Shown here: positions 1-37,164 of the stretch, piece after piece
Position numbering within the stretch: position 1 is the stretch's first letter
Layout: each line of letters starts with the position of its first letter
Virus record (IMG/VR): IMGVR_UViG_2541047856_000006
Reading direction: 5' to 3' (one strand)
Source of the DNA: a virus
Lineage: Duplodnaviria > Heunggongvirae > Uroviricota > Caudoviricetes
Length of the DNA: 37,164 nucleotides
Made by a program: the position numbers and the translations under genes
Notes under the pieces: generated by a model
Database searches by the model: none
Seen by the model: only the letters and a program-made list of their open reading frames with translations
What the model was told of the DNA's origin: nothing

Positions 1-61
1 GGTATCCGTTCTGCTGAAGTGTCATGGCGTTGATTTTACGGTGACTCTTCGACAGTGAAAA

Positions 62-83
62 GAAAAAAGGCCGCAGAGCGGCC
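62..83 (-). terminator. Putative rho-independent terminator ending the leftward C-int-cargo operon
   Basis: Plus-strand aaaaaa followed by GGCCGC-agag-CGGCC (69..83); on the minus strand this is a GC stem followed by a T-run, just downstream of the ORF ending at 209. Confidence 0.55.
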
Positions 84-208
84 ATAAACACAAGTAAAAA
101 TCAATAAGTTAGATAATTATCAAAGACTTACAGACACACAAAAACACAGCAAACCACAACAAATAACAGGGATGTGGTCACTTTGTGGATCATATCGCCG
201 CCATAAAT

Positions 209-646
209 TTACTTAATAACAGTAACCACAGCCACAAGCACGGCCATCGCAGACAGGACAATACCTGTGAGTAACCAAGTCTGATTTGCAAATGATTTCT
301 GAAGTTCAGTACGATGCTCAGCCATCTCAACTTTCAGAGACTGGCGTAAATCAGCCATCTCAGACTTCAGGGATTGGCGCGATTCTGCCATCTCAAGCCT
401 CAACCCTTCGCGAATCTCCAGTACATCAGATTTGGTAGCAAAGGATTCGCTTCTTGTGGTGAGAGTAATCAGGTTGTTTTTGATTTCAGTCACATCACTT
501 TCCAGGCAACTGACCCGCCGTTCAAGGTCGTCATTCATGCCATCACCTCCATCATTACCACTTCCTGTTACTTGGTTGTTGGATACATTATAGGCATTCT
601 CTTTCTTTTTTCTGAACGGTAAAATAGAAGCACTGTCCGGCATCAT
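209..646 (-). CDS. Hypothetical membrane-anchored coiled-coil protein (cargo gene downstream of int)
   Basis: 145 aa ORF. It carries ~11-residue repeats (LRLEMAESRQS / LKSEMADLRQS / LKVEMAEHRTE) and a C-terminal hydrophobic segment (WLLTGIVLSAMAVLVAVVTVI). Its start overlaps the upstream ORF by 4 nt. Confidence 0.6.
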   Translation of the reverse strand: MMPDSASILPFRKKKENAYNVSNNQVTGSGNDGGDGMNDDLERRVSCLESDVTEIKNNLITLTTRSESFATKSDVLEIREGLRLEMAESRQSLKSEMADLRQSLKVEMAEHRTELQKSFANQTWLLTGIVLSAMAVLVAVVTVIK

Positions 647-1005
647 TTGTCATCGCCCTGCTTGCCTACCCAGTTCATAAAGGCCCGGGCCGAGTAACGA
701 TGAACAAACCCACATCTGTTACAGGTAAGTCGGAATTCATAGTTATGGATATTTTCCCGATCATGTCCCTCATATCCCGGATACCCAGTAAATGGACCGA
801 TGTAATCAAGCATAACAAAAGTGCCTAAATCACACTCCTCAGCAGTTTTCGGCTCAGGCCCCACCTCAACAATATTCGTCAAATACATGTACATATCCGT
901 ATCGCCACACGACAAACATTTTTCATTCGTAGACGACTCATTGAGAAAACGCGCAAAATTATCGAGCGTTGCCATTCTTTTAAGTTCATCTAAATGAAAC
1001 TTCAC
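643..1005 (-). CDS. Hypothetical Cys-pair (zinc-ribbon-like) protein, translationally coupled to int
   Basis: 120 aa ORF with CLSCGD and CNRCG motifs. It has a GTG start 2 nt after the int stop, with an AGGAGG Shine-Dalgarno inside the int 3' end. Confidence 0.55.
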   Translation of the reverse strand: MKFHLDELKRMATLDNFARFLNESSTNEKCLSCGDTDMYMYLTNIVEVGPEPKTAEECDLGTFVMLDYIGPFTGYPGYEGHDRENIHNYEFRLTCNRCGFVHRYSARAFMNWVGKQGDDK

Positions 1006-1007
1006 TC

Positions 1008-1985
1008 TTAAGCACCTCCTAGTGGATTAAACCTCACCGCATCCTGCAGGTAATCCGGCGCAAGATGGGCATAAATCATCGTTGTCTGAATCTTTGCGTG
1101 CCCCAGAATTTTCTGGAGCGTCAGAATATTGCCGCCGTTCATCATGAAATGACTGGCGAAGGTGTGGCGCAGCGCATGAACAGCCTGGCCGTCAGGAACA
1201 TCAGGTGCGACCGTTTTGATGACATCGCGAACCAATGAATAATCCAGCCTCGGAAACACCAGTTTCCCGCCCCGTTTTTTGATCTTTTCAAACAGGCTTT
1301 CAGAAATAGGAACGGTACGGTTTTTGCTGTTCTTCGTTTTTGAAAAAGTGATTCGACAATGAAGAACACGGCGCTGCTCCAGTGCCGCTACCTCGCCCCA
1401 TCGCGCCCCGGTCGACAGAAGGATTTCGACAGCCAGCCGCTCATCGGGATTTTCAGCCAGCGCATCCAGCAACTGAACACATTCAGACTTACTCAGGTAT
1501 CCCATTTCGCGCTCGTTAACCTTCATTCCTTTAAGGCCTTGAACGGGGTTATCGTTAAGAAAATGGCCGGATGAGATGAGTGCGGTAAACATCGCGCTTA
1601 ACGCCCCAATCTCTCGATTTATGGTGCTGGGCTGTATCCCCTGCTCTATCCTGGACACACGTAGCTCGGTGAGCATTGTTGTATTAAGTTTATGTACGCA
1701 CGGGTCATCCATTGCCTCACTCAAGCGCAGCAATTTAAGGCGCGTGTTATGCCCTGACTTCATTAGCTGGCCGTGGTATTTCCACCACAAGTCAATAAGC
1801 ACTGACAGAGGACGGCGATCAATAGAGTTTCCTTTCCACTCATTGTTATGCTGTTGCGCCAGCACCCACCGCTCATATAAAACTGCATCCGATTTCGTTT
1901 TAAATTTTTTGCGAATGCGTTTGCCTTTACGCCCCTCAGGGCGCATGTCAAGAAGATACCCTCCCGGAATTGATTTTATGCTCAT
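1008..1985 (-). CDS. int: P2-type tyrosine integrase
   Basis: C-terminal catalytic region HALRHTFASHFMMNGG...LGHAKIQTTMIYAHL. The N-terminus MSIKSIPGGYLLDMRPEGRKGKRIRKKF aligns with the remembered P2 Int start, so the start is placed at the ATG at 1985 rather than the upstream ORF extension to 2135. Confidence 0.93.
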   Translation of the reverse strand: MSIKSIPGGYLLDMRPEGRKGKRIRKKFKTKSDAVLYERWVLAQQHNNEWKGNSIDRRPLSVLIDLWWKYHGQLMKSGHNTRLKLLRLSEAMDDPCVHKLNTTMLTELRVSRIEQGIQPSTINREIGALSAMFTALISSGHFLNDNPVQGLKGMKVNEREMGYLSKSECVQLLDALAENPDERLAVEILLSTGARWGEVAALEQRRVLHCRITFSKTKNSKNRTVPISESLFEKIKKRGGKLVFPRLDYSLVRDVIKTVAPDVPDGQAVHALRHTFASHFMMNGGNILTLQKILGHAKIQTTMIYAHLAPDYLQDAVRFNPLGGA

Positions 1986-2034
1986 TCGTGAAACCCCAGC
2001 GTTACAAGACCACCATGCCCCCAGCGTTCCATGA

Positions 2035-2343
2035 TTAGCCGGGCTGTGTACCAGTCTTGCGGGATTTTTGAGAAGACGATGTGTTTTCTGGCCCATCAGG
2101 GGAGAGAGAGGGACTGATCTGCCCAGCAGCCTCATTCGTTTTTCCTGTCATAAGCCAATTCATGTACTTAAAAAAGCGAGGGTGATTAACAATCTTGATA
2201 AGCACTTCGCCCCCTATGTTTTCAATCCGCCCCGTTTCATAACGACGCAAAGTGCCGATAGGCACATCAATCAGGCCGCAAAATTCTTCGCGCGTTAAAT
2301 CCTCTGATTCACGAATCACTCTAATTTTTTCACCGATAAGCAT
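2035..2343 (-). CDS. C: Immunity repressor C (P2 C-like, helix-turn-helix)
   Basis: ~100 aa, directly upstream of int on the same strand and divergent from the early operon; the N-terminal helix-turn-helix-like segment and the tail ...SGQISPSL... resemble P2 C as remembered. Confidence 0.75.
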   Translation of the reverse strand: MLIGEKIRVIRESEDLTREEFCGLIDVPIGTLRRYETGRIENIGGEVLIKIVNHPRFFKYMNWLMTGKTNEAAGQISPSLSPDGPENTSSSQKSRKTGTQPG

Positions 2344-2400
2344 TGACAGTGTTCCTATAAGTACACTAAGCTTGCGCGCAAGGTGTACTTATAAGTACAC
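2343..2400. promoter_or_regulatory. Lysis-lysogeny switch operator/promoter region
   Basis: TTGACA at 2343..2348; direct repeat TATAAGTACAC at 2356..2366 and 2390..2400; perfect 18-bp palindrome GTGTACTTATAAGTACAC at 2383..2400. It lies between divergent C and the Cox-like gene. Confidence 0.6.
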
Positions 2401-2439
2401 CAAGTCACAAACAACCACAGATAGCGCAGGTTATCACAC

Positions 2440-2718
2440 ATGGCAAAAGTCCTGAACACACACGAACAGGCAGACTTTGAGCGTTTAGCAGCGTTCTATC
2501 CCTACCGCGATGAGCATGGGTTACCAGTACTTGAAGAAAGCCTGAAAGATTACGCAAAGCGTACCAACCAAGCTGTTAACACAGTGAAAAGACAGGCTGA
2601 CAGAGGTTCAATTCCCATCAACCAAGATGAAAAGAACTCAAGACGCACAGTAAATCTCTTCGCTCTTTTCCTGAAAACAATCAGGAGCGCAGAGAAATAC
2701 GTGCAGATGACAAAATAA
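2440..2718 (+). CDS. Putative Cox/Apl-like early regulator-excisionase (called by position)
   Basis: 92 aa, first gene of the rightward early operon, divergent from C. No confident sequence-level match was recalled. Confidence 0.45.
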   Translation: MAKVLNTHEQADFERLAAFYPYRDEHGLPVLEESLKDYAKRTNQAVNTVKRQADRGSIPINQDEKNSRRTVNLFALFLKTIRSAEKYVQMTK

Positions 2719-2732
2719 CGAGGTGTCATTTT

Positions 2733-3071
2733 ATGCTGAAGCAACGCCGTAATTTTCGTACCGGAACAGAACGCCACGCTAACCATTTCGCTACCAACGC
2801 ATCACGCAGCAACATCCGCTACAACCTGAGCGAGACGCACGCAACACCTGATGGCCACACAGTAAAACAAATTGGCGAACACACCTGGCTAATTGAAAAA
2901 GCTGGAATCGTGGTTCACAGATGCCCACGCAATCCGTTTACCGGAAACCGCATTTTTGCACTAAGCAGCGGCGACAATCAGTTCGGACAGGATTTCACAT
3001 TATACGAAGCACTTCGCACGGTTGATCGTCTGCTTCGCGGGCAAAGTTTTATTAAACAGACTGATTTATAA
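2733..3071 (+). CDS. Hypothetical early-region protein
   Basis: 112 aa ORF in the early operon. Confidence 0.5.
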   Translation: MLKQRRNFRTGTERHANHFATNASRSNIRYNLSETHATPDGHTVKQIGEHTWLIEKAGIVVHRCPRNPFTGNRIFALSSGDNQFGQDFTLYEALRTVDRLLRGQSFIKQTDL

Positions 3072-3081
3072 CAGGTGCGTT

Positions 3082-3360
3082 ATGATCAAAGAGCATGCAC
3101 AAGGTGTATTTATCCGTTTTATTGATTTTCGCGGTGAACTGTTATTGCGCGCATCAGCTATTGATGGAGTTGTCCCATCAGAAAAAAATGCAGCTACTTA
3201 CGTTTATCTGAACGGCACGCGCCTGACCGTAGAACTTCCGTACCAGACTGTACACGGAATCATTAGCGAAGCTGAAAAAGCACGTAAGATTAATGGCGAT
3301 GAACCCTATATCGAAATTATTTGTATGGATTCAGAAGCTGAAATTCAGAAAGCAGATTAA
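3082..3360 (+). CDS. Hypothetical early-region protein
   Basis: ORF frame 3022..3360; start taken at the ATG at 3082 (MIKEHAQG...) to avoid overlap with the previous gene. Confidence 0.5.
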   Translation: MIKEHAQGVFIRFIDFRGELLLRASAIDGVVPSEKNAATYVYLNGTRLTVELPYQTVHGIISEAEKARKINGDEPYIEIICMDSEAEIQKAD

Positions 3361-3371
3361 AGGGCGTTGCG

Positions 3372-3614
3372 ATGGGCAAAGAATATAAAACTCTCATTAA
3401 CAAAGCACTTGAGCGTTTTTATTTTCGCTTAAGTGCATCAGGTGCTCATGCTGAACGTGCAGCCCGTGACTCATTGACCAGGGCAATCCGGAGTCTGTAT
3501 GACGTGGCTTTTTACGCTGATGATCTGGATGCACTTAACGAACTTTCCGAGCTGATCTGTGCCGCAGAATGCGGGGAACATATTGAACCGTATAAGCTGG
3601 GAAATATCGCATGA
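3372..3614 (+). CDS. Hypothetical early-region protein
   Basis: 80 aa ORF, tightly packed in the operon. Confidence 0.5.
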   Translation: MGKEYKTLINKALERFYFRLSASGAHAERAARDSLTRAIRSLYDVAFYADDLDALNELSELICAAECGEHIEPYKLGNIA

Positions 3615-3724
3615 GTATATTTATCTCATGGCTTGTTCTGATTATTTCGGTGGTCTGCGCCATTGGGATTATGCGAATTATTAATTCAGTAAAAAAGATT
3701 GAACGCTTTTTCACTGAAGAATAA
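3611..3724 (+). CDS. Putative small membrane protein (37 aa)
   Basis: ATG overlaps the previous stop (ATGA). Translation MSIFISWLVLIISVVCAIGIMRIINSVKKIERFFTEE has one hydrophobic helix. It is below the length cut-off of the ORF track. Confidence 0.35.
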   Translation: MSIFISWLVLIISVVCAIGIMRIINSVKKIERFFTEE

Positions 3725-3810
3725 CCGCGCAAATAAGACCCTAGGTTAAATAAGAAAATGTGAAAACAATCCGCATTCGCGGAGGTATTCGCACACGCCA
3801 AGGAGGCGTA

Positions 3811-4014
3811 ATGGCAATTAAGCATTTTCCTGTCGTTCGTTTCACTTCCAGAGGACGTGAATACGAAGTCGACGAACGCCTGATTACCACAATCGACAAA
3901 CACCGCTCAGAAAAGGATGCACACCACATCTATCTCACTGACGGTACTTACTTCTGCGCCACTAATGTGGCGCGGGTGAATCTTATCCGACAGGTACAGG
4001 ATCCACGTAAATGA
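3811..4014 (+). CDS. Hypothetical early-region protein
   Basis: ORF frame 3760..4014; the ATG at 3811 is preceded by AAGGAGG. Confidence 0.5.
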   Translation: MAIKHFPVVRFTSRGREYEVDERLITTIDKHRSEKDAHHIYLTDGTYFCATNVARVNLIRQVQDPRK

Positions 4015-4229
4015 GCAGGAGAAGAATCACTCGCAGACATCACCGCACACACCTGAATTCCTCAGCAACGCTAAAGGCACTTATTCAAAGCGAGATCGGT
4101 GATTTCTTCGCGGGAGTTGGCTCACCAGGTGAACCAGAAACACCAGAAGCGATGCAGCGTGAGCTCATGATACGCATAGATAACACTTTTGATTTCTTCT
4201 ACAGCATGCACGGAATTAAACAGAAATGA
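4011..4229 (+). CDS. Hypothetical early-region protein
   Basis: 72 aa; start overlaps the previous stop. Confidence 0.45.
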   Translation: MSRRRITRRHHRTHLNSSATLKALIQSEIGDFFAGVGSPGEPETPEAMQRELMIRIDNTFDFFYSMHGIKQK

Positions 4230-4337
4230 ACCTCAAGCCAGCAATAACTACTCGTAGAACGCCAATTTCTGTAACCGACCGCTTCTGAGTTTTTTGGCAG
4301 GAAGCCTTCGCACATCCTTAGTAGAGAGAATTGCAGC

Positions 4338-4727
4338 ATGATTGACGCTCATGACTTCACAAGATGGGTGCGCACACAGGACACCCGTCTGGCTCCCATT
4401 CTTCAGGGATTATTTGATCTCTACATCCGTGGTCGTGACAACAGAGCACGCACCACAAAACCGGAGAATGCGGACACCCTTTATTTCACAGTAGACGACT
4501 GCTACCGCGTGGATTTCACACCACACGGGCTGGCGTTGCACTGCCTGACACCACACGGCGAATCACTGCTGGCGTATTACGACTCCCCGGCCTCCGTATT
4601 TGCGGCAATGCTGGCGCATCGCACTGCTGGCGGGTGTGCCTCGCTGAGTGAATACACCGCTGAATTTAACCGCCTTTCCGCCATCTTCTCGCAGGAGTGG
4701 CAGCGCGTGACGGGATACCAGCCATGA
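4338..4727 (+). CDS. Hypothetical protein immediately upstream of A (position of P2 B; homology not established)
   Basis: 129 aa; its stop overlaps the A start (ATGA). Confidence 0.5.
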   Translation: MIDAHDFTRWVRTQDTRLAPILQGLFDLYIRGRDNRARTTKPENADTLYFTVDDCYRVDFTPHGLALHCLTPHGESLLAYYDSPASVFAAMLAHRTAGGCASLSEYTAEFNRLSAIFSQEWQRVTGYQP

Positions 4728-7549
4728 GTGAGTTTGCATGGAGCTGGAATGAACCACGGCCAGCCATTGATCCGGCCAGATTTACGGAGCGCAGGCAGGA
4801 AACTGAAACCGACCTGCAACGCGCCATCCGTTACTACCTTGAGGCGGACAAAAGGGCACAGGAAGAACAGGAAGCGAAGGAAGAAGCCTTTTTCGCACAA
4901 TCCTCCATGGGTAAAAAACTCATGGCATCCCTTGAGGAAGCCGGACAGCGTGAAAAGCTGGCACAGAGCATCATCAGTAAGCGCCGGGCAACAGAACAAG
5001 ACCCGGTAGCCCGTGCCTTTGCCACACTAAAGGCACTACCTGTTTATCTGCGTGAACCACTGAGCCGCCACCTCTCTTTCCTGCGCAAAAAACAGGAAGC
5101 CGATCGCCAGAAAGGCAAAAAGAGCTGGCAGGCGGAACGCTATGCACGCGGAACCCTGCGCAAAATATTCGAACGTCTGGATCGCACTGACGGACGCTGG
5201 CTGACACCGGGTTATCGCTCCCTTGCCGGGCGCGAACGCCTGGACGATTTGCTTTACCTGCCGCAGCTCAACAAGCACCAGATACAGACGCTGGCCACCA
5301 TGACCGCGGCGATGTTCAGCAGCACCTTCGAAACACTCTGCGATGGCTTTGGTGCCAGAGATGGCGAGCTGACCATGGATGTAATGTTGAAGGCTTACCG
5401 GATGCTGGCTCGTATCGCATTACGCCTGCACATCATGCCGCCACATTACGAAGCCCTGAACAAGAGCGAACCGGATACGGAACTGCTGCCGGGCGCAATC
5501 CTTCGCCTGACCTGTGCGGACTGGTGGAAACGCAAACTGTGGCTGTTACGTTGTGAGTGGAGAGAAGAACAACTCCGCGCCGCCTGTCTGGTTTCCAGAA
5601 AAACATCACCCTATCTGAGCCAGGACGCGTTAAGCGAGTTTCGCGCACAGCGCGAGAAAACCCGCGACTTCCTGAAGAGCTTCGAACTGGAAAACGAAGA
5701 CGGCTTCACGATTGATCTCGAGACAGTGTATTACGCGGGAGTAAGTAACCCGGTTCACCGTAAGGCAGAAATGATGGCCACCATGAAGGGACTGGAACTT
5801 CTGGCCGAAGCCCGTGGCGACAAAGCGGTGTTTCTGACTGTCACCTGCCCGTCAAAATACCACGCCACAACAGAGAACGGTCATCCGAATCCCAAATGGA
5901 ACGGGGCCACCATGCGCGACTCCAGCGATTACCTGGTTAACACCTTTTTTGCGGCGGTCCGCAAAAAACTGAACCGCGACGGCCTGCGCTGGTATGGCAT
6001 CCGCACGGTGGAGCCTCACCATGACGGCACCGTGCACTGGCATATGATGGTCTTTGCTCATCCGGAAGAAATCGACAGCATCGTGGCCATCACCCGCGAT
6101 ATTGCCATTCAGGAAGACCGCCACGAGCTGGGCAATGATATTACTCCGCGCTTTAAGGTGGAGTACGTCGACGGCTCCAAAGGCACGCCAACCAGCTACA
6201 TCGCCACCTACATCGGAAAAAACCTGGACAGCCGCGCCGTGGATGGAATCGATCCGAAAACGGGCAAACCACGCGTTGACCACGAAACCGGAAAATCAAT
6301 GGCCGAGAGCGTGGAGCGCGCCATCGGCTGGGCGCGCCTTCATCGGGTCCGCCAGTTCCAGTTCTTTGGCATCCCCTCCCGTCAGGTGTGGCGTGAACTG
6401 CGCCGCCTTGCCAGCCAGATGGCACGCAACCCGGAAGGCCCGCAACGGCTGAAGGATGACGCAATGGATGCGGTACTCGCTGCCGCCGATGCCGGGTGTT
6501 TTGCCACCTACATTGAAAAACAGGGCGGCGTACTTGTTCCACGCAAAGACTACCTGATTCGCACTGCCTACGACCTCGCAGATGAGCTGAACGATTACGG
6601 CGAACAGAGCGTACAGATTTACGGGATCTGGTCACCACTCATCGGGGAATCCTCCCGTGTGTGCACGCATCCGGATAACTGGAAGCTGGTAAGACGTAAA
6701 CCGGAAGCGGAAGACAGCGCCCGCGAAAATGGTTTTGACCTTCAGGGCGGCCCAGCCGCCCCTTGGACTCGTGGCAATAACTGTCCCCGTGTACAGGAAA
6801 CGAACAACAACGGGACAGAACAGCCGGAAGAACGGCCAGCACCGTGGCCGCAGCTCCCTGACGGCGTTGAAGTGAATGAATGGATGCGCTCACTGAAACG
6901 GCACGAACGCCGGGCGCTGATGCGTTCGCTGCGTGACAAACAGGCAAAAAACAGCAGTGATGAAATGCAGAGCTGGACACAGAGCCGCAAACAGCAGCGG
7001 CCTTTGCCTGATAACCACGAATTACTCGCTAAAGAATGGCGGGAGTCTGCTGAATCTCTCGGCCTGCATATCGGTGAACAGCAGATGCAGCACCTGTTAC
7101 GGGGCGGCAGTCTGTACGTTGACGGCAGCATCATTGCACCGCAGGGATTTGAAATTGTACGCAAACCGGATACCCGACCGGACAGCCGGATCACGCAGCT
7201 CTGGCAGCGCCTGAGCCGTAACCACGGCGTAAGCAGCACGGAGATCCGCCATAACCCGGTCGTCAGCTACCTGGAACAGCTGGGGGCATCAGACCCCGAA
7301 GCCGCCGCACGCCTGGCATTCACACTTCAGCAGGACCAGAACACCATGAAAACACCCGTTACCGTGCTTTCTGACATGCTGCGCGCCATCCGCGACGCAG
7401 AGCACGCACAGAGAATCAGTGAAACCACTGAACGCGCCCGCCGCAAAGCAGACCTGCTGCGGGGTGGCCTGACCAGTGGAAACAAAAAACAGACAGAAAC
7501 GGGATTCACAAATCCCGTAAATGAGCAAAAAACGCGCCGCGATATATGA
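4724..7549 (+). CDS. A: Rolling-circle replication endonuclease (P2 gpA family)
   Basis: HUH-type motif HDGTVHWHMMVFA and paired tyrosines YIATYIGK. The ATG at 4724 overlaps the upstream stop. The C-terminal region is longer than the ~760 aa remembered for P2 A. Confidence 0.93.
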   Translation: MSEFAWSWNEPRPAIDPARFTERRQETETDLQRAIRYYLEADKRAQEEQEAKEEAFFAQSSMGKKLMASLEEAGQREKLAQSIISKRRATEQDPVARAFATLKALPVYLREPLSRHLSFLRKKQEADRQKGKKSWQAERYARGTLRKIFERLDRTDGRWLTPGYRSLAGRERLDDLLYLPQLNKHQIQTLATMTAAMFSSTFETLCDGFGARDGELTMDVMLKAYRMLARIALRLHIMPPHYEALNKSEPDTELLPGAILRLTCADWWKRKLWLLRCEWREEQLRAACLVSRKTSPYLSQDALSEFRAQREKTRDFLKSFELENEDGFTIDLETVYYAGVSNPVHRKAEMMATMKGLELLAEARGDKAVFLTVTCPSKYHATTENGHPNPKWNGATMRDSSDYLVNTFFAAVRKKLNRDGLRWYGIRTVEPHHDGTVHWHMMVFAHPEEIDSIVAITRDIAIQEDRHELGNDITPRFKVEYVDGSKGTPTSYIATYIGKNLDSRAVDGIDPKTGKPRVDHETGKSMAESVERAIGWARLHRVRQFQFFGIPSRQVWRELRRLASQMARNPEGPQRLKDDAMDAVLAAADAGCFATYIEKQGGVLVPRKDYLIRTAYDLADELNDYGEQSVQIYGIWSPLIGESSRVCTHPDNWKLVRRKPEAEDSARENGFDLQGGPAAPWTRGNNCPRVQETNNNGTEQPEERPAPWPQLPDGVEVNEWMRSLKRHERRALMRSLRDKQAKNSSDEMQSWTQSRKQQRPLPDNHELLAKEWRESAESLGLHIGEQQMQHLLRGGSLYVDGSIIAPQGFEIVRKPDTRPDSRITQLWQRLSRNHGVSSTEIRHNPVVSYLEQLGASDPEAAARLAFTLQQDQNTMKTPVTVLSDMLRAIRDAEHAQRISETTERARRKADLLRGGLTSGNKKQTETGFTNPVNEQKTRRDI
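7496..7521. promoter_or_regulatory. Palindromic element 1 (ACGGGATT-caca-AATCCCGT)
   Basis: 8-bp perfect inverted repeat at 7499..7518 with AAA flanks, inside the 3' end of A. A near-identical copy lies 73 bp downstream. Confidence 0.5.
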
Positions 7550-7568
7550 AGCGCGCATAAAACAGGCA

Positions 7569-7594
7569 AAAACGGGATTTCAGAATCCCGTAAA
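7569..7594. promoter_or_regulatory. Palindromic element 2 (ACGGGATT-tcag-AATCCCGT), putative ParR-binding centromere/operator
   Basis: Same 8-bp stem at 7572..7591, ~35 bp upstream of parM. The pair flanks an AT-rich GATATAT segment. Confidence 0.5.
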
Positions 7595-7625
7595 CGATTA
7601 ATTAATCAACATAAGGAAAAGCGAC

Positions 7626-8585
7626 ATGAAAATTTGTATCGATGACGGCTCCACCAACATCAAGCTGGCATGGACTGAGAACGGCGAACGCCGCAACGCC
7701 ATCAGCCCGAACAGCTTCAAGTCGGAATGGTCTGCGCCGTTCGGTGGCACGCAGCCCGCGAACTACATGCTTGATGGCGTGCGCTATGGTTTTGATCCGG
7801 TCAGCGATCGCTTTGTCCAGACGACCGACACGCAATACCAGTACAGCGATGTGAATGTCATTGCCATTCATCACGCGCTGGTCAAATCAGGCATCACACC
7901 ACAGGAAGTGGATGTGGTTGTCACCCTGCCACTGAGCGAGTATTTCGACACAAACGCACAGCCGGACATGGCCAACATCAACCGCAAAAAAGCAAACGTC
8001 ATGCGCCCGGTGGCGTACCAGAACGGAAAAGCATTCACTATCCGTAACGTACGGGTTATGCCTGAATCCATTCCGGCTGGTTTTAAAGCACTGGCTGACA
8101 TGAGTCCGTTTGAATCCCTGCTGATTGTGGATTTAGGCGGAACCACGCTGGATGTGGCAAAGGTTCAGGGGCAACTGGCAGGTATCAGCCAGGTGTTTTG
8201 CGATCCACACGTAGGCGTTTCTCTGATGGCCAATGCCGTACTGTCGGTGATGGCCACTAACGGTATGCGCACCAGTCACCACATCGCCAATACCATTATC
8301 GAACATCGCCATGATGAAGCCTGGCTGCGCCAGCACATCCACAATGACGCGCATTACGCCAGCCTGATGGCGGTTATTCGTGAAAAGGAAGAAACACTGA
8401 AACAACGCGTGATCCGCGCGCTGGCGGGTTTTTCGGGTTACGGGCGGGTGATGGTTGTCGGTGGCGGGGCGGAGATTGTGGCACCCGCTATCCGCGAAGC
8501 CTGCGGAGTTAATGCGACTTTCATCGCGGACGGGGTGCCACAGTTTGCTCTGGTTAATGGGCTGTACGCAATGGACAAGGAGTAA
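7626..8585 (+). CDS. parM: Actin-like segregation ATPase ParM/StbA
   Basis: N-terminus MKICIDDGSTNIKLAW...ISPNSFKSEW...YSDVNVIAIHHALVKSGI closely matches the remembered plasmid R1 ParM; DLGGTT and VVGGGA phosphate-binding motifs present. Confidence 0.88.
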   Translation: MKICIDDGSTNIKLAWTENGERRNAISPNSFKSEWSAPFGGTQPANYMLDGVRYGFDPVSDRFVQTTDTQYQYSDVNVIAIHHALVKSGITPQEVDVVVTLPLSEYFDTNAQPDMANINRKKANVMRPVAYQNGKAFTIRNVRVMPESIPAGFKALADMSPFESLLIVDLGGTTLDVAKVQGQLAGISQVFCDPHVGVSLMANAVLSVMATNGMRTSHHIANTIIEHRHDEAWLRQHIHNDAHYASLMAVIREKEETLKQRVIRALAGFSGYGRVMVVGGGAEIVAPAIREACGVNATFIADGVPQFALVNGLYAMDKE

Positions 8586-8589
8586 ACCA

Positions 8590-8901
8590 ATGACGACACC
8601 AACCAGACGGATAAGTTTCTATCTGAAGCCCGCCGCCGTCAAGAACGAAGGCGAAGCATGCGCATGGCTGGACAGCCTTACACCAGAAGCCCGCAAAAGC
8701 GGCCAACGCGTGGCTTTTCTGGCCGGGCTGGCACTTCTGAAAATGAATCCGGCAGAGGCTTACCGACTGGCTGCATGGGCTGACGATGAGACGTTATCAG
8801 TGACACAAACCAGGACAGAACGCCCCGAGTCACAGCCAGTACCAACCGCACAGATAACCAGTCAGATGGCCGGAAATATCAGGGCGTTATTTCCTGAATA
8901 A
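8590..8901 (+). CDS. parR: ParR/StbB-like centromere-binding adaptor
   Basis: 103 aa directly after parM; MTTPTRRISFYLKP...AFLAGLALLK resembles the remembered R1 ParR N-terminal ribbon-helix-helix region. Confidence 0.65.
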   Translation: MTTPTRRISFYLKPAAVKNEGEACAWLDSLTPEARKSGQRVAFLAGLALLKMNPAEAYRLAAWADDETLSVTQTRTERPESQPVPTAQITSQMAGNIRALFPE

Positions 8902-8964
8902 CACAACATCAGGGCGAGTTCGCCCTGCTCTCCACCTCAGAACATAAACAAGGAGAACGACATA

Positions 8965-9489
8965 ATGAGCGAAATCAACTATCAGGCATTACGTGAGGCA
9001 GCACAAAACTATCAATCGACGCTGGCGTGGTATGAGGCCATCGCGGATAACCCAAATGCTGAGCAGGATTGTAACGAAGCAGTGGCGGCGTTTAAGCGTC
9101 AAATCCGTCATCAGGAAATGGACATTATCGCCGAGCTGCTGGAAGAACTGGAAACCAAAGACAACAGGATCGCTGAACTGGAAAAAATCGCCACTGACCA
9201 TGCACTTAAATTCCAGAAAGCACAGGACGCATTAAAGCATACCGCTTTGCTGCATAGCCGGACGGCGCAACAAACAAATAATTTTGCAGTATCGCTTCCG
9301 GACATAAGCGAATATTTCATTAATGACGTATTTCAGCCCTTGCGATACGAGCGGGATGTTGAAAGAGCCATCATAAAGGCTGGCGGAAAAGCATTGTGGC
9401 AGGAGAAACACGAGGACAGAACGCATCAGTCCTGCGATGTAAATTGTGGATGGTTTAGCCCACTGACGACAGATAAAAATAACACCTGA
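8965..9489 (+). CDS. Hypothetical coiled-coil protein
   Basis: 174 aa; good spacing from an upstream AAGGAGA; central predicted coiled coil (ELLEELETKDNRIAELEKIATDHALKFQKAQDALKH). Confidence 0.55.
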   Translation: MSEINYQALREAAQNYQSTLAWYEAIADNPNAEQDCNEAVAAFKRQIRHQEMDIIAELLEELETKDNRIAELEKIATDHALKFQKAQDALKHTALLHSRTAQQTNNFAVSLPDISEYFINDVFQPLRYERDVERAIIKAGGKALWQEKHEDRTHQSCDVNCGWFSPLTTDKNNT

Positions 9490-9501
9490 TCTCCCTCAAA
9501 C

Positions 9502-9527
9502 CAGGGCGATAATCGCGCATCGCCCTG
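9502..9527 (+). other. Stem-loop after the accessory operon (possible terminator)
   Basis: CAGGGCGAT-aatcgcgc-ATCGCCCTG, 9-bp stem; no clear T-run follows. Confidence 0.4.
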
Positions 9528-9979
9528 CTGCACAATAGTGCACAAATTTGCACAATTTTTTTGAACGACTTTTTACCCTTCAGGCCCGCATGGCGGCTGG
9601 ATCCGTCAAGGATCCGTGCATGCACAAAAAAACGCGTTTTTTCTGCGCGCAGGTGACGGGGGAACAGCCCGCGTTTCAGGGGGTAAATAGTATTCCCTGA
9701 GCGATGTCGCAGCGACATAACAGAATGGCCATATTTCTCACGCTGAGCGTGAAAAAGATGTGAGGGCTTTTGATTTGATGGGGTGAAAGGTAAGGCCGTC
9801 AAAATCGCACTGAGGCGGTGAGAACATGCAGTCAGCGCGGTGGGATTGCGTAAGAGTCTGACCGTCGATGATGGTAATAAACAGGAAAGCGTCGTGAAAT
9901 TATCTGATTGATACAGGAGCTGGAGAGTCGGGGCATAAATTTTTTATGCCCCGCCGAAGCAGCAGACAAGCGAAGCGCG
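9528..9979. other. Non-coding, palindrome-rich region; probable cos/packaging region
   Basis: ~450 bp with no credible ORF, next to portal and terminase. Contains several short palindromes (AAAAACGCGTTTTT, ATGTCGC/GCGACAT, TCACGCTGAGCGTGA) and a GGGGCATAAA-ttt-TTTATGCCCC hairpin at 9928..9950. The exact cohesive-end sequence was not identified. Confidence 0.4.
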
Positions 9980-11026
9980 TCAGGATGTGGGCTGGGTGTC
10001 TAACAGTGCGTAAGGGTTAAAGCGAATCACCTCTTCGCCAAGCCAGTCATTGATGTGCTTCATGGCCTCCATGACGGGCATCAGCTCGTTAATTGCGTAA
10101 ACCCGCGCGGCCTTCTCCACATCACCAAACGCACTTTTTTCGCCTGGCATCGCCCCCATCAGTTGCGGCGGAACGCGGTGCGCAGCCAGCACATCATCAC
10201 GGGATGCCACCTTAACATTCATGAACTCATCCTTTGCGGTGATCTGCTGGAACGGCAAAATTTGCACCCCCTCTTTGCCACCGTTGGGCGCATGAATGAG
10301 CACGTTTTTAAACGCACCACCACCACGCGCACCCTGTAGCGTTTCTTTCAGGGAGTCCATGCTTTCGCGGTTTACCTGCGCTGCACCGATGTAGATGATG
10401 CACCCGGCGTGGGATCCGTTGTCGTAATACAGTTTTCTGAACATGTCCGCCGAATGAGACAGGCTGGCCGAGAGTAATGCGCCGAGATATTCCGGCATGC
10501 CGTAGATTTCCTGGTTAATGTCAGGATTCATCAGGTGGCACACTTTGCCAGGGCGAAACTGAAACGCGTCCTTGCCATCCTGCACATACCACCATGATTC
10601 AAGATCGCTTCCGCGTCGCATGTATTTCGCCAGGGCGTGCCGTAATTTAAGCGGTTCGCCGAGCATATTGCTTCGAAGCTCAAGGAATGCGTTACCGAAC
10701 ACAAACCAGTCCAGCGCCAGCGCCGAGAAATCCTGCCGGGAAAGCAACGGGTGCGGGATGTAGCAACCGAGTAATACATTGCGCTTAAAGTAAAGCGCAG
10801 ACTGATGCCAGGACGTTTGCCGGGCAGCTCTTGCCAGACCGTACCAGTCCACCGGGGTTTCATACCACCGCCCGTTATCAGCACAGTACATATTGTCCAG
10901 CAGGTCATGCCCGGTCAGGCGATAAGGACCATCAAATGTGAATGCACTGAGCGATGATTCTTTCCTGAGCGCATCAGCGAGATCAATGCGTGAACTCATG
11001 CGCACTTTTTTATTTTTTCTGCTCAT
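9980..11026 (-). CDS. Q: Portal protein (P2 gpQ-like)
   Basis: 348 aa, directly downstream of and overlapping the large terminase; size and position match P2 Q. Confidence 0.88.
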   Translation of the reverse strand: MSRKNKKVRMSSRIDLADALRKESSLSAFTFDGPYRLTGHDLLDNMYCADNGRWYETPVDWYGLARAARQTSWHQSALYFKRNVLLGCYIPHPLLSRQDFSALALDWFVFGNAFLELRSNMLGEPLKLRHALAKYMRRGSDLESWWYVQDGKDAFQFRPGKVCHLMNPDINQEIYGMPEYLGALLSASLSHSADMFRKLYYDNGSHAGCIIYIGAAQVNRESMDSLKETLQGARGGGAFKNVLIHAPNGGKEGVQILPFQQITAKDEFMNVKVASRDDVLAAHRVPPQLMGAMPGEKSAFGDVEKAARVYAINELMPVMEAMKHINDWLGEEVIRFNPYALLDTQPTS

Positions 11027-12777
11027 CAGAACTCCATAACCGTGAAACGCTCGTTTTCTCCTTCGCCGCCAATTGGTTCGTTAATGACAGCAAGCATGGT
11101 TGCCCACGCAAGGTCGCCGTGGCTGATCCCCCTCGCGCGGTCCGTTTCGTAAGTGATAAAGCCGCCCGGTGTTTTCACCTTACGCACGGCGTTAAAGGCC
11201 GCGACCAGCTCGCGTTCGGCGCGATCGTATTCCCACCGCCCGGCACGCATTATTTGCAGCATTTTCAGTACCAGCGACCGTTTTGATGACAGCGTGAAGG
11301 TGTACGGAATAGCGGCAGGGAAAAACCGTTTCACTATCTGATAAACAGCCTCCCCGTTCCCGCCCGTCACATCAATGCCGATGTGTTCCACGTTGTAGCG
11401 ACACGTGAACTCTTCAATGACTCTGGCCTGTTCTTCAAACTCCAGCCCCTGAACGCGTCGCGTCTCCACCGTTCGAAAACGGCCACCAGGAACAGACGGA
11501 GGAACCACCACGGACACAGCGCCGCTGTCGCCGTTGCCACTGCTGCCGTTTGCGTCATACCCAATCCATACCGGACGATTCCCCATCGGGCGGGGAGCAA
11601 AAGGTTTCCAGTCTTTCCAGTCGTCGTATCCGTCAACACCGCAGCCAATCAGGATATTCAGGTTAAATGCCGATTCCCCTTCGCGGACAAACTCACACAT
11701 ATAGAGATTGAGGAACTCGTCTTCGGTGTTTTCATCACGAATTTCGTCGATATCGGTGTGTTCCCAGCCGTGATTAACCACATCTTCCAGCGTGACAATT
11801 TGCCGCCACGTCCGGTCAGGGCAGATAAGCCCGTTATGCAGCGTTTTCCAGTCCACAGAAAAACGCTGGCGTTTATGCGTGGCCTTTTTCTCGTTCCAGC
11901 GGTCGCCGTTCCAGTAGGCGTATGCCTCGTGCGTTTCGGTGGATGGCGTGGAGAAGTAGGTGCGCCGCAGTCCGCTGAGGGTTGCCATAGCGCCAGCCAC
12001 CTTGCGCAGTTCAGCAAAGCGACTGACCCAGAAAAATTCATCAAAATAAAAATTGCCCGTATAGGACTGTGCCGACGCAGCAGAAGTGCCGAGAAAATGC
12101 AGCTCTGCGCCGTTGGAGAGGATGATTTTATCGCCCCCTTTCAGCTCCACATCAACTTCAGCCGCGGCCTTCTGAATAATGCTTTTAAACTGGAACGCCT
12201 GACGACGCGACGCAGACAAAAAAATCTGGTTACGCTGGTAAGGTTGCGCCACATCGTCACGCAGCGCCATCAGCAGCGCTTCCTGTGCAAAATACCAGGT
12301 CGCCCCAATCTGTCGGGATTTCAGGATCATCCTGTTACGTATCCCTGCTTCCCTGCAAAGGGTCAGGGAGTCAAACCAGCCCCGCTGATGCCACTCCAGC
12401 CTGCTGATGATTTTTTCCCGCAGTGCGGCAATCTGTTCCGGCGTGAAATGATTTTTAAGCTTTTTCGCCCGGCCTTTCTTTCCTGTGGCCGTCGCATCCG
12501 GCTGGCCATCATGCAGTTTTTTAAGCTGCCGGGTCAGCAGGTCTATTTCCTTGAAGTCACCACCTGTTTTATTCTGTTTTTCAGTGAGCTGGATGAGGCG
12601 CGCATCGATGGACTGCGTGACACGCTGCACGGGTGGCGTTTCATCCCACTGGTCGCGTTTTTTCCACGCATAAATCGTGTTCGGGTTTATTCCCATCAGA
12701 CGTGATATTTCTGCGGGCGGATAACCCTGCCAGTAAAGTTGCCGCGCACGCTGGCGCACAAAAGCGTCCTGAATCAT
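11026..12777 (-). CDS. P: Terminase large subunit (P2 gpP-like)
   Basis: 583 aa; position and size match P2 P, divergent from the capsid operon. Confidence 0.9.
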   Translation of the reverse strand: MIQDAFVRQRARQLYWQGYPPAEISRLMGINPNTIYAWKKRDQWDETPPVQRVTQSIDARLIQLTEKQNKTGGDFKEIDLLTRQLKKLHDGQPDATATGKKGRAKKLKNHFTPEQIAALREKIISRLEWHQRGWFDSLTLCREAGIRNRMILKSRQIGATWYFAQEALLMALRDDVAQPYQRNQIFLSASRRQAFQFKSIIQKAAAEVDVELKGGDKIILSNGAELHFLGTSAASAQSYTGNFYFDEFFWVSRFAELRKVAGAMATLSGLRRTYFSTPSTETHEAYAYWNGDRWNEKKATHKRQRFSVDWKTLHNGLICPDRTWRQIVTLEDVVNHGWEHTDIDEIRDENTEDEFLNLYMCEFVREGESAFNLNILIGCGVDGYDDWKDWKPFAPRPMGNRPVWIGYDANGSSGNGDSGAVSVVVPPSVPGGRFRTVETRRVQGLEFEEQARVIEEFTCRYNVEHIGIDVTGGNGEAVYQIVKRFFPAAIPYTFTLSSKRSLVLKMLQIMRAGRWEYDRAERELVAAFNAVRKVKTPGGFITYETDRARGISHGDLAWATMLAVINEPIGGEGENERFTVMEF

Positions 12778-12931
12778 TGCTCCCCCTGAGTAATTACAGG
12801 AAGATTACCCGCGCGCGAAACTGTTCTCCTTAACCCCCTGTTCTGGCCGTTTTCTTACAACAAAAGCCCTTTGTATCAGCCTGTTACGCTTTGCCATCAT
12901 GACTGAAGAACCAGTCAGAGGGGCAAAAACT
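12778..12931. promoter_or_regulatory. Divergent late-promoter region between P and O
   Basis: 154-bp intergenic region between divergently oriented late operons, the arrangement of the P2 P and O late promoters. No specific activator site was confidently identified. Confidence 0.4.
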
Positions 12932-13768
12932 ATGGCTAATGAAAAAAAGACATCCCGCAAAAAGTTTCGCGTGGCTGTCTCCGGTGTAACGGCAGACGGG
13001 CGCGAAATCAACGGCGACATGCTGAAAGCTGCCGCCACCAGTTATAACCCGTCCGTTTATGGTGCACGTGTGAATATTGAGCACATCCTGTCACCACTCC
13101 CCGGTAGCGAGTTTTCCGCTATGGGCGATGTTGTGGGGTTGAGCACCGAAGACATAACCGATGGCCCGCTGGCAGGCCGCACGGCACTGTATGCCGAAAT
13201 TGAGCCGACCGCTCGCATGATGTCCCTGCTTAACGATGGTAAAAAAATTTACTCCAGTATTGAGCTGGAACCACAGTCAACCATCACGGGAGGCCCTTAC
13301 CTGCGCGGGCTGGCAATGACCGACACCCCTGCCAGCCTGGGCACGGAACGTCTGGCCTTTGCGGCACAACAACGTATGCAACTGATGACATTCAACTGTC
13401 AGCAGGGAGACGTGGCGATGTTTACCGCCGCTATGGAGTCAGAACTTATCGAACTCACCGAACAACGTCAGGAAGAAGGCACCCAGTGGTTTAACCGCGT
13501 TATGGGGATTATTGGCCGTGGCCGCAAAGCGGATGACGCCAGTTTCTCCCGTATTCAGGAAGCGGTGGAAGGTGTCGCAACGTCACAGGCCGACATTATC
13601 GACCGTTTTAATGCGCTGGAAACCCGCCATCAGCAGGACAGCCAGAAAATCACTTTACTGACCACAGAGCTGACAGCACTGAAGGAAAAACTGCGCACGC
13701 AGGACGGCGATCCGCAGAACCGGTTCACCGCAACGGGCGCAGCCTCCGATCAACTGGCTGACTTCTGA
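12932..13768 (+). CDS. O: Capsid scaffolding protein (gpO-like)
   Basis: ORF frame 12899..13768; start placed at the internal ATG at 12932 (MANEKKTSRKKFRVAVSG...), similar to the remembered P2 O N-terminus. Confidence 0.82.
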   Translation: MANEKKTSRKKFRVAVSGVTADGREINGDMLKAAATSYNPSVYGARVNIEHILSPLPGSEFSAMGDVVGLSTEDITDGPLAGRTALYAEIEPTARMMSLLNDGKKIYSSIELEPQSTITGGPYLRGLAMTDTPASLGTERLAFAAQQRMQLMTFNCQQGDVAMFTAAMESELIELTEQRQEEGTQWFNRVMGIIGRGRKADDASFSRIQEAVEGVATSQADIIDRFNALETRHQQDSQKITLLTTELTALKEKLRTQDGDPQNRFTATGAASDQLADF

Positions 13769-13791
13769 TAAGACAAAGGAGCAAATTTTTT

Positions 13792-14844
13792 ATGAATCTG
13801 GTGATGTCAGATATTACCCGCAACAAGCTGGGTTGCTATATGGCGCAGCAGGCGTCGCTTAACAACATCCCGGTATCTGCACTGGTATCGCGATTTACCG
13901 TGGAACCCTCGGTGCAGCAGCGTTTTGAAAACGCAGTAAAGGAGAGCACTGAATTTACAAAAAAAATTAACGTGTTCGGTGTGACCGACCAGAAAGGCGA
14001 AAAAATCCTCCTGGACACCACCGGGCCGATTGCGCGCACGAATACCAGTTATGACGGCACAAAACGCCGTAACCCGAATAACGTGGTTGATCTGAAAAAC
14101 CGTAAATATCAGTGCGAACAGGTGAACTACGACACGTTTATTTCGTATCCGCAGCTTGATGCCTGGGCGGCACACCCTGATTTTCAGTCACGCGTCAGCA
14201 CACAGATTGCCCGGCAGGTGGCGCTTGACCGCATCATGATCGGTTTCAACGGCACGTCTCACGCAGATGAGTCCAACTTCAGCACCAACAAGCTGCTTCA
14301 GGACGTTAACGTGGGATGGCTGGAGCACATCAGAACCGACGCCAGCGAGCGCGTAATGAATGACGTGACGCTGACCTCCCGCAACATGGACAACACCGTG
14401 GCGCACGCGGGTAAGTATGCGAACGCTGATGCACTGGTACAGGACGCGCGCTCATCCCTGCTGGATGAATGGCACAAGGAAGCTGACGACCTCGTGGTGA
14501 TTATGGGGCGCAACCTGTTTAACTCGCTGCGTCTGCCCGTGCTGAACAGCATCAGCGGCCAGAATCCCAATGCGGAATTACTTGCCGGACAGCTCATCCT
14601 GTCATCGCGCGCCATTGGCGGACTGGATGTATTCCTTGCGCCGTTCTTCCCGGATTCAACGATGCTGATCACCTCGTTCAACAACCTGTCGATTTACTGG
14701 CAGAAAGGAACAATGCGTCGCCTGATGAAAGACGAGCCGGAATACAACCGCATCGCCACCTACCAGTCCATCAATGACGCTTATGTCGTTGAAGACTATG
14801 GCAAGTGCGCGATGGTCACTGGCCTGAAGTTCGCCGACAGCTAA
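13792..14844 (+). CDS. N: Major capsid protein (gpN-like)
   Basis: 350 aa; segments FTVEPSV, YQCEQVNYD, IMIGFNG, VGWLEHIR, VVEDYG match the remembered P2 N; preceded by AAAGGAG. Confidence 0.93.
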   Translation: MNLVMSDITRNKLGCYMAQQASLNNIPVSALVSRFTVEPSVQQRFENAVKESTEFTKKINVFGVTDQKGEKILLDTTGPIARTNTSYDGTKRRNPNNVVDLKNRKYQCEQVNYDTFISYPQLDAWAAHPDFQSRVSTQIARQVALDRIMIGFNGTSHADESNFSTNKLLQDVNVGWLEHIRTDASERVMNDVTLTSRNMDNTVAHAGKYANADALVQDARSSLLDEWHKEADDLVVIMGRNLFNSLRLPVLNSISGQNPNAELLAGQLILSSRAIGGLDVFLAPFFPDSTMLITSFNNLSIYWQKGTMRRLMKDEPEYNRIATYQSINDAYVVEDYGKCAMVTGLKFADS

Positions 14845-14889
14845 TCAACTCACGGCGGACATCATGCCCGCCTGTAACGGAGAGAAAAA

Positions 14890-15690
14890 ATGATTACTCC
14901 TGCACAGCAACACTGGCAGAACGTGATGGCACAGCGCGCAGGCCGGGCGAATGAAGGCGTGGACCACGCCGCGCGTACCGCGCATGAAGAGGTGCTGTAT
15001 CGTCTGCGTCTGGCACAGGCCCGACTTAAGGGCGTACAGGCCAGAAGCGCGAAAGCCGCCATCAAAAAAGAGTTGTTGCCGGACTTTTCCGGCTGGATTG
15101 AGGGAACGCTGGAGGCTGACGGCGGGCAGCAAGATGAAGTGATTGCCACGCTGATGGTGTGGGCAATTGACTGCGGCGATCTTCCGCTGGCGCTGCGTAT
15201 TGGTGCGTATGTGGTCCGTCACAACCTCATCATGCCGGATAACTTTGGCCGTACTGCTGCCACGGTACTGACCGAAGAAATCTGTAATCCGGTACTGACG
15301 CAGGCCGGGACGGATGCCGACGCGGATTTGTCCGCCTTTATCGAACCACTGGACACCCTCCGGGAGATTGTCACCGACCAGGACATGCCGGACGAAGTGC
15401 GCGCCAAATTATGCAAGGCGTGCGCCTTTGCCCGTCGTGGCCTGACCGATGCGGACAGCATGGCCTCATCACTGAAGCTGCTGCGCGAAGCGATGCACCT
15501 GAACCCGAACGCAGGTGTGAAACGCGAGATTGCAACCCTTTCCCGCGCCCTGAAAAAAGCCGATTCCGCAGCCGCACCAGAAGATGCCAGCACACCGCAG
15601 GCGCAGGACGAAAGCAGCAAAAGTAAAAAGACAACGCGGAAGCCTGCAACACGAAAAACCACCGCGACGCAGAAGGCGAAGCGCGGTTAA
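14890..15690 (+). CDS. M: Terminase small/endonuclease subunit (gpM-like)
   Basis: 266 aa following the capsid gene; basic Lys/Arg-rich C-terminal tail. Confidence 0.8.
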   Translation: MITPAQQHWQNVMAQRAGRANEGVDHAARTAHEEVLYRLRLAQARLKGVQARSAKAAIKKELLPDFSGWIEGTLEADGGQQDEVIATLMVWAIDCGDLPLALRIGAYVVRHNLIMPDNFGRTAATVLTEEICNPVLTQAGTDADADLSAFIEPLDTLREIVTDQDMPDEVRAKLCKACAFARRGLTDADSMASSLKLLREAMHLNPNAGVKREIATLSRALKKADSAAAPEDASTPQAQDESSKSKKTTRKPATRKTTATQKAKRG

Positions 15691-15791
15691 CGACTGACCC
15701 CGTCAGCGGGCGGCGTGCGCGGTGTTCCGGTTTGACTCCGTGACCGTTTACACCGCACACCCACCGCCCGATTTTTTCAGGAGTGAACCCC

Positions 15792-16286
15792 ATGAGTATG
15801 GTTGCCAGAACCAACCCCGGCCCCGCAGAGGACGACATCACCGATACCGATGATGGTGATACCCGTATTTCAGCGGGCGCATTCTGGCCGGATATTGTGC
15901 TGCGTGAGCTGCGTCTGGCGATACGACTGCCGGGCCGTGTGACCACCTCCCGCCTGCTGCATACCGCCACCGGGGCCGTGGCACACGTTACCCGCGAGCT
16001 GGAAGCGTGGCAGCAGGAACAGCAGGCGGCTGGCCATCAGACGCTGGCCGATGTTCCGGCACCCGTAATTAACGGAGAAAGCGTCAATCTCTGGCGCTGG
16101 CGCAATGCTGTTTATACCGCCACACGCGCCCTGATTCTGGAGCGTTACCGCGATGCGGACACAACGGACAAGGGCGACCGCCGGGCGGACGCACTGGATA
16201 TACAGACATCGGATTTGTGGCGCGATGTGAGCTGGGCCATCTCTGACATTCTGTGCCGCCCGCGAATCTTTGCGGAGTTGTGCTGA
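15792..16286 (+). CDS. L: Head completion/stabilisation protein (gpL-like)
   Basis: ORF frame 15783..16286; ATG at 15792 preceded by AGGAG; position after M. Confidence 0.75.
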   Translation: MSMVARTNPGPAEDDITDTDDGDTRISAGAFWPDIVLRELRLAIRLPGRVTTSRLLHTATGAVAHVTRELEAWQQEQQAAGHQTLADVPAPVINGESVNLWRWRNAVYTATRALILERYRDADTTDKGDRRADALDIQTSDLWRDVSWAISDILCRPRIFAELC

Positions 16287-16486
16287 TGAAAGTGAAGGCA
16301 CTGGAAGGCGACACCGTGGATTCGCTCTGTTTCCGGTACTACGGCACGACGCAGGGCGTCACCGAAAAGGTGCTGGATGCCAACCCCGGACTCTGTCAGC
16401 AGGTATTTCTGGACGCCGGGCAGGAAGTGGAGATGCCGGAGCCGGAGAAGAAGAAACGAGAAATGATTCAGTTGTGGGGGGAGTAG
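16286..16486 (+). CDS. X: Tail protein X (gpX-like)
   Basis: 66 aa; ATG overlaps the L stop; position as in P2. Confidence 0.75.
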   Translation: MKVKALEGDTVDSLCFRYYGTTQGVTEKVLDANPGLCQQVFLDAGQEVEMPEPEKKKREMIQLWGE

Positions 16487-16488
16487 CA

Positions 16489-16812
16489 GTGAGCACCATT
16501 CAAACAGGGATCACAGAGCAGGTTATTGCATGGCTCTTTGACCACCTGCCAACGGTGTATGCAGTAGGCGCGGCGGTCAGCATTTCCGCGCTGATGAGTC
16601 TTTATGACGGACGAACACTGGTTCAGACCGTAACGGGATCGCTGGCGTGCGGCGTTCTTGCCATGGCTGTGGCCGGGTCGTTGCGCTTCTTCGGTTTTCC
16701 TGAAGATGCCGTGACGTTTATCGGCGCATCAATCGGTTTTATGGGGGCAGAGAAAGCACGCGATAAGGTTATTGCGGCCTTTAATCGCAGGGTGAAGGAG
16801 AAGGACGAATGA
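16489..16812 (+). CDS. Putative holin
   Basis: ~107 aa from a GTG at 16489, with hydrophobic helices (AVGAAVSISALMSLY, VTGSLACGVLAMAVAGSL), immediately upstream of the endolysin. Confidence 0.5.
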   Translation: MSTIQTGITEQVIAWLFDHLPTVYAVGAAVSISALMSLYDGRTLVQTVTGSLACGVLAMAVAGSLRFFGFPEDAVTFIGASIGFMGAEKARDKVIAAFNRRVKEKDE

Positions 16813-17201
16813 GCAACACATTTAAATTCAGCAGCCGGAGCGAAAAGAATTTGCAGGGCGTAAATCCTGATCTGGTGAAAGTGACCCGACGGGCACTGGA
16901 AATTTCGGAAGTGGATTTTGGTATCACCGAAGGGTTGCGCAGCCGTTACCGCCAGAAGCAACTTGTGGCCACAGGTAAGAGCCAGACCATGAACAGCCGC
17001 CACCTTACGGGACATGCCGTGGATGTTGTGGCTTATATCGGCAGCCAGGTGTCATGGGAATGGCCGCTGTACGAAAAAATCGCAGCCGCATTCAGACAGG
17101 CCAGCCGGGAACTGAATATTCCGGTGGAATGGGGCGGCGACTGGAAGACCCTGAAAGACGGACCGCATTTTCAGTTACCACACGGAGCCTATCCGGCATG
17201 A
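16809..17201 (+). CDS. Endolysin, peptidase M15-type (L-alanyl-D-glutamate peptidase-like)
   Basis: 130 aa with SRHLTGHAVDV and DGPHFQL motifs typical of zinc-dependent M15 peptidoglycan peptidases; it occupies the slot of the P2 lysozyme K. Confidence 0.75.
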   Translation: MSNTFKFSSRSEKNLQGVNPDLVKVTRRALEISEVDFGITEGLRSRYRQKQLVATGKSQTMNSRHLTGHAVDVVAYIGSQVSWEWPLYEKIAAAFRQASRELNIPVEWGGDWKTLKDGPHFQLPHGAYPA

Positions 17202-17605
17202 AGCTCTGGCCAACGCTTGGCGTCGCTTTCCTTCTGATTGCCGGATGGGGAACATCCATGCGTCTGTCATGGTCGCTGGGCCGGGAGAACGCCAGAAACG
17301 AAGCGCAGGCCAGCACCCTGAAACGTACCGCCGACACCCTGAATATCATCAGCGCCGGGGTACAGGATATGCAGCAGGTGCTGGCGCAACTCCGCGTGGA
17401 AAATCAGCAACGCAATCAGGACGGAGAGGCAAGACGTGAACAGCTACGCAACGATATTGCAAAAGATGAATGCGCCCACGCTTTGCCTGACGCTCGTTTT
17501 ACTGACAGGCTGCGCAGGCACGCAGAACGCGCTACGGCCAGCGCCGTCAGTCCGGCTTATACCGCAGACGCTGACCATACCGGTAACGCCTCCCCCCTTC
17601 CCTGA
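17198..17605 (+). CDS. Putative inner-membrane spanin (Rz/LysB-like)
   Basis: ATG at 17198 overlaps the endolysin stop; N-terminal transmembrane segment (MKLWPTLGVAFLLIAGW) followed by a Gln/Arg-rich predicted coiled coil. Confidence 0.6.
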   Translation: MKLWPTLGVAFLLIAGWGTSMRLSWSLGRENARNEAQASTLKRTADTLNIISAGVQDMQQVLAQLRVENQQRNQDGEARREQLRNDIAKDECAHALPDARFTDRLRRHAERATASAVSPAYTADADHTGNASPLP

Positions 17606-17756
17606 CACTCCCACATGGGGAAATCTCGGTATATGGGGCGACCGCCTTCTGGATGCACTGGAAACCTGTAACGCGGATAAACGGGCCATTGAATTACTGG
17701 AACAGCGCAGGCTGCAACGACTGAACAACGAGGACAACAACCATGCTGAAAACTGA
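17436..17756 (+). CDS. Putative outer-membrane lipoprotein spanin (Rz1/LysC-like), overlapping the i-spanin in another frame
   Basis: Signal peptide with lipobox LLTGC and a Pro-rich segment; starts inside the preceding spanin gene. The start may be the internal ATG at 17466. Confidence 0.55.
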   Translation: MNSYATILQKMNAPTLCLTLVLLTGCAGTQNALRPAPSVRLIPQTLTIPVTPPPFPDTPTWGNLGIWGDRLLDALETCNADKRAIELLEQRRLQRLNNEDNNHAEN

Positions 17757-18210
17757 TTCCCTGCGTGAAGCCATGACCCGTTCATGCCGATGGTGTCAGG
17801 CCAACCCGGAAAAATTCACCATTTTCGTGGAGAGCGGCAACATTGAAACGACCGGAGAAACGCCCTCGTTTGTTTACCGCTATCAGATGGTGATGTTTGT
17901 CATGGATTACGCCGGGGAGCTGGACGACCTCACGCTGCCGCTACTGGCGTGGTTATCCGAAAATCAGCCACAGTTGTTGCTCAATCCGGAGCGTAATCAG
18001 GACATCAAATTCTCCGCCGTTATCAATGACGATGACAGCGCCGATCTCCTGTTTACGCTCCCCCTGCGGGAACGCGTTCGCATTACGCGCAGCAGTCAGG
18101 GGACACCGCAGGCAGAGCACCTGCCGGAGCCAAAACCCCGTCTGCCATCTTCCGAAGGCGACTGGTCGCATATATTCCAGGATGTGACGTGGGGTGAAAG
18201 CGATGGATAA
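17743..18210 (+). CDS. R: Tail completion protein (gpR-like)
   Basis: 155 aa, the same size as P2 R, at the conserved position after the lysis genes. Confidence 0.7.
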   Translation: MLKTDSLREAMTRSCRWCQANPEKFTIFVESGNIETTGETPSFVYRYQMVMFVMDYAGELDDLTLPLLAWLSENQPQLLLNPERNQDIKFSAVINDDDSADLLFTLPLRERVRITRSSQGTPQAEHLPEPKPRLPSSEGDWSHIFQDVTWGESDG

Positions 18211-18838
18211 GGCATTCACCCGTGTGGATGAAACCTTTGAGGCCATCCGCGACAGCCTGAATCAGCAGGCCATCAATAACATCGCCAGAAAGCTGGCACA
18301 GGATTTACGCCGCGCCCAGCAGGCGCGCATCCGGTCACAGAAAGCGCCGGACGGGACCGCATGGACACCACGCAGACGCCGCGTAACCCGGATACAGGAG
18401 CGCATTCGCTTTATCTGGAATAACGAAGCACGCACGCTGAAAAACTGGCATCACGACACGGGGAAATACGGGCGAACCATTACCGGGTGGGATGAGGATA
18501 AAAACAATATCCGCACGTTTTACCGGGATGACATCGACCGTTTTCTGGAAATACGCACCCGGCGCATCAACCAGGACAGCACAAAGCGCGTCCCCATGTT
18601 CGTAAAACTGCGCACCGCCCGCTACCTGAAAGCCCGTGCAGATGCTTCCGGTGTGACGGTGGGTTACAGCGGCGTGGCCGCACGTATTGCACGCGTTCAT
18701 CAGTTCGGTGAGCGCGATCAGGTTGCGCCGGGCATTTTCACCGATTACCCGGTACGTGAGCTGCTGGGTATCAGCCAGGCAGATGAGCGCCTGATTTATA
18801 ACACGGTGCTGGGCCGGATTGCGGAGGCTGTACGGTGA
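18203..18838 (+). CDS. S: Tail completion/virion morphogenesis protein (gpS-like)
   Basis: ATG at 18203 overlaps the R stop; longer (~211 aa) than remembered for P2 S. Confidence 0.6.
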   Translation: MDKAFTRVDETFEAIRDSLNQQAINNIARKLAQDLRRAQQARIRSQKAPDGTAWTPRRRRVTRIQERIRFIWNNEARTLKNWHHDTGKYGRTITGWDEDKNNIRTFYRDDIDRFLEIRTRRINQDSTKRVPMFVKLRTARYLKARADASGVTVGYSGVAARIARVHQFGERDQVAPGIFTDYPVRELLGISQADERLIYNTVLGRIAEAVR

Positions 18839-19416
18839 GCGCAGAACTCATGCGACTGCTGAGCAACATCATCCGTACCGGGATCATCTCTGAAGTTGAT
18901 GAGGAATCCTGGTGCGTGCGCGTTCGCAGCGGCGAACTGGAAACAGGCTGGCTGCGCTGGAACACCACGCGCGCGGGAGCCTTCAATGTGTGGCTGCCGC
19001 CATCACCAGGCGAACAGGTGGTAATTGCCTGCATTGGCGGCAACCCGGAAACCGCCATGATAATTGGCAGCCTGTGGAGTGATGCCAGTCCGGCCCCCGG
19101 CAAAAGCCTGAAAGAAATCGTGATCAGCGCGCCGGATGGCGCGGTGTTCCGCTACGACGCGGACGCAGGCGCACTGAGCGCCAGCGGCATGAAAACGGCC
19201 ACTTTACAGGCATCCGTCAGCGTGACACTGGACACGCCCGTCGTGGAATGCACAAACCTTCTGAGAACAGCGACGCTTGACGTCACAAAAGGAGGAAAGA
19301 TGAGCGGCAATATCACGCACAGCGGCGGCGATTTCACCTCAAACGGCATCACAGTGCATACGCATAAACACGGTGGCGTGAAAGGTGGCAGCGATTCGAC
19401 AGGAGGCCCGCAGTGA
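18835..19416 (+). CDS. V: Baseplate spike/assembly protein (gpV-like)
   Basis: 193 aa with a Gly-rich C-terminal tip (HSGGDFTSNGITVHTHKHGG); position before W/J/I. Confidence 0.82.
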   Translation: MSAELMRLLSNIIRTGIISEVDEESWCVRVRSGELETGWLRWNTTRAGAFNVWLPPSPGEQVVIACIGGNPETAMIIGSLWSDASPAPGKSLKEIVISAPDGAVFRYDADAGALSASGMKTATLQASVSVTLDTPVVECTNLLRTATLDVTKGGKMSGNITHSGGDFTSNGITVHTHKHGGVKGGSDSTGGPQ

Positions 19417-19763
19417 CAACCCGCTACACAGGAATGAACCCGGACGGGACGGGAAACCTGAACGATATGGAGCACCTGAAACAGTCAGTCAGGGATATCC
19501 TGACCACCCCGCTGGCAAGCCGGGTTATGCGACGGGAATATGGCAGCCTTGTGCCTGATTTGATTGACGAACCCATGAATAACACCACACGTCTGCAATG
19601 CATGAGTGCTGCCGTGATTGCGCTGACACGATGGGAACCCCGCATTGCCCTGGATGCCATCGACGTTGTCTGGAAAGCGGGAGGCCGCGCCGGGGTGACG
19701 CTGTCGGGCACTGTCATGCAGACCATGCAGAATGTTGAGTTAACCATCACGCTGAAGGAGTAA
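19413..19763 (+). CDS. W: Baseplate protein (gpW-like)
   Basis: 116 aa; overlapping start; conserved order. Confidence 0.8.
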   Translation: MTTRYTGMNPDGTGNLNDMEHLKQSVRDILTTPLASRVMRREYGSLVPDLIDEPMNNTTRLQCMSAAVIALTRWEPRIALDAIDVVWKAGGRAGVTLSGTVMQTMQNVELTITLKE

Positions 19764-19766
19764 ATC

Positions 19767-20663
19767 ATGCCCGCCGTTGACCTTTCCCAGTTACCGGAAC
19801 CCGCCATCATCGCGGAGCCTGACTTTGAGGCAATTCTGGCTGACACAAAGGCCATGATGATTGCGGCTTATCCCGCCGAACAGCGTGAAGCCGTCTCCGC
19901 CGCGCTGGAGCTGGAATCGGAACCCCTGAACGTTATCGCCCAGACAACAGCGTTTCGTGAAATGCTGTTACGCCAGCGGGTCAATGAGGGGGCACGCGCC
20001 TGCATGTTAAGCCACAGCGCCGGGACAGACCTGGACAACCTCGCGGGCAATATGAACACAAAGCGCCTGACCATCACTCCGGCAACGGATACCACCGACG
20101 CAGTGATGGAAAGTGACACCTCGCTGAGACTGCGGGCACAGCGGGCGTACGATGGCCTGAGTGTTGCTGGCCCGTCAGGTGCATACGAGTATTTTGCCCG
20201 CAGCGCCAGCGGTCTGGTGCGTGATGCGCGGGCTATCAGTCCGTCTCCGGCAAATGTGACGGTTTCCATCCTGTCCACTGAAGGCGACGGCACAGCAACG
20301 GAGGCGTTGCTTAATACCGTTCGCGCCGTTCTGAATGCAGAGGATACCCGCCCGGTGGCCGACCGCCTTACTGTACAGAGCGCCAGAATCGTGACATGGC
20401 GGCTGAATGCAAAACTGTACTTTTACCCCGGCCCGGAATCCGAACCTATTCTGGCGGCGGCTGAATCGTCGTTCAGGAAGTGGCTGGCTGAGCAGGGGCT
20501 TATCGGTCAGGACGTGGCGTTGTCCGCCATTGCTGCCGCACTGCATGTGCACGGTGTGCAACGCGTGGAGATAATCGAACCCACACAGAATATGGCCATC
20601 AGCGACATACAGGCGGCGCGCTGTGAGTCGTTCACCATCAGCGAAGGTGGGCGCAATGAGTAA
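19767..20663 (+). CDS. J: Baseplate protein (gpJ-like)
   Basis: 298 aa; conserved order and size. Confidence 0.85.
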   Translation: MPAVDLSQLPEPAIIAEPDFEAILADTKAMMIAAYPAEQREAVSAALELESEPLNVIAQTTAFREMLLRQRVNEGARACMLSHSAGTDLDNLAGNMNTKRLTITPATDTTDAVMESDTSLRLRAQRAYDGLSVAGPSGAYEYFARSASGLVRDARAISPSPANVTVSILSTEGDGTATEALLNTVRAVLNAEDTRPVADRLTVQSARIVTWRLNAKLYFYPGPESEPILAAAESSFRKWLAEQGLIGQDVALSAIAAALHVHGVQRVEIIEPTQNMAISDIQAARCESFTISEGGRNE

Positions 20664-21186
20664 TTCACTGTTACCACCATCAGCCAGCAGTTTCATGCGT
20701 TGTGCCGAAGCTGTCGGAACGCGCATTACAGACATCCCGGTAGACCTCAACACGCTGTGGTCGCCGGACACCTGCCCGGTGCACCTGCTGCCTTATCTCG
20801 CCTGGGCATTTTCCGTTGACCGTTGGGATCGCAACTGGCCGGAAGAGACAAAACGACAGGTGATTCGTGATGCATGGCTGATACACCGACACAAAGGGAC
20901 CATCAGCGCACTGCGCAGGGCCATTGAGCCGCTGGGATACCTCATTCGCGTGTCTGAGTGGTGGGAGTTCGGCGGAGAACCGGGAACATTTACCGTTGAA
21001 GTCGGCACACTGGACAGTGGCGTGACGGAGGAAATGTATCTGGAAATGGAGCGGTTGATTGCTGATGCCCGTCCGGTCAGCCGCCACATGACAGGGCTGA
21101 ATATCATTCAGGAAATTCCGGGGGATATTTTTGCAGCGGCGGCAACTTATGACGGTGAAGTTATTACCATTTATCCGGACGATTAA
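20656..21186 (+). CDS. I: Baseplate/tail protein (gpI-like)
   Basis: ATG at 20656 overlaps the J stop; ~176 aa, as in P2. Confidence 0.8.
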   Translation: MSNSLLPPSASSFMRCAEAVGTRITDIPVDLNTLWSPDTCPVHLLPYLAWAFSVDRWDRNWPEETKRQVIRDAWLIHRHKGTISALRRAIEPLGYLIRVSEWWEFGGEPGTFTVEVGTLDSGVTEEMYLEMERLIADARPVSRHMTGLNIIQEIPGDIFAAAATYDGEVITIYPDD

Positions 21187-21188
21187 GC

Positions 21189-23423
21189 ATGAGTACCACA
21201 ACACGAAAATTTAAAACCGTTATCACCGATACAGGTGCCAAAAAATTAGCTCAGGCAGCCGCTCCAGATGGTAAGCCTGTCCGCCTGACTCATATGGCCG
21301 TGGGCGACGGTGGCGGCACGTTGCCCACACCAGACAGTAAGCAGACCCGTCTGGTGCATGAGGTGTGGCGACACACTGTTAATCGCGTCATCCTGGACGC
21401 AACACATCAGAACCGCATTATTGCGGAGCTGGTTATTCCTCCTGAAACGGGCGGATTCTGGATCCGGGAAATTGGTGTATTTGATGAGCACGGCGATTTA
21501 ATCGCGGTGGGCAATACTGCCGAAAGTTACAAACCAACCGTTGCCGAAGGGTCCGGACGTGCACAAACATTTCGCACCATTCTGACCGTATCCAGCACGG
21601 CCACCGTGGCGCTTACCGTGGATAACACCATGGTGATGGCCACAGTGGATTACGTGGATGACAAACTGAAAGAGCATGAACAGTCACGACGTCACCCGGA
21701 CGCCTCGCTGACCGCAAAAGGCTTTGTTCAACTCAGTAGCGCCACTAACAGCGTGTCTGAAACGCAGGCTGCAACGCCGAAAGCGGTTAAGGCCGCGTAT
21801 GACCTTGCTAACGCAAAATATACCGCTCAGGACGCCACGACGGCACGAAAAGGCCTTGTCCAGCTCAGTAGCGCCACCAACAGCACGTCTGAAACGCAGG
21901 CTGCAACGCCGAAAGCAGTAAAGGCCGCGTATGACCTTGCTAACGCAAAATATACCGCTCAGGACGCCACGACGGCACAAAAAGGGATAGTCCAGCTCAG
22001 TAGTGCCACCAACAGCACGTCTGAAACACTGGCCGCGACATCGAAAGCGGTTAAGGCGGTAATGGATGAAACGAACAAGAAAGCGCCCTTAAACAGTCCT
22101 GCGTTGACCGGAACGCCAACAACGCCAACTGCGCGACAGGGAACGAATAATACCCAAATCGCAAGCACGGCTTTCGTTATGGCTGCGATTGCCGCCCTTG
22201 TAGATTCGTCACCTGACGCACTGAATACGCTGAACGAGTTAGCGGCGGCGCTGGGAAACGACCCGAATTTTGCGACCACCATGACTAACGCGCTTGCGGG
22301 TAAGCAACCGAAAGATGCCACCCTGACGGCGCTGGCCGGGCTTGCTACTGCGGCAGACAGGTTTCCGTATTTTACGGGGAATGATGTTGCCAGTCTGGCA
22401 ACCCTGACAGAAGTCGGGCGGGATATTCTTGCGAAATCGACCGTTGCCGCTGTTATCGAATACCTCGGTTTACAGGAAACGGTAAATCAGGCTTCTGGCG
22501 CATTACAGAAAAAACAGAACGGCGCAGATATTCCGGGAAAAGATACCTTCACCAAAAATATTGGGGCCTGTCGCGCATATAGCGCATGGCTGAATATTGG
22601 TGGCGATAGTCAGGTCTGGACAACTGCGCAATTTATTTCGTGGCTGGAGAGTCAGGGGGCATTTAACCATCCTTACTGGATGTGCAAAGGCTCATGGGCT
22701 TATGCAAATAATAAGGTCATTACAGATACAGGTTGCGGAAATATTTGTCTTGCAGGTGCTGTGGTGGAAGTTATTGGCACCCGCGGCGCAATGACCATAC
22801 GCGTTACCACGCCGAGCACGTCCAGCGGTGGCGGAATCACTAACGCTCAATTCACTTATATTAATCATGGTGATGCTTACGCTCCTGGCTGGCGACGAGA
22901 CTACAACACGAAAAACCAGCAGCCTGCATTTGCTTTAGGGCAAACAGGACGCAGGGTCGCAAATGATAAAGCTGTTGGCTGGAACTGGAATAGCGGCGTT
23001 TATGATGCAGATATCAGTGGCGCATCGACATTAATCCTCCACTTTAATATGAATGCGGGGAGTTGCCCTGCTGTACAGTTCCGCGTGAATTACAGAAATG
23101 GCGGTATCTTTTATCGTTCAGCGCGTGATGGTTATGGCTTTGAAGCTAACTGGTCAGAGTTTTACACCACAACACGCAAACCCTCTGCGGGAGATGTTGG
23201 TGCATATACGCAGGCAGAATGTAACTCAAGGTTTATTACAGGTATTCGCCTTGGCGGTCTGTCATCTGTTCAGACATGGAATGGTCCTGGCTGGTCTGAC
23301 AGGTCAGGTTATGTCGTTACTGGTTCAGTTAACGGAAACCGTGATGAATTAATTGATACAACTCAGGCAAGGCCAATTCAGTATTGCATTAATGGAACGT
23401 GGTATAACGCGGGGAGTATTTAA
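21189..23423 (+). CDS. H: Tail fibre protein (gpH-like), constant N-terminal part plus currently expressed variable C-terminal part
   Basis: 744 aa with three tandem ~43-aa repeats (VQLSSATNS.SET.AAT.KAVKA...); a recombination site lies inside the gene at 22453..22478. Confidence 0.9.
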   Translation: MSTTTRKFKTVITDTGAKKLAQAAAPDGKPVRLTHMAVGDGGGTLPTPDSKQTRLVHEVWRHTVNRVILDATHQNRIIAELVIPPETGGFWIREIGVFDEHGDLIAVGNTAESYKPTVAEGSGRAQTFRTILTVSSTATVALTVDNTMVMATVDYVDDKLKEHEQSRRHPDASLTAKGFVQLSSATNSVSETQAATPKAVKAAYDLANAKYTAQDATTARKGLVQLSSATNSTSETQAATPKAVKAAYDLANAKYTAQDATTAQKGIVQLSSATNSTSETLAATSKAVKAVMDETNKKAPLNSPALTGTPTTPTARQGTNNTQIASTAFVMAAIAALVDSSPDALNTLNELAAALGNDPNFATTMTNALAGKQPKDATLTALAGLATAADRFPYFTGNDVASLATLTEVGRDILAKSTVAAVIEYLGLQETVNQASGALQKKQNGADIPGKDTFTKNIGACRAYSAWLNIGGDSQVWTTAQFISWLESQGAFNHPYWMCKGSWAYANNKVITDTGCGNICLAGAVVEVIGTRGAMTIRVTTPSTSSGGGITNAQFTYINHGDAYAPGWRRDYNTKNQQPAFALGQTGRRVANDKAVGWNWNSGVYDADISGASTLILHFNMNAGSCPAVQFRVNYRNGGIFYRSARDGYGFEANWSEFYTTTRKPSAGDVGAYTQAECNSRFITGIRLGGLSSVQTWNGPGWSDRSGYVVTGSVNGNRDELIDTTQARPIQYCINGTWYNAGSI
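21717..22080 (+). repeat. Tandem ~129-bp repeats (about 2.8 copies) inside H
   Basis: Near-identical nucleotide blocks encode KG(F/L/I)VQLSSATNS(V/T)SETQAATPKAVKAAYDLANAKYTAQDATTA(R/Q); they also generate spurious antisense ORFs. Confidence 0.85.
22453..22478. other. Invertase crossover site (gix/hix-like), left
   Basis: TTATCGAATACCTCGGTTTACAGGAA inside H; inverted copy of the site at 25503..25528; matches the remembered Gin/Hin recombination-site consensus. Confidence 0.85.
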
Positions 23424-23425
23424 TT

Positions 23426-23959
23426 ATGATGCACTTAAAAAATATTACTGCTGGCAACCCTAAAACAAAAGAGCAATACCAGCTAACAAAGCAATTTAAC
23501 ATCAAATGGCTTTATTCAGATGATGGAAAAAACTGGTATGAGGAACAAAAGAATTTCCAGCCAGACACTTTGAAAATGGTCTATGACCATAACGGCGTTA
23601 TTATTTGTATTGAAAAGGATGTTTCAGCAATTAATCCGGAAGGCGCAAGCGTCGTTGAATTACCTGATATTACAGCAAATCGCCGGGCTGATATTTCGGG
23701 TAAATGGATGTTCAAAGATGGCGTAGTGATAAAGCGAACTTATACCGAGGAGGAACAGAGGCAGCAGGCAGAGAATGAAAAGCAAAGCCTGTTGCAACTT
23801 GTCAGGGATAAAACCCAGCTATGGGACTCACAGCTACGGCTGGGTATCATTTCCGACGAGAATAAACAAAAATTAACCGAGTGGATGCTCTATGCGCAGA
23901 AGGTCGAATCCACAGACACCTCCAGCCTGCCAGTAACGTTTCCAGAACAACCAGAATGA
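23426..23959 (+). CDS. G: Tail fibre assembly chaperone (gpG-like), expressed orientation
   Basis: 177 aa directly after H; paralogous to the minus-strand ORF at 23988..24515 (shared ...[12 protein letters not shown]...DITANRRAD...GKWMFKDG...). Confidence 0.8.
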   Translation: MMHLKNITAGNPKTKEQYQLTKQFNIKWLYSDDGKNWYEEQKNFQPDTLKMVYDHNGVIICIEKDVSAINPEGASVVELPDITANRRADISGKWMFKDGVVIKRTYTEEEQRQQAENEKQSLLQLVRDKTQLWDSQLRLGIISDENKQKLTEWMLYAQKVESTDTSSLPVTFPEQPE

Positions 23960-23987
23960 AACAAGGCCCGCTATCGGGCCTTAATTT

Positions 23988-24515
23988 TTATTCAGGCTTT
24001 TGTGGCCATTCAGGATTTGCCGTATCCACACGGCTGACCAGAACACTGTAGCGTTCCCATGACTCCAATCGTGTGCGTTCCTCTTCCGTCGCCATATTCA
24101 GCCTGACAGCGCGTTCCAGTGGCTGAATAACGTTTTCTGCTTCGGAAAGTAACGCAGCCTTTTGTGATTCGGCCTGTTGTTGTTGCTCGTCTGCCGTATA
24201 AATCCGTTTAACCACAGCTCCGTCCTTAAACATCCACTTACCGGAATCATCAGCACGACGATTAGCTGTAATATCAGGAACCTCAACGACGCTATAACCT
24301 TCAGGGTTAAGCGTGGAGGCATCTTTGGTGATGGCGACAATAATATTATTTGCATCGTAAACAATCTTTATTGTGTCTGGCTGAAAGTTTTTCACTTCCT
24401 CATACCAGTTTTTTCCGTCTTCGGACCATAACCAGATAACATCAAAATTCTTTGTTAGCTGATATTGTTCTTTTGTTTTTGGATTTCCAGACTTAATATT
24501 TTTTAAATGCTGCAT
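23988..24515 (-). CDS. Alternative tail fibre assembly chaperone (G')
   Basis: 175 aa paralogue of G in inverted orientation, within the invertible segment. Confidence 0.8.
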
Positions 24516-24518
24516 AAA

Positions 24519-25511
24519 TTACACCTGTGCGACGTTATACCATGTGCCATTGATGTATTTTTGTATTGGTCTGAATACTGCCGGATCATCGCCATCAACT
24601 TCACCGACAATGCCAAGCCCCGTAATTGCATGACCTGATTTCTCATACATCACGCCTTTTTGCATAGTCTGAACAACACGTGTGCCAAGTCGGACATCTC
24701 TCACATAACGTGAGTCAAAATTACCATAATTGCCGGGAATAACTTGCGCACCGCAAAGCCAGTTCCCGTTATTATCCATGTACGCCTGACCATCGGTGCC
24801 ATTGGCTGTCCTTGAGTTATTAATCATGTAGATGCCAAATTGCTTGTTCCCCAGTCCACCTATCATGAACTTTCGGTCGGCGTGATTCTGGCGAAGTAAC
24901 GCCTGAGCGCTATCAGTGTTAACTATATTTTTCCCAAAGATAGCGTTGTTATCGCGCATCTGAATCCACATACCATTACTGCTGTTAATAGCAAAACGGT
25001 CTGAAAGTGTCTCCCCTGAAACATTAAGGCCACGCCCCATCGAAACAGCGCCAGTAGCGTTATTAATCCATAATGGCCTTAATCCGTTATAAGTCCCCAT
25101 GTTGTCACCGGAGTTTGTCAACATGAAGTATGTATTTGAACCATCATTACGAATAAAGAATCCGTAATTACCATAAGCAATACGTAGGCCGTTTGCTGAT
25201 TTTGATATGACTTCGCCATTTACAATGGCATTGACAAGAACATACAAAGCATCCCATTTAAGATTCATCAGGTCTTTTGTTGTGGTGCTTTGTTTGCTTC
25301 TCCATTTGAAATATTCATTGCCGTTGTCGCCTGTTTCAAACCACATGTATGAATCAGTGTCACCATCGGCATCATTTTTAAATCCAATCTTCGCCCAGTC
25401 AGTATTTCGAATCCAGGCAAGGATTGAGTCATTTTCAAAAGTAAGCCCACCGGACAAGGTATCGCCATTTTTTTGCACGGCGTTACCAGCTCTGTTTACC
25501 GTTTCCTGCAA
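24519..25511 (-). CDS. Alternative tail-fibre C-terminal variable segment (promoterless H' cassette)
   Basis: Begins inside the right crossover site with MQETVN..., the same residues (LQETVN) found at the crossover point within H. It would fuse to the constant part of H after inversion. Confidence 0.8.
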   Translation of the reverse strand: MQETVNRAGNAVQKNGDTLSGGLTFENDSILAWIRNTDWAKIGFKNDADGDTDSYMWFETGDNGNEYFKWRSKQSTTTKDLMNLKWDALYVLVNAIVNGEVISKSANGLRIAYGNYGFFIRNDGSNTYFMLTNSGDNMGTYNGLRPLWINNATGAVSMGRGLNVSGETLSDRFAINSSNGMWIQMRDNNAIFGKNIVNTDSAQALLRQNHADRKFMIGGLGNKQFGIYMINNSRTANGTDGQAYMDNNGNWLCGAQVIPGNYGNFDSRYVRDVRLGTRVVQTMQKGVMYEKSGHAITGLGIVGEVDGDDPAVFRPIQKYINGTWYNVAQV

Positions 25512-25528
25512 ACCGAGGTTTTAGATAA
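25503..25528. other. Invertase crossover site (gix/hix-like), right
   Basis: TTCCTGCAAACCGAGGTTTTAGATAA, the inverted counterpart of 22453..22478, immediately upstream of the invertase gene. Confidence 0.85.
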
Positions 25529-25582
25529 TGGCCGTTTCTGACCTGCATGGCATGATTTACGCTTTTGGACGGGAGATTCAGC

Positions 25583-26170
25583 GTGCTGATTGGCTATGTA
25601 AGGGTATCAACAAATGACCAGAATACAGACCTGCAACGAAACGTTCTTGTTTGTGCAGGATGTGAACAAATATTTGAAGATAAATTAAGCGGGACAAAGA
25701 CAGACCGACCGGGATTAAAACGCGCTTTAAAGCGCCTTCAAAAAGGTGACACGCTGGTTGTCTGGAAACTGGATCGCCTCGGGCGAAGCATGAAACATCT
25801 GATTTCTCTCGTCGGGGAACTACGGGAGCGAGGGATTAATTTTCGCAGTCTGACCGACAGCATAGATACATCTTCTCCAATGGGGCGTTTTTTCTTCCAC
25901 GTGATGGGTGCCCTGGCTGAAATGGAACGTGAATTAATTGTTGAACGTACACTGGCCGGACTGGCAGCAGCGCGCGCACGGGGGCGCACAGGCGGACGTC
26001 GCCCGAAGCTGACAAAAGAACAGCATGAGCAAATAGCAAGGCTGATTAAAAACGGTCACGACAGAAAACAACTGGCAATAATTTACGGCATTGGTACATC
26101 GACGATTTATCGTTACCACCCCGCAGGAGAATCAAGCGGAACAATAGAGAAGAGTCAGAAAACAAAATAA
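25583..26170 (+). CDS. Serine-recombinase DNA invertase (Hin/Gin/Cin family)
   Basis: MLIGYVRVSTNDQNTDLQRN...LVVWKLDRLGRS...GRFFFHVMGALAEMERELI... with a C-terminal helix-turn-helix. Start taken at the GTG at 25583 (ORF frame begins at 25565). Confidence 0.93.
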   Translation: MLIGYVRVSTNDQNTDLQRNVLVCAGCEQIFEDKLSGTKTDRPGLKRALKRLQKGDTLVVWKLDRLGRSMKHLISLVGELRERGINFRSLTDSIDTSSPMGRFFFHVMGALAEMERELIVERTLAGLAAARARGRTGGRRPKLTKEQHEQIARLIKNGHDRKQLAIIYGIGTSTIYRYHPAGESSGTIEKSQKTK

Positions 26171-26198
26171 CCGCTAATCTGACCATTAGCGGTTTTTG
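26171..26198 (+). terminator. Rho-independent terminator after the invertase gene
   Basis: CCGCTAAT-ctgacc-ATTAGCGG followed by TTTTT. Confidence 0.7.
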
Positions 26199-26205
26199 TG
26201 TTAAA

Positions 26206-26700
26206 TCAGAACAGCCCTTTAACTGAACTGGCCGCGCTGTTAAGAGATGATGTCACCTTATCTTTGAAGCCGGACAGCATATCGCTGAACGATGAGGATT
26301 GCAGGCGCTCCCGCAAATCCTCATCACAGCGTTCAAGGGTCAGTGAAAATTCTATCTTTTTCGCCTTACCGTAGCGATCAAACTCGGAACGGGTCGTATT
26401 CGTTCCGGTCAGGACATACATGCCGTAAATCTGCCCGACGCCATCAATCAAAGGCCAGGGTCGTCCTGTATACGCCTGCGTGGTCAGCAGCGACAGCGAC
26501 ACTTCGCCACCTGTAATTTCAGGATAAAGCACACCAGAAAGAACGATGCGATCATCACCTGCACCGATATACTGCCAGCTTGCTGAACGGTTAACGCGTT
26601 CATTTTTCACATGCCGCCAGCTTTTGTTTTGCTGTAACTGCTGATGCGGCAGCGTGCGCAGCTCAAAAACAAACATGCCGTAGATCATCATCATGGCCAT
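26206..26700 (-). CDS. U: Tail protein gpU-like
   Basis: 164 aa directly downstream of the tape measure gene on the same strand; size matches P2 U. Confidence 0.75.
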   Translation of the reverse strand: MAMMMIYGMFVFELRTLPHQQLQQNKSWRHVKNERVNRSASWQYIGAGDDRIVLSGVLYPEITGGEVSLSLLTTQAYTGRPWPLIDGVGQIYGMYVLTGTNTTRSEFDRYGKAKKIEFSLTLERCDEDLRERLQSSSFSDMLSGFKDKVTSSLNSAASSVKGLF

Positions 26701-26706
26701 GACTCC

Positions 26707-29550
26707 TCAATCTTTATCGTAAAAACTGCCACGCCCGGCACGGGCGCGCCGTTCCATTTCTGCCCTGACCATTTCACCGACCAGTTTCGCCAGTTCGCGG
26801 GGATTCTGTGTAACAACGTTATGCAGATGAACATGAATTTCACCGCCAAATCCGGAGGCAACAGGCTCCCGGTTACGGGAAGTTGCAGGAACTGATGCCA
26901 CTGGCGATCGTATGGCCTCTGCCACCGGGCGGGAGCTGGCCGCAACAACAGGGACCAGCGCCGGAGGCAGCGGAGCCGGAACCACAGGTGTGATATTAAT
27001 TGCGGGGGCAGGCTTACTGACCTGCGCAATCTTCCGCTCCTGCCACTCCCCACGAACGGCAAGTGCGCGGGGCAGGTTCTTAAAGACAATATCGCCGGGG
27101 CCAATACGTTTTTTCGTCTCATCAACCAGCTTACCTGTGTTATCAGCAATTTTGCTGAGTCTGCGTAGCGTACCGGTATTGCTGTCTGTGAGCGGTTTGT
27201 TGTCTTTGGGTTTATCACCTCCGGTGCCATTGCCATTTTCCACAGGCTTCGGCGGATTGATTTTCGCCAGGTCCCCCTGAAGCAAGGCAACCTTGTCCTG
27301 AAGAATGGCCGCACGCTGTGCGTCTTCGATTTTCTTGCGCGCCCTTTCCGCTTCATCCGGAAGCACACCGAGCTTTTCAAGTATCCACGCCAGCGTATCC
27401 AGCAACATTTTTGCAGGTGTCAGAACAAGTTGTAACGCACCGCCAAGAACGTTACCGAATATCTCGCCAGCACTGGTACATTTATCCAGCGTTTCCTTGC
27501 TGGACTCCATCGGTGACAGCAGCGATTTAAACCAGTTAAACACCTGGCTGATCCCACTCCCGATTGCGTCAAAAACAGGACCAAACCGTTCAAAGGTTTC
27601 GCGCAACGGGGTCAGCCTTTCCATAATCCCGCTGAACACCCCGGCAAAAAATGCCCTGATGGGATCCCAGTATTTCCAGATAAGAACGGCAGCTCCGGCA
27701 AGCGCAGCCACGATAAGACCAACCGGACTGAACAACGCCCCGATAGCGCCTCCCAGTAAAGAAACGGAACCCGTCACCATTCCCCACAGCGCAGGCAACA
27801 CCCTGACGACATTCATTGACCGGGTAAGAATGTCAAAACCAAGACGCAGGGTGGCCAGCTTCCCGTAAAGCACCCCAATAACCAGCGACAACGAGCCAAC
27901 CGTTGCAGTCATTGCCAGCAGTGCACCGCCTGCAATCAGTAGCTGGCGCGTCAGTGCGGGATGGGCCTGCGCCAGCGCCGTCACCTTTGATACCACACGC
28001 GTGAGCCACTGCGTGACAGAACGCAGCGGACCGTCAATCAGATCTGCAATGCGGATGCGCAACCCTTCCCATGCACTGCTGAGTGATTTCAGATCGCCGT
28101 CAAGGTTGTTGGCCATAACCTTTGCTGTGCGTTCAGCCTCACCGCGTGCGCCTTCAAGTTCTTTTCTCAGTTTAGGTAAGGAACCGTCACCCGCTGCATC
28201 AACGAGCGCCATAAACGATGTGAAAGCCTCTTCTCCGGCAATGTCCTTAAAGAACGATACCCGGTCAACTTCCCCGTATTTGCGGGTGGCTTTATAAAGA
28301 TCGGCCTGCACATCCTCCATCGGGCGCATTTTGCCGTTCGCGTCAGAGACTGCCACACCAAGCTCTTTCAGCGCCTCTGCTGCCGCCTTTGGCGGTGATG
28401 CCAGACGAGCCAGGCTGGCACGCATTGCCGTCCCGGCATCACTTCCCCTGATACCCATATTCGCCAGCACGCCCGCCATCGCTGCGGCCTGCTCCAGCGA
28501 TATTCCCAGCTTGCCCGCCACCGGACCTGCATATTTCATGGTTTCGCCCAGTGCGCGAAGGTCAGTGTTGGTACGGGTAAACGCTGCGGTGAGCGTGTCA
28601 CCGACCCGGTCCATCTGGTCGGCAGAAAGACCGAACTGCGTCAGGATGTTTGAGCCAATATCCGCCGTCTCGCCGAGATCCATACCGCCAGCCGTTGCCA
28701 TGCTCAGCACACCGGGAAGCGCAGCCTGAATGGCCTGTGGTGTGAAGCCAGCCATTGCAAGAAATGCCTGTCCACTGACGGCATCTCCAGCGGTGAACTG
28801 CGTTTCAGAGCCAAGTTTTAACGCCTGCTCACGCAGCGCCTTAAACTGTGGGCTGTTCTGGTCGATTCGCGTCAGCGCCTGAACGCGGGACATCTCTTTC
28901 CCGAACCCGATCGCAGGCTGCAAAAAACGCCCGGCAGCATAGCCGCCCGCCGCTGCCGCACCAATTGCCAGCGCACCACCTGTTTTCAGTTTTCCCGCGG
29001 TTTCCTGCACGCGCGAATACCGCTCACGCGCCCGCGTTACACGCGCAAGCGCCTGCCGTTCGCGTTCAAGCTGGTTGTTGTACTGTTCGGTGCGTCTGAT
29101 GGCCTGCTGGATGGTGTTATCGCTGCCTGTCAGGGAAATGCCGTGGCGTTTCAGCTCTCCGCCAAGCTCCCGCATTTTCTGAATTTCCCGTGTGCGCGAT
29201 TCATTCAGGCGTTCAAGCCGGGTGCTTAACTGCTGCATCAGCTTTTGTTGTTTTTCGCTGAGCACTGTACCCGTGCGTTGTAACTGATTAAGGGCGTTAA
29301 GCTGGCGTCGTGCTTTCACGATACCCGCATCCGCTTTACTGACAGCGTCGCGGGCGCGCTCAAATGAACGCGCCTGACGCTCGAGATTTTTGATCGCCCC
29401 CTGCGTTCGCTGGATGGAGTCACCAAACTGCCCCATCAGGCGGCGGGCGTTTTCGGCAGGCCGGGTCAGCCTGTCAACGGCGCTGAAAGCGACCCGGATA
29501 TCAAGAGTCTTCATTGTCTGCATTCCCGCTGCGAAGTGCCGCCCGCTCAC
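26707..29550 (-). CDS. T: Tail tape measure protein (gpT-like)
   Basis: 947 aa, largely helical with Ala/Gly-rich hydrophobic central segments; position after E/E'. Exact start uncertain (M at 29550, 29523 or 29514). Confidence 0.85.
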   Translation of the reverse strand: MSGRHFAAGMQTMKTLDIRVAFSAVDRLTRPAENARRLMGQFGDSIQRTQGAIKNLERQARSFERARDAVSKADAGIVKARRQLNALNQLQRTGTVLSEKQQKLMQQLSTRLERLNESRTREIQKMRELGGELKRHGISLTGSDNTIQQAIRRTEQYNNQLERERQALARVTRARERYSRVQETAGKLKTGGALAIGAAAAGGYAAGRFLQPAIGFGKEMSRVQALTRIDQNSPQFKALREQALKLGSETQFTAGDAVSGQAFLAMAGFTPQAIQAALPGVLSMATAGGMDLGETADIGSNILTQFGLSADQMDRVGDTLTAAFTRTNTDLRALGETMKYAGPVAGKLGISLEQAAAMAGVLANMGIRGSDAGTAMRASLARLASPPKAAAEALKELGVAVSDANGKMRPMEDVQADLYKATRKYGEVDRVSFFKDIAGEEAFTSFMALVDAAGDGSLPKLRKELEGARGEAERTAKVMANNLDGDLKSLSSAWEGLRIRIADLIDGPLRSVTQWLTRVVSKVTALAQAHPALTRQLLIAGGALLAMTATVGSLSLVIGVLYGKLATLRLGFDILTRSMNVVRVLPALWGMVTGSVSLLGGAIGALFSPVGLIVAALAGAAVLIWKYWDPIRAFFAGVFSGIMERLTPLRETFERFGPVFDAIGSGISQVFNWFKSLLSPMESSKETLDKCTSAGEIFGNVLGGALQLVLTPAKMLLDTLAWILEKLGVLPDEAERARKKIEDAQRAAILQDKVALLQGDLAKINPPKPVENGNGTGGDKPKDNKPLTDSNTGTLRRLSKIADNTGKLVDETKKRIGPGDIVFKNLPRALAVRGEWQERKIAQVSKPAPAINITPVVPAPLPPALVPVVAASSRPVAEAIRSPVASVPATSRNREPVASGFGGEIHVHLHNVVTQNPRELAKLVGEMVRAEMERRARAGRGSFYDKD

Positions 29551-30030
29551 GCCAGCTAACCACTTCGCCGGGCGTCATCATGAAGATTTCGGCGGGCGAC
29601 CAGTTAAAAATAACGGCAATATCTGCCACAAAGTCTTCTATGTGCTCAAAGCACACAACCGTGATCAGGCTTCCGTCGCCTGTTCGTTCTTCCCGCCAGA
29701 GTCCGCACCGCTCAAAAAATTTACGGCAACCACACATAACTGAATAAAGTCACGGGATGCCATTTTTTTGATCGTCACTTCATCCAGTCGCGGTGATGTC
29801 ACGCGTGACAGCAGCGTAAACATGGATTCCGCTTTCAGATTCAGCACATCAGACAGCGACAAATCTCGCAGAGATCCAGCCTGCTCAATAGCCCCGGTGA
29901 TCTCCACATACGTGATTTTTTCGCCGCCTCGCTCAATTGGTTGGGTAAGTTTTACGCCACGCTCACTGGTTTCTTTCACAGTGTCAGCAACTACCGTGTT
30001 TTCGGTATCGATGTTTTTCGTCTCTTTCAT
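29501..30030 (-). CDS. Tail assembly chaperone fusion E+E' made by -1 programmed frameshift
   Basis: The E frame (29665..30030) and the overlapping -1 frame (to 29501) meet at the slippery heptamer TTTTTTG (minus strand; plus-strand coordinates 29713..29719). Confidence 0.6.
29665..30030 (-). CDS. E: Tail assembly chaperone (gpE-like)
   Basis: 121 aa between the tail tube and tape measure genes, the conserved position of E. Confidence 0.7.
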   Translation of the reverse strand: MKETKNIDTENTVVADTVKETSERGVKLTQPIERGGEKITYVEITGAIEQAGSLRDLSLSDVLNLKAESMFTLLSRVTSPRLDEVTIKKMASRDFIQLCVVAVNFLSGADSGGKNEQATEA

Positions 30031-30084
30031 CAGGAAACTCCTTTCAGTCAGAGGCGACGCACTGCGCCGCCTGCATATTACTTA

Positions 30085-30597
30085 TCAGCCAAGCCCGAGC
30101 GCGGAACGGATGCGATCGGGCACAATGTCCTTGCCGTCCTTCCGGTAAATGAAGTTCAGCAGGTCAATCTCCCACAACGGGCGATCGTTAACACTCAGCT
30201 TGTAGTAGGTGTTTTTAATGGCGTAAGTGTGTGATGTGGCTTCGCCCTGTTTGGCTTCCCCCATATCAATTTCCGTCACACGTCCGCGCATTTCGACTTC
30301 ATACAAGTCGCTTTCTGCATCGGTGTAGTATTCACCCGCAAAACGCAGCAGCGTGCCGTCAATCGTGCCGCCATACTTAAGGAACAGCTCACGAACTGCG
30401 CCCCCCATGACAAAGCTCGCATCAAGCGCGGAGTCGTCCAGGCCGAGATCAATACTTACCGCCCCCATCATGCCACCACCCCGGTAGCTGTCGGTTTTGC
30501 GCGTCAGCTTAGGCAAAGTGACGGACGTCACCTTACCCACTTCGTTTTCACCATCCACAAACAGCGTAAAAAAGCGAAGATGTTTTGGCACAGCCAT
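30085..30597 (-). CDS. FII: Tail tube protein (gpFII-like)
   Basis: 170 aa; TLPKLTRKT...YRGGGM... and KQGE motifs match the remembered P2 FII. Confidence 0.88.
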   Translation of the reverse strand: MAVPKHLRFFTLFVDGENEVGKVTSVTLPKLTRKTDSYRGGGMMGAVSIDLGLDDSALDASFVMGGAVRELFLKYGGTIDGTLLRFAGEYYTDAESDLYEVEMRGRVTEIDMGEAKQGEATSHTYAIKNTYYKLSVNDRPLWEIDLLNFIYRKDGKDIVPDRIRSALGLG

Positions 30598-31781
30598 CAG
30601 GCACCTCCCAGCACCGCAAATGCGGGTTCAAAGTATTCATCAGTAAACGTCTGGTAAAGCTCCATGTCTTCCAGTGGCGGAACGGGCGTATATTTGTAGC
30701 GAATACGCACACGCCCCTGACGTAAATCCGTGGTGCTGTTATCCACCACGTCATACCAGCACTCCGCGCCAATCAGTTTCCCGGCAGTCACCAGTGAATC
30801 CAGTTTTGCCCTGATGGCACTGATAACATCCTTCACGTTCGCAGGCGTCAGTGGACTGTCGATGGTTTCAAACTGCGCTTCCGCAATTGAATCAGCCAGC
30901 ACCTGTGCGGTTCGGGTATACACCTCAAAAATGTAGGCGTTCGTTTCCGGTGTGCGGTTGCCCCAGAAGCGGAACCCGTTGCGACGAATAATGGTCGTGA
31001 TTTCTTTGTTGTTGAGGCTGTTGGCATCGCAGTCTTCGGCCTGCCACGACCAGAACACATGCCTCGACATCCCCAGCACATTTTTAACCGGAACGTTGGA
31101 CAGCGATTTGTGCCAGCCCTGCTCATGGTCAATGTACGCACGAAGGCCGCACGCATAAGCAGGCGCGGGGAACGTTTCGTTTTCGCCACTTTTCGGGTTG
31201 TAGGCGATGAAGTCCGGCCATAAGAGCATCACTTCACGTTCGTTGAATTTCTGGCGGTAGGTAATCGCTTCAGCCATCGTGTTACAGCCGTGACATGAGG
31301 CATACACAAATGCGCGCAGTTTACCCGCAATCACGCACAGGGATTTTGTCACCGCCTCCGTGTCCAGCTCCGGCGCGGCCAGAATACGCGGACGGTATCC
31401 GATGCTTTCATCCTGCTCTGCAACAAGCAGCGCATACATCCCCGTATAGCTGCCGTCATCCTCAGAACCACCGATAACCAGTTGATCCTGCGTCTTTTCG
31501 TCTTCTTCTTTGTGTTCAGCCACGCGAACGACGATCACCTTTGTGCTCACCTGGTCTGCGATGGCCTTAAGCGCACGATAAAGCGTCCCCGTTGTTCCGC
31601 ATTTTCCCAGCACGTCATTGACGCGGGTCAGCAGTGTGGGCTTGTTCAGCGGGAACAGCTTCGCGTCCGCATCATCCGCCGTTGCCACGATACCGATAAC
31701 GCTGGAATCAACATCGTTAATCGCTGTTACCAGGTCGGTATTTTCCGTAACACGGGCACCATGAAAACGAGTTTCACTCAT
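30597..31781 (-). CDS. FI: Tail sheath protein (gpFI-like)
   Basis: 394 aa; FPLNKP, EQGWHKSLSNV, IRRNGFRFWGNRT, YTPVPPLE match the remembered P2 FI. Confidence 0.93.
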   Translation of the reverse strand: MSETRFHGARVTENTDLVTAINDVDSSVIGIVATADDADAKLFPLNKPTLLTRVNDVLGKCGTTGTLYRALKAIADQVSTKVIVVRVAEHKEEDEKTQDQLVIGGSEDDGSYTGMYALLVAEQDESIGYRPRILAAPELDTEAVTKSLCVIAGKLRAFVYASCHGCNTMAEAITYRQKFNEREVMLLWPDFIAYNPKSGENETFPAPAYACGLRAYIDHEQGWHKSLSNVPVKNVLGMSRHVFWSWQAEDCDANSLNNKEITTIIRRNGFRFWGNRTPETNAYIFEVYTRTAQVLADSIAEAQFETIDSPLTPANVKDVISAIRAKLDSLVTAGKLIGAECWYDVVDNSTTDLRQGRVRIRYKYTPVPPLEDMELYQTFTDEYFEPAFAVLGGA

Positions 31782-31938
31782 AGCTTCAGCCCCTTGTATC
31801 CGTTAAATGATTCGGCAACAATCATCACCCACCACGCGCGTAATCTCACCCCTGCGCCGTTCTCCCGCCACGGCGACAACAAAAAGCAGTAACCCCCTCC
31901 GCACGCACATGCGACCATGCCACACAGGGAGGGAGCAG

Positions 31939-33048
31939 ATGACCGACACCACCATGCAATTGCTCAGTCAGGGCACAGACCCCGTGAAAATGCCGGATTT
32001 TGATATTCTCGCGGAGGGTAAAACGCTGTCCGGCGTGGCAGAACGCCTGATGAGCCTGTCACTGACCGACAACCGGGGATTTGAAGCGGACCAGCTCACC
32101 ATCACGCTGGATGATGCGGATGGTCAGTTGCAGCTACCGCCACGGGGCGCGCGTCTGACGGTTCTCATTGGCTGGAAAGGGGAACCGCTGACTGAAAAAG
32201 GCACTTACATTGTTGATGAAATCGCTCACGAAGGACCGCCGGACAGGCTGACCGTTTCAGCCAGAAGCGCAGATTTTCGGGATGAATTTAACGTTAAACG
32301 TGAGGTGTCCTGGCATGATGTGACCGTTGAGCGTGTGGTATCCGCCATCGCTCATCGGTACGGTCTGAAACCGCAAATCAGCGAAATGCTGATGGATATC
32401 GAAATCGACCACGCCGACCAGACCGAAGAAAGTGACATGTCCTTCCTTACGCGCATGGCGGAAATGCTGGGCGCAATCACCACGGTAAAAAGCGGTAATC
32501 TGTTATTCATCATGCCCGGCGGTGGCGTGAACGCACAGGGCCAGCCGTTGCCATCGTTCGCCATCACACGCAGCAGCGGCGATCGCCATCAGTTCCGCAT
32601 TGCTGACCGCGAGGCGTATACGGGGGTACGCGCTTACTGGCTTGATCTTAATTACGGGAAAAAGAAAAAAGTCAGCGTGAAACGCCGCAAACCGCCAAAA
32701 CCGAAAAAAGAGAAAAGCAGCAGCCGTGAAGGTGATTATATGGAAGGCGCGGAAGGCAATGTGTTTGTGTTACGCAAGACTTATCAGAACGAGCAGGCAG
32801 CAAGACGCGCAGCGGCGGCAAAGTGGCAACAACTACAACGCGGAGCCGCATCATTCTCCATCACGCTGGCACGTGGACGAGCAGAACTCTACCCCGAAAT
32901 GCATGGCACGGTAACAGGATTTAAAAGCGAGATTGATAATCAGGACTGGATTATTGCAAAAGCCGAGCACACCATTGATGACAGCGGCTTTACCACGCAG
33001 CTTGAGCTTGAGGCAAAAATCCAGGAATGGATAGCGGAAACAGAGTGA
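31939..33048 (+). CDS. D: Tail protein D (gpD / late control D family)
   Basis: ORF frame 31807..33048; start placed at the ATG at 31939 preceded by GGGAGGGAG (MTDTTMQLLSQGTDPVKMPDFDILAEGKT...); ~370 aa, as for P2 D. Confidence 0.85.
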   Translation: MTDTTMQLLSQGTDPVKMPDFDILAEGKTLSGVAERLMSLSLTDNRGFEADQLTITLDDADGQLQLPPRGARLTVLIGWKGEPLTEKGTYIVDEIAHEGPPDRLTVSARSADFRDEFNVKREVSWHDVTVERVVSAIAHRYGLKPQISEMLMDIEIDHADQTEESDMSFLTRMAEMLGAITTVKSGNLLFIMPGGGVNAQGQPLPSFAITRSSGDRHQFRIADREAYTGVRAYWLDLNYGKKKKVSVKRRKPPKPKKEKSSSREGDYMEGAEGNVFVLRKTYQNEQAARRAAAAKWQQLQRGAASFSITLARGRAELYPEMHGTVTGFKSEIDNQDWIIAKAEHTIDDSGFTTQLELEAKIQEWIAETE

Positions 33049-33095
33049 GCAACTGGGATGCATTAGTTCAGACACAGGCTAGCATGCTTACGTAC

Positions 33096-33134
33096 GGCAC
33101 AGAAGCAAACCTAATTGGAGTTTTGCTCTGTGCC
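33096..33134 (+). other. Stable stem-loop downstream of D (possible terminator)
   Basis: GGCACAGAAGCAAA-loop-TTTGCTCTGTGCC (~13-bp stem with one bulge) followed by TTTC. Confidence 0.4.
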
Positions 33135-33258
33135 TTTCACCGACTGGCCAAGTGTAACCCGCCTTACACCAAGACGAATTATAATCGGCAACAATGTCAG
33201 TAGTTACTATAAATGTTTATAAACAAAAATTTATTTCTCCGAAGCTACAAGCACTACA

Positions 33259-36057
33259 CTAAATCTCAGCAATCTTTTTTTTACTGTGCTGTTCTATTAT
33301 CCACTCTGCTTCCGCTTGGTATTCATGAGCTAACTCTCGAAGAATTCGGGCAAATCGATGAAAGCCTAGAAGTTCCATTGCATCAGACTTAGTATGATAT
33401 TGTTGGGCCAACTCCAATTCCGGTTTACCTTCAGGGTCAACAATGTAGACACCACGCGAATTTATTACCGCATTCTTATAACCAGTACGCACTTTATCAA
33501 GTTCACGTCTATTCAAAAACTCGGCCAGTTCTGGAAGTATCCAATGCTCGTCATTTGCAGGGCTAAAAATTAATATGCTTCCAATTCTATGATAAGCAAA
33601 ATCTAAATGGCCTGACTTTTCGCATTCTGTTTGAACAAAATCAAACCAGTTATTAAACGCATTGGCATCAAACTTGCCTTCAGCATCAACACCCGGAATC
33701 TTTTTCCAATCATCAAGTAAATAGCGTGAGTTTTTGGCAATATTTATTTCACTTTCAGATAGTTCTTTACTTGCTTTTTGAAATTCTGATCGATACGCAT
33801 ATTGAATGACTTCACAAAAAAAACTGGGTTCACTTGCTAGTTTTTTCTCTAATACTTGAGGATGCAACGAATCATTGGCTCCCCTGTTAATTACAGGCAG
33901 GTATGCCCATTCAATCTTTACTAAGTCGTCATCTGAAACAGTGTTATCATTTTGAATATAATTCACAAGTTCATTAAATGAGTGAATATCAAACCGCTCA
34001 ATATTTTCTGTGGTTCTAATTGATTGCAATAGAGCAAGCACAACCTTGCTGCTATCAACTAAATTATCGATATGTAAAATTCGAGATAAACAATCTATTG
34101 CCATCAAGGGACGGTCTACTTTAATCAAGCAATCTACAGCAAAATAAATTTCTTCCGTTGAATCACAGCAGTATGCATTAACATGGGTATTTTTCCAATA
34201 CTCGAAAGGAAAATCATCAAATGAAGCGTTTAATGCATCCCACGTTTCTTTTTTAAACGGTAACAAAAGAAAAAAAGCAATCTTTTCTTGAGCACTCCAG
34301 TCATTAATAACTGCCAACACCCATGATTTTCCTTCTCTGTAGTTCTTAGCCTGTACATAACCAGAAGCAAGAGAATTTTCCTTTTTAATATCACTAACAA
34401 TAAGTTTTTTCAGTATATCTAAAGGGATTTCTAGATCTTCTGCGACCAGACTACTACCAACAAACTCAGGTCTTTCAATAGAAAGAGAGAATTCTAAGAC
34501 TCCGTCAATACCATTAACAGTATATATTTCGTATATTGATTGCCCTCGTTCTTTTGTCAACCTTTCTTCTTGGTCCCGCCAGTTTCCATTTTCATCAAAT
34601 AGGAAGTAACTATTTTGTGCAAAAAGTCGTTTGCTATAAAGCATAGGATTTTCGGGCTTCAAGACTGTAGAAACATCTTTGATTTTTTCATTCTGTTCTG
34701 GTTGTATTGCCCAATAAGCACCTGAGAATCTTTTGTTTTTGTTATAAACTTCTAAACATTTTTCCCACACCGCCAACTTCAATTCAGCACTATCTGTTTT
34801 TTTAGAAAAATCATACAATAATTTAATTGCATCATCGAATTTAAATGGCGCTAAACTACCAATATTTTCAACTAAATCAACAAGTCTTAATGATGATTTA
34901 CTTGCCAATTCAATTGTTAATTGAGTGTATCTTTCAATCTGAGTACGACACTCATCATCCGATGGCCTTTTATTAAAACCGTTAGGAATAAAGTTTCTAA
35001 AAGTTGGAATATGTGTGCCAGATGTTACTTGCGTGTTGTTGGGTAACAACTGAACTAAAACACGCCATGCTGTATCGGGCCACTCCCTTGCCAATGCTTT
35101 GAAAGCAGCAATACGTCTATCTATATCAGCTGTAGTATGAGGAAGCCATGGTAACAATATGTTGATTATCGAGTTAAGTGGCCTGTTAGCCCAATTGCCA
35201 CCAGGATCATGGCTATCCAGCTCCCCTAATATTACTAAAGAGCGAGATAAATAGTTAGGCGCCCAAGCTAATCCTTCAATAGCCCATAGCAGTCCTGTCA
35301 TATAATTCCGACCTGAAATTCCACCGATACCTTCCTGTGCAAAAAGTGAATCAAATGGCTTGTCTTGGTGAGATGCAGCATTTTCCACTTCGTCGATAAA
35401 ACAGTCAGGAGCACTTTCCGCAAGCATAACTTGAATATCTTGCGTACTAGCCCATAATTGCCAGCTAGAAGCCGAAAAAACCTCTTTAACCACACTTGAG
35501 GCGCAATATTGCCCTTTATATTTTGAGCAATTAGTAAGTAACTCTTGCTTTGTTGCAACTAATGCCAACCCTTCGGATAGTCCTTTCCTTATTAATCGGC
35601 TATGTGGTAAAACCTTCCCATAAATTACTGCTGCATAACGCTCTTCAGGTGCCAGTTCAAATTGTGGGTCGATTGTTTTAAAAACGGATACAACAGTCGT
35701 CCGAAACAAATCCAAATGATCATCGAATAATCTTGACGATACCGTTTGAAATGTTTGTATTCTATCTTTAAAACTCCAAGAACCTCTCTCATGAATCAAA
35801 GGACTATCTTGCATCCCTTCAATTATTCTTATTTTTCGAATCCAACTGTCATATGACTCGCCAATAAGGCTTGTAATTATATTAATATCACCATTATTTT
35901 TTTCATCCCAGCAACCGACTAAAACAGCAATCGCTAACTCAGTCGCATAATCAACATTATCAATATTGTATATAGTTAAGTTACCAGCAACATTATGGCC
36001 TGTTCCGGCATGATTTTGACTAACTGAACTGCAGCTATGAATGTTATCCATAGACAC
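33259..36057 (-). CDS. Large hypothetical protein (932 aa) in an AT-rich island; function unknown
   Basis: Long uninterrupted ORF, AT-rich and clearly different in composition from the flanking phage genes. No Walker A, helicase or recognisable nuclease motif was seen by eye. GTG/ATG start coupled to the stop of the upstream small gene. Confidence 0.65.
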   Translation of the reverse strand: MSMDNIHSCSSVSQNHAGTGHNVAGNLTIYNIDNVDYATELAIAVLVGCWDEKNNGDINIITSLIGESYDSWIRKIRIIEGMQDSPLIHERGSWSFKDRIQTFQTVSSRLFDDHLDLFRTTVVSVFKTIDPQFELAPEERYAAVIYGKVLPHSRLIRKGLSEGLALVATKQELLTNCSKYKGQYCASSVVKEVFSASSWQLWASTQDIQVMLAESAPDCFIDEVENAASHQDKPFDSLFAQEGIGGISGRNYMTGLLWAIEGLAWAPNYLSRSLVILGELDSHDPGGNWANRPLNSIINILLPWLPHTTADIDRRIAAFKALAREWPDTAWRVLVQLLPNNTQVTSGTHIPTFRNFIPNGFNKRPSDDECRTQIERYTQLTIELASKSSLRLVDLVENIGSLAPFKFDDAIKLLYDFSKKTDSAELKLAVWEKCLEVYNKNKRFSGAYWAIQPEQNEKIKDVSTVLKPENPMLYSKRLFAQNSYFLFDENGNWRDQEERLTKERGQSIYEIYTVNGIDGVLEFSLSIERPEFVGSSLVAEDLEIPLDILKKLIVSDIKKENSLASGYVQAKNYREGKSWVLAVINDWSAQEKIAFFLLLPFKKETWDALNASFDDFPFEYWKNTHVNAYCCDSTEEIYFAVDCLIKVDRPLMAIDCLSRILHIDNLVDSSKVVLALLQSIRTTENIERFDIHSFNELVNYIQNDNTVSDDDLVKIEWAYLPVINRGANDSLHPQVLEKKLASEPSFFCEVIQYAYRSEFQKASKELSESEINIAKNSRYLLDDWKKIPGVDAEGKFDANAFNNWFDFVQTECEKSGHLDFAYHRIGSILIFSPANDEHWILPELAEFLNRRELDKVRTGYKNAVINSRGVYIVDPEGKPELELAQQYHTKSDAMELLGFHRFARILRELAHEYQAEAEWIIEQHSKKKIAEI

Positions 36058-36377
36058 TACCTCGTAATTTTATTTCCACCAATATTATCACCAGTGCCAC
36101 TATGGTTTTGAATAATGACAGTTGTTGCATGAGGTTTTATAGACGAGAGTATTTTTTGAATTTCACTACTATCCAATAGTTTTCTTTCAATTGCTATTTC
36201 ACTCATTTCATCGTTCAAAGACAGTTTTTCAAGTTCTTTAGCTAAAGCAGGGGCCACAGCCTCATCAACAACCCAATTTTTTAACTTTGCTTTTATTGAA
36301 GTTGCAGTAATCGAAACATGATGTTTGAGCATGTCATAAACTATGCCAGAAAGTATCGTCGAAGATAAAAAATCCAT
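36057..36377 (-). CDS. Small hypothetical protein (106 aa), first gene of the island operon
   Basis: Same strand and composition as the 932-aa gene; its C-terminus (IIQNHSGTGDNIGGN) echoes the N-terminus of the large protein (SQNHAGTGHNVAGN). Confidence 0.6.
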   Translation of the reverse strand: MDFLSSTILSGIVYDMLKHHVSITATSIKAKLKNWVVDEAVAPALAKELEKLSLNDEMSEIAIERKLLDSSEIQKILSSIKPHATTVIIQNHSGTGDNIGGNKITR

Positions 36378-36572
36378 AACAATTTTCCCTTAACGTAAGA
36401 TATTTACTATCAAGATACATTTTAAATCGAAGAAAGAGCTTTTACCACGTATATTTATTGGCTAATAACATGATAATTCGACTATCTGCTATTCGCTTAA
36501 AACGAAGAGTTAGTTGGAATTATAGCCAGCACGACCTAGAATAACATCAGCACTGCGTTAAGGGAGGTCGCT
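36378..36572. promoter_or_regulatory. AT-rich divergent promoter region between the island operon and ogr
   Basis: 195-bp AT-rich spacer between divergently transcribed genes; no specific promoter elements assigned. Confidence 0.35.
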
Positions 36573-36833
36573 ATGTTCCGTTGCCCGCTTTGTGGCGCAT
36601 CTGCCCGCATCCGTACCAGTCGTCCGGAAAATGATTCAAATACCGTGCGGCAAAAGTATTACCAGTGTAACAACTTGGAATGCGGCGTCTGCTTCTCAAC
36701 ACTGGAAGCTTTCCATAAGTTCACATCAAAACACGCCTCAAGTGTTCACTCTTCAGAGGGTATCCCGTGGCATGCTCTGCCTGCTTCACACAGGGGAAAC
36801 AGTCAGATGAGTTTGCCCTTACCTCAGGATTAA
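36573..36833 (+). CDS. ogr: Late-gene transcription activator, Ogr/Delta zinc-finger family
   Basis: MFRCPLCGASARIRTSR...YYQCNNLECG matches the remembered P2 Ogr Cys4 zinc finger (MFHCPLC...YHQCQNVNC); preceded by GGGAGG. Confidence 0.9.
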   Translation: MFRCPLCGASARIRTSRPENDSNTVRQKYYQCNNLECGVCFSTLEAFHKFTSKHASSVHSSEGIPWHALPASHRGNSQMSLPLPQD

Positions 36834-36893
36834 CAAGCAGAATTGCCGGAGTAACAAAAAAGCGATAGATTACGCGCGGGTGCCTTTCGGCTG

Positions 36894-37157
36894 ATGGTCG
36901 GAGGGAATACCCGAAGGCCAGATGTGGAAAGGCCCCGGAAAACATTTCTGTTTAACCGAGGCCCTAACCGCATTACCTTGACAAGTGAAAGGTTAGCGCC
37001 TCTCCGGAAAAGGAGCAAGTGCTATGTCGCAAAAATCGCTTACGGCCATCACGTTCTGCGTGACGGCAATCCTCATCATCTGGATGCTGCACGGTTCGCT
37101 GTGCGAAATACGGATGAGCTTCTGGGGAGCGGAGTTTGCGGCGTTCTTACAGTGTAA
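36894..37157 (+). CDS. Possible mok-like overlapping reading frame of the hok locus
   Basis: 87-aa ORF that fully overlaps the start of the hok-like gene in another frame, as mok does in hok/sok loci. Call rests on position only. Confidence 0.3.
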   Translation: MVGGNTRRPDVERPRKTFLFNRGPNRITLTSERLAPLRKRSKCYVAKIAYGHHVLRDGNPHHLDAARFAVRNTDELLGSGVCGVLTV

Positions 37158-37164
37158 GCAGTAA
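37024..37164 (+). CDS. hok: Hok/Gef-family type I toxin (small membrane peptide)
   Basis: 46 aa MSQKSLTAITFCVTAILIIWMLHGSLCEIRMSFWGAEFAAFLQCKQ: N-terminal transmembrane helix, then the SLCE(I/L) and E.AAFL.CK motifs of Hok-family toxins; AAAGGAG upstream. It ends at the window edge. Confidence 0.7.
   Translation: MSQKSLTAITFCVTAILIIWMLHGSLCEIRMSFWGAEFAAFLQCKQ

Follow-up and report, generated by a model that had tools for sequence, protein, structure and literature searches.

A paired two-gene cassette in the int-att interval of a P2-like E. coli prophage as a candidate lysogen-expressed phage-exclusion module

The window analysed here is a stretch of 37,164 nucleotides from a virus of the Caudoviricetes (IMG/VR record IMGVR_UViG_2541047856_000006) and shows a P2-like gene content, comprising a P2-type int, a helix-turn-helix repressor, an annotated replication endonuclease, ogr, D and P2-type Int arm sites. 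Its leftward lysogenic operon starts with the gene of a C-type helix-turn-helix repressor (2035..2343, minus strand; Pfam HTH_3/HTH_31 and RefSeq annotation), followed on the same strand by the P2-type tyrosine integrase gene int (1008..1985; Pfam Int_N, 1.5e-28, and Phage_integrase, 4e-20; annotated by RefSeq in strain CT30). Directly past int lie two further minus-strand genes, ORF1 (643..1005, 120 aa, GTG start) and ORF2 (209..646, 145 aa), and their coordinates agree with the 2-nt gap and 4-nt overlap reported in the earlier note. The 3' end of int reads GGA GGT GCT TAA and contains within its last codons a perfect Shine-Dalgarno sequence, AGGAGGT at 1014-1020, placed 8 nt before the ORF1 GTG at 1005, which itself follows the int stop codon after 2 nt. 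The stop codon of ORF1 (643-645) overlaps the ORF2 start at 646 in the sequence ATGA. ORF1 matches PHROG 4293 (E = 3e-30) and ORF2 matches PHROG 9415 (E = 4e-39), which identifies both as genuine genes and not chance ORFs. A terminator scan detected none between C and the att core, and no terminator or convincing promoter was found separating C, int and ORF1. An Rfam search of the window returned no RNA family, and megablast of positions 1-2400 against isolated phages gave a short int match only.

The attachment site was placed by direct comparison of the empty site in strain Nissle, attL in the window and attR in strain CT30. The attL core, AAAAAAGGCCGCAGAGCGGCC, occupies positions 63..83, is 21 bp long and recurs unchanged in attR and in the unoccupied attB, where it is the host ihfA terminator. 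The prophage is integrated at this terminator, between ihfA and btuC, which are spaced by only 100 bp where the site is empty. Host DNA homology ends at position 83 in most of 5426 E. coli genomes. The phage arm of attL is marked by two direct repeats on the plus strand (173..191), TGTGGTCA at 173-180 and TGTGGATC at 184-191, which are spaced 11 bp apart and agree with the consensus of P2-type Int arm sites, tgTGGaCa (PMC3448106); the attR-side arm in strain CT30 carries TGTGGACA. Read on the minus strand (83-63), the att core forms the hairpin GGCCGCTCTGCGGCC (GGCCGC-TCT-GCGGCC) followed by T6, an intrinsic terminator that the terminator scan picked up and that the minimum-energy and centroid folds both contain. 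The earlier note had let the two ORFs end at a terminator. A strong one does exist downstream, but it is the only one, lies 125 nt beyond the ORF2 stop and past the Int arm sites, and coincides with the att core instead of being private to the two genes.

Because the att core lies at 63-83, ORF1 and ORF2 (209-1005) fall inside the prophage, as had been proposed; the alternative placement that the earlier note had named, with the core between int and ORF1, does not occur. The reading of both ORFs as host genes or as chance ORFs outside the prophage is refuted by the att comparison and by the absence of both ORFs from genomes that lack the prophage. Together with the mere 100 bp of the empty btuC-ihfA site and the conserved homologues of both ORFs in prophages and IMG/VR viral contigs, this makes such an origin next to inconceivable.

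That the two genes are cargo, as the earlier note suspected, is borne out by prophages that are otherwise 96-98% identical and carry DNA without homology to positions 194..1014, the segment in which both genes run on the minus strand. Breakpoints determined by blastn are sharp (193/198 and 1015/1024), and positions 1-193/198 remain 97-98% conserved where other cassettes are present. On this comparison 194-1014 is a mobile two-gene accessory cassette whose slot is bounded by the int stop codon on one side and the Int arm sites of attP on the other. Of approximately 293 E. coli genomes that share this int allele, about 86 hold the window pair, 39 a diverged pair and 158 an unrelated 131-aa gene, the latter next to the same int, att and C. 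The E. coli pair alleles share 20% (ORF1) and 38% (ORF2) identity, and the pair still stays together.

An accessory or defence role of the int-att position in P2-like phages has already been published: the interval was described as a minor defence hotspot that holds only 3% of the recognised P2-like phage defence systems (PMC13586616), and the cI-int interval of K139-like phages houses known defence systems (PMC9122126). This small share, together with the unrelated single gene that fills the slot in about half of the prophages carrying this int allele, makes location a weak argument for a defence role.

ORF1 encodes a small protein with two putative zinc knuckles, C30-x2-C33 (907-918) and C95-x2-C98 (712-723), in accordance with the Cys-pair, zinc-ribbon-like character first noticed for it. 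The four cysteines do not vary across 64 diverse homologues, W112 is invariant as well, and the N-terminal helices bear the family motif T13, F17, F20 and L21. The family is unnamed and comprises 153 representatives at 50% identity. With generic four-cysteine zinc ribbons such as the N-terminal ribbon of NrdR and TFIIS domain III, ORF1 has in common two CxxC knuckles, here about 60 residues apart, and the resemblance in fold or profile is weak and to zinc ribbons alone. The AlphaFold2 model reaches a mean pLDDT of 64.5, while a search of the family profile against PDB sequences gave nothing below E = 0.3. Substitutions are distributed over the codon positions at 11:6:13, and this weak third-position bias could reflect relaxed or diversifying selection.

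ORF2, delineated from the reading frame, its homologues, family alignments and an AlphaFold2 prediction, starts with residues 1-32 that are predicted to be disordered, followed by a Gly/Asp-rich linker, GNDGGDG, and by a coiled coil from Met37 onwards. Residues 37-144 are predicted as one long helix, whose end, the hydrophobic residues 123-144 (approximately 215-280), forms the C-terminal membrane anchor; a single C-terminal transmembrane helix is kept in all ORF2 relatives. The 11-residue repeats that had been noted along with this anchor are indeed present as three copies at residues 85-117 (296-394), correspond to 33-nt direct repeats at 318-383 and vary from 1 to 4 copies among close relatives. 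Substitutions in codons 37-145 show a 3:2:12 ratio by codon position, which indicates that this part is under purifying selection. Profile matches in the PDB are to trimeric alpha/beta coiled-coil constructs (7o92, 9e-5; 5apz, 0.004), and the coiled coil is probably trimeric. Since the predicted periplasmic tail has just 1-6 residues, ORF2 is unlikely to block DNA entry in the classical way, from the periplasmic side.

The stalk furthermore contains a beta-layer motif, F-A-T-K-S-D, at residues 69-74 (425-442). The signature described for the DUF1640 / CCDC90-like family is [aliphatic]-A-T-K-[polar]-[D/E] (PMC4786415), and the first residue in ORF2 is aromatic, not aliphatic. K72 and D74 are invariant among the closer relatives, not across the most diverged lineages. 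ORF2 itself scores 10.8 bits (E = 0.44) against PF07798, below the gathering threshold of 33.5 bits; among 13 relatives, five match the CCDC90-like/DUF1640 Pfam model, with 6.7e-6 as the best value, and a diverged ORF2 allele is named DUF1640 protein in RefSeq. Three of the 13 match XhlA (best 2e-6), to which the window protein gave no match. A tblastn search of ORF2 against phages found no match, and scanning viral sequences with P0119 produced spurious matches of 16-22 residues only.

The extent of ORF2 depends on its start codon. An alternative start at Met37 (ATG 536-538, minus strand) stands 6 nt downstream of a GGAGGT (545-550) and would yield a product of 109 aa. If this were the true product, ORF2 would be uncoupled from ORF1, expressed from a strong Shine-Dalgarno sequence of its own and perhaps also from a separate promoter (616-587), and the preceding 36 codons would be an untranslated leader. 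The ATGA start is without a good Shine-Dalgarno sequence, Met37 is nearly invariant among ORF2 relatives, the disorder predicted for residues 1-32 fits such a leader, and the 109-aa form is the commonest annotation, present on at least 1000 contigs (P0021); RefSeq likewise starts the diverged homologue in strain RM12367 at the equivalent Met. The proposed promoter is a TTCAGA-18-TATAAT with 10 of 12 matches (587..616, minus strand), a consensus match only, located upstream of Met37 inside ORF2 codons 11-20; promoter-like sites in the region number 3 against 3.8 expected from shuffles, giving no evidence of function. We nevertheless regard uncoupling as unlikely. The ORF2 frame is open back to the ORF1 stop in every lineage despite unrelated N-terminal sequences, one lineage (L016) is without Met at the equivalent position, and the Gly/Asp-rich run before Met37 extends up to 15 residues, far above what a Shine-Dalgarno sequence needs. 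On the same three grounds we rejected a Shine-Dalgarno sequence for Met37 as the sole explanation of the conserved 'GGDG-M' motif. Close relatives moreover differ by an in-frame 3-nt indel in the segment before Met37, and the 145-aa and 109-aa forms could coexist as dual-start isoforms.

In all of 64 ORF1-family loci, representing 26 distinct sequences and approximately 13 lineages, the next gene downstream belongs to the ORF2 family and has the same orientation. Junction lengths lie between -32 and +11 nt once overlaps that merely follow from calling the longest ORF, and a single locus whose ORF1 is frameshifted, are set aside. The pairing is reciprocal, as it is also seen when starting from ORF2 relatives, and in these genomes the two families form an obligate pair. 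The usual position is after int, sometimes between repressor and int, the latter arrangement in other phages arguing for selection for expression with the lysogeny operon. A tblastn search of ORF1 against phages gave four distant Klebsiella matches only, one of which revealed the pair in an unrelated, non-P2 context beside tail genes. In another case the pair is intact beside an int pseudogene while the remainder of the prophage is gone, and one copy adjoins a Gp49/HTH_37 toxin-antitoxin pair.

Searches of Pfam, NCBIfam and PADLOC assigned neither window protein to a significant family, and the pair matched no known defence, toxin or structural family. When both proteins and seven diverged relatives were run against PADLOC 2.0, no defence model matched; weak hits to Cas12a (0.025), LmuB (0.009) and, for one relative, ZorA (2e-5) were driven by coiled-coil composition. 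No characterisation turned up in the literature under the protein accessions, the PHROG ids or DUF1640 in connection with phages.

From the arrangement described above we propose how the pair may act. In a lysogen, ORF1 and ORF2 would form the distal part of a C-int transcript started at the C promoter, with ORF1 translated from the Shine-Dalgarno sequence inside the int 3' end. Translation of ORF2 would follow by termination-reinitiation at the ATGA, and might begin at Met37 as well. Transcription would stop at the att-core hairpin, by which btuC would be shielded from read-through. The predicted products are a small cytoplasmic four-cysteine zinc-ribbon protein and a tail-anchored inner-membrane protein whose DUF1640-like coiled-coil bulk, including the beta-layer, would face the cytoplasm. 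The membrane-anchored coiled coil may then act as effector or scaffold at the inner membrane, with the zinc-ribbon protein as its partner or as a sensor, and the outcome would be exclusion or abortive infection of competing phages. Inter-phage competition would be the most likely function of the pair, which we consider a reasonable candidate for a lysogen-expressed phage-exclusion module. For the complete reading, a mobile att-slot cassette with an obligate pair serving as a lysogen-expressed module of inter-phage competition, our confidence falls a little short of even. More speculative and rather doubtful is the extended version, in which the pair would be a previously unrecognised two-component exclusion or abortive-infection system of temperate phages of Enterobacterales, expressed from the lysogeny operon, with the 20-38% identity between alleles in otherwise identical prophages reflecting an arms race with the phages that the pair senses and the two ORF2 starts providing effector and regulator isoforms.

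Two other roles have to be weighed against inter-phage competition. The pair might be a toxin-antitoxin-like addiction module stabilising the prophage or its remnant, with ORF2 as a membrane-damaging toxin, ORF1 as its zinc-ribbon antidote and translational coupling fixing their ratio. The small size and tight overlap of the two genes, with the soluble product encoded first, would suit such a module, as would the copy left intact next to a decayed int, the one adjoining a toxin-antitoxin pair, and the resemblance of ORF2 relatives to XhlA, a membrane protein of a phage lysis cassette. Addiction modules usually abound on plasmids, yet tblastn of ORF1 against 72,556 plasmids found no copy. The family searches gave no known toxin or antitoxin, ORF1 has no recognisable DNA-binding domain suited to autoregulation, and the prophage already carries a hok/gef locus, so that we judge an addiction function to be quite improbable, bearing in mind that addiction and abortive infection are not mutually exclusive.

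Alternatively, the pair could serve the phage's own cycle, namely integration or excision, the lysis-lysogeny decision or the timing of lysis at the membrane. Its location nearly always within the lysogeny module beside int or repressor would agree with this, the ribosome-binding site within int ties ORF1 synthesis to int expression, and the XhlA-like similarity among ORF2 relatives would suit a part in lysis. The pair is, however, dispensable, being replaced by the unrelated 131-aa gene in 158 of the approximately 293 prophages; it is found in another type of phage with no integrase nearby and persists without a functional int. In P2-type phages the directionality factor is Cox, and a Cox/Apl-like gene is already present in the window (2440-2718). 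We consider a role in the phage's own cycle quite improbable as well, and a function as integration accessory was rejected because the slot is filled by the unrelated gene in the majority of prophages that share int and att.

Returning to inter-phage competition as the preferred reading, the slot can be compared to established accessory loci. In P2-like phages these are old/tin between A and Q and Z/fun in the tail region. Like the hotspots of P2-like and K139-like phages, the int-att slot is a short, high-turnover locus with conserved bounds, here the int stop and the attP arms, and with several unrelated occupants. Unlike them, its occupant here is not a recognised defence system. It also differs from hotspots filled by unrelated systems in that two of the three E. 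coli alleles are the one pair in diverged forms, and part of the variation in the slot is therefore allelic diversification, as judged from these alleles, and not replacement by unrelated systems. Recognition of the int-att slot of P2-like phages as an accessory and defence hotspot is recent, and its commonest E. coli occupants are still labelled 'hypothetical'. New here is the definition of one occupant as an obligate, widely distributed pair with clear sequence signatures, together with the sharp cassette bounds, the polymorphism in E. coli and the persistence after prophage decay, which provides a compact candidate of 0.8 kb for a new lysogen-expressed exclusion module.

On the protein level, ORF2 resembles the DUF1640 / CCDC90-like family (PF07798; MCUR1, CCDC90B) in its coiled-coil stalk, C-terminal transmembrane helix and beta-layer motif. 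It differs in having the disordered N-terminus and Gly/Asp linker instead of a folded head domain, in the variable copy number of its 11-residue repeats and in its constant partnership with a zinc-ribbon gene. If the proposal is true, the pair would give a phage-borne function to bacterial DUF1640-like membrane proteins. XhlA (PF10779) is a small membrane-associated protein of the lysis cassette of Bacillus PBSX, and ORF2 shares with it small size, phage origin, an N-terminal coiled coil and an anchor in the membrane at the C-terminus; the setting is different, as the pair sits in a lysogeny operon and not in a lysis cassette and has no adjacent holin or endolysin.

In lambda, the exclusion genes rexA-rexB are co-transcribed with cI in lysogens, one product being soluble and the other, RexB, a polytopic membrane protein. 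Although no relationship in sequence or fold between the pair and rexA-rexB was detected, the proposed operon logic is alike, with a soluble and a membrane product riding on the repressor transcript; in place of a polytopic protein, ORF2 would contribute a single, tail-anchored transmembrane helix. Serving as terminator for ihfA as well as for the phage operon, the att core would constitute an integration site that preserves both host and phage transcription units.

The window represents a P2-like prophage of E. coli. Over positions 1-2400 it agrees with the chromosome of strain CT30 at 100% identity; in that strain btuC begins directly left of window position 1, and the RefSeq annotation lists two hypothetical proteins, then a phage integrase, an HTH repressor and, after these, P2-like early genes. 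The integrase (Int_N 1.5e-28, Phage_integrase 4e-20) and likewise the HTH repressor were confirmed by Pfam. The int gene (1008-1985, minus strand) ends in GGA GGT GCT TAA and is followed by ORF1 (643-1005, minus, 120 aa), whose GTG start lies two bases past the int stop codon, with a perfect Shine-Dalgarno sequence AGGAGGT inside int 8 nt upstream. ORF2 (209-646, minus, 145 aa) begins within the end of ORF1, its ATG and the TGA of ORF1 together making ATGA. The only strong terminator-like structure downstream of the ORFs, the hairpin GGCCGC-TCT-GCGGCC followed by T6 at 83-63 on the minus strand, appears in the minimum-energy fold of the RNA as well as in the centroid fold. The two ORFs are real genes, packed closely against one another and against int. 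An earlier note had described just this 2-nt gap, 4-nt overlap and final terminator, together with a zinc-ribbon-like protein with Cys pairs and a C-terminally anchored protein with 11-residue repeats, and its description is accurate.

Most of 5426 complete E. coli genomes align to the window only as far as position 83. At the empty site of strain Nissle 1917, 100 bp with the sequence ...gtgaaaagAAAAAAGGCCGCAGAGCGGCCtttttagtt... separate btuC and ihfA; the window carries the same bases through 83 and phage DNA beyond, while at the far end of the CT30 prophage phage DNA is followed by AAAAAAGGCCGCAGAGCGGCC, tttttagtt and ihfA. Comparison of the three therefore places a 21-bp att core at 63-83 and both ORFs inside the prophage. 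A core between int and ORF1, which the earlier note had named as the arrangement that would speak against its structural inference, is thus not what is found, and locating attL as it had proposed leaves that inference standing. The core, seen at 1563-1583 and at about 5467-5487 of two of the loci used (L003 and L002, respectively), is the intrinsic terminator of ihfA, comprising hairpin and T-run. Because the A6/T6 run lies within the core, a complete terminator is kept both for ihfA at attR and for the leftward phage operon at attL; integration duplicates the ihfA terminator, and the identical copy at attL would shield btuC from read-through. Between ORF2 and the core lie two direct repeats, TGTGGTCA (173-180) and TGTGGATC (184-191), which fit the P2-type Int arm-site consensus tgTGGaCa (PMC3448106), and the attR-side arm in CT30 carries TGTGGACA.

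When prophages at the same site were compared by blastn, identity was 96-98% across 1-193/198 and from 1015/1024 on, with no DNA homology between these breakpoints, so that the exchangeable segment begins directly beyond the arm sites and ends in the last int codons. Among the 5426 complete genomes, about 293 carry this int allele at a cut-off of at least 95% identity. The window pair occupies the slot in 82-86 of them, and a second pair, composed of a 166-aa zinc-ribbon protein and a protein that RefSeq names 'DUF1640 domain-containing', in 39. This second pair is a diverged version of the window pair: the ORF1 proteins share their cysteines and about 20% identity, and the ORF2 proteins are 38% identical. 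The commonest occupant in E. coli is an unrelated 131-aa gene without Pfam or PADLOC match (L006 3690-4085, from EC556; 158 genomes, including 157 others). The pair is both exchangeable and located inside the prophage. In E. coli O145 RM12367 (L005 4317-4730) the zinc-ribbon gene of the second pair is frameshifted to 137 aa, losing the second CxxC knuckle, and the coiled-coil gene downstream is intact.

The two families are obligately paired. Scanning all fetched loci with HMMs built for both, we found 64 that contain an ORF1 relative, representing about 13 lineages and 26 distinct ORF1 sequences, and in every one of the 64 an ORF2 relative follows directly downstream on the same strand, with junctions of -32 to +11 nt between intact genes. 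In the reverse direction, two distant ORF2 relatives taken as starting points each had an ORF1 relative as their upstream gene. In P2-like prophages the pair follows int, at no fewer than four different host sites; in 186-like elements it is placed between int and an S24-type repressor, and one Citrobacter prophage likewise has it between int and the repressor. The non-P2 Klebsiella phage ST101-KPC2phi6.1 carries it near tail genes, as do about 20 related IMG/VR contigs. It is interrupted by an IS element in one genome, and where the prophage is gone it stands intact beside ihfA with only a 42%-identical int fragment. A tblastn search of 72,556 plasmids with ORF1 gave no hit. In a Citrobacter prophage, a 209-aa Flk_N protein (L076 2002-2631) precedes the pair in the same repressor-int operon and has its own C-terminal hydrophobic anchor, making it a second tail-anchored protein of the module. 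An enterobacterial metagenome lineage (L024/L025 3216-4228) lacks a prophage between btuC and ihfA and carries an intact pair directly after a degraded int, facing ihfA; a protein of this remnant pair occurs in 37 blocks of the contig collection, and the remnant seems widespread.

ORF1 matches phrog_4293 (E = 3e-30) and ORF2 phrog_9415 (E = 4e-39), both families of unknown function. A word-based search returned few ORF1 relatives; a full HMMER scan with the family profile gave 153 representatives at 50% identity, all of 49-180 aa. Alignment of 64 of these 153 showed C30, C33, C95, C98 and W112 to be invariant, within the consensus (V/I)TPExFxxFLxEKG...CxSCG...VP...YV...Y..C.NCG...Y.A..V..W. 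As Pfam matches among family members were to zinc ribbons only and all sub-threshold, a PDB sequence profile search with the family found nothing, and the quality of the AlphaFold2 model is modest (pLDDT 64.5, residues 39-60 disordered), we assign ORF1 no further than as a predicted member of an unnamed zinc-ribbon family.

For ORF2 the start codon had to be weighed. On at least 1000 contigs it is annotated from Met37, as a protein of 109 aa, and GGAGGT stands 6 nt upstream of this ATG, whereas the ATGA start lacks a good Shine-Dalgarno sequence. As sole start, however, Met37 is at odds with a frame that is open back to the ORF1 end in every lineage despite unrelated N-terminal sequences, with one lineage that has no Met at the equivalent position, with an in-frame 3-nt indel between close relatives upstream of Met37, and with a preceding Gly/Asp-rich run reaching 15 residues. 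On these sequence grounds we regard the long form as real, and a second, internally initiated form may also be made.

AlphaFold2 models residues 1-32 of ORF2 as disordered and 37-144 as a single helix. Since its last 22 residues are hydrophobic and followed only by Lys145, ORF2 is predicted to be a tail-anchored protein most of which lies in the cytoplasm. Three 11-residue repeats, EMAESRQSLKS, EMADLRQSLKV and EMAEHRTELQK, make up residues 85-117 (296-394) and are coded by 33-nt direct repeats present in one to four copies among homologues otherwise >90% identical, which implies that slippage or recombination is probably frequent and that different stalk lengths would be tolerated. The stretch F-A-T-K-S-D (residues 69-74), with K72 and D74 invariant in closer relatives, fits the beta-layer signature [aliphatic]-A-T-K-[polar]-[D/E] described for the DUF1640 and DUF3782 families by Hartmann et al. 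(PMC4786415), and the best PDB matches of the family profile are alpha/beta coiled-coil constructs from the Hartmann group (7o92 9e-5, 5apz 0.004, 6h9l 0.06). The CCDC90-like/DUF1640 Pfam model is matched by 5 of 13 ORF2 relatives (best 6.7e-6), but the window protein itself scores 10.8 bits, far under the 33.5-bit threshold; XhlA is matched by 3 of the 13 (best 2e-6).

In P2, the repressor promoter transcribes C and int together. From the sequence and P2 biology, the pair would be co-transcribed with C and int in lysogens, and the transcript would terminate at the att core. The recurrent position downstream of the repressor, before or after int, supports the view that the pair has been selected to be expressed in lysogens. 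The location has been published as a minor defence hotspot (PMC13586616), and known defence systems occur in the related cI-int slot of K139-like phages (PMC9122126); allelic diversification and survival past prophage decay fit a trait benefiting the host. For these reasons we favour a putative lysogen-expressed exclusion or abortive-infection module, which would act on the cytoplasmic side of the inner membrane, over an addiction module, a life-cycle accessory or an uncoupled short ORF2. PADLOC models gave no match for the pair, so any defence role would be that of a new rather than a known system, and the functional claim is one from context alone. That this position serves for cargo was known before; the gene pair found there is itself uncharacterised, and the present analysis defines it well.

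The prophage holds further cargo. Between gene D and ogr (33259-36377, minus), a 106-aa protein consisting throughout of a Het-E N-terminal domain (PF20701, E = 6e-39) overlaps by 1 nt the gene of a 932-aa protein without Pfam or PADLOC match, which together look like an unrecognised defence-type system; CT30 has a SIR2 protein and an ATP-binding protein in this slot instead. The window's right end lies past ogr and a hok/gef family toxin gene (37024-37164), at whose stop codon it ends, and attR therefore falls outside, in CT30 about 270 bp beyond that stop; Rfam found no Sok-like RNA within the window. The classical old/tin hotspot between replication and portal genes (7626-8585 and 8965-9489, plus) encodes a ParM-type actin-like segregation ATPase (StbA_N 7e-82) and an Ead/Ea22-like protein. 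This suggests that the phage could also persist as a plasmid, as has reportedly been noted by Rousset et al. for some P2-like phages. Within 23988-26170, a resolvase-type DNA invertase (25565-26170, plus) adjoins a tail-fibre C-terminal segment and a tail-fibre assembly gene on the opposite strand (23988-25511), forming a Mu/P1-like invertible host-range switch. A 132-nt unit occurs three times in tandem at 21698-22093, within the gene for the long tail fibre (21189-23423); its second and third copies are 89% and 66% identical to the first.

Follow-up and report, generated by a model that had tools for sequence, protein, structure and literature searches.

The segregation cassette and its gene products

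The window, i.e. the whole stretch of DNA analyzed here (37,164 nt), is an integrated P88-like (Xuanwuvirus) prophage of the P2 family, and an intact plasmid-type ParM and ParR pair is present in it. The pair is situated between gene A and the portal gene Q, in agreement with the original prediction of a ParMR module between A and cos, and the predicted limits, 7496-8901, enclose just the palindromes, parM and parR. The features of the region are:

4697..7549, plus strand: gene A, rolling-circle replication endonuclease of the P88 type, 950 aa (Pfam Phage_GPA, 5.7e-130)
7483..7524, no strand assigned: distal 42-nt direct repeat with palindrome ACGGGATTCACAAATCCCGT (7499-7518), candidate ParR site (parC, part 1)
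7533..7555, plus strand: small inverted repeat CGCGC-N13-GCGCG, which spans the gene A stop codon (7547-7549)
7556..7597, no strand assigned: proximal 42-nt repeat with palindrome ACGGGATTTCAGAATCCCGT (7572-7591), candidate ParR site (parC, part 2)
7626..8585, plus strand: parM, actin-like segregation ATPase, 319 aa, Shine-Dalgarno sequence AAGGA at 7613-7617
8590..8901, plus strand: parR, ribbon-helix-helix-type centromere-binding adaptor, 103 aa, C-terminal tail NIRALFPE
8910..8927, no strand assigned: G+C-rich hairpin CAGGGCGAGTTCGCCCTG directly 3′ of parR, where the variable cargo region starts
9538..9565, plus strand: terminator-like site, stem GTGCACAAATTTGCAC and a T-run, from the consensus scan alone
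9980..11026, minus strand: portal gene Q

The 7626..8585 open reading frame had been predicted to encode a ParM/StbA actin-like ATPase, and Pfam, PHROG and PDB matches bear this out. It covers the full length of both Pfam ParM domains with scores above the curated cut-offs; residues 1-157 match StbA_N (6.9e-82, 273.5 bits, cut-off 24.6) and residues 159-316 the ParM C-terminal domain (2.5e-68, 229.6 bits, cut-off 27.4). PHROG 691, 'partition protein', is matched as well (6.7e-90). The R1 ParM structure in PDB (1mwk) is matched over residues 2-316 with an E-value = 1e-92 and 47% identity, i.e. over the full length, and the nucleotide-binding and hydrolysis motifs IDDGSTNIK, MPESIPAG, DLGGTTLD and GGGAE are the same in the two proteins. 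Over 36 pairs, parM shows dN/dS values of 0-0.175, about 0.06, which indicates that parM is under strong purifying selection. ParM is also better conserved than gpA, with 97-99% identity where gpA shows 86-96%.

The predicted ParR-like adaptor is found directly after parM, and the profile searches place it in its family as well. It matches Pfam Plasmid_stab_B (PF10784) at 5.4e-25 over profile positions 1-71 of 72, and PHROG 2515 at 7e-59. A single-sequence search of PDB with ParR gave no match, but a profile built from ParR and plasmid ParRs matches the solved pB171 ParR (2JD3) with an E-value = 4.6e-16. The parR ATG at 8590 lies 4 nt past the parM stop codon and its Shine-Dalgarno sequence, AAGGAG, is within the parM 3′ end. 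A TTG start at 8455, present in the open reading frame list, would overlap parM and the ATG is preferred. The tail NIRALFPE aligns with KKNAMKLIN of the R1 type and with NIKNLFP of another plasmid ParR, and ParR has the tail motif N-[IA]-x-x-[LM]-[FI] in common with R1-type and other plasmid ParRs. Three diverged ParR alleles, of which the window carries allele 1, retain both the N-terminus and the C-terminal tail; dN/dS for parR is below 0.45.

The gene order, i.e. sites followed by parM and parR, is that of R1/R100 parMRC (stbAB). R1 ParR shares the Pfam family and resembles the window protein in its C-terminal ParM-binding tail, but it is 116 aa in length as opposed to 103 aa and the identity is 33% over 63 residues. 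The R1 replicon is a low-copy plasmid whereas the window is an integrating P2-family phage. The locus is, with near certainty, an intact type II (ParMRC-type) segregation cassette in a P88-like replication module. The window also contains a gene for a Hok/Gef toxin, which represents the second stability function of the R1 type.

Candidate centromere and expression context

Palindromes had been noted upstream of parMR, and these are real. Two perfect 20-bp palindromes of the form ACGGGATT-N4-AATCCCGT are found at 7499-7518 and 7572-7591. No other match to this pattern occurs in the whole window; the chance expectation is 0.10 matches, and two matches never arose in 100 shuffles. The palindromes are 73 bp apart and lie partly inside gene A, with the distal 42-nt repeat falling within the last 17 codons; part of the candidate parC is situated inside the lineage-specific gpA tail. 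In relatives, the inner palindrome arms are mostly kept, and the variation falls in the 4-nt spacer and the outer bases. In R1, by contrast, a promoter is flanked by two arrays of 11-bp direct iterons. The candidate centromere consists of two palindromes rather than R1-type iterons. By consensus scan, the palindromes also resemble intrinsic terminators on the minus strand, so that they stand as candidates for parC. The smaller inverted repeat at 7533..7555 reads CGTGC...GCACG in phages 520873 and 503458, where both arms are changed with pairing kept, as seen by sequence comparison.

The gap between the end of gene A and the start of parM is 76 nt. The consensus scans of this stretch found no plus-strand terminator-like site and no promoter scoring at least 9 of 12, the only candidate scoring 7 of 12; the R1 locus differs in having its promoter between the iteron arrays. 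The center of the proximal palindrome holds a weak -10-like hexamer, CAGAAT, which is TAAAAT in relatives. A weak promoter with its -10 in this palindrome could provide autoregulated expression in lysogens. From the end of gene A onward, the site at 9538..9565 is the sole plus-strand terminator-like site among the intergenic stretches up to that point; two weaker ones with 5-bp stems lie within the parM coding sequence, and the hairpin at 8910..8927 has no T-run on the plus strand. The 9538..9565 site probably ends a rightward unit, as predicted from the scan, that consists of A, parM, parR and the Ead/Ea22-like gene, the cargo found downstream of parR in the window. A comparison of relatives shows that variable cargo starts only downstream of parR.

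Linkage to gene A and chromosomal residence

The module had been described as unexpected in an integrating P2-like phage, but it is common and already known. The parMR DNA is found in 1308 of 5426 complete E. coli genomes (24%), where RefSeq names the products ParM and partitioning/stability protein, and in 14 records of a collection of 50,697 phage records. Escherichia phage P88, other Xuanwuvirus and a degraded O157:H7 prophage remnant carry it with 95-98% DNA identity and 98-99% ParM identity to the window. In P88 and Xuanwuvirus it is flanked by gene A as in the window and only the cargo downstream of parR differs. The P88-like modules are annotated 'plasmid segregation protein ParM' and 'plasmid partitioning/stability family protein'. 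The remnant, which we take to be CP-933T, still holds gpA-parM-parR intact. ParMR in P2-like prophages is also in print; about a quarter of P2-like prophages carry the system, which is described as a 'putative plasmid partitioning system' at the same gpA-gpQ locus, with plasmid maintenance suggested (Rousset et al. 2022, PMC9122126). In the window itself little is added, as the genes are annotated and the idea is published; what is reported here in addition is co-inheritance with gpA, purifying selection, chromosomal residence, and a two-palindrome candidate centromere.

The P88-type gpA and parMR are found in the same 14 phage records, and a further 370 phage records have a gpA homologue but all lack ParM. 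A tblastn search of the phages with gpA gives these 14 records at >84% identity; the rest show 45% or less and align only to about residue 806. Alignments with other P2-family gpA proteins leave the C-terminal stretch of the gene A product, approximately aa 807-950, uncovered. In E. coli, approximately 1355 genomes contain the P88-type 3′ half of gene A, compared with 1308 for parMR, and where a recombinant gpA lacks the P88-type C-terminal third, parMR is missing too. At an E. albertii locus gpA-parMR is kept beside a portal gene only 30% identical. These patterns indicate that parMR and the P88-type gene A are co-inherited. The original prediction placed the module where P2 carries tin/old accessory genes; the position stands, but the behavior of swappable cargo does not, because of this co-inheritance. 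Rousset et al. (PMC9122126) count the system among those of the hotspot, whereas it appears here fixed to one gpA lineage.

Extrachromosomal existence was looked for in sequence records. The 1308 genomes hold 1456 matching places, up to 3 per genome, and 1454 of these are chromosomal, as is the window itself; the low-copy extrachromosomal residence of R1-type systems is thus not what is found. Two of six large PLSDB records were inspected; one is a captured chromosome segment, with ffh, rpsP and pheA beside the prophage, and the other an unplaced linear contig. The single exception is pZ1323PEC0009-2, a 34,461-bp circle that is a whole P88-like genome. Its portal and tape-measure genes are frameshifted, and it may be unable to make virions. 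The same phage variant is chromosomal in 322 of 322 places, including a sister isolate at 99.9% identity, and for this reason the circle may represent excised phage DNA that entered the assembly as a separate molecule.

Proposed role and alternatives

The products of P2-type replication, monomeric double-stranded circles, resemble plasmids as substrates. The favored explanation, to which a probability of roughly 0.45 is given, is that the system acts on the extrachromosomal circle under gpA rolling-circle replication, after infection or induction. ParR dimers would bind the two palindromes straddling the gene A end and assemble with phage DNA into a partition complex. ATP-ParM filaments would be captured at their ends by the conserved C-terminal tail of ParR, and growing filaments would push parC-bearing circles apart. 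Transcription reading through from gene A would express parMR as part of the early operon. The monomer circles could in this way be kept apart and suitably placed to replicate efficiently, a task that AlpC/AlpA perform for CGP3; in addition or instead, each daughter of a host cell that continues to divide could receive copies before the phage integrates or lyses the cell. The original prediction offered a filament co-opted for a purpose other than episome stability as an alternative, and this is favored here; the best inference is that the cassette is not a means of long-term plasmid upkeep of the prophage.

The CGP3 prophage of Corynebacterium glutamicum is similarly integrated and has an actin-like protein, an adaptor and a site upstream of the operon (AlpC/AlpA/alpS); the likeness to the window is one of architecture. 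AlpAC is induced early, and the excised phage circle on which it acts does not replicate efficiently without it (PMC4446434). AlpC is from a distant actin-like family in an actinobacterium, whereas the ParM of the window is closely related to the plasmid protein. Several observations tell against the favored role. There are two sites as opposed to the ten iterons of R1, the need for segregation in a lytic burst is not obvious, the weak promoter in the proximal palindrome could drive expression in lysogens, and the predicted expression timing comes from consensus scans.

That the cassette is instead a device for phage-plasmid upkeep, partitioning a low-copy plasmid prophage as an alternative to integration, e.g. 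in hosts without attB, is unlikely. This is the suggestion of Rousset et al. 2022 (PMC9122126), and it is in keeping with the homology to proven plasmid-stabilizing loci, the Hok/Gef toxin gene, and the 34.5-kb circle. D6, a P1-like plasmid-prophage, uses a 48%-identical StbA/StbB pair and is the sole other phage in the 50,697 records with a ParM of this family; D6 is however kept as a plasmid without comparable integration, and its upstream repeats (TCTCAAAT...) are unrelated to the window palindromes. Against this explanation are the chromosomal location of nearly all copies, with the variant of the circle integrated in every place where it is found and the two inspected PLSDB records accounted for as above. 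The element encodes an integrase and the cis-acting rolling-circle initiator gpA, and no plasmid-type replicon was found in it; plasmid residence and a plasmid-type replicon, as in P1/N15/D6-like phage-plasmids, are thus both missing. A genome can also have as many as three matching places whose parC and ParM are near-identical, and partition incompatibility would result if these were separate prophages kept as plasmids. The stable phage-plasmid lifestyle or episomal state proposed originally is poorly supported.

More doubtful is an accessory function expressed in lysogens, in which ParMR hinders elements with related ParMRC (IncF-type plasmids, D6-like phages) or otherwise aids the host. The gpA-gpQ hotspot is the site of old/tin and of many validated defence systems (PMC9122126), thousands of enterobacterial plasmids encode a ParM 40-52% identical, and the degraded O157:H7 remnant retains the genes. 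Yet PADLOC defence models gave no match, and the module is strictly found with the P88-type gpA rather than shuffling like hotspot cargo. Cross-talk is not obvious either, with the limited ParR identity to the R1 type, no plasmid ParR found by tblastn with ParR, and an R1-type parC that differs in both sequence and architecture. A role of the integrated cassette in segregating the host chromosome, to which parC would add a further segregation site, is highly improbable. Nearly all copies are chromosomal and the genes are intact even in remnants, but there are several integrases and sites (the plasmid-record variant has an integrase only 44% identical to that of P88), different variants adjoin pdxB, ihfA or pheA with no consistent position, and the gpA linkage points to phage DNA as the substrate. 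To our knowledge there is no precedent for a prophage ParMR segregating a host chromosome. Equally little weight is given to a functionless relic, left by plasmid-phage recombination in the past and carried along with gene A; sole linkage to one gpA lineage could reflect common descent, but the dN/dS values of both genes, the intact ATPase motifs, the conserved ParR ends and the greater conservation of ParM over gpA argue otherwise.

The fuller proposal, a ParMRC hard-wired to gpA in a very common integrating P2-family lineage and serving its extrachromosomal phase, is tentative and held slightly less firmly than the role itself. If it is correct, the AlpAC idea of cytoskeleton-assisted handling of phage DNA would extend to enterobacterial P2-like phages, as a Gram-negative counterpart built from a true plasmid ParM, and partition systems would be a normal part of the replication module of an integrating phage and not the mark of a phage-plasmid. 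If the cassette turned out instead to support a plasmid state, P2-like phages would count among the phage-plasmids. The cassette is present in an integrated prophage of roughly one in four sequenced E. coli strains, and its parM dN/dS points to strong purifying selection.

Identity and conservation of the ParM/ParR pair

The window holds an integrated prophage of the P2 family. The first bases at its left edge match 5426 of 5426 complete E. coli genomes and are thus host flank. A C-type repressor is encoded, and three plus-strand genes (parM, parR and an Ead/Ea22-like gene) lie between gene A and the portal. A direct-repeat search of the window yielded no att repeats, and Rfam and tRNA scans of it gave no matches. 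The features discussed here are as follows.

1008..2135, minus strand: tyrosine integrase
4697..7549: gene A, 950 aa (Pfam Phage_GPA, 5.7e-130)
7499-7518 and 7572-7591: two perfect palindromes, ACGGGATT-N4-AATCCCGT, upstream of parM
7626..8585, plus strand: parM, 319 aa; full-length matches to the two ParM Pfam domains (6.9e-82 and 2.5e-68)
8590..8901, plus strand: parR, 103 aa; Plasmid_stab_B/StbB (5.4e-25), ATG 4 nt past the parM stop
8965..9489, plus strand: Ead/Ea22-like protein gene
from 9980, minus strand: P2-type portal/terminase pair
36573..36833: Ogr/Delta-like zinc-finger gene
37024..37164: Hok/Gef toxin gene, 46 aa; its stop codon ends on the window's final base

The original prediction of a ParM/StbA actin-like ATPase followed by a ParR-like adaptor is borne out, and we have very little doubt that this is a ParM/ParR-type segregation cassette. 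ParM matches the R1 plasmid ParM in the PDB with an E-value of 1e-92 and 47% identity, and its phosphate, catalytic and adenosine motifs (IDDGSTNIK, MPESIPAG, DLGGTTLD, GGGAE) are the same as in R1 ParM. The non-partition actin families (sugar kinase, Hsp70, MreB) were considered and rejected, as their Pfam matches fall below cut-offs with E-values of 1e-4 or worse vs 1e-82 for ParM. ParR used alone gives only chance antibody matches in the PDB; the solved pB171 ParR (2JD3) is matched at 4.6e-16 only by a six-sequence profile made from the window ParR and five plasmid or phage ParRs. The C-terminal tail of ParR (NIRALFPE) can be aligned to the tails through which plasmid ParRs bind ParM. PHROGs families exist for both proteins, while no NCBIfam model reaches its cut-off for either. 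A defence function was also considered and rejected, with no PADLOC match for ParM or ParR.

Judged from sequence comparison, the pair is intact and conserved under purifying selection. Pairwise dN/dS among nine copies of parM is 0-0.175 (median about 0.06) and that of parR allele 1 is 0.15-0.44; ParM shows 97-99% identity where gpA shows 86-96%. At least three ParR alleles with about 53-57% mutual identity (compared at L002 3691..4005, L008 6965..7279 and window 8590..8901) are found downstream of a ParM that hardly varies, the upstream sites being shared. ParR residues 4-15 (PTRRISFYLKPA), a predicted DNA-reading strand, and the C-terminal N-I-x-x-[LF]-F-P are invariant in 9/9 copies representing all three alleles, and the linker between them varies freely.

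Candidate centromere and expression

The predicted module at 7496-8901 included palindromes upstream of parM, and two perfect ones are indeed present there, the sole matches in the window vs 0.10 expected. Each lies inside a 42-nt direct repeat, with repeat starts 73 bp apart. The final 17 codons of gene A, part of the gpA tail specific to the lineage, contain the distal palindrome. Relatives mostly retain the inner arms (GGGATT/AATCCC), but the outer bases vary, and the 4-nt spacer is variable as well (TCAG or TAAA; CACA, CACG or TACG). This pattern fits a protein site and a hairpin equally; as to which strand would form an RNA hairpin, the arm base changes stand at 3 vs 1, a number too small to favour either. 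An inverted repeat, CGCGC-N13-GCGCG, surrounds the gene A stop codon at 7533..7555 and reads CGTGC...GCACG in phages 520873 and 503458, both arms being changed with pairing kept. Situated between the two palindromes, this repeat may serve as an element in RNA or in DNA.

With its two palindromes spaced 73 bp apart and lying partly within gene A, the candidate centromere differs in architecture from R1-type parC, where two arrays of 11-bp iterons are seen as expected. Repeats in other plasmids and in the plasmid-prophage D6 are unrelated, and some are palindromes. A ParM 40-52% identical to the phage ParM is found in thousands of enterobacterial plasmids; the 52-95% range is empty, and phage and plasmid searches found no intermediates between the phage type (>95%) and the plasmid type (<=52%). 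Plasmid ParRs are too diverged for any to be detected by tblastn with the phage ParR, the R1-type ParR sharing 33% identity with it over 63 residues.

A sigma-70 promoter scan gave no site reaching 9 of 12 matches. The best candidate has 7 of 12, and its -10 (CAGAAT; TAAAAT in relatives) is at the center of the proximal palindrome. A consensus scan showed no plus-strand terminator-like site between A and parM and two weak plus-strand 5-bp-stem sites within the parM coding sequence; the next intergenic plus-strand site is near 9538-9565. Since these consensus scans give neither a strong promoter nor an A-parM terminator, read-through from the early replication operon appears the likeliest source of parMR expression.

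Terminator-like hairpins are in excess in 7300..9700 (13 vs 3.7 expected); 9 are on the minus strand, both palindromes among them. They may protect the early genes against late transcription that enters leftward from the Q-P operon. Two similar G+C-rich hairpins (CAGGGCGA...TCGCCCTG), at 8910..8927 and about 9503..9528, flank the Ead/Ea22-like gene, and P88 and other relatives have a related hairpin after parR. Their appearance suggests cassette boundaries in the variable region.

Distribution and linkage to gene A

parMR is core to the replication module rather than cargo, and is co-inherited with gpA. The 1.6-kb module is found at 95-98% identity in 14 phage records, all P88-like and classified as genus Xuanwuvirus or unassigned Peduoviridae, including P88, P884B11, PhiR44_2, Chuche and Citrobacter phage PhiSM. 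ParM homologues occur in 16 of 50,697 phage records, namely these 14 and two records of D6 (48% identity). gpA homologues occur in 384 phage records, and the P88-type gpA (>84% identity) is present in exactly the 14 parMR carriers. In the remaining 370, identity is <=45% and the alignment stops at about residue 806 of 950. Among complete E. coli genomes, about 1355 have the 3′ half of a P88-type gene A and 1308 of 5426 have parMR. Strain VL40, with a recombinant gpA that is without the P88-type C-terminal third, is also without parMR. A degraded O157:H7 remnant retains gpA-parM-parR intact, adjoining an IS, and at one locus in E. albertii the same gpA-parMR lies next to a portal of just 30% identity. 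Genes downstream of parR differ among relatives, thus the variable hotspot starts after parR.

The gpA segment of residues about 807-950 (window 7117..7549; ~144 residues) is specific to the P88 lineage and co-occurs with parMR. It shows no Pfam domain and is left unaligned by the 370 other phage gpA homologues. In species-representative genomes only near-identical copies of the module are found, in E. albertii, Salmonella and one 'Vagococcus' assembly, which is probably contaminated.

The module and the main interpretation offered for it have already appeared as a remark (Rousset et al., PMC9122126), and the genes are already annotated, with the RefSeq names 'plasmid segregation protein ParM' and 'plasmid partitioning/stability family protein'. 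The window adds nothing beyond many identical copies elsewhere. A literature search found no functional study of P88, Xuanwuvirus or CP-933T parMR.

Possible roles and other prophage features

P2-type replication gives monomeric double-stranded circles, which are plasmid-like substrates. We propose, with a probability of about 0.45, that parMR serves partition of extrachromosomal gpA-replicated circles. After infection or induction, when the genome would be an extrachromosomal circle under gpA replication, ParR would bind the palindromes and ParM filaments would move the parC-bearing circles. As a precedent we take AlpC/AlpA of the integrated prophage CGP3, which are induced early, tether the excised circle to filaments and are required for its efficient replication (PMC4446434).

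Maintenance of the prophage as a phage-plasmid is unlikely; the family assignment of the original prediction stands, and its interpretation is supported in part. Copies in complete E. coli genomes are chromosomal in 1454 of 1456 places, and besides an integrase the element carries a rolling-circle initiator but no plasmid replicon. Some genomes have up to three matching places, which may be separate prophages, with the same parC and ParM. D6 does show that a ParM/ParR-type pair can serve a plasmid prophage, and pZ1323PEC0009-2 (NZ_CP148288.1), a 34,461-bp circular record, is a whole P88-like genome with gpA, ParM and ParR intact and the portal and tape-measure genes frameshifted. The record may represent an excised form, a noisy assembly or a defective phage that persists as a plasmid; however, its phage variant is chromosomal in 322/322 places in the E. 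coli collection, which does not include the circle's own strain. Less probable still is an interference or host-benefit function expressed in the lysogen. An action on chromosome segregation is very improbable, and equally so a relic, which the parM and parR dN/dS values contradict.

Plasmid-borne copies were rejected as evidence of an episome on the basis of two large or fragmentary PLSDB records, four other large-record matches (228 kb to 1.41 Mb) being left out; one is a segment captured from a chromosome, the other an unplaced contig. The latter is a linear Shigella record. The former, Salmonella pS2122_1 (NZ_CP110658.1), is an IncHI2A 'plasmid' with chromosomal ffh, rpsP, trmD, pheA and tyrA around a P88-like prophage that carries sopE, with IS26 bounds, and represents either IS26-mediated capture or misassembly.

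With hok and parMRC, the window carries counterparts of both R1 stability loci in a prophage. No Sok-type RNA by hok reaches Rfam thresholds in the window scan. In a close relative, ihfA and pheT are the next genes beyond the hok position. A two-gene cargo after gene D (33259..36377, minus strand) encodes a 932 aa protein with no Pfam or PADLOC match and a 105 aa protein with a Het-E N-terminal domain (7.5e-38), named GapS6a by RefSeq in relatives. Together they probably form a defence pair of the GAPS6 type, located at the other P2 hotspot. The tail-fibre gene (21189..23423, 744 aa) contains three tandem 132-nt repeats at 21698..22093, with 100%, 89% and 66% identity to the first copy.

Follow-up and report, generated by a model that had tools for sequence, protein, structure and literature searches.

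What are two near-identical palindromes doing at the junction between the replication gene and the partition genes of an integrating phage? The DNA concerned, called here the window, is the whole stretch of 37,164 nucleotides that was analysed. It is a P88-like (P2-family) E. coli prophage, in which a gpA replication endonuclease gene is followed by parM and then by parR. The original prediction placed one palindrome in the 3' end of A and the other shortly upstream of parM, and it offered two readings: centromere/operator sites bound by ParR, after the paradigm of plasmid R1, or a part of the A-dependent replication origin. The genes around the palindromes are the following.

4727..7549, plus strand: gpA-like rolling-circle replication endonuclease, 940 aa (Pfam Phage_GPA, 5.5e-130); its 3' end enters box 1
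7626..8585, plus strand: parM, actin-like partition ATPase, 319 aa (Pfam StbA_N, 6.9e-82; ParM_N, 2.5e-68)
8590..8901, plus strand: parR, adaptor protein, 103 aa (Pfam Plasmid_stab_B, 5.4e-25)

These Pfam families bear out the identities first given to A, parM, and parR. The gpA-like protein is 31% identical to P2 A, and the records of P88 and E. coli carry the same annotation. ParM matches the R1 ParM structures over residues 2-316 with E=1e-92. The parR ORF begins 4 nt past the parM stop, and its product has RRISFYLKP as its N-terminal strand and LFPE as its C-terminal tail. A profile of the phage-clade ParR finds pB171 ParR (PDB 2JD3) with E=2e-13; by this sequence likeness, the phage protein is a homologue of the ribbon-helix-helix ParR of pB171. 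The N-terminal strand is invariant across 220 E. coli-type loci, and two ParR alleles that are 54% identical overall have the same strand, both beside the same boxes. An invariant strand next to invariant box cores is an indirect sign that ParR may bind there. With an actin-like ParM, a small adaptor gene directly 3' of parM, and a repeated cis site directly 5' of it (boxes at -125/-52), the module has the make-up of a type II (ParMRC) system.

As for the palindromes, positions 7496-7521 read gAAACGGGATTcacaAATCCCGTAAA and positions 7569-7594 read aAAACGGGATTtcagAATCCCGTAAA. Within them lie perfect palindromes with 8-bp arms, ACGGGATT-N4-AATCCCGT, at 7499-7518 and 7572-7591, which are indeed 73 bp apart from start to start.

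7483..7597: proposed parC region; its two direct-repeat units are 42 nt long, and each has an A-rich left flank
7499..7518: box 1, palindrome ACGGGATT-CACA-AATCCCGT, within the final 20 gpA codons
7501-7503 and 7514-7516: conserved core of box 1, GGG and CCC, with 10 bases between them
7572..7591: box 2, palindrome ACGGGATT-TCAG-AATCCCGT, intergenic, 34 nt 5' of the parM ATG
7574-7576 and 7587-7589: core of box 2, GGG and CCC, with 10 bases between them

Copy 1 falls within the 3' end of A, since the gpA ORF stops with TGA at 7547-7549, and in the gpA frame it encodes ...KKQTETGFTNPVNEQKTRRDI*. Copy 2 (7569-7594) ends 31 nt before the parM ATG (7626). The coordinates agree with the placement originally proposed, and the GATATAT segment reported between the copies is present at 7541-7547, overlapping the A stop codon. 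The repeat extends further than was described at first: a 42-nt direct repeat encloses the palindromes (7483-7524 against 7556-7597, 81% identity), and the variable spacer between its units contains the gpA stop codon.

Is such a pair to be expected by chance? With up to three mismatches allowed, these are the sole two matches to the palindrome in the 37-kb window, where shuffles expect 0.10; two or more matches occurred in none of 100 shuffles. The looser pattern GGG-N10-CCC occurs five times in the whole window, with one pair at the spacing of the boxes against 0.007 expected. The two boxes are real and non-random. A further GGG-N10-CCC site at 7282, placed 3 x 73 bp upstream of box 1, was considered as a third box; it is treated as chance because it is absent as a conserved site in relatives.

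Within E. coli, the 201-bp region 7440-7640 matches 1304 of the 5426 complete genomes at E of 1e-3 or better, EDL933 included. The spacer accepts multi-base replacements among haplotypes; the mean minor-haplotype fraction is ∼0.03 for the arms versus ∼0.04 for the spacer, a difference at which the arms are not clearly less polymorphic. The common variants 7505 T/C, 7572 A/G, and 7589 C/T spoil the perfect palindrome without compensation. No compensatory pairs were found in 72 haplotypes and 220 E. coli loci, a very uniform sample, and in the same uniform set of 220 loci box variants did not correlate with the two ParR alleles.

Could the repeat have no function and be a relic, left by a local duplication where the replication and par modules meet? 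In the +1 frame, copy 2 would encode QAKTGFQNPVND*, which is near the A tail encoded by copy 1, QTETGFTNPVNEQ, as the duplication of a gene end would leave; the uncompensated arm changes in E. coli haplotypes point the same way. However, the repeated part of the 73-bp period is only 42 bp. In the E. coli/Hafnia-2 lineage, moreover, the box centres vary (CACA, CACG, CATG, TCAG, TAAA, TGAA) while the 6-bp arms GGGATT/AATCCC persist. The same layout, spacing, and position also persist amid unalignable surroundings and differing overlapping ORFs, as described next, and we regard a relic as quite unlikely.

What do the relatives keep, and what do they change? The conservation sample consists of four lineages, two of them mutually close; a ParR profile search gained one further Hafnia lineage. 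The GGG-N10-CCC boxes lie at these distances from the parM ATG.

-125 and -52: the window
-128 and -55: Hafnia L003
-131 and -59: Plesiomonas L006
-124 and -51: Hafnia L352/L353

The spacing is 72-73 bp in the relatives from Hafnia (two lineages) and Plesiomonas, in which ParM identity falls to 62%. When the 20-mers of the window were slid over 400 nt upstream, either box ranked these positions first and second in L003, and box 2 did the same in L006. Among the 64 triplet palindromes compared, GGG alone yields a pair 70-75 bp apart in every locus. The upstream overlapping gene, the reading frame, and the inner bases of the boxes differ among these relatives, and the surrounding sequence is otherwise unalignable; the two boxes are retained.

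The coding contexts of box 1 are unrelated. In E. coli it lies in the gpA tail TGFTNPV and in Plesiomonas in the gpA tail LAGQQKPEIA*, and in Hafnia it overlaps an unrelated ORF of 167 aa in another reading frame. Judged by these contexts, box 1 is selected as DNA and not as coding sequence. In locus L117, a different gpA C-terminal domain is joined immediately upstream of box 1, and the boxes are the same. By this comparison, the boxes belong to the par module and stay with parMR when the upstream gene changes.

Wider collections were also searched. The exact palindrome AACGGGATT-N4-AATCCCGTAA has 105 matches in IMG/VR, in 78 loci, and parM follows no more than 260 nt downstream in 102; the remaining three are interrupted by a contig end, other contexts number zero, and no exact palindrome away from parM was found in the sampled viral collection. 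Where phage records hold an A C-terminus of this type, parMR is always present too. The original prediction had named the same palindromes in related phages lacking parMR as contrary evidence, and no such case appears among the phage records examined. The two-box layout was not found in the parMR modules of Serratia and Enterobacter P2-like prophages. Hafnia and Plesiomonas ParM, used as queries against viral contigs, brought up nothing, or one Enterobacter-type locus, and a metagenome scan gave E. coli-type or plasmid iteron-type loci and no other kind.

Another candidate role is in the A-dependent rolling-circle origin, where the boxes could be the nick site or an accessory A-binding site. 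The P2 origin is inside gene A, with the nick site annotated at 29892 in the P2 record, and box 1 is likewise located in the 3' end of A. The nick region itself has a homologue in the window, outside the palindrome feature.

6752..6784, plus strand: P2 origin nick region homologue, CCAGCCGCCCCTTGGACTCGTGGCAATAACTGT, 25/33 identical to P2

It occupies the homologous place in the A protein alignment, and because it lies ∼715 bp upstream of the palindromes, the origin alternative is left unsupported. The region is conserved in all relatives examined (the A genes of L001, L003, L006, L007, and L008), a set that spans P88, Hafnia, Plesiomonas, Serratia, and Enterobacter relatives. Furthermore, the distance of the boxes is constant to parM but not to A. 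In Hafnia L003 the 167-aa ORF stands between A and the boxes, L117 has them despite its different A C-terminal domain, and the Serratia and Enterobacter relatives have related A proteins but no boxes. That the boxes take part in the origin is extremely improbable.

The palindromes might instead act at the level of RNA, as Rho-independent terminators of the minus strand that halt leftward antisense transcription before gene A. On this strand both copies have an 8-bp stem, a 4-nt loop, and then a T-rich run, and a consensus scan classes them as terminator-like. The hairpins fold at ∼-11 kcal/mol, with z versus shuffles of -2.6 to -2.7 on the minus strand and -3.8 to -5.0 on the plus strand. Yet the hairpin and the T/A run are not kept where the boxes are kept. 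Hafnia L003 and Plesiomonas L006 have the outer GGG/CCC only, around a 10-nt centre that is not self-complementary, and the stable hairpin is unconserved because the inner bases differ; three of their four minus-strand folds are near shuffles (z 0.3 to -1.3), and the fourth (z -2.2) takes its energy from flanking GC pairs. A conserved intrinsic terminator was rejected as a candidate, the box's own hairpin being unconserved in these two relatives.

Other observations also stand against termination. Frequent E. coli variants weaken the terminator stem without compensation, and the plus strand is without a U-run after the hairpins. There is no minus-strand gene within 1.8 kb rightward of the boxes, since parM, parR, and ead all lie on the plus strand. 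Another terminator-like site, found after parR at 8927-8910, is better placed. It is also hard to see why two terminators should stand at an interval of exactly 73 bp and at a constant distance from the parM ATG. We consider termination very unlikely. A comparison of both strands of 7200-7900 with Rfam gave no match with E at or below 1.

If the boxes are an operator, which promoter would they control? A consensus scan found no sigma-70 consensus promoter anywhere in 7200-9200, and hence none within or beside the boxes on which autoregulation could act. By eye, a weak TTCAGA-N16-ATTAAT overlaps box 2; L003 and L006 do not conserve its -35. An alignment of three genera reveals one more conserved element.

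7597..7609, plus strand: conserved element ATTAATTAATCAA, ATTAAT(C/T)AA, between box 2 and the ribosome-binding site

This element may act as a weak -10, or it may belong to the leader. Read-through into parM from the early operon is equally possible as an alternative to a promoter of its own.

How does this site compare with those of known partition systems? Known ParRs have their binding repeats immediately 5' of parM, and two suffice for pB171 ParR (PMC9426499; PMC2241845); the characterised ones are all reported on direct repeats, not inverted ones (PMC9426499). The parC of R1, as Dam & Gerdes 1994 is cited in PMC2241845, consists of a 39-bp promoter core between two sets of five direct 11-bp iterons, and it is reported to be curved. 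The phage site is similar in lying directly upstream of parM in a parM-parR operon, in its two separated units, in its A-rich DNA, and in the close relationship of the two ParMs already noted. It differs in that the units are inverted repeats (GGGATT-N4-AATCCC) 73 bp apart, the first of them inside the coding end of the replication gene. Neither a tandem or iteron family in 7200-9200 nor a consensus promoter between the boxes was found. Arrays of 10-11-bp iterons are obvious in the plasmid-type loci L020-L065 and L327-L350, and all the plasmid-type ParM loci fetched (ParM 52% identical or less) have iteron arrays, which are absent from the phage clade. The R1 paradigm of the original prediction applies loosely: the arrays of 11-bp direct iterons are missing, as is a consensus promoter between or beside the boxes.

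A parC of two sites has a precedent, since two 10-bp repeats upstream of parM are reportedly all that the ParR of pB171 par1 binds (Ringgaard et al. 2007, as cited in PMC9426499). That system also resembles the phage module in its detectable ParR homologue; its sites are described as direct repeats, whereas the phage boxes are internally symmetric and overlap a gene. A second parallel is AlpAC/alpS of the Corynebacterium prophage CGP3, in which an actin-like protein, a DNA-binding adaptor, and a cis site are reported to act on viral DNA during replication and not on a plasmid (PMC4446434, PMC5539076). By the description of the systems, phage parMR is alike in having all its components on an integrated prophage; however, the protein families are unrelated in detail, and the AlpAC host is Gram-positive.

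Which protein, then, reads the boxes? The operators of ribbon-helix-helix repressors of the Arc/Mnt/MetJ type are symmetric, ∼20 bp long, and bound by a dimer of dimers. From general knowledge of the fold, this is the geometry we would assign to one phage box, although such proteins are plain repressors with no partition role. The binder may also be something other than ParR, such as a host factor or another phage regulator, acting on the par genes or on the end of the early operon. Many dimeric regulators typically have a symmetric 6+4+6 site such as this; to our knowledge, however, the box is unlike the motifs of P2 Cox, C, or Ogr. That inverted repeats are not known as the target of any characterised ParR (PMC9426499) also speaks for a different binder. 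Against it, the boxes strictly accompany parMR at a constant distance to parM, and the module has no predicted DNA-binding protein other than ParR. A binder other than ParR seems to us unlikely.

The reading that we favour, as somewhat probable, is that the boxes form a compact two-box parC, a centromere/operator read by the phage ParR. The original proposal of ParR sites fits the comparative evidence, namely a fixed position in four lineages, boxes that follow parMR, and a palindrome specific to parM; ParR binding, its stoichiometry, operator function, and centromere activity are what we infer. In this proposal, the two palindromic boxes and their 73-bp phasing would be the cis site of a phage-borne type II ParMRC module. 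ParR dimers would read the GGGAT / ATCCC half-sites of each box via the invariant N-terminal strand, with a dimer of dimers occupying each box. Because they are seven helical turns apart, the boxes would be on the same DNA face and could therefore cooperate, giving a small ParR-DNA complex. Such a complex would capture the ends of ParM filaments through the conserved C-terminal tail of ParR, and it would probably throttle transcription into parM. The site may be an operator only, since it has two boxes (four half-sites) where the R1 centromere needs iteron arrays.

A bolder idea, which we hold to be doubtful, is that P88-like prophages carry a minimal palindrome-based centromere and that ParMR acts on the excised or replicating phage genome and not on a plasmid. 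Such a centromere could position rolling-circle templates or prevent the loss of excised circles at division. Its place at the very end of the replication gene would mean that replication and partition are inherited as one unit. A literature search found no paper on the ParMRC of P88.

Textbooks present ParMRC as the minimal machine for DNA segregation, with centromeres described as direct-repeat arrays. In this prophage, the cis site seems to have shrunk to a pair of symmetric boxes, the first of which overlaps the end of the replication gene, and the layout of the site differs from that of the textbook plasmid R1 site. If ParR binds the boxes, they would offer a parC that is very small and easy to engineer, a case in which a ParR reads inverted half-sites, and a handle on why an integrating phage needs a plasmid partition system. 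If it does not, they are still a strongly conserved signal at the module junction of a very common prophage. And if the idea of a phage-genome centromere is true, this partition system would be serving a virus found in about a quarter of complete E. coli genomes.

The window is a P88-like E. coli prophage (Xuanwuvirus, Peduoviridae, the P2 family). Across 7000-9600 it shares 95-99% identity with phage P88 and 13 further phage records; of 5426 complete E. coli genomes, 1416 match this region, nearly always on the chromosome. Pfam scans and the annotated relatives give one and the same gene order, into which the two palindromes (boxes) are set here.

Features of the par region
4727-7549, gpA-like replication endonuclease, 940 aa, Phage_GPA domain (Pfam)
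7499-7518, box 1, within the final 20 codons of gpA
7572-7591, box 2, intergenic
7626-8585, ParM, matching R1 ParM structures (E=1e-92)
8590-8901, ParR, Plasmid_stab_B (Pfam)
After ParR, ead/Ea22-like gene (annotation of relatives and Pfam)
After the ead/Ea22-like gene, opposite strand, portal and terminase genes

Compared with the definitions of ParMRC systems, the locus has a ParM, a ParR and repeated sites upstream; a profile built from ParRs of the phage clade matches the ParR of pB171 (PDB 2JD3, E=2e-13). A literature search found no paper on a P88 ParMRC system.

Other parts of the prophage also deserve mention. Between parR and the portal gene, 8965-9980 is a site for variable cargo that occupies the place of P2's tin/old region; the window has ead/Ea22 there, and parM loci L007, L008, L011, L148 and L149 have HicAB, a KAP NTPase, DUF3800, HTH+PIN or SSB. 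Downstream of gpD, on the minus strand, a two-gene cassette (33259-36377) encodes first a 105-aa protein with a HetE-N domain (Pfam, 7.5e-38) and then a 931-aa protein without a match in Pfam or PADLOC; the two genes may be cargo, accessory or defensive, sitting at the end of the prophage. A P88-type ParM, 99% identical, occurs on a 272-kb Salmonella plasmid (NZ_CP110658.1, hit H135; the record matches at two places), most likely as a P88-like prophage inserted into the plasmid.

As for the palindromes, the pair 73 bp apart described in the original prediction is real, and one copy does lie inside the 3' end of A. With up to 3 mismatches allowed, ACGGGATT-N4-AATCCCGT occurs in the whole window at the two boxes only (0.10 expected), and both are embedded in a 42-nt direct repeat whose copies, 81% identical, start 73 bp from each other. 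Reduced to GGG-N10-CCC, the motif has five sites across the window, and one pair has the box spacing, against 0.007 expected. A third such site, at 7282-7297 (GGGGGCATCAGACCCC), precedes box 1 by exactly 3 x 73 bp; relatives do not conserve it, and it was discarded as a probable chance match. Repeat copy 2 (7563-7600), translated in the +1 frame, would encode QAKTGFQNPVND and then a stop, resembling the gpA tail encoded by copy 1 (QTETGFTNPVNEQ); this likeness follows from the DNA repeat itself and may record how the end of the gene arose. An ATTAAT(C/T)AA element between box 2 and the ribosome-binding site of parM is kept in three genera (window 7597-7609; about 4969-4980 in both Hafnia L003 and Plesiomonas L006) and is doubled as ATTAATTAATCAA in E. 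coli; at 7597-7609 it received no promoter call.

Could the palindromes instead belong to the A-dependent origin, as was first allowed? In the P2 record the nick is placed at 29892, and the nick region aligns to window 6752-6784 (CC..CCCTTGGACTCGTGGCAATAACTGT), inside gpA at the homologous protein position and about 715 bp from box 1. Its end, ...TG(G/T)CAATAACTGT, is kept in the A genes of P88, Hafnia, Plesiomonas, Serratia and Enterobacter. With the nick homologue there, in the A genes of all relatives, the palindromes were rejected as the origin; by homology, 6752-6784 is probably the true ori of the prophage.

Another question is whether the boxes are kept elsewhere. ParM homologues and their flanks from P2-like prophages of other genera formed the comparison set.

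Positions of GGG-N10-CCC boxes relative to the parM ATG
Window: box 1 -125, box 2 -52
Hafnia L003 (ParM 62% to window): box 1 -128, box 2 -55
Plesiomonas L006 (ParM 62% to window): box 1 -131, box 2 -59
Hafnia L352/L353, second lineage (ParM 94%, ParR 74%): box 1 -124, box 2 -51

Unbiased scanning bears the boxes out: when the window 20-mers are slid over the upstream 400 nt, the two box positions match best, for L003 with either 20-mer and for L006 with that of box 2; and of all 64 triplet palindromes spaced by 10 nt, GGG is the only one with a pair 70-75 bp apart, which it has in each locus. Such conservation across genera is hard to reconcile with the repeat being a neutral duplication relic, which we consider quite unlikely. 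The inner bases differ between lineages (window GGGATT-CACA-AATCCC, Plesiomonas GGGACA-ACAA-AAACCC, Hafnia GGGATT-GAGG-AAACCC), so that the 8-bp hairpin, which in E. coli folds at -11 kcal/mol, is not conserved. A consensus scan flagged both copies as terminator-like on the minus strand; however, hairpin and T-run are restricted to the lineage and there is no minus-strand gene nearby, and a terminator function is very unlikely. As for a structured RNA, no family in Rfam matched.

Box 1 overlaps the gpA tail in E. coli, a different gpA tail in Plesiomonas and, in Hafnia, an unrelated ORF of 167 aa; the overlapping frame or protein thus changes from lineage to lineage. It is the DNA that is kept, with parM as the reference point. 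In locus L117 (IMG/VR contig 2547132279_000014, about 3810-4000), a different gpA C-terminal domain is fused directly ahead of box 1, which is otherwise identical; this puts box 1 with the par module. Both boxes of L117 carry an identical G-to-A change (ACAGGATT) with unaltered right arms, which could reflect gene conversion between them. In a degraded prophage of E. coli EC7518 (L011, about 3990-4036), everything from the early region to the right edge of box 2, gpA and the two boxes included, has been deleted; parM and parR are intact.

The exact extended palindrome occurs at least 105 times in at least 78 IMG/VR loci; among the matches listed, a parM start follows within 260 nt in 102, a contig end interrupts 3, and none lies outside a parM context. 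The search for these palindromes in phages lacking parMR, proposed at the outset, gave no counter-example, because the gpA C-terminal region is confined to 14 phage records, all with parMR.

Within E. coli (72 haplotypes; 220 loci with full-length ParR), the box cores GGGA and ATCC are almost invariant; arm sites 7505 (T/C), 7572 (A/G) and 7589 (C/T) and the 4-nt centres are polymorphic, and the arms hold no compensatory pairs. By our own calculation on these haplotypes, arm variability is not clearly below that of the inter-box spacer, and the variation neither supports nor refutes function. P88-like prophages have two ParR alleles, 54% identical overall, which share their first 14 residues (MTTPTRRISFYLKP) and end in LFPE or FFPK tails. 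The same boxes adjoin both, and the common N-terminus fits, as a consistency argument only, the idea that the N-terminal strand reads the boxes. That the boxes bind a DNA-binding protein other than ParR seems unlikely.

How do plasmid-type loci compare? All fetched ParM loci at or below 52% identity, from genomes and metagenomes, have direct 10-11-bp iteron clusters flanking a recognisable promoter on both sides (for example TAGTTCTCAAA, or the AAACCCA-type repeats of R1), in agreement with the described R1 layout (PMC2241845). No iteron arrays were found in the phage clade; of the predicted R1-like parC, the repeated sites upstream of parM stand, whereas the R1-type iteron architecture does not hold at the window locus. 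A third group, parMR of Serratia and Enterobacter P2-like prophages (ParM 54-58%), also carries the left-flank string GCAAAAACGGGA. Its layout upstream of parM, as seen in L007, L019, L008 and L153, otherwise differs, with a long inverted repeat (GGGAAC-N5-AGAAAAAT, about 27 nt, ATTTTTCT-N5-GTTCCC) and small GC palindromes. TTTCATNNCCC also recurs there as direct repeats, spaced by about 33 bp, and in L008 and L153 gpA and parM are not adjacent. Characterised ParRs all bind direct repeats, and two repeats suffice for the ParR of pB171, according to a 2022 study (PMC9426499).

Collectively, the two boxes are rather likely to be the parC of a phage ParMRC system; because there are just two, the site might be an operator instead of a full centromere. 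ParR dimers would read the half-sites GGGAT and ATCCC, each box taking up a dimer of dimers, and the boxes, seven turns apart, would present one DNA face and could cooperate. The complex may restrict transcription into parM; this autoregulation is the weakest part of the mechanism, since a consensus scan found no consensus promoter. Through the conserved C-terminal LFPE tail of ParR, the same complex would anchor ParM filaments.

Follow-up and report, generated by a model that had tools for sequence, protein, structure and literature searches.

To our knowledge, experimental work on the Ead/Ea22 family has so far come from lambdoid phages only. In these phages ea22 is an early gene, and lambda or Phi24B phages from which it has been deleted have a shorter latent period and a larger burst, and fewer of their hosts survive; lysogenisation also drops upon deletion in lambda, with an m.o.i.-dependent effect in Phi24B (PMC7093339). 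Full-length Ea22 forms a tetramer and the C-terminal domain of the lambda protein a dimer, the published plan of Ea22 is a three-part mosaic with an exchangeable C-terminal domain, and three Ea22 variants of Stx phages have been described (PMC10834534). In P2-like phages, the gpA-gpQ hotspot is enriched in anti-phage systems, with some of its cargo serving other functions (PMC9122126), and about a quarter of P2-like phages are reported to carry a partition system.

The gene analyzed here lies in a 37,164-nt stretch of viral DNA (IMG/VR record IMGVR_UViG_2541047856_000006, hereafter the window), in which the open reading frame list places it at 8965..9489 on the plus strand, with an ATG at 8965, a TGA at 9487-9489 and a 174-aa product that ends in ...DKNNT. 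These are exactly the position and length given by the sequence-only reading that we followed up. A Shine-Dalgarno sequence, AAGGAG, was found 9 nt 5' of the ATG (8950..8955, plus strand) by direct reading of the sequence. On the basis of the open reading frame list, a PF13935 match and named homologues, we annotated 8965..9489 as an Ead/Ea22-like coding sequence.

This assignment differs from the sequence-only reading, which had left the protein unassigned and recognized no motif in it. A Pfam scan returned a clear match to PF13935 (Ead/Ea22-like) over residues 2-118 (59.7 bits against a GA of 27, E=5.9e-16), and the alignment spans profile positions 1-134 of 139 (InterPro IPR025153). A large protein database yielded 323 matching proteins; among the matches listed, PF13935 was present in 119 of 120, and the named homologues were almost all "ead/Ea22-like family protein". 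RefSeq gives this same name to entries from E. coli and Salmonella that are 95-99% identical to the window protein, and annotates a parM - parR - ead/Ea22-like block in complete E. coli genomes. The PHROG matches were to families 16519, 250 and 368, all of unknown function. Searches of NCBIfam, PADLOC and PDB sequences with the whole protein gave spurious weak matches only, and Pfam and NCBIfam scans of the protein revealed no enzymatic or membrane domain. Thus, of the profile and structure searches that had been proposed for this protein, the former gave PF13935 and the latter no match to a solved structure. The 174-aa protein is almost certainly a member of the Ead/Ea22 family, and the only one within the window; this membership is already known, in that public annotation names the protein as such.

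Many database entries with 90-99% identity have an unbroken reading frame, as do 23 complete E. coli genomes (coverage of at least 80%), and comparison with a 94.7%-identical allele from E. coli cq9 gave a pN/pS of 0.56 and zero frameshifts. The cq9 prophage itself (L159, 1-1585) has a gene A that is annotated as frameshifted, together with intact parM, parR and Ea22-like genes, and this prophage copy is probably defective. Three other alleles (P0007, P0012 and P0023) have lost the stop codon and are extended by 25 residues into the hairpin/terminator region (...DKNNTCSPSNQGDNRASPFCTIVHKFAQFF).

Upstream of the gene and on the same strand lie the replication gene A (4697-7549, PF05840), parM (7626..8585; PF06406, E=6.9e-82, and PF21523, E=2.5e-68) and parR (8590..8901; Plasmid_stab_B, PF10784, E=5.7e-25), whose RefSeq homologues are 103 aa long. 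Downstream, the portal gene Q (9980-11026) is on the minus strand, and the large terminase gene P is also on this opposite strand. P88-like phages (Xuanwuvirus, Peduoviridae) match about 72-75% of the first 25 kb of the window at 95-96% identity. When the linear record of Xuanwuvirus P88_4B11 (NC_049391) is mapped onto the window, its two ends fall at ~9573 and ~9576; if record ends are physical ends, a cos site is probable at ~9573-9576, and the Ead/Ea22-like gene is the last one before it, with the probable site ~85 nt past the stop codon. The 19-mer of the P2 cos site was absent from the window, and the site was placed from these record ends instead.

The sequence-only reading had placed an accessory gene between parR and the cos region, at the end of a hotspot, and had considered homology to a structural or housekeeping protein as the outcome that would speak against it. 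The location agrees with our analysis, since parR ends at 8901 and the probable cos site is at ~9573-9576, as does the accessory status, given that the gene occupies the cos-proximal part of the gpA-gpQ variable region and has a GC content of 45-49% across its length compared with ~55% in the flanking core genes. The gene belongs to Ead/Ea22-family cargo and is neither structural nor housekeeping. We conclude that it is swappable cargo, carried in the cos-proximal part of the gpA-gpQ region by a prophage of the P88-like type (Xuanwuvirus, P2 family). Table S5 of PMC9122126 already lists this arrangement, so that the position within the P2 gpA-gpQ hotspot had been catalogued before and adds little to discovery; the Ead/Ea22 family is, however, frequent cargo of P2-like prophages too, sometimes as tandem pairs.

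Several further features of this region and its relatives were observed. Just 5' of parM, a 42-nt direct repeat is present in two copies (7483-7524 and 7556-7597; 81% identical and 73 nt apart), each of which holds a 20-nt palindrome, ACGGGATT..AATCCCGT, and the first of which lies within the 3' end of gene A; the repeats could serve as the parC centromere or as an operator for ParR. Three relatives that are P2-like prophages (L006-L008, 5405-6540) carry two tandem Ea22-family genes encoding 199 aa and 179 aa with a 4-nt overlap, and in a fourth (L005) the first tandem Ea22 copy is in fragments. A P2-like prophage segment was also found in a Gram-positive assembly, 'Vagococcus sp. WN89Y' (NZ_JBQPOM010000071.1), with proteins that share 92-99% identity with their window counterparts; this contig probably reflects contamination or a mislabelled assembly.

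Two GC-rich hairpins with the same arms bracket the gene. The first (CAGGGCGAGTTCGCCCTG, 8910..8927) between parR and the gene, is probably not a plus-strand terminator because it has no T-run on that strand, and the second (CAGGGCGA...TCGCCCTG, 9502..9527) was read from the sequence just past the stop codon; the pair may mark cassette boundaries or serve as RNA-stability elements. A consensus scan additionally identified a terminator-like hairpin on the plus strand (9538..9563) that consists of GTGCACAAATTTGCAC followed by the T-run AATTTTTTTG. Both ends of the P88_4B11 record map ~10 nt beyond this site, which is the probable end of the rightward transcription unit. Within 7400-10100, the consensus scan detected no sigma-70 consensus promoter and Rfam gave no match. 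Since the gene is on the same strand as A, parM and parR, with no plus-strand terminator in between and a terminator-like site after it, the simplest reading is that it closes the rightward early/partition A-parMR transcript as its most likely last cistron; this transcription unit remains inferred, as no promoter was found in 7400-10100.

The protein itself is a mosaic. Residues 1-13 (MSEINYQALREAA; 8965..9003, plus strand) form an N-cap that is the most widely shared element of the family, with the pattern MSxIxxQALREAA near-invariant across 20 relatives (alignment A1). Residues 14-57 (9004..9135, plus strand) make up a variable helical module in whose place relatives have unrelated cassettes. 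It is followed by a conserved long helix and putative coiled coil at residues 58-100 (core RIAELEKIATDHALKFQKAQDALK; 9136..9264, plus strand), defined by an AlphaFold2 (AF2) helix and near-invariant columns; its sequence is RIAELEKIATD[HY]ALKFQKAQDALK, and columns 68-95 are invariant or near-invariant in the alignment of relatives. A conserved C-terminal mini-domain, delimited by alignment and AF2, occupies residues 101-147 (core 107-147: FAVSLPDISEYFINDVFQPLRYERDVERAIIKAGGKALWQE; 9265..9405, plus strand), and the last 27 residues (148-174; 9406..9486, plus strand) form a tail that is predicted to be disordered, with a pLDDT below 50. This tail is shared by close relatives only, nearly all from P2-like prophages, and is absent from remoter carriers of the mini-domain; it accounts for 9 of the 18 amino-acid differences from the cq9 allele, and the two cysteines are not conserved.

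The central coiled coil described by the sequence-only reading holds as a helix but less securely as a coil. AF2 predicted residues 32-107 to be one long helix (pLDDT 70-86), and a 7-residue hydrophobic repeat can be picked out by eye (I55, L62, I69, A76, F83, L90), but a crude heptad score did not set the helix apart from shuffled sequences, 691 of 2000 of which reached it. It is thus chiefly from the literature on the family that the coiled-coil label derives (PMC10834534).

Exchange between modules is evident at the DNA level. Residues 1-60 are 66% identical to an Ea22-like protein from the nin region of EDL933, with 84% identity over nt 14-189 of the gene, and nt 184-525 are 98% identical to alleles in E. 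coli genomes that have different 5' parts. More generally, alternative N-terminal modules were found on the same C-terminal half, and vice versa, both in the alignments and among E. coli DNA matches. In our reading, the gene was acquired by recombination, its 5' part being akin to lambdoid prophage alleles and its 3' part common to P2-like alleles.

The C-terminal module is the most distinctive part of the protein. An exhaustive HMMER search with residues 100-174 against 1.84 billion cluster representatives recovered only 21 clusters; in all 21, the module ends no more than 3 residues from the C-terminus, and the proteins range from 68 to 322 aa with varied N-terminal parts. Fifteen residues were invariant across 24 sequences (P112, Y117, F118, I119, F123, Q124, P125, R127, Y128, E129, D131, E133, A135, A139 and G140), and AF2 run with the alignment gave a pLDDT of at least 90 over about residues 107-136. 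No fold, sequence or profile match for the module was found in PDB and BFVD. When 50,697 phage records were searched by tblastn, only 12 matched the module, and the Stx phages that define the published Ea22 variants were not among them; the phage carriers were P88_4B11, P22-like Salmonella phages and two Escherichia phages. Judged by its sequence, the module is unrelated to the C-terminal domain of lambda Ea22 (PDB 8DSX).

Pfam scanning of 24 carriers gave PF13935 in 7, marginal DUF551 matches in 5 and dATP/dGTP pyrophosphohydrolase in 2. DUF551 (PF04448) was considered as an identity for the module and rejected, as the window protein has no match to it at E<=1; the DUF551 matches of the five other carriers (21.5-22.7 bits against a GA of 22) start on WISCSEQMP just upstream of the module, a segment that is absent from the window protein. 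One speculative reading of these data is that the module (F-x-V-x-L-P...Y-F-I-x-x-V-F-Q-P-L-R-Y-E-R-D-x-E-x-A, ~42 residues) is an undescribed portable binding domain and that Ea22 proteins are adaptors that aim such 'warheads' at a single conserved target in the host or in a defence system, for counter-defence or host takeover. The scaffolds that bear it could then include Ead/Ea22 helices, DUF551 proteins and dATP/dGTP pyrophosphohydrolases. We consider this improbable; if true, it would explain why the family is mosaic as well as why its phenotypes are pro-lysogenic. In either case, the module is very conserved and portable, has no Pfam model or structural match of its own, and could be used as bait for the Ea22 target.

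The sequence-only reading had also raised the possibility that the protein is a third component acting with ParMR. Such a component might, for instance, adapt or regulate ParM filaments or the complex that ParR forms with parC. The arrangement of the genes invites this idea: the gene directly follows parR in the same orientation, and the 63-nt gap between the two holds no plus-strand terminator. Type II partition systems such as that of plasmid R1 are, however, already complete with ParM, ParR and parC. We fetched 80 IMG/VR loci via ParM proteins at least 98% identical to that of the window, in 61 of which both parR and Q were present, and searched the interval between these two genes for Ea22-family open reading frames using an HMM built from the family alignment together with a motif search. 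Only 16 of the 61 ParMR loci had an Ea22-family open reading frame in this slot, and the other 45 had other cargo. In phage P88 (NC_026014), for example, parR is followed in this slot by a ClpX-zinc-finger-like gene and hypothetical genes, and a different Ead/Ea22-like gene, short at 104 aa, precedes A within the early operon (L160, regions 74-388 and 6696-7363). Conversely, when 57 viral loci were anchored on the C-terminal module, ParM and/or ParR were nearby in 34, which favors a link, but 2 were P2-like without either and 21 had no P2 or ParMR marker. These co-occurrence statistics were taken from IMG/VR contigs because a scan of species-representative genomes yielded only 5 loci. An Ea22-family protein with the same module was found in a P2-like prophage that lacks ParMR, another module-bearing Ea22-family gene lies in the segment between a CI-like repressor and the integrase of a Citrobacter prophage, and lambda, P22 and EDL933 prophages likewise have family members without ParMR. 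Linkage to ParMR is thus neither necessary nor sufficient. A role as a ParMR component is highly unlikely and finds no support in these comparisons; the gene is very probably independent of ParMR, a separable piece of cargo that is often in the same hotspot.

Other roles can be weighed against the same set of observations. The gene could be a prophage defence or superinfection-exclusion gene, functionally equivalent to P2 tin/old at the same locus, as the enrichment of the gpA-gpQ hotspot in anti-phage systems, the variable content of the slot and a GC content below that of the flanks might suggest. Yet some cargo in the hotspot catalogue has other functions (PMC9122126), the protein has no enzymatic or membrane domain, and no defence model in PADLOC-DB v2 matched it, the best hit being PtuA at 13.5 bits (E=0.0058) over residues 15-107 in the helical part. 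The gene also runs in the direction of the early operon, no promoter was found for it, and lambdoid and P22-like phages have its relatives in lytic early operons (the exo-xis region in lambda, the ea region in P22 and the nin region in EDL933). Those relatives that have been characterized modulate development and are not defence genes. A defence role is quite unlikely. The early-operon location of family members is in line with the converse idea, in which an Ead/Ea22 scaffold would present a swappable C-terminal 'warhead' that blocks a defence protein of the host or of a prophage and so protects this phage early in infection or induction. In favor of such counter-defence are the extreme mosaicism combined with a very conserved small terminal module, and the presence of that module on DUF551 and dATP/dGTP pyrophosphohydrolase proteins as well, a phage pyrophosphohydrolase of the latter kind having been cited as an inhibitor of host restriction enzymes (PMC10834534). 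In addition, fusions between an EaD/Ea22 protein and Oad2, an anti-OLD protein akin to P22 EaE, have been reported from some phages in a 2026 preprint (10.64898/2026.07.10.737580). The window protein itself showed no similarity to Oad2 (HK446 gp27) by BLASTP (E=0.94), and an identity as an Oad2/EaE anti-OLD protein was rejected on this comparison; Oad2 has no Pfam match. Since the phenotypes of ea22 in lambda and Phi24B are moreover developmental (PMC7093339), we regard counter-defence as unlikely.

It could instead be argued that the protein does little and that its conserved segments (N-cap, central helix and C-terminal module) persist as linkers for DNA recombination. Break points do fall on conserved blocks (98% for nt 184-525 and 84% for nt 14-189), a pN/pS of 0.56 indicates relaxed purifying selection, and read-through and truncated alleles occur. 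On the other hand, the module is maintained at the protein level in carriers whose DNA has diverged, with its 15 invariant residues and a confident predicted fold, the gene has a strong Shine-Dalgarno sequence and is intact in many genomes, and deletion of ea22 from lambda and Phi24B has phenotypes (PMC7093339). We therefore consider evolutionary debris a very improbable explanation.

The reading that we prefer is that of an early-acting, oligomeric modulator of lytic versus lysogenic development. Ead/Ea22 proteins would be small, non-enzymatic, largely helical proteins built of exchangeable modules, in which the conserved long helix probably drives oligomerisation and the oligomer would bind a protein of the host or phage through the C-terminal module. 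By analogy with Ea22 of lambda and Phi24B, such binding might slow lytic development and thereby favor host survival and lysogeny. P2-type phages have a different lysis-lysogeny switch, C/Cox. Because of this difference, and because the C-terminal domain is unlike all characterized ones, the pro-lysogenic mechanism is put forward tentatively, as a possibility that falls short of being probable. Functional transfer from lambda and Phi24B is weak, given that the C-terminal domain differs from that of lambda and that the Stx-phage variants were unmatched. As a whole, the combination of family membership, cargo status, position as last cistron and action as an oligomeric modulator is the best explanation of the data, and we consider it somewhat probable.

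Comparison with individual family members shows how far the likeness extends. Lambda Ea22 (NP_040612), like the window protein, matches PF13935 and is encoded by a non-essential accessory gene; the two are of similar size (182 and 174 aa) and have a common plan of a short N-terminus, a long helix and a separate C-terminal domain. Twelve of the 14 N-terminal residues are identical, but pairwise similarity ends after residue 14. Lambda Ea22 matches the structure of its own C-terminal domain, 8DSX, at 1.2e-51, whereas the window protein has no PDB sequence match. The lambda gene is in the lambdoid exo-xis region (pL early operon), and the window gene follows A-parMR and precedes the portal gene Q in a P2-like phage. 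The R/K-G-E C-terminal tripeptide of lambdoid Ea22 proteins (PMC7093339) is also absent from the window protein. An identity as lambda-type Ea22 proper was therefore rejected, as the 8DSX domain, the exo-xis location and the tripeptide are all missing.

P22 EaD (YP_063721), the namesake of the family, has the N-cap MSNIDKQALRE and the helical middle part in common with the window protein, but their pairwise similarity is marginal (E=0.12-0.21) and the C-terminal module is not shared. The Ea22-like protein of a lambdoid prophage of E. coli O157:H7 EDL933 (WP_000515959) belongs to the same family and shares the variable module, but has another C-terminal half, and its gene lies downstream of the prophage replication genes, in the nin region. 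The reverse combination is seen in gp30 of Salmonella phage ST160, orf32 of phage SE1 and 'Ea22' of Escherichia phage PhiR46_1, which have the same module, ...EYFIDGVFQP(L/M)RYERD(V/C)ERA..., at the extreme C-terminus, whereas their N-terminal parts are unrelated to the window protein and do not match PF13935. The ST160 gp30 gene comes directly after replication genes and beside nin genes, and the PhiR46_1 gene is in an operon with an exonuclease gene. The closest counterpart is gp56 of Xuanwuvirus P88_4B11 (YP_009877445, 196 aa, annotated as 'hypothetical protein'), which occupies the same slot after parM-parR as the last gene before the record end. Although its residues ~12-60 form a different, longer CxxC cassette (CPICGEEM) and its PF13935 match is fuller (113 bits), its first 10 residues are identical to those of the window protein (MSEINYQALR), and the two proteins are near-identical over residues 62-174.

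Follow-up and report, generated by a model that had tools for sequence, protein, structure and literature searches.

The closest described systems are the G segment and Gin invertase of phages Mu and D108. Their 26-bp crossover sites are matched by those of the locus described here, which fit the gix consensus with one mismatch each, and so is the 34-bp inverted repeat. In both, the genes within the segment are ordered Sv'-U' and then U-Sv around a central bidirectional terminator, and the invertase gene is located immediately downstream with an enhancer, a predicted one in the present locus, in its 5' end. The invertase catalytic domain is near-identical to that of Gin. Cin of P1 and P7 (C segment), Min of p15B, Pin of e14 and Hin of Salmonella are recombinases of the same family, act on sites of the same kind and make use of a Fis-dependent enhancer. 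In P1 and P7, too, the switch is between Sv-U and Sv'-U', with 87-96% amino acid identity to the products found here. P1 differs in having cin on the other side of the segment, in its much longer inverted repeats (about 0.6 kb) and in a TT core. Min has six sites, while only two were found here. Hin sits inside its own segment and switches a promoter, not a coding end.

The stretch of DNA analyzed (37,164 nucleotides, hereafter the window) is carried by a P88-like Xuanwuvirus (Peduoviridae), i.e., a P2-related E. coli prophage or temperate phage. Between 77 and 84% of window positions 1-21000 was covered at 95-96% identity by the relatives P88, Chuche, PhiR44_2, 520873, and 503458, and genes of the P2 type for structure and replication were identified by Pfam (gpA, gpI, gpU, gpD, FI, and FII). 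The prophage is complete with all virion genes present. The Xuanwuvirus records P88, 503458, 520873, and phiSM as well as prophage relatives were found to have the same backbone (about 95-96% identical) and the same layout of fibre, segment and invertase, the genes being labelled tail fiber, tail fiber assembly and DNA invertase in GenBank. The deposited P88 sequence has the segment the other way round, with S/U expressed and a fibre of 764 aa. The relatives differ in the number of 44-aa repeats in the fibre gene H, and share with the window neither its left end (1-2767) nor its cargo region (33135-36511). A defence-type cargo gene of the GapS6a family (NCBIfam) was observed on the element, and a PADLOC scan of the cargo ORFs gave no significant match.

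The original prediction placed two inverted 26-bp sites in this DNA, the left one inside H, and both were found at exactly the positions given for them (Table 1). When up to three mismatches to the gix consensus were allowed, these two sites were the only matches in the window, and none occurred in 100 shuffles. Each site has TC as core dinucleotide when read in its own orientation, flanked by 12-bp half-sites of the TTATCNAAAACC and TTCCTGTAAACC types. This is the arrangement of Din-family sites, i.e., two inverted 26-bp sites with identical 2-bp cores between imperfectly symmetric half-sites. A comparison of the left with the right site shows 3 mismatches in 26 positions, with the cores and the core-adjacent positions identical. 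The outer half-site of the left site has a T in place of the A found in Mu (AATACC). The annotated cixR of P1 has this T as well, and so do relatives whichever way their segment lies; in these relatives the left outer half-site as a whole is the same. The inverted repeat at the two sites spans 34 nt with 31 matching positions, and was stretched by the repeat search to 61 nt at 75%. Measured between its outer edges the element spans 3076 bp, of which about 3050 bp lie between the crossover points. A multi-site shufflon of the Min type was considered and rejected, as no extra or quasi sites were found beyond the two.

Table 1. Features of the invertible tail-fibre segment and its surroundings (window positions).
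Feature	Position	Strand	Sequence, evidence or remark
Constant N-terminal part of tail-fibre gene H, P2-type	21189..22466	+	Outside invertible segment
Left crossover site (gixL-like), within H	22453..22478	+	TTATCGAATACC TC GGTTTACAGGAA
Expressed variable fibre C-terminus, Mu/D108 S' (Sv') type	22467..23423	+	Amino acid identity
Expressed tail-fibre assembly chaperone, U' type, 177 aa	23426..23959	+	Amino acid identity, Pfam
Bidirectional terminator-like hairpin between convergent chaperone genes	23962..23983	.	Terminator scan, both strands
Silent chaperone, U type, 175 aa	23988..24515	-	Amino acid identity, Pfam
Silent variable fibre C-terminus, Mu/D108 S (Sv) type	24519..25514	-	Amino acid identity
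Right crossover site (gixR-like)	25503..25528	-	TTATCTAAAACC TC GGTTTGCAGGAA, read on - strand
DNA invertase gene, 195 aa, GTG start as in gin	25583..26170	+	Pfam, PDB, alignment
Predicted Fis-dependent recombinational enhancer, in 5' end of invertase gene	25601..25672	.	Homology
Bidirectional terminator-like hairpin between invertase gene and convergent tail gene U	26169..26194	.	Terminator scan
Tail gene U (gpU)	26206-26700	-	Pfam

The left site falls within the H open reading frame (21189-23423, 744 aa). The part of H outside the segment contains an N-terminal Phage_tail_fib domain (tail-collar N-domain) and three Phage_fiber_2 fibre repeats according to Pfam, and it provides whichever C-terminus faces it with a promoter, a start codon and approximately 426 leading codons. 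Relatives were collinear with the window at 98% up to position 22491, regardless of the orientation of their segment. The C-terminus now joined to H has 96.6% amino acid identity to D108 S' and 87% to P1 Sv', and is followed by a chaperone with 100% identity to D108 U' and 97.7% to Mu U' (Pfam Caudo_TAP, 6e-37). On the opposite strand, beyond a hairpin at the homologous position of which D108 has annotated rho-independent terminators on both strands, the second chaperone has 98.9% identity to D108 U (Caudo_TAP, 2e-37), and the second fibre C-terminus 96.4% to D108 S residues 171-500. This second fibre reading frame (24519-25511) begins inside the right site with stop codons just upstream on the - strand. 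It is promoterless and has neither a start codon nor an N-terminal part of its own. Neither of the two silent genes contains frameshifts or stops, and both are 96-99% identical to the functional D108 genes.

The ORF map agrees with the proposal that about 3.1 kb holds the current fibre C-terminus and chaperone together with an alternative pair on the opposite strand. The junction residues LQETVN, predicted to be shared by the two fibre segments, were recovered as LGLQETVN read across the site in both. Inversion in silico at the core gave an in-frame fusion to H and an intact fibre of 757 aa, compared to 744 aa for the native form; 757 aa is also the length of the P88 fibre used in an earlier host-range study (PMC5285337). 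A constant N-terminus outside the segment and two opposed pairs of C-terminus and chaperone inside it, both in frame, is the arrangement of Mu G and P1 C. Since the promoter, start codon and about 426 codons of H are located outside the segment, each orientation provides a different in-frame C-terminus with the matching chaperone downstream. The state sequenced is the one in which Mu-type S'/U' (G(-)) is expressed and S/U is silent.

An invertase gene was predicted just outside the segment, and one was found 55 nt beyond the right site. The protein matched Resolvase (1.5e-49) and HTH_7 (1.1e-13) in Pfam, and the PDB structures of Gin 4m6f/3uj3 over residues 1-183 (E=1e-100), with residues 1-134 nearly identical to the crystallised Gin. 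The motif VRVS(9)TNDQ with the nucleophile and the motif DRLGR are both present, and in an alignment with Gin and Cin residues S9, R8, and D64-R65-L-G-R68 were invariant. The protein is therefore a small serine recombinase of the Din family, with a Ser-nucleophile catalytic domain and a C-terminal HTH. Identity to Mu gin is about 97% over nucleotides 1-360 of the gene and about 50% over the remainder. The C-terminal DNA-binding domain was found to be 100% identical to that of the P88 invertase. By these comparisons the invertase is mosaic, its catalytic domain being Gin-like and its DNA-binding HTH domain of the P88 lineage.

In Hin, residues Q151, R154, and L155 and the basic residues at 47, 48, and 51 are reported to contact Fis or the enhancer, and to be conserved only among invertases (PMC3798978). 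The corresponding Q150, R153, and L154 are invariant here, and the helix-B basic residues K46, R47, and K50 are present. The predicted enhancer has the same position as the annotated enhancer of P1 cin (nt 19-90 of the gene), and is identical to gin of Mu and D108 at 71 of 72 nt and to P1 cin at 54 of 72. A search for two Fis sites with the degenerate motif G-N13-C returned too many matches to be informative, and positional homology was used instead; by that homology, Fis would be expected to bind here. A scan for sigma-70 promoters between the right site and the GTG start of the invertase gene revealed no consensus promoter at the criteria of the scan. We therefore assume, by analogy with the weakly expressed gin, that the invertase is expressed.

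The likeness to Mu and D108 goes beyond architecture. Over the segment the DNA is 97.3% identical to the G segment of D108 and 93.7% identical to that of Mu, and the four gene products (S', U', U, and S) have 96-100% amino acid identity to their D108/Mu counterparts. Homology to D108/Mu G starts exactly at the left site, and the contiguous megablast match stops at the right site. All elements of the proposed Mu G-segment/P1 C-segment architecture that can be read from sequence were present, and on these identities the segment is a close homologue of D108/Mu G. The surroundings are different. The carrier belongs to the P2-related Xuanwuvirus group, whereas Mu-like phages are transposable. The constant part of the fibre is of the P2 H type with a tail-collar N-domain and 44-aa repeats (about 426 aa), whereas the N-terminus of Mu S is about 170 aa. 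The DNA-binding domain of the invertase shares only about 54% identity with its Gin counterpart. No com/mom module is present downstream; instead, the invertase gene faces the convergent tail genes U and T.

Both orientations were found among relatives. The left junction was present in the native form in 126 E. coli genomes and in the in silico inverted form in 355, and the right junction in 121 and 132, respectively; some of the genomes counted may represent Mu-like prophages, or P2-like ones whose fibre is fixed. Compared to the window, the EC14 prophage and phage P88 both had collinear flanks and an inverted middle, with breakpoints at the sites. In the E110019 assembly, one chromosomal locus was present twice, with 0-2 mismatches in the flanks and only a 3097-bp segment inverted. 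This prophage is 96-98% identical to that of the window and has the same outer half-sites. The 'extrachromosomal' record of E110019 was considered as a second prophage copy or replicon. This was rejected, since record and chromosome remain collinear across the host genes flk and yfcJ, at 0-2 mismatches. Both orientations were thus seen for the lineage (P88, EC14, and E110019) rather than for this exact molecule, which is represented by a single consensus, and these comparisons support inversion in vivo in near-identical prophages.

Based on this analysis we consider it very likely that the locus is a Gin-type (Din-family) inversion switch which controls the receptor-binding end of the tail fibre in a P88-like E. 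coli phage or prophage, and the switch is real and probably functional. The invertase would bind the two inverted sites as dimers, and host Fis at the predicted enhancer in the 5' end of the invertase gene would aid formation of the synaptic complex on supercoiled DNA. Both sites would be cleaved at the central TC, one pair of half-sites turned 180 degrees, and the ends religated, so that about 3.05 kb is flipped. The dependence on Fis and the mode of strand exchange are expected from the literature on Mu, P1, and Hin. After inversion the S/U (G(+)) type with its 757-aa fibre would be expressed in place of the present S'/U' (G(-)) type of 744 aa. Since each orientation specifies a different fibre, a lysogen population would release two kinds of virions that differ in receptor specificity. 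Two host ranges would be in agreement with the 96-100% identity to the D108/Mu products and with the host ranges of Mu G(+) and G(-) (summarised in PMC4406740).

The absence of a consensus promoter before the invertase gene and the three differences between the left and the right site could also be explained by a relic, in which the architecture of a Mu-like donor is retained while the switch is inoperative, because the invertase is unexpressed or the sites are not recombined, and the fibre is fixed as S'/U'. For SfMu, a single-base change adjacent to the core was suggested to possibly abolish inversion (PMC4406740). Here, however, the cores and the adjoining positions are the same in both sites, the invertase reading frame is intact with all catalytic and Fis-contact residues, and the silent copies are without frameshifts or stops at 96-99% identity to functional D108 genes. 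Together with the E110019 prophage, which shares the outer half-sites at 96-98% identity and occurs in both orientations within one assembly, this makes an inoperative switch very improbable. We consider it very improbable, too, that beyond a change of the phage's own host range inversion also, or mainly, serves the lysogen through a fibre-derived protein which in one orientation blocks adsorption of other phages. Such a role was reported for PinQ and the e14 P segment (StfE2), a related Pin-type inversion in a cryptic prophage (PMC12529663), and the GapS6a family cargo gene would fit with a function in defence. The prophage described here is, however, complete with all virion genes, and H is a late structural gene which gives a full-length fibre fusion in both orientations.

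The orientations seen in relatives could in principle result from RecA-dependent recombination rather than from the invertase, either between the 34-bp repeats or between the 70-78% similar, convergent chaperone and fibre-end sequences that adjoin them on the inner side. The convergent chaperone genes contain inverted repeats of 163 nt (76%) and 158 nt (72%), the ends of the fibre genes a 40-nt repeat (78%), and breakpoints can be placed only within an overlap of about 38 bp. However, the breakpoints in EC14, P88, and E110019 coincide with the 26-bp sites rather than with the chaperone genes, and a dedicated, conserved recombinase and a predicted enhancer adjoin the segment. A repeat of 34 bp with mismatches is also a poor substrate for RecA, and the probability of this route is close to negligible.

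A rather unlikely, more far-reaching reading treats the G segment as a mobile cassette that was recently exchanged between Mu/D108-like and P88-like phages. The unit would comprise the left site, the G segment, the right site and, with the predicted enhancer, approximately 370 nt from the start of the invertase gene. One end would have been formed by invertase-mediated intermolecular recombination at the left site, with homology starting to the base, and the other at the boundary between the catalytic and the DNA-binding domain, resulting in a chimeric invertase. If so, the switch would in addition serve to transfer host-range modules among unrelated phage families that reside in the same cell.

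The system as such is already known, being the classic textbook flip-flop of phage host range, here in a common E. coli prophage family. Any single assembly of such a prophage has only one of the two fibre states annotated as the fibre, the other being labelled by PGAP as partial, hypothetical or a pseudogene. Leftover 'extrachromosomal' contigs, such as that of E110019, can be inversion artefacts. The host range of P88 was reportedly altered by single residue changes in this fibre tip in a study where inversion goes unmentioned (PMC5285337), and host-range experiments with P88-like phages should allow for the switch.

The original prediction had placed inverted 26-bp crossover sequences at 22453-22478 and 25503-25528 of the window, and both were found there. 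A search of the window with the Mu gix consensus, allowing up to three mismatches, matched these two sites only, and gave no gix-like match in 100 dinucleotide-preserving shuffles. The core dinucleotide TC is common to both sites, each read in its own orientation; serine invertases exchange strands by a 180-degree rotation that needs identical cores for religation. The inverted repeat at the sites spans 34 nt with 31 matching positions, and is equal in length to that of Mu (PMC4406740). ORFs and domains also bore out the proposed layout, i.e., a fibre end with its chaperone and an alternative pair on the opposite strand, and the invertase gene was located outside the segment, as had been claimed; it lies beyond the right site.

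Features of the invertible segment and its surroundings in the window
Feature	Coordinates	Strand	Remarks
Tyrosine integrase	1008-2135	-	Within the left ~2.8 kb
ParM-type plasmid segregation gene	7626-8585		Also in the P88 annotation
H, tail fibre, 744 aa	21189-23423	+	Left site within ORF; expressed C-terminus closest to D108 S' (96.6% aa identity)
Three tandem 132-nt copies	21698-22093		Constant part of H; 100%, 89%, and 66% identity
Left crossover site	22453-22478	+	TTATCGAATACC TC GGTTTACAGGAA; inside H
Caudo_TAP chaperone, 177 aa	23426-23959	+	After H; expressed; closest to D108 U' (100% aa identity)
Terminator-like hairpin, bidirectional	23962-23983	both	Between the convergent chaperone genes
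Second chaperone, 175 aa	23988-24515	-	Opposite to H; silent; closest to D108 U (98.9% aa identity)
Alternative fibre C-terminus, 330 aa	24519-25511	-	Silent; D108 S residues 171-500 (96.4% aa identity)
Right crossover site	25503-25528	-	TTATCTAAAACC TC GGTTTGCAGGAA on - strand
DNA invertase gene, 195 aa	25583-26170	+	Resolvase and HTH_7 domains
Predicted enhancer	25601-25672		Inside invertase gene; homologous to annotated P1 cin enhancer
Cargo gene 2, 932 aa	33259-36057	-	Overlapping ORF
Cargo gene 1, 106 aa	36057-36377	-	GapS6a-family anti-phage protein

Since stop codons lie upstream of it and its ORF starts within the right site, the minus-strand fibre C-terminus is not expressible in situ. 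Inversion of 22465-25516 in silico kept the reading frame and extended H to 757 aa, with ...EYLGLQETVNRAGNAV... at the junction where the native fibre reads ...EYLGLQETVNQASGAL.... The hairpin between the chaperone genes lies where terminators are annotated in D108. The tandem copies in H encode 44-aa Phage_fiber_2 repeats, and the P1 record likewise has a 132-bp "repeated element a1" annotated in its own fibre gene. The length of H was found to differ among relatives, from 661 aa (phage 503458) to 744 aa (window) and 764 aa (P88 and EC14). PGAP labels for the silent fibre C-terminus vary between "hypothetical protein", "tail fiber protein", and pseudogene ("incomplete; missing N-terminus") in three RefSeq relatives (L003, L004, and NZ_CP035755.1), and this unevenness is an annotation artefact that the switch produces systematically.

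Judged by alignment, the segment is a Mu G segment and does not merely resemble one. The interval 22453-25528 aligned to D108 as one block with 97.3% identity, to Mu with 93.7% identity and to D6, P1, P7, and SfMu with 90-94% identity. The D108 and Mu alignments ran exactly from the outer edge of one site to that of the other. Because the expressed pair matches D108 S'/U', the window is in a Mu G(-)-type state. Mu G(+) particles, carrying S and U, infect E. coli K-12 (literature summarised in PMC4406740), and by analogy a Mu-like difference in host range between the orientations is predicted for this phage. Single-residue changes in the P88 fibre tip can alter host range; the words "invertase", "inversion", and "invert" are absent from the study reporting this (PMC5285337).

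The most probable start codon of the invertase is the GTG at 25583, which aligns with the gin start and has GGGAG just upstream, and not the TTG at 25565 of the listed ORF. Its product matched crystallised Gin chains with E=1e-100, and the alignment showed conservation of the DRLGR motif and of S9, the nucleophilic serine. By its identity profile the gene is a mosaic with a break near 25950; nucleotides 1-360 are ~97% identical to Mu gin and those beyond ~50%, while the C-terminal DNA-binding domain of the protein is ~54% identical to Gin and 100% identical to the P88 invertase. Using the criterion for Fis-contact and enhancer-DNA-contact residues of Hin (PMC3798978), the Fis-contact positions Q151, R154, and L155 were found to be invariant (Q150, R153, and L154 in the window) despite the divergence of the domain, and the basic residues K46, R47, and K50 of helix B were present. 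The enhancer annotated in the P1 record at cin nt 19-90 has a predicted counterpart in the window, in which 71 of 72 nt are shared with gin of Mu and D108. A promoter scan found no sigma-70 consensus promoter for the invertase gene.

Sequence evidence that this lineage inverts is of four kinds. In the P88 record (NC_026014.1) the segment is opposite to that of the window between the same flanks. In E. coli EC14 the prophage aligns collinearly with the window, at 98.1% as far as 22491 and at 96.1% from 25510, and the interval between aligns on the opposite strand. Among 5,426 complete E. coli genomes, with presence taken as at least 80% coverage, the left junction was found in native form in 126 and in the in-silico inverted form in 355, and the right junction, of which the invertase gene is a part, in 121 and 132, all counts being upper bounds that may include Mu-like or fixed-fibre P2-like prophages. 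A 25.4-kb "extrachromosomal" record of E. coli E110019 (NZ_CP035755.1) is collinear with the chromosomal prophage (NZ_CP035751.1, 3140000-3172000), which is 96-98% identical to the window and has the same outer half-sites. The flanks of the two records differ by 0 and 2 mismatches and otherwise by indels only, while a 3,097-bp block is inverted between them, its ends overlapping the flanks by ~38 bp at the two sites. The simplest explanation of the pair is a mixed culture with both orientations, from which a single locus was assembled in two ways. We rejected the "extrachromosomal" record as a replicon, as it duplicates the chromosomal prophage locus together with the adjacent flk and yfcJ of the host.

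The switch could be a frozen relic that no longer operates in this exact molecule. This is unlikely, as every component is intact, with no damage to the silent genes, and inversion occurs in a near-identical prophage. Inversion by RecA instead of the invertase does not fit, since the breakpoint positions disagree with it. Inversion may also serve to defend the lysogen, a role described for PinQ and e14 (PMC12529663), but nothing in the sequence suggests it here. For a host-range switch driven by the invertase, all sequence-testable defining features of the Mu G/P1 C architecture named in the original prediction were present, as were those of Din-family inversion systems.

Gene content and similarity identify the window as a temperate phage or prophage of the P88-like type (Xuanwuvirus, Peduoviridae). 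Chuche, PhiR44_2, P88, 520873, and 503458 covered 77-84% of positions 1-21000 with 95-96% identity, and the P2-type genes I, U, A, D, FI, and FII were found. U, T, FII, and FI, all tail genes on the minus strand, are convergent with the invertase gene. Positions 1-2767 are absent from P88-like phage records, and two small ORFs there matched no family. A two-gene cargo (33259-36377, minus strand) occupies the variable spot that separates gpD from the right end. Its first gene scored 135.6 bits against NCBIfam NF047935 (cut-off 90) and also matched Pfam HetE-N, while the second had no match in Pfam, NCBIfam, or PADLOC. The E110019 relative lacks the interval 33135-36511 and has a DUF2971 gene in that spot.

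Only three things set the switch apart from that of Mu, namely its host phage, the P2-type constant part of the fibre and an invertase whose DNA-binding domain is lineage-specific. Several GenBank phage records, with the invertase annotated, and more than 100 E. coli genomes already show this arrangement; the system is therefore already known, and the finding of an inversion switch is correct, well supported and ordinary. Homology to Mu/D108 starts exactly at the left site and stops within the invertase gene, where its two domains meet. This pattern would fit a switch that has moved as a cassette from one phage family to an unrelated one. Such transfer is an old idea in the tail-fibre literature, and these limits of homology are the sole evolutionary point of mild interest.

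Follow-up and report, generated by a model that had tools for sequence, protein, structure and literature searches.

The window, by which we mean the whole stretch of 37,164 nucleotides that was analysed, corresponds to a complete P2-like prophage. Comparison with P2 proteins by tblastn recovered Q, P, O, N, M, L, X, R, S, V, W, J, I, H, G, FI, FII, E, T, U, D, ogr, int, C and A, with identities ranging from 26 to 62%, except for one copy of G at 94%. According to the same comparison the window is collinear with P2, the sole exception being the block of genes from FI to U, which is reversed. The P2-type gene set is accompanied by an activator of the Ogr/Delta zinc-finger type (Cys pattern CX2CX24CX4C in the ogr-like product), and judged on these two sequence characters the window is a member of the Peduoviridae. 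The Pfam families detected were GpU, PhageMin_Tail, Phage_tube, Phage_sheath, Phage_GPD, Resolvase and Ogr_Delta. The genes are arranged as follows.

1008-2135, minus strand: int
4697-7549, plus strand: replication gene A
9980-12777, minus strand: Q and P
12932-23959, plus strand: O through G (the start of O was taken from the PGAP annotation of a relative)
23988-25511, minus strand: alternative tail-fibre pair, inverted
26206-26700, minus strand: U (gpU tail protein), last gene of the leftward FI-U operon (Pfam Phage_P2_GpU, E 1.5e-38; 46% identity to P2 U)
26707-29514 or 26707-29550, minus strand: T (gpT tape measure; Pfam PhageMin_Tail, E 1e-56; 32% identity to P2 T)
29501-29737, minus strand: E' frame, overlapping E (called "GpE family" by PGAP in relatives)
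29665-30030, minus strand: E (gpE; 32% identity to P2 E by tblastn)
29713-29719, minus strand: TTTTTTG (minus-strand sequence), -1 slippery site of E/E'
30085-30597, minus strand: FII (gpFII tail tube; Pfam Phage_tube, E 7.5e-47; 42% identity to P2 FII)
30597-31781, minus strand: FI (gpFI tail sheath), first gene of the leftward operon (Pfam sheath domains; 46% identity to P2 FI)
31939-33048, plus strand: D (gpD baseplate hub), a separate rightward transcription unit (Pfam Phage_GPD; 48% identity to P2 D)
33259-36377, minus strand: cargo island of 3.1 kb and low GC, two genes, GapS6a-type
36573-36833, plus strand: ogr-like late activator gene (Pfam Ogr_Delta, E 5e-14, above the gathering score; 38% identity to P2 Ogr)

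Two of these assignments deserve a comment. The start of T lies at 29514 in the P88 annotation and at 29550 if the longest open reading frame is taken. E gave no match in the Pfam search, and its identification is a sequence-based one, made through tblastn to P2 E and the frameshift site. Otherwise the open reading frames, the Pfam matches and the tblastn results agree with the earlier note on this DNA, in which U, T, E/E', FII and FI had been placed on the minus strand and D and ogr on the plus strand, and the sequence likewise agrees with the divergence of FI and D across a spacer of 157 bp (31782-31938). The one correction to that note is that D and ogr are not neighbours in the window, where the minus-strand cargo island intervenes between the two.

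The corresponding genes of P2 (FI, FII, E, E', T, U and D) form one rightward operon that is transcribed from pF, with U abutting D. The homologous genes of the window have the same internal order and share with the P2 operon both the TTTTTTG frameshift of E/E' and an activator of the Ogr/Delta type, but the genes from FI to U are inverted as a block and D stands as a separate, divergent unit, with protein identities of 32-48%.

The U end of the block lies next to a tail-fibre region with its own inversion system, which comprises the following features.

22453-25528: invertible tail-fibre segment, with gix-like sites at 22453-22478 and 25503-25528 in inverted repeat
25583-26170, plus strand: Gin-like serine invertase (Pfam Resolvase and HTH_7; 91-96% nucleotide identity to the gin genes of Mu, D108 and SfMu)
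26169-26194, both strands: bidirectional intrinsic terminator, between the stop of the invertase gene (26170) and the stop of U (26206)

The terminator scan found a hairpin with a 10-bp stem and U-runs on both strands, whose fold has energies of -15.7 and -16.1 kcal/mol (z = -5.2 and -5.5 compared with shuffled sequence). This bears out the proposal that U ends at a bidirectional terminator held in common with the invertase gene, and it is at this hairpin that the leftward operon would end. The position of a serine invertase gene directly beside the U end also lends some appeal to the idea of a programmed segment, in which the Gin-like enzyme or another recombinase would still flip FI-U and the window would represent one of the states; an involvement of the invertase had indeed been hinted at in the earlier note. 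Each gix-like site has two mismatches to Mu gixL, while any further candidate in the window has at least 9 mismatches out of 26, and the two sites flank the tail-fibre segment only. The search of the whole window returned no gix site other than these two, and near 26170-26206 and 31782-31938 every candidate had 9 mismatches or more, in accordance with the previous observation that the FI-D junction has no gix-like site. A search for inverted repeats likewise found none that joins the two ends of the FI-U block. The best pair of repeats near these ends (25895-25920 and 31964-31989, 26 nt, 77%) was considered and rejected, as it falls within coding sequence and is no better than expected by chance.

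The window is similar to Mu (G segment and Gin) and P1 (C segment and Cin) in having a tail-fibre cassette with two gix-like sites and a gin gene, but its Mu-like inversion covers 22453-25528 only, whereas FI-U is devoid of such sites and has one fixed orientation. The orientation is also a single one in the genomes surveyed (1358 versus 0, see below), most of the relatives with the same orientation of the block have no invertase adjoining U, and a flip would part FI from its promoter side. It is consequently extremely improbable that FI-U is a programmed invertible segment. The hinted role of the enzyme is not upheld by the relatives that share the layout, and the invertase is best read as a neighbour of the FI-U block and not as the cause of its inversion.

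The region 25400-33200 is 98.4% identical at the nucleotide level to phage P88 over 97% of its length, and 1000-25999 is 96.1% identical over 72%, values which are a different measure from the formal whole-genome intergenomic similarity. Following ICTV practice, the genus Xuanwuvirus is delimited at about 70% nucleotide similarity across the genome, and the values obtained are consistent with membership. The record of P88 annotates FI-U and D on the same strands as found here, and that of phiSM has the same layout, with FI-U divergent from D; both are active phages (PMC5285337, PMC6456863). More generally, the Xuanwuvirus phages P88, P884B11, phiSM, 520873 and 500465-2 have the gene content, order and strands of the window, as well as the spacer of 157 bp and a gin-like invertase adjoining U, with 95-98% nucleotide identity over the region. 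The window differs from them in the variable parts of the tail fibres, and from P88 in the cargo between D and ogr, which is the GapS6a-type two-gene island in the window and is absent from P88.

The same layout is common in complete E. coli genomes. A query of 7.8 kb extending over both junctions had a collinear match in 1104 of them, and a probe for the FI|D junction (761 nt) was intact in 1358 of the 1376 matching genomes, while an artificial probe joining the end of U to the start of D, as in a P2-type junction, had a single-piece match in none of 1413 genomes. The share of complete E. coli genomes that carry the clade is about 25%. These numbers bear directly on the possibility, also raised in the earlier note, that the block of 5.6 kb was flipped while the source genome was assembled. 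An artefact of this kind would draw on the difference from P2, and nothing more, together with the short intergenic regions that bound the block. It is contradicted by the contiguity of both junctions, in the same orientation, in the 1104 complete genomes, by the like orientation in the genomes of phages P88 and phiSM as well as in some 40 prophages from other genera, and by the alternative junction being found in 0 of 1413 genomes; moreover, the ends of the block have no inverted repeats able to mislead an assembler. For the window the probability of such an error is negligible, and for the lineage this alternative is refuted. In E. coli strain 300709 the junction is 100% identical to that of the window, in a prophage that is different and partly deleted.

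The comparison with relatives has two sides for the initial reading of this locus: the layout is confirmed, while its status as an anomaly is lost, because the arrangement is normal for the lineage, an outcome that had been named beforehand as speaking against an anomaly. The inverted block is in fact the standard organisation of Xuanwuvirus and neighbouring genera, visible in all deposited genomes, and is in this sense already known. In the literature searched, on Xuanwuvirus, phage P88 and P2-like gene order, the inversion is nowhere described explicitly.

The distribution of the arrangement beyond E. coli was assessed with a scan for the D protein, using one genome per species, which yielded 47 loci. 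About 40 of these are prophages from approximately 20 genera of the Enterobacterales (including Salmonella, Citrobacter, Klebsiella, Enterobacter, Serratia, Erwinia, Pantoea, Pectobacterium, Brenneria, Edwardsiella and Symbiopectobacterium), with D proteins 65-98% identical to that of the window. Every locus that could be judged, being long enough and having both FI and D detected, has U, T, E, FII and FI on the minus strand and D and ogr on the plus strand. The Klebsiella phages of Reginaelenavirus and Reipivirus have the same layout genome-wide. Conversely, when a fused U+D protein was used as query against 50,697 phage records, 522 records matched, and U and D were adjacent on one strand in 387 of them. 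All of the adjacent records that were sampled have identities of at most 51%, and the set includes P2, other P2-like phages of Klebsiella and of Yersinia, and phages of Burkholderia, Ralstonia, Pseudomonas, Acidovorax and Xanthomonas; in the 48 records with 60-99% identity, D was matched alone. Because U and D remain neighbours in the more distant P2-like phages, the adjacency is taken to be ancestral and the split to be derived in one deep enterobacterial clade. This points to one old and fixed inversion in the ancestor shared by Xuanwuvirus, Reginaelenavirus, Reipivirus and many unnamed prophages, and the proposal of an ancient event that left the block reversed with respect to P2 is supported by both the tblastn orientation and the survey of relatives and phage records.

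The same arrangement could in principle have arisen by replacement, if the ancestor of the clade had gained FI-U from another P2-like phage and inserted it in reverse. Phage genomes are mosaic, the tail-fibre and gin region of the window is clearly mosaic with Mu, and at such divergence an inversion leaves no diagnostic scar. Yet the proteins of the block are 32-46% identical to those of P2, and those of the flanking genes 36-62% (tblastn), so that the block has diverged from P2 neither more nor less than its flanks. With a divergence from P2 that matches that of the flanking genes, it is not a module recently acquired from elsewhere. FI, FII and U also diverge in step with D within the clade, and the GC content runs on into the neighbouring structural genes. 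A replacement is accordingly considered unlikely, although it is a less remote prospect than either an artefact or a programmed segment. The outcome and the present-day function would be identical whether the block was inverted in situ or replaced. Taken together, the window is very probably a P88-like prophage (Xuanwuvirus, Peduoviridae) in which the inversion of FI-U represents one ancient rearrangement, canonical in its clade, and neither an artefact nor a product of the Gin-like invertase.

As regards the expression of D, the spacer between FI and D was compared with those of relatives, in an alignment of 42 distinct FI|D spacers. The features considered, including those of the second divergent spacer between P and O, are listed below.

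12778-12931: P|O divergent spacer
12840-12861: dyad GTTCT-N12-ACAAC in the P|O spacer, exact match
31782-31938: FI|D divergent spacer, 157 bp, putative bidirectional late promoter region
31821-31826, minus strand: -10-like hexamer GATGAT of the predicted leftward FI promoter, in a conserved block "ATAATC"
31859-31880: dyad GTTCT-N12-ACAAC, putative activator site of the Ogr type
31913-31918, plus strand: -10-like hexamer GACCAT of the predicted rightward D promoter, in a block "CGCGCGC.TG..A..AT"

The length of the spacer is 145-157 bp in 41 of the 42 relatives, and the parts that are conserved are both start codons, a dyad at the centre, a -10-like block towards FI and a block towards D. The start of D is the ATG at 31939, which is preceded by a GGAGG-like ribosome-binding site and is conserved in the 42 relatives; the start of the open reading frame at 31807 was considered and rejected in favour of this conserved ATG. 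The centre of the dyad is located 88.5 nt from the ATG of FI and 69.5 nt from the ATG of D in the window, and 78-88 nt and 65-72 nt, respectively, across the relatives. Read off the alignment, 39 of the 42 spacers have T[GC]T-N12-ACA at this position, and the motif can be extended to G(G/T)T(C/G)T-N12-ACAAC. The strict form of the motif is present in 31 of the 42 spacers, compared with 2 other sites in 801 kb of flanking DNA. On the FI side, the -10-like hexamer is GATTAT in most relatives. On the D side, GACCAT is a weak element; its counterparts in the relatives are AATCAT or AACTAT, a conserved CGCGCGC precedes it, and the pattern recurs on the P side of the P|O spacer. The dyad motif is found once per P|O spacer in three diverged genomes, namely the window and the Reginaelenavirus and Reipivirus genomes. 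A third exact match to the dyad in the window, within T (27429-27450), is unconserved in relatives and was taken as chance.

According to PMC3931495, which refers to Christie & Calendar 1985 and Julien & Calendar 1995, a P2-type late promoter has a dyad TGT-N12-ACA upstream of the transcription start. P2 has four late operons (PMC3931495). The exact form of this dyad has two matches in the window, both intragenic and below the number expected by chance, and none in the late spacers. The exact P2 consensus missed these spacers because the half-site of the window is TCT, one mismatch away from TGT-N12-ACA, and the motif was recovered by aligning the spacers of the relatives. A scan for the sigma-70 consensus found no promoter in the FI|D spacer, as is expected if transcription depends on an activator, though such a negative does not itself speak for an activator-dependent promoter.

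The closest parallel is found in P2 itself. Its record annotates one activator site (3057-3087) for both pP and pO, whose transcription starts (3016 and 3127) are located 55-56 nt either side of the site, and a further activator site (17555-17583) for pF. In each of these two sites GTTGT-N12-CCA(T/A)C lines up in register with the dyad of the window. In the pP/pO region of P2, as in the FI|D spacer of the window, about 150-175 bp lie between the divergent genes and contain one dyad in the middle (GTTGT-N12-CCATC in P2, GTTCT-N12-ACAAC in the window), whose centre is about 55 nt from each transcription start, as annotated in P2 and as predicted in the window. In P2 the shared-site design is used at P/O only, whereas the clade of the window would use it at P|O and, as its conserved elements suggest, at FI|D.

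These similarities suggest a scenario for the origin of the arrangement. The FI-U block may have carried its late promoter along; if the block moved with this promoter, the Ogr site formerly before FI would therefore now be between FI and D. The single dyad would then activate FI-U leftward and D rightward, at about 55 nt from each predicted start, with transcription starting near 31814 on the minus strand and near 31925 on the plus strand, and ogr would probably be transcribed with D where the two adjoin. From the combination of conserved elements and the P2 parallel, the dyad in the spacer probably does drive FI-U in one direction and D in the other. Points that tell against this model are the TCT half-site of the window, the weak hexamer on the D side and the identity of only 38% between the Ogr of the window and that of P2. 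The earlier suggestion that D needs a promoter of its own is supported in so far as D has a separate control region upstream, marked by the conserved elements of the spacer, from which the promoter itself is predicted. For the fuller account we have a slight preference and no more: the inversion would have been tolerated through the dyad symmetry of the Ogr site, with pF carried along to give a second promoter of the pP/pO style before D, making D (with ogr) an autonomous late unit whose D-ogr junction later served as an insertion site for cargo or defence genes. If true, it would show clearly how the symmetry of an activator site can buffer a rearrangement that splits an operon. The apparent reuse by the clade of the P2 design of one activator site for two divergent promoters is a small addition, and a testable one.

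For comparative work on P2-like prophages, the survey indicates that the gene order of P2 is unfit as a template for every one of them, as a large enterobacterial clade has FI-U inverted and D standing as a unit by itself. The strongly conserved control element carried by the FI|D spacer is relevant to annotators as well. D is truncated by PGAP in many genomes, and errors are frequent in the calling of the D start and of the FI|D spacer. In the phiSM record, both D and the sheath gene are mislabelled.

The longest open reading frame for gene D begins at 31807 on the plus strand and runs (31807-31938) through the spacer, a putative promoter region, that separates D from FI. When the relatives were aligned, this segment contained indels and no coding conservation was found in it, which rules out 31807 as the start of D. 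The true start is accordingly placed by the alignment at 31939. The D gene is also affected by errors of annotation in public records. In the record of phiSM, an active P88-like phage (L054, OR565851; 2294-4745), D carries the label ‘ogr’, and the name ‘late control gene D’ is given to the sheath gene. PGAP often shortens D (as in the compared loci L002 and L051) to an 801-nt ‘VgrG/Pvc8 family’ CDS, the start of which lies about 300 nt within the gene.

The dyad taken as the Ogr-type activator site, GTTCT-N12-ACAAC, has a third exact match in the window:

27429-27450, minus strand, within the tape-measure gene T

This copy lacks conservation in the relatives and was set aside as a chance occurrence.

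Downstream of D, the interval that extends to ogr holds the following feature:

33259-36377, minus strand, two-gene island of low GC content (34-40%)

The 106-aa protein of the island matches the NCBIfam family antiphage_GapS6a (E 7e-40) as well as Pfam HetE-N, and its 932-aa partner gave zero matches in Pfam, NCBIfam and PADLOC. The content of the gap between D and ogr differs between relatives: it measures 46 nt in P88 and in one Salmonella prophage. In E. coli CT30 it carries SIR2 together with an ATP-binding protein, and in E. coli strain 300709 it holds a hypothetical gene and an IS3 element. The gap looks like a hotspot for the insertion of defence and cargo genes in the P88-like clade.

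Two other regions of the window are as follows:

22453-26170, invertible tail-fibre cassette with gin, resembling the Mu G segment
7626-8901, plus strand, ORFs between the replication and portal genes, with annotated counterparts in relatives

The cassette carries alternative H C-terminus and G genes located on opposite strands, and its gin shares 91-96% nucleotide identity with those of Mu, D108 and SfMu; it is a mosaic derived from Mu within a P2-like genome. The counterparts of the 7626-8901 ORFs are annotated as plasmid segregation protein ParM and as a plasmid partitioning/stability protein, whereas in P2 this place is occupied by old and tin.

D genes 98% identical to that of the window were also seen in two assemblies labelled as Firmicutes, on a Vagococcus sp. 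WN89Y contig (L005), which additionally has a full enterobacterial tail block, and on a contig of a Planococcaceae MAG (L046). Both are probably enterobacterial contigs contaminating these assemblies.

Follow-up and report, generated by a model that had tools for sequence, protein, structure and literature searches.

Two adjacent genes carried by a P2-like prophage encode a protein of 106 residues and one of 930 residues that share a Gly-rich motif, located towards the C-terminus of the former and the N-terminus of the latter. The two motif copies probably form the two halves of a BASS11-type amyloid signalling pair in a two-gene, prophage-borne abortive-infection system, a reading to which we assign a probability of about 0.8. 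The small protein, referred to below as the effector, is of a known type, and the large one, the sensor, belongs to a large, undescribed protein family. In the window (the whole stretch of 37,164 nucleotides that was analysed), both ORFs lie on the minus strand (Table 1), within an island that the composition profile reports at a GC content of about 0.32-0.44, versus about 0.50-0.58 in its flanks, and that sits between gpD and ogr. The same genomic context is found in E. coli 19AR1724, and homologous pairs also occur within other prophages. The effector ends with ...TTVIIQNHSGTGDNIGGNKITR, followed by the stop codon, and the N-terminus of the sensor reads MDNIHSCSSVSQNHAGTGHNVAGNLTIYN. The effector TAG overlaps an alternative GTG start of the sensor gene, and a GAGG sequence in the end of the effector gene is placed 8 nt ahead of the sensor ATG at position 36051, a spacing that suggests translational coupling of the two genes. 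A promoter and terminator scan reports fewer promoter-like sites than in shuffled sequences and zero terminators. A tblastn search of the phage collection did not return any match for the effector, and a distant blastn search across E. coli genomes returned only the same 7 loci.

Table 1. Features of the effector-sensor locus, in positions of the window.
Feature	Coordinates	Strand	Remarks
gpD	31807-33048		PF05954
Low-GC cargo island	33049..36572		composition profile
Sensor gene	33259..36051	(-)	ORF; 930 aa from ATG; alternative start GTG at 36057 gives 932 aa
Sensor core, residues about 36-925	33277..35946	(-)	~890 aa; conserved, predicted all-alpha and solenoid-like
Sensor BASS11-like tail, residues 10-27 from ATG	35971..36024	(-)	VSQNHAGTGHNVAGNLTI
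Sensor motif-coding segment	35971-36024		within 35941-36120
Effector gene (bab / gapS6a homologue)	36057..36377	(-)	106 aa plus stop
Bell-like 'Babybell' helical domain			effector residues 1-84
Effector BASS11 tail, residues 85-106	36060..36125	(-)	TTVIIQNHSGTGDNIGGNKITR
Effector motif-coding segment	36063-36116		within 35941-36120
GAGG for sensor gene	36060..36063	(-)	Shine-Dalgarno-like; within the end of the effector gene; read from sequence
Effector stop TAG	36059-36057	(-)	
ogr (Ogr_Delta)	36573-36833		PF04606

The effector is, by its sequence, a homologue of Bab/GapS6a. It matches the Pfam model PF20701 HetE-N (6.3e-39, 132.8 bits for a cut-off of 25, full-length over residues 1-102) and the NCBIfam model NF047935 GapS6a (6.8e-40, 135.6 bits for a cut-off of 90), it is annotated gapS6a in RefSeq, and it did not return any hit in PADLOC-DB v2.0.0 at E<=1. 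Residues 1-83 align with the PDB entry 9h9v 'Babybass', Bab(1-90), at 7e-18, and the identity with full-length Bab is ~50%. Its AF2 model exhibits five helices between residues 6 and 79, and an alignment with Bab-type proteins shows no variation at L9, S10, G11, Y14, D15, and K18. The Bab sequence used for comparison (P0186) is 99% identical to the crystallised protein; its tail reads ...IGSVTQNHSGSGDNIIGNKNIYK and places I87-G88-S89-V90, Q92, D99, and N100 exactly where the Bab/Agp study (bioRxiv 10.1101/2024.11.07.622273) has them. The effector tail core QNHSGTGDNIGGNK equals the Bab BASS11 motif QNHSGSGDNIIGNK at 12 of the 14 positions and agrees fully with the BASS11 pattern Q-x-H-x-G-x-G-D-N-[IV], its residues Q90, D97, and N98 being the counterparts of Bab Q92, D99, and N100. 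The effector therefore keeps G11, Y14, D15, Q90, D97, and N98, that is, the equivalents of Bab G11, Y14, D15, Q92, D99, and N100, the mutation of which abolishes function or foci formation (bioRxiv 10.1101/2024.11.07.622273). These alignments assign the shared tag to the BASS11 type. By analogy with Bab, the effector would be a putative membrane-targeting executioner with a Bell/HeLo-like helical domain and a hydrophobic N-terminal helix, an assignment that shares the probability of the explanation as a whole.

The original prediction reported a motif common to both proteins, conserved at the protein level rather than recently duplicated, and both statements hold. The best ungapped 15-mer, with 9 of 15 identical residues, is the strongest match that effector and sensor have to each other at any position; when both sequences were shuffled 5000 times, nine identities were never reached, the maximum being 8, attained twice. 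The two coding segments agree at 35 of 54 bases, and the codons differ for 6 of the 9 shared residues, hence the conservation resides in the peptide. As to its placement, the motif does lie near the effector end and the sensor start as described, but neither copy is strictly terminal, since KITR follows it in the effector and 9-11 residues precede it in the sensor. The suggestion of a remnant of an ancestral fusion fares less well, because a fission leaves one copy and not two. No fusion of Bab with the sensor core occurs among the best 120 matches, as judged from the precomputed Pfam column and the N-termini. Moreover, the gap between the two genes varies across homologous loci (5, 12 or 14 nt), as does their relative reading frame, which led us to reject a programmed-frameshift fusion as well. 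A functionless leftover of a gene split or of a local duplication at the junction has thus a nearly negligible probability: both copies do abut the gene junction, and some related sensors are indeed split (locus L043 encodes the N-terminal domain and the core in two ORFs that overlap), but beyond the two copies and the varying spacing and frame, six of the nine shared residues have other codons while the peptide stays invariant across homologues at 42-45% identity, the tails of partners co-vary, and where the tail is another one, so is the effector.

The alignment of homologues that was proposed as a check confirms the conservation of the motif in the effectors and in the sensor subfamily. Among 97 effector homologues, the motif is exact in 89 and carries one substitution in 4, the remaining 4 being truncated fragments, so that every full-length homologue has it, and the tail is kept down to 42% identity. 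Seventeen diverse homologues, among them Bab of the Agp type, all keep Q90, H92, G94, G96, D97, and N98. In the sensor subfamily (38 members among the best 120 matches), the motif is found at the same N-terminal position in 38/38 and down to about 45% identity; its Q, G, G, and N never vary, and 37 of the 38 members have H (position 14) and H19. The arrangement with one and the same motif at the effector C-terminus and at the N-terminus of the adjacent product recurs in 7 further distinct loci, of this sensor class or of the Agp class. Cognate tails match better than those of shuffled partners (p = 0.00015 over 11 distinct loci; p = 0.014 within the BASS11 class), both values ignoring phylogenetic non-independence. 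Conservation, fixed position and co-variation of cognate pairs bear out, in substance, the idea of a shared interaction tag, and the parallel idea of a modification tag found no support. The motif could also be a site for a third factor, whether a protease, a modification enzyme or a phage protein, acting on both proteins, given that short conserved terminal peptides are typical of leader or degron sequences. This is very improbable: no conserved third gene stands beside the pair in the loci inspected, where neighbours differ in every context, and Bab and Agp alone suffice for their system (bioRxiv 10.1101/2024.11.07.622273). In the same study, the fungal HET-S/R0 amyloid pair, although unrelated, could stand in for the Bab/Agp tail, which favours self-recognition over a specific external reader.

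Position and co-variation are also what a homotypic docking or adaptor tag would exhibit, one that pairs by β-strands as effector-associated domains of other conflict systems do and forms a soluble complex, without amyloid, activated by release or by an allosteric change. The His of the sensor tail opposite the effector Asp could then reflect a specific heterotypic contact, and in PIN-TPR-GreABC systems the EAD10 adaptor is N-terminal, where other members have effector domains (Kaur et al.). We nevertheless consider such an adaptor unlikely, as the effector tail reproduces a proven amyloid motif at 12/14 core positions and is G/N/Q-rich with alternating hydrophobic residues, as are other BASS motifs. 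The amyloid nature of BASS11 was demonstrated by EM, ThT, Congo red, ssNMR, and prion-like propagation, and the amyloid state is needed for defence (bioRxiv 10.1101/2024.11.07.622273). Returning to the amyloid signalling pair, the AF2 monomer models report both tails at low confidence, hence as predicted disordered segments, beside confidently folded domains (pLDDT <50 at residues 86-93 and 100-103 of the effector and at residues 1-22 of the sensor).

The sensor did not return any Pfam, NCBIfam or PADLOC-DB v2.0.0 match at E<=1, its family alignment did not return any PDB match in a sequence-profile search, and RefSeq annotates it in E. coli as 'hypothetical protein'. We found no description of it in the literature searched on GapS6a/BASS11-type and HEAT/solenoid conflict systems. 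Its AF2 model is essentially all-helical, devoid of an α/β NTPase core, and its fold matches are HEAT/ARM solenoids only; it is therefore predicted to be an α-solenoid preceded by a disordered N-terminal tail. The ~890-residue core is presumed to be the sensing and oligomerisation module. Neither Pfam nor the AF2 model indicates a NACHT/NB-ARC P-loop NTPase domain, which sets the sensor apart from NLR/STAND receptors. It is also distinct from Agp: it lacks PF20698 (TPR repeats, GreA/B-C, and PIN), which excludes it from the Agp/GapS6b/TGP group and which the true Agp-type partners of loci L003, L106, and L107 do match, and in BLASTP against an Agp-type protein the alignment is confined to the 24-residue tail. 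Within this tail, the Q, H, G, G, and N of the BASS11 pattern are kept and N20 is the equivalent of Agp N12. The tail is a variant, however, with a His at the position where every effector has an Asp (37/38 sensors). As this His replaces the Asp and as D99A in Bab abolishes foci formation (bioRxiv 10.1101/2024.11.07.622273), the sensor tail may not self-nucleate as that of Agp does. The core is 38-41% identical between E. coli and archaeal copies, with 72 invariant columns. Since this is unusually conserved for an immune receptor, its activity could be enzymatic or linked to a housekeeping function rather than a direct recognition of phage proteins.

Of 8000 scored candidates, 567 are sensor homologues at E <= 0.001, and the core family comprises 6,853 representative clusters at 50% identity in bacteria and archaea. 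In relatives, the N-terminal position is filled by SIR2, TIR, PNP_UDP_1 (PNPase), GT4-conflict, FRG, DUF4062, an LmuA-like nuclease, or a signalling tail, so that the N-terminus of the family is, from these domain assignments, a swappable effector slot. PADLOC models match only the N-terminal SIR2 (pAgo-SIR2, 6e-122) and LmuA-like (3e-32) domains, never the core. The commonest N-terminal domain of relatives, of about 288 residues, displays the signature 'STGGGGxHFE...TDD...QxK'; its assignment as a Cap4/LmuA-like PD-(D/E)xK nuclease found no support, hhalign against the LmuA-like N-terminus of P0060 reporting a probability <1%. Homologues lacking the motif had been named beforehand as evidence against its significance: full-length effectors and subfamily sensors all keep it, but most relatives of the large protein do not. 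These relatives carry an enzymatic effector domain at exactly that position, which supports, and does not refute, a role of the tag as effector coupler. In 4 loci, the same sensor core bears a different tail, QSQNVGDNSTALQVGDNAQI, and the upstream gene encodes a single-TM peptide of 64-68 residues ending with QKVGNNSSANQFGDNANVTI, the counterpart of that tail; this second tail motif can be written Q-x-V-G-x-N-S-x-A-x-Q-x-G-D-N-A. Pairs of a 64-residue TM peptide and a sensor are carried by Vibrio or Moritella.

The present analysis establishes what the effector and the motif are, that the motif is conserved, fixed in position, and co-varying between partners, and that the sensor is distinct from Agp. 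Amyloid formation, templating, membrane relocalisation, and abortive infection have been shown for Bab/Agp only (bioRxiv 10.1101/2024.11.07.622273), and we infer that the same chain of events would operate with the present sensor. The effector would be held inactive until its C-terminal tail is converted. A phage cue would alter the sensor, in the simplest case by making it oligomerise, and thereby bring several N-terminal tails together; these tails would adopt a cross-β fold, and the resulting nucleus would template the matching effector tail. This conversion would free the N-terminal helix of the effector, which would then damage the membrane and kill the infected cell ahead of phage maturation. 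That this pair forms amyloid, is toxic, and confers phage resistance is extrapolated from two systems with unrelated sensors, Bab/Agp and GAPS6.

Among known systems, Bab/Agp of E. coli ECOR25 (Ibarlosa et al., bioRxiv 10.1101/2024.11.07.622273) has a homologous effector with the BASS11 tail at the same place and with the same key residues, the effector gene first and the sensor gene second, collinear and abutting, and a location in a prophage or defence island. Elsewhere, this effector family is coupled to PIN-TPR-GreABC sensors, and Agp is such a protein, whereas the present sensor does not match PF20698 and has G-H-N in its tail instead of G-D-N. The trigger proposed for Agp is RNA-polymerase hijacking sensed via its GreA/B-C domain (bioRxiv 10.1101/2024.11.07.622273); with PF20698 missing and BLASTP similarity restricted to the tail, this trigger cannot apply here. 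GAPS6 of Vibrio GMT islands (GapS6a and GapS6b; Mahata et al., bioRxiv 10.1101/2023.03.28.534373) is likewise a two-gene anti-phage system, and the effector passes the GapS6a model. However, GapS6b is described as TPR and PINc, the present partner has no NCBIfam match, and the authors' rule requires both proteins, therefore the locus would not count as GAPS6. The Bell/NLR pairs BASS1-10 of filamentous bacteria and the fungal HET-S/NWD2 pair (bioRxiv 10.1101/2020.01.06.895854, Dyrka et al.) follow the same logic: the genes are collinear, and a G/N/Q-rich motif is shared by the C-terminus of the membrane-targeting effector and the N-terminus of the receptor encoded next to it. In published BASS pairs the effector gene is upstream, collinear, and overlapping or separated by a short gap, as it is here. 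In contrast to them, the present receptor is not a STAND NTPase and is predicted to fold entirely into helices, and the pair is carried by a prophage of a unicellular enterobacterium. Lastly, single-chain defence proteins such as DSR2 (SIR2 and a HEAT-like domain) combine an N-terminal effector with a large helical C-terminal sensor, and relatives of the present sensor are similarly built from an N-terminal SIR2, TIR or nuclease domain and a long C-terminal α-solenoid.

To date, Bab/Agp is the only characterised pair behind amyloid signalling in phage defence, and the trigger proposed for it is linked to two domains of Agp, GreA/B-C and PIN; at the present locus, the same executioner and the same tag are wired to an unrelated sensor. 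Through this locus, three matters become testable: whether the tag is a portable output module, whether signalling specificity resides in the tail, to which the Asp/His asymmetry and the co-varying positions are relevant, and what a very widespread, unannotated sensor family detects. The family is a candidate defence family beyond the copies of Pfam, NCBIfam, and PADLOC that were searched, and the second tail may represent another signalling motif with a minimal transmembrane effector. We give even odds to the broader proposal that the sensor is the first recognisable entry point to a large family of immune sensors in prokaryotes, as yet undescribed, with a conserved α-solenoid core and a freely swappable output (SIR2, TIR, PNPase, GT4-conflict, FRG, nuclease, and two unassigned domains), in which the fused enzyme was replaced at least two times by an amyloid-like tail of ~20 residues firing a separate membrane effector (BASS11 with Bab, and the new motif with the 64-residue single-TM peptide). 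If this is true, amyloid signalling would be a general, portable output of anti-phage sensors and not a peculiarity of Agp or of NLRs.

The C-terminus of the small protein and the N-terminus of the large one carry a common Gly-rich motif at the junction of their genes, as the original prediction had it: 9 of 15 residues are identical, nowhere else do the two proteins match as well, and none of 5000 trials with both sequences shuffled gave nine identities. The accompanying claim, that the two copies have diverged at synonymous positions, agrees with their DNA, in which 35 of 54 bases are identical and the codons differ at six of the nine identical residues. The small-gene stop TAG (36059-36057) overlaps an alternative GTG start of the large gene and, as read from the sequence, a GAGG lies 8 nt 5' of the large-gene ATG, so the two genes are probably translationally coupled.

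The small protein matches the Pfam family HetE-N (PF20701) over its full length (6e-39) and the NCBIfam 'antiphage GapS6a' model (7e-40, well over the cut-off), and its residues 1-83 return a hit with the crystallized globular domain of E. coli Bab (PDB 9h9v, 'Babybass'; 7e-18). Its AF2 model comprises five helices within residues 6-79 and a tail that is unstructured from residue ~84. In the Bab/Agp abortive-infection system, the role of executioner falls to Bab (109 residues), whose neighbor Agp (1094 residues) contains TPR, GreA/B-C, and PIN domains (Ibarlosa et al., bioRxiv 10.1101/2024.11.07.622273). Both possess BASS11, a ~20-residue motif that forms amyloid fibrils, acts as a prion-forming domain, and assembles in an Agp-dependent manner upon T5 infection; the β-breakers Bab N100P and Agp N12P, as well as Bab G11K, abolish defense, Bab D99A and Q92P abolish the formation of BASS11 foci, and D2A, G11A/K, Y14A, D15A, D99A, and N100P abolish Bab-dependent incompatibility in a fungal assay (bioRxiv 10.1101/2024.11.07.622273). 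The full-length Bab sequence (protein P0186, 99% identical to the crystallized chain) ends with T85-N-I87-G-S-V90-T-Q92-N-H-S-G-S-G-D99-N100-I-I-G-N-K-N-I-Y-K, in agreement with the published residue numbers (bioRxiv 10.1101/2024.11.07.622273). When the small protein, Bab, and 15 further homologues are aligned, the invariant effector columns are M1, L9, S10, G11, Y14, D15, K18, W35, E60, Q90, H92, G94, G96, D97, and N98; the mutated Bab residues G11, Y14, D15, Q92, D99, and N100 have invariant counterparts, while D2 is present in the small protein yet not invariant. Because of the family and structure matches and the invariant key residues, the small protein is assigned, at the sequence level, to the Bab/GapS6a family, with a genuine BASS11 tail; protein and motif are both of already known kinds. 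That the tail merely docks the partner, as a non-amyloid tag, is rather unlikely, the effector tail being near-identical to a motif that is experimentally amyloid.

The large protein, a 'hypothetical protein' in RefSeq, did not return any match at E<=1 in Pfam, NCBIfam, or PADLOC. In contrast, the genuine Agp-type partners of Bab homologues (loci L003, L004, L106, and L107) match PF20698, PIN-TPR-GreABC, and BLASTP aligns the large protein with an Agp-type protein in the tail only (VSQNHAGTGHNVAGN versus INQVHSGVGHNVGGD). Judged from its sequence, the large protein is therefore not an Agp, whose TPR, GreA/B-C, and PIN domains it lacks. The trigger proposed for Agp, RNA polymerase plus GreA/B-C, is ruled out for this sensor because the GreA/B-C domains are absent. 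Its AF2 model rests on an alignment of 51 sequences and has a mean pLDDT of 87.5, with residues 1-22 below 50; it is nearly all helical and shows a predicted flexible tail on a large solenoid.

The motif is also conserved at the protein level, as had been proposed. Q-x-H-x-G-x-G-D-N lies within the last 40 residues of 89 of 97 small-protein homologues (identity down to 42%), four others having one substitution and four being truncated fragments. Its counterpart [VIL]-x-Q-x-H-x-G-x-G-H-N-[VI]-A-[GR]-[DN] is found at residues ~5-26 in 38 of the best 120 large-protein homologues, with Q, G, G, and N invariant even at ~45% overall identity. A Bab-like gene immediately precedes the sensor in every locus with DNA examined (E. 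coli, Citrobacter, Sedimenticola, Psychromonas, two metagenomic prophages, and IMG/VR contigs). Recoding or fusion as an explanation of the gene pair is disfavored because loci differ both in the gap (5, 12, or 14 nt) and in the frame of one gene relative to the other. The variable tail positions track between partners: effector tails GDNIG-G-N-K accompany sensors GHNVA-G-[ND]-L, effector tails GDNIG-R-D-K accompany GHNIA-R-D-[LM] or GDNIG-R-D-K, and the L008 pair has 13 of 16 tail residues in common. Cognate tails resemble each other more than those of permuted partners do (p = 0.00015 for 11 distinct pairs; p = 0.014 within the BASS11 class alone), both values ignoring shared ancestry and being indicative only. 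That the motif is a relic of a fusion or duplication is hardly credible, being contradicted by conservation on both sides, codon divergence, and co-variation. A site read by a third factor is very improbable, since there is no conserved third gene and HET-S/R0 could be swapped successfully into Bab/Agp (bioRxiv 10.1101/2024.11.07.622273). Amyloid templating leaves one asymmetry unexplained, namely G-H-N in 37 of 38 sensors of this class (among P0001-P0044) versus G-D-N in 89 of 89 effectors; Agp-type sensor tails (L003, L106, and L107) have either, with Asp in the canonical Agp tails of L106 and L107.

Features of the window and, where an L number is given, of homologous loci
Feature	Position	Strand	Remarks
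Small ORF	36057-36377	-	106 aa; C-terminus ...KPHATTVIIQNHSGTGDNIGGNKITR
Large ORF	33259-36051	-	930 aa from ATG; alternative GTG start at 36057; N-terminus MDNIHSCSSVSQNHAGTGHNVAGNLTIYN
Sensor H19-N20	35992-35997	-	His side of asymmetry
Effector D97-N98	36084-36089	-	Asp side of asymmetry
ParM/StbA-type actin-like segregation protein	7626-8585		PF06406, 7e-82
Ead/Ea22-like protein	8965-9489
Assembly protein of alternative tail-fiber tip	23988-24515		left edge of tail block
Alternative tail-fiber tip	24519-25511	-
Resolvase-family invertase	25565-26170		left edge of tail block
Tail block (sheath, tube, E, tape measure, gpU)		-	opposite to H/G, gpD, ogr
Tail-fiber genes H/G, gpD, ogr		+
Hok/Gef-family toxin ORF	37024-37164		directly after ogr, prophage edge
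Single-TM peptide ending QKVGNNSSANQFGDNANVTI	L007 4835-5029		overlaps sensor start
Single-TM peptide ending QKVGNNSSANQFGDNANVTI	L103 2338-2532		overlaps sensor start
Single-TM peptide ending QKVGNNSSANQFGDNANVTI	L104 915-1109		overlaps sensor start
Single-TM peptide ending QKVGNNSSANQFGDNANVTI	L105 1233-1439		overlaps sensor start
Split ORFs	L043 2983-4005 and 3995-6610		overlapping; first: N-terminal domain + first ~30 core residues; second: remaining core

Relatives of the sensor core (residues ~36-925), the conserved and predicted α-solenoid, occur in at least 588 species-representative genomes of Proteobacteria, Chloroflexi, Planctomycetes, Cyanobacteria, Firmicutes, Nitrospirae, and methanogenic archaea, and an exhaustive profile search returned 6,853 representative clusters at E<=1e-3 (3,852 at E<=1e-30). 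With 72 invariant columns among 51 sequences, many of them Trp, and the conserved block DSHDPGGNWANRPxNSIxDILLPWLPHTTA, the conservation of the core far exceeds what is usual for immune receptors, a feature that amyloid templating likewise leaves unexplained. It is always C-terminal, and the preceding region varies: the commonest domains, neither assigned to a family, comprise ~288 residues (74 of 149 representatives) and ~365 residues (32 of 149), and others are SIR2 (PF13289; PADLOC pAgo-associated SIR2, 6e-122), an LmuA-like nuclease (3e-32), the Pfam matches TIR_2, PNP_UDP_1, GT4-conflict, FRG, and DUF4062, and a weak DUF4145-like hit (E = 0.006, under the curated cut-off). Prokaryotic conflict systems draw on this same repertoire of effectors. 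Twenty-two representatives are devoid of any N-terminal extension; the one such locus inspected, L043, is a split gene whose upstream ORF bears the N-terminal domain. Short forms starting at core residue ~67 are seen in Nitrospirota and some Deltaproteobacteria (L043, L048, L062, L065, L080, and L081), and because they recur in several genomes they are probably a real two-gene version and not a sequencing error. N-terminal swapping parallels the PIN-TPR-GreABC proteins, in which any of 13 effector domains, HetE-N included, takes the place of an N-terminal adaptor (Kaur et al., eLife 2021, PMC8195603). Because other core relatives bear effector domains at this position, the BASS11 tail is read as occupying the effector slot, where its recruitment of an effector in trans would make up for the missing fused enzyme.

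The co-variation of tails is sharpest in four loci (Vibrio cyclitrophicus, Moritella viscosa, and two metagenomes) that have a quite different tail, QSQNVGDNSTALQVGDNAQITL, on the same core. Their upstream gene encodes not Bab but a peptide of 64-68 residues that matched no Pfam family, with a single strongly hydrophobic segment (Kyte-Doolittle 1.83; one predicted TM) and the tail QKVGNNSSANQFGDNANVTI; the overlapped sensors start with QSQNVGDNSTALQVGDNAQI and belong to the same core family. These tails may act as a further amyloid-like signalling motif besides BASS11, one coupled to a minimal membrane effector. A Bab homologue on a groundwater metagenome contig precedes a protein with the BASS11 tail SIVQTHSGTGDNILGDKIV (L006 5999-9007; at least 1003 residues); over the ~25 residues after the tail this protein resembles neither the α-solenoid core nor Agp-type N-termini, and it could constitute a third class of sensor. 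In the libraries and literature searched, no description was found of Bab/BASS11 paired with this α-solenoid sensor, of the sensor family, or of the second tail and the mini-TM effector that goes with it; other sources may have one.

A nearly complete P2-like prophage makes up the window, and the 3.5-kb island of the gene pair (~35% GC versus ~53% in the flanks) lies between gpD and ogr. The same arrangement occurs in 7 of 5,426 complete E. coli genomes, one 100%-length variant in 563 contigs of Enterobacteriaceae, and homologous pairs among the tail genes of other prophages. The canonical P2 order is FI-FII-E-T-U-D, all co-directional. In the window, the minus-strand tail block (26206-31781), with the invertase, the alternative tail-fiber tip, and its assembly protein at the left edge, contrasts in strand with 21189-23959 and 31807-33048; E. 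coli 19AR1724 has the same tail-block arrangement. There, the counterpart of the last ORF is annotated as a Hok/Gef-family toxin and is followed by ihfA-pheT-pheS. The pheT and pheS genes adjoin both the sensor locus of V. cyclitrophicus (L007 8031-11420) and the E. coli prophage copy (L102 10575-13960), probably by coincidence or through a common integration hotspot. The ParM/StbA-type and Ead/Ea22-like genes occupy the other cargo spot of P2, immediately ahead of the Q/P packaging genes, and ParM in a P2-like prophage hints at a plasmid-like maintenance option.

Fibril formation, seeding, membrane relocalization, and abortive infection are established for Bab/Agp only (bioRxiv 10.1101/2024.11.07.622273); observed here are the identity of effector and motif, the position, conservation, and co-variation of the motif, the disorder of the tails, the logic of the effector slot, and the mobile-island context. 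By analogy, the best-supported reading is that the gene pair would be an abortive-infection system whose sensor activates a Bab-like executioner by amyloid templating. The α-solenoid sensor would oligomerize on a phage cue and nucleate the amyloid fold, and the common tail would then template the executioner and thereby activate it.

Follow-up and report, generated by a model that had tools for sequence, protein, structure and literature searches.

A probable hok/sok-type toxin–antitoxin cassette adjoining ogr in a P88-like Escherichia coli prophage

An intact hok/sok-type cassette occupies the final 320 bases of the 37,164-nt stretch of DNA analyzed here (hereafter, the window). Taken together, our analyses make it very probable that this is a type I toxin–antitoxin (TA) cassette of a P88-like prophage that acts by a mechanism like that of plasmid R1, with selfish maintenance as its likeliest benefit. 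The cassette appears to be a self-contained moron of ~440 bp with its own predicted promoter and terminator; similarity among cassette copies stops just past the terminator, as expected of a discrete cassette. The finding is correct but ordinary, in that the Hok annotation, the peptide, the enrichment of hok in prophages, and the occurrence of partition genes among P2-like phages had all been documented; novelty is confined to two points, namely that mok is not conserved and that the anatomy of the cassette is described in full. Our analysis adds the boundaries of the cassette, including the part that lies outside the window, its location inside the prophage, and a predicted Sok with its promoter.

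The hok gene and its location in the prophage

The hok coding sequence (37024–37164, plus strand) begins with an ATG start codon and encodes a 46-aa peptide, MSQKSLTAITFCVTAILIIWMLHGSLCEIRMSFWGAEFAAFLQCKQ, with a single predicted N-terminal transmembrane segment. This ORF matched the Pfam profile HOK_GEF (PF01848) with 29.9 bits (E = 4e-7; curated gathering cut-off 22), with peptide residues 7–44 aligned to profile positions 5–42 of 42, and the peptide matched PHROG 251 with 80.6 bits; the gene also carries a Hok/Gef annotation in RefSeq. Immediately 5′ of the cassette lies ogr (36573–36833, plus strand), which encodes a late-gene activator with an Ogr/Delta zinc finger (Pfam Ogr_Delta, 52.4 bits). 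A reading of this DNA made from the letters alone (hereafter, the sequence-only reading) had proposed a Hok-family type I toxin locus adjoining ogr, and the profile matches agree with it. Its description of the peptide was also borne out: the N-terminus is hydrophobic (Kyte-Doolittle peak of 2.55 at residues 8–22, with a 15-residue window), the motifs SLCEIR and AAFLQCK are both present, and the window ends exactly at the hok stop codon. All seven residues conserved in the family (M1, C16, T18, L30, C31, E32, and E41, defined from a logo as present in >80% of 1264 Hok peptides) are found in the window Hok, as M1, C12, T14, L26, C27, E28, and E37. Scores against two NCBIfam models fell far under their cut-offs (34 bits versus 89 for the HokA equivalog NF007290; 21.6 bits versus 73 for the Hok subfamily NF007279). 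Because the scores for HokA and R1-type Hok are this low, the peptide is classified here not as HokA, but as a Hok of a separate subfamily, cluster 72.

The covariance match over the leader (E = 7e-10; described below) and a dN/dS of ~0.3 for hok across diverged copies indicate that the ORF at 37024–37164 is not there by chance; at least 85 of the 93 sampled loci of the 46-aa hok subfamily encode the same peptide. An identical 46-aa peptide is listed as construct LRP137 (72_1621) in Table S2 of Escalera-Maurer et al. (bioRxiv 10.1101/2025.08.07.668861), in which cluster 72 (72_1621 and 72_1589) is a high-abundance cluster whose member 72_1621 was cloned for toxicity assays. According to the available part of this preprint, 19_179, 60_1482, and 69_1540 were the only non-toxic constructs among 45, and 72_1621 is not one of them, which accords with the toxicity that the sequence-only reading had proposed to check by induction. 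The same part of the preprint deals with the coding sequence only, and no Sok, mok, mRNA elements, ogr adjacency, or ParMR link is described there.

Gene content and nucleotide identity identify the element as a P88-like (P2-family, Peduoviridae, Xuanwuvirus) E. coli prophage situated between btuC and ihfA. The annotation of a relative contains the P2-type genes int, C, A, portal, terminase, capsid, lysis, baseplate, tail, and D, then ogr, and the window is 92–98% identical to P88-like phages at the nucleotide level. Over positions 1–83, the window is the same as the btuC-ihfA intergenic sequence of K-12; beyond them the two diverge. A 25-bp attL core, AAAGAAAAAAGGCCGCAGAGCGGCC (59–83, plus strand), lies in this intergenic sequence and overlaps the terminator that follows ihfA. 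For the missing 3′ part, we used as the reference E. coli 19AR1724 (L001), with 99.7% identity to the window over its final 765 bases. In this genome, a second copy of the att core was found at L001 7029–7053, 264–288 bp past the window end, and is followed by a match to K-12 that continues into ihfA. The core is present twice in E. coli 19AR1724 (37.1 kb apart), once in the empty site of K-12, and once in the window, and a search of the window found no copy between ogr and hok. Because the att core flanks the prophage beyond hok and none separates ogr from hok, the repeats place hok as phage cargo, in a discrete cassette flanked by ogr and the right prophage end, and not in host DNA; the choice between phage and host, which the sequence-only reading had left undecided, is thereby settled in favor of the phage. 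Numerous IMG/VR contigs end precisely with the stop codon of hok; the edge of the window therefore represents a gene-call boundary rather than a biological one.

A host gene beside the attachment site could be argued from the distance between hok and ihfA, which is ~305 bp in all four E. coli genomes inspected. The location results refute this reading and leave it practically no probability: the empty site of K-12, a btuC-ihfA intergenic region of 100 bp, is without hok; the att core repeat separates hok from ihfA; no att copy lies between ogr and hok; and hok is found within phage genome records (e.g., P88), within a 34.4-kb circular phage copy, and in prophages of Salmonella, E. albertii, and Citrobacter with other flanks.

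Phage P88 and other members of Xuanwuvirus share the gene order D-ogr-hok with the window, as well as the same ParM and ParR (95–98% nt identity), and in their records hok bears the annotation "MokW-like host killing" or "hok/gef family protein". P88 differs from the window in the 5′ tail of Sok, in the target loop, in the hok-to-attP/int region, and by a TAA in the mok frame where the window has TTG; the att core is absent from the P88 stretch examined, and the window, unlike P88, carries GapS6a and a partner between D and ogr. This slot between gene D and ogr is variable, containing GapS6a and a 932-aa partner in the window and SIR2 with an ATPase in strain C7, while the adjacent ogr-hok junction is constant; an ogr-type CPLCG motif was found no more than 700 nt upstream in 82 of the 93 loci of the 46-aa hok subfamily.

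The carrier prophage is very common, as the 765 bases with ogr and hok were matched at ≥80% coverage in 1111 of 5426 complete E. coli genomes. The cassette alone was also found adjoining lom in ~180 Stx phages (82% identity) and on plasmids of 52–118 kb (~89% identity). The extra 46-aa cassette by lom in Stx phages, which is the relative of the window locus (82% nt identity), is not the published hokW; this assignment was considered and rejected, as primer YO-357 shows that hokW encodes a peptide of 51 aa starting with MKQQKAM. A survey has reported that hok is enriched in prophages and that its role there is still to be studied; our literature search found nothing specific on hok in P2-like phages.

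Predicted hok mRNA leader, Sok, and promoters

The hok mRNA leader (36878–37023, plus strand; 146 nt) was delimited by an Rfam match, predicted folds, and alignment. Rfam family RF01794 matched 36878–37037 (plus strand) over the full length of the model, with 49.4 bits (E = 7e-10) and the gathering score of 59 not reached. Although RF01794 is named "sok", it models the sense-strand hok mRNA leader, as seen with the controls K-12 hokC (118 bits), K-12 hokB (110 bits), and an R1-type plasmid (87 bits, versus 49 bits for the window leader). The 46-aa hok subfamily as a whole scored 33–54 bits, and routine Rfam annotation would therefore miss its members. Within the leader, all on the plus strand, we identified a 5′ tac-like element, GGGTGCCTTTCGGCT (36878–36892), a ucb-like partner, GGAAAGGCCCC (36926–36936), a Sok-complementary stretch (36922–36982), a GAGG box (36958–36961), a predicted target hairpin (36958–37002), and the hok Shine-Dalgarno (SD) sequence AAGGAG (37010–37015). 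An alignment with R1 hok, hokB, hokC, and the Stx-phage copy showed that these loci share the −10 box, the 5′ GGGTGC start, the AGCCCCG and CGAGGC boxes, the AAGGAG Shine-Dalgarno sequence, the ATG, and a 3′ GGCACCC box.

The 3′ fold-back (fbi) element and the terminator lie beyond the window end and were read from the sequence of relatives. In the predicted fold of the full-length L001 mRNA, the 5′-terminal 15 nt are base-paired to ...GGUCGAUAAGGCACCC, located 50–67 nt past the stop codon (z = −6.8); a terminator follows the fold-back element. Pairing of the two ends is also the minimum-energy fold in all 29 distinct full-length relatives, each folded singly, which represent 12 different 5′/3′ sequence pairs with energies from −21.6 to −29.2 kcal/mol; the fold-back elements that the sequence-only reading had proposed to look for in the mRNA are thus predicted both in L001 and in each of these relatives. 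An RNAalifold consensus of eight sequences did not contain the tac-fbi pairing and returned an alternative tac-ucb stem instead, most pairs of which are invariant, so that covariation support for this stem is weak. When the RNA was truncated at its 3′ end, nt 1–11 were predicted to pair with GGAAAGGCCCC and nt 81–125 (36958–37002) to form a hairpin, as in the refolding of R1. Both the tac-fbi end-pairing and the tac-ucb refolding are predictions of these folding models.

A Sok-like antisense RNA of ~61–63 nt is predicted at 36920–36982 on the minus strand, with a single-stranded 5′ tail, GUCAAGGUAAUGCGGUUA, a long stem-loop, and the sequence CCUUUCC. In the alignment, the 5′ ends annotated for K-12 sokB and sokC coincide at 36982, and their 3′ ends at 36922, on the minus strand. 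The predicted fold (−30.2 kcal/mol; z = −4.7) has the shape of SokB and SokC, i.e., an unpaired 5′ tail with a single long stem-loop. Among 23 distinct variants, two classes of stem-loop sequence exist, with changes that compensate each other, and variability is highest in the 5′ tail, the recognition region of the RNA.

A putative hok promoter was identified at 36843–36871 (plus strand), with a −35 box TTGCCG (36843–36848), a 17-nt spacer, and a −10 box TAGATT (36866–36871); 8 of 12 consensus positions are matched, and the +1 is predicted at G 36878. The −10 box aligns with TATAAT of K-12 hokC and TAGGAT of hokB, both of which lie 6 nt ahead of GGGTG. The predicted sok promoter (36990–37018, minus strand) has a −35 box TTGCTC (37018–37013), a 17-nt spacer, and a −10 box TAACCT (36995–36990), the same geometry as that of the sokB promoter (TTGCCG-17-TAAGAT, 7 nt to the annotated 5′ end). 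The −10 box of sok is invariant and the −35 box TTGCTC is present in ~90 of 94 loci; the match to the consensus is weak (6/12). A strict sigma-70 scan of the cassette found no promoter for either hok or sok. The antisense promoter that the sequence-only reading had suggested looking for is therefore represented by a conserved pair of boxes, but not by a hit in the strict scan. We infer both promoters, which are proposed from their position relative to known loci, as well as the ends of Sok, the 3′ processing, and the biological role.

The mok-like frame, ParMR, and comparison with plasmid R1

An open frame that overlaps hok (36894–37157, plus strand; 87 codons) had been described as mok-like in the sequence-only reading; the frame is indeed open, but comparison among relatives suggests that its conservation as a gene is unlikely. 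At 36972, the window has an ATT where mokB, mokC, and R1 mok have their ATG. The nearest canonical start in the frame is a TTG at 36978, which is 16 nt from the GAGG box and has no SD at working distance; this codon is replaced by TAA in the P88, Stx-phage, and Salmonella copies. In 26 of 94 loci, the frame has no canonical start upstream of the hok ATG, and synonymous changes in hok give rise to stops in it. Among ORFs in the other two frames of the leader, none was conserved among relatives. In R1, mok is essential both for the translation of Hok and for its control by Sok. In the window, the Sok-complementary stretch stops 28 nt short of the hok SD; together with the lack of a conserved mok, this gap means that the coupling step of R1 is not simply transferable. 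Since mok is not conserved in the 46-aa subfamily, control of Hok by Sok in this subfamily is not explained by the R1 model.

In other respects, the cassette resembles the hok/sok system of R1 (parB locus). Both encode a small membrane toxin with conserved C, T, LCE, and E residues, both have a long structured leader (the two align element for element), the predicted promoters here have the geometry of those of R1, and in both the ends of the mRNA are predicted to pair (tac/fbi) and to refold on 3′ truncation; a cis-antisense RNA of ~60 nt with a single-stranded 5′ tail and a stem-loop, predicted here, occupies the same position. The window peptide differs from R1 Hok in its length (46 versus 52 aa; 30% identity), and the window cassette lacks a conserved mok frame and an ATG at the homologous site. 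In addition, the window cassette is phage-borne, whereas that of R1 is plasmid-borne. The hokW-sokW system of Stx2 prophage Sp5 (PMC8621323) is also prophage-borne and is a demonstrated working type I TA system; hokW, however, encodes a different Hok, of 51 aa and HokC/D-like.

The window also encodes a ParM/ParR pair, whose genes lie in the variable region flanked by gene A and the portal gene. ParM (parM, 7626–8585, plus strand) matched R1 ParM (PDB 1MWK; E = 1e-92) over residues 2–316 and contains the Pfam domains StbA_N and ParM_N; ParR (parR, 8590–8901, plus strand) matched Pfam Plasmid_stab_B with 87.5 bits, and sequence searches found no relative of ParR with a solved structure. Compared with ParMRC of R1, ParM is homologous over its full length, with roughly half of the residues identical in the alignment displayed, and ParR belongs to the same Pfam family. 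Just 5′ of parM (7483–7597, plus strand) are two 42-nt repeats containing the palindrome ACGGGATT-N4-AATCCCGT (7499–7518 and 7572–7591). These palindromes may be ParR sites, and the candidate centromere would then consist of two 20-bp palindromes 73 bp apart, unlike that of R1. The R1 centromere, parC, has ten 11-bp direct iterons. The window pair also differs from R1 ParMRC in belonging to an integrating phage and in being nearly always chromosomal (1453 of the 1455 places in which phage-type ParMR was found among complete E. coli genomes). The sequence-only reading had pointed to the co-occurrence of both R1-type stability loci, and ParMR does accompany ogr-hok in six of seven distinct P88-like phage records; this pairing characterizes a single phage lineage and does not represent an independent association. 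Rousset et al. 2022 (PMC9122126) described a putative partition system in ~1/4 of P2-like phages, in the same hotspot, and raised the question of plasmid maintenance.

Proposed mechanism, alternative roles, and significance

In the mechanism that we propose, a weak promoter would produce a stable hok mRNA of ~400 nt, the 5′ end of which (GGGUGCCUUUCGGCU) would be locked to the 3′ fold-back element, so that the mRNA would remain untranslated and the antisense RNA could not bind. Slow trimming at the 3′ end would allow the 5′ end to re-pair with GGAAAGGCCCC, forming the Sok target hairpin; the short-lived antisense RNA of ~62 nt (36982 to 36920, minus strand) would bind this trimmed form and block Hok synthesis. 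If the supply of Sok ended, the 46-aa Hok would be made, enter the inner membrane, and kill the cell. Loss of the element, shut-off of transcription by an infecting phage, or prophage induction could each cause such a shortage of Sok. The main benefit would most likely be selfish maintenance of the element, with abortive infection or assistance to lysis as possible side effects; each of these three roles would fit the data.

Among the alternative roles, abortive infection is a doubtful possibility; a lytic phage would stop host transcription, Sok would decay, and Hok would kill the cell before the invader matures. R1 hok/sok on a high-copy plasmid lowers the plating of T4, according to work cited in the available part of Takada et al. 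2021 (PMC8621323), and the cassette adjoins the variable D-ogr slot that carries defense genes. Across genomes, however, hok is not enriched near defense systems (12% versus 9.4% expected), PADLOC contained no model matching the peptide (or the GapS6a neighbor and the small ORFs near int), and the constancy of the ogr-hok junction points to a fixed part of the phage rather than to exchangeable defense cargo. There is a small chance that the cassette serves lysis, with Hok made on induction speeding lysis and phage release as for hokW-sokW of Sp5, in which sokW RNA disappeared after mitomycin C, HokW appeared in a RecA-dependent manner, and phage yield was halved without hokW-sokW (Takada et al. 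2021; PMC8621323). These functional data are not directly transferable, because hokW is a different, 51-aa Hok outside the 46-aa subfamily. An inactive remnant without present function, as several chromosomal hok loci of K-12 are, would fit the lack of a conserved mok, the weak promoter matches, and the Rfam score under the gathering score. Such decay is nevertheless very improbable given the identical peptide in at least 85 of 93 loci, the dN/dS of ~0.3, the conserved promoter boxes, the compensating changes in the Sok stem-loop, and an end-pairing kept in 29 of 29 distinct mRNAs despite sequence change; in addition, the identical peptide is not among the non-toxic constructs named in the available part of the preprint.

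It also seems unlikely that hok/sok and parMR form an R1-like stability kit that jointly keeps the phage genome as a low-copy plasmid, with ParMR segregating the copies and Hok killing cells that lose them. Both loci are true homologues of the R1 types and occur together in six of seven P88-like phage records, the presence of hok on plasmids correlates with partition systems, and the passage on plasmid maintenance in Rousset et al. 2022 (PMC9122126) counts in favor of this role, as does NZ_CP148288.1, a 34,461-bp circular "plasmid" that represents a whole P88-like genome with both loci. Against this, the element encodes an integrase, possesses att sites, and is integrated here; all but two of the 1455 places of phage-type ParMR are chromosomal, as are 311 of 311 places of the integrase type of NZ_CP148288.1. 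This lone circular record could represent a replicative form after excision. Co-occurrence in one lineage reflects shared descent and provides no evidence of functional coupling; moreover, Stx phages and phage 500465-2 have the hok cassette but no ParMR. A related proposal, that P88-like phages with parMR, a palindromic centromere, and a mok-less hok/sok are facultative phage-plasmids when integration fails or after excision, is similarly improbable.

Selfish maintenance by an R1-like mechanism is therefore the reading that we prefer. A lesser variant of the phage-plasmid proposal, likewise improbable, is that the 46-aa Hok subfamily is under Sok control without any mok leader peptide. If true, mok-less control by Sok would be a departure from the 30-year-old model of R1.

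Regions of the prophage outside the hok cassette

Replication gene A and the portal gene flank a P2 hotspot that usually contains anti-phage systems (Rousset et al. 2022, PMC9122126); in this P88-like prophage, the variable region is occupied by parM, parR, and an Ead/Ea22-like gene (7626–9489). Two 42-nt repeats located 73 bp apart (7483–7597), each containing the palindrome ACGGGATT-N4-AATCCCGT, extend from the end of gene A into the region upstream of parM, and represent candidate ParR sites; this arrangement of two palindromic repeats differs from the architecture of parC, the centromere of plasmid R1.

Another gene pair, on the minus strand, is flanked by tail gene D and ogr (33259–36377) and consists of a GapS6a-family gene (36057–36377), which scored 135.6 bits in NCBIfam and also matched Pfam HetE-N, and a partner encoding a 932-aa protein without any family match. 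In E. coli C7, the slot between D and ogr is occupied by genes encoding SIR2 and an ATP-binding protein, while Salmonella s1 and P88 present almost no gap between these two genes; the D–ogr interval appears to be a third variable defence slot of P2-like phages. Two minus-strand ORFs of 145 and 120 aa, located within 209–1005 between attL and the integrase gene, showed no convincing match in Pfam or PADLOC; the 145-aa product has the appearance of a coiled coil followed by a hydrophobic C-terminal tail.

The tail-fibre region (23426–26170) includes tail-fibre assembly genes in opposite orientations as well as a serine recombinase gene (25565–26170), a combination suggestive of a Cin/Gin-type invertible switch of host range. 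In E. coli 19AR1724, the annotation of the relative includes an adjacent partial tail-fibre gene.

Related hok loci in other assemblies

Near-identical hok loci were also found by genome contig matches in assemblies that bear the labels Planococcaceae, Vagococcus, and Xanthomonas pisi; short contigs are involved in at least two cases, Planococcaceae (4.2 kb) and Xanthomonas (857 bp). These three loci most likely represent enterobacterial contamination rather than true hosts. A prophage of Salmonella diarizonae (L014) presented a match to the Rfam sRNA family STnc540 (2809–2995 of that record; 185.7 bits), located on the strand opposite to hok and approximately 170 nt past its stop codon.

One circular record of 34,461 bp (NZ_CP148288.1) was deposited as a plasmid and represents, by content, a complete P88-like phage genome that includes int, ParMR, ogr, and hok, with a Com/DNA-methyltransferase pair located between hok and the int end. 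This record corresponds to an episomal state of the phage or, alternatively, to an excised replicative form.

Variability of the Sok tail

Among otherwise near-identical loci, the most variable part of the hok cassette is the 5′ tail of Sok, the predicted antisense RNA, together with its matching target loop (36965–36982). Among relatives, an identical Hok peptide is accompanied by at least eight Sok tail variants; such variability with a constant toxin is what one would expect if copies residing together were to escape cross-neutralisation.
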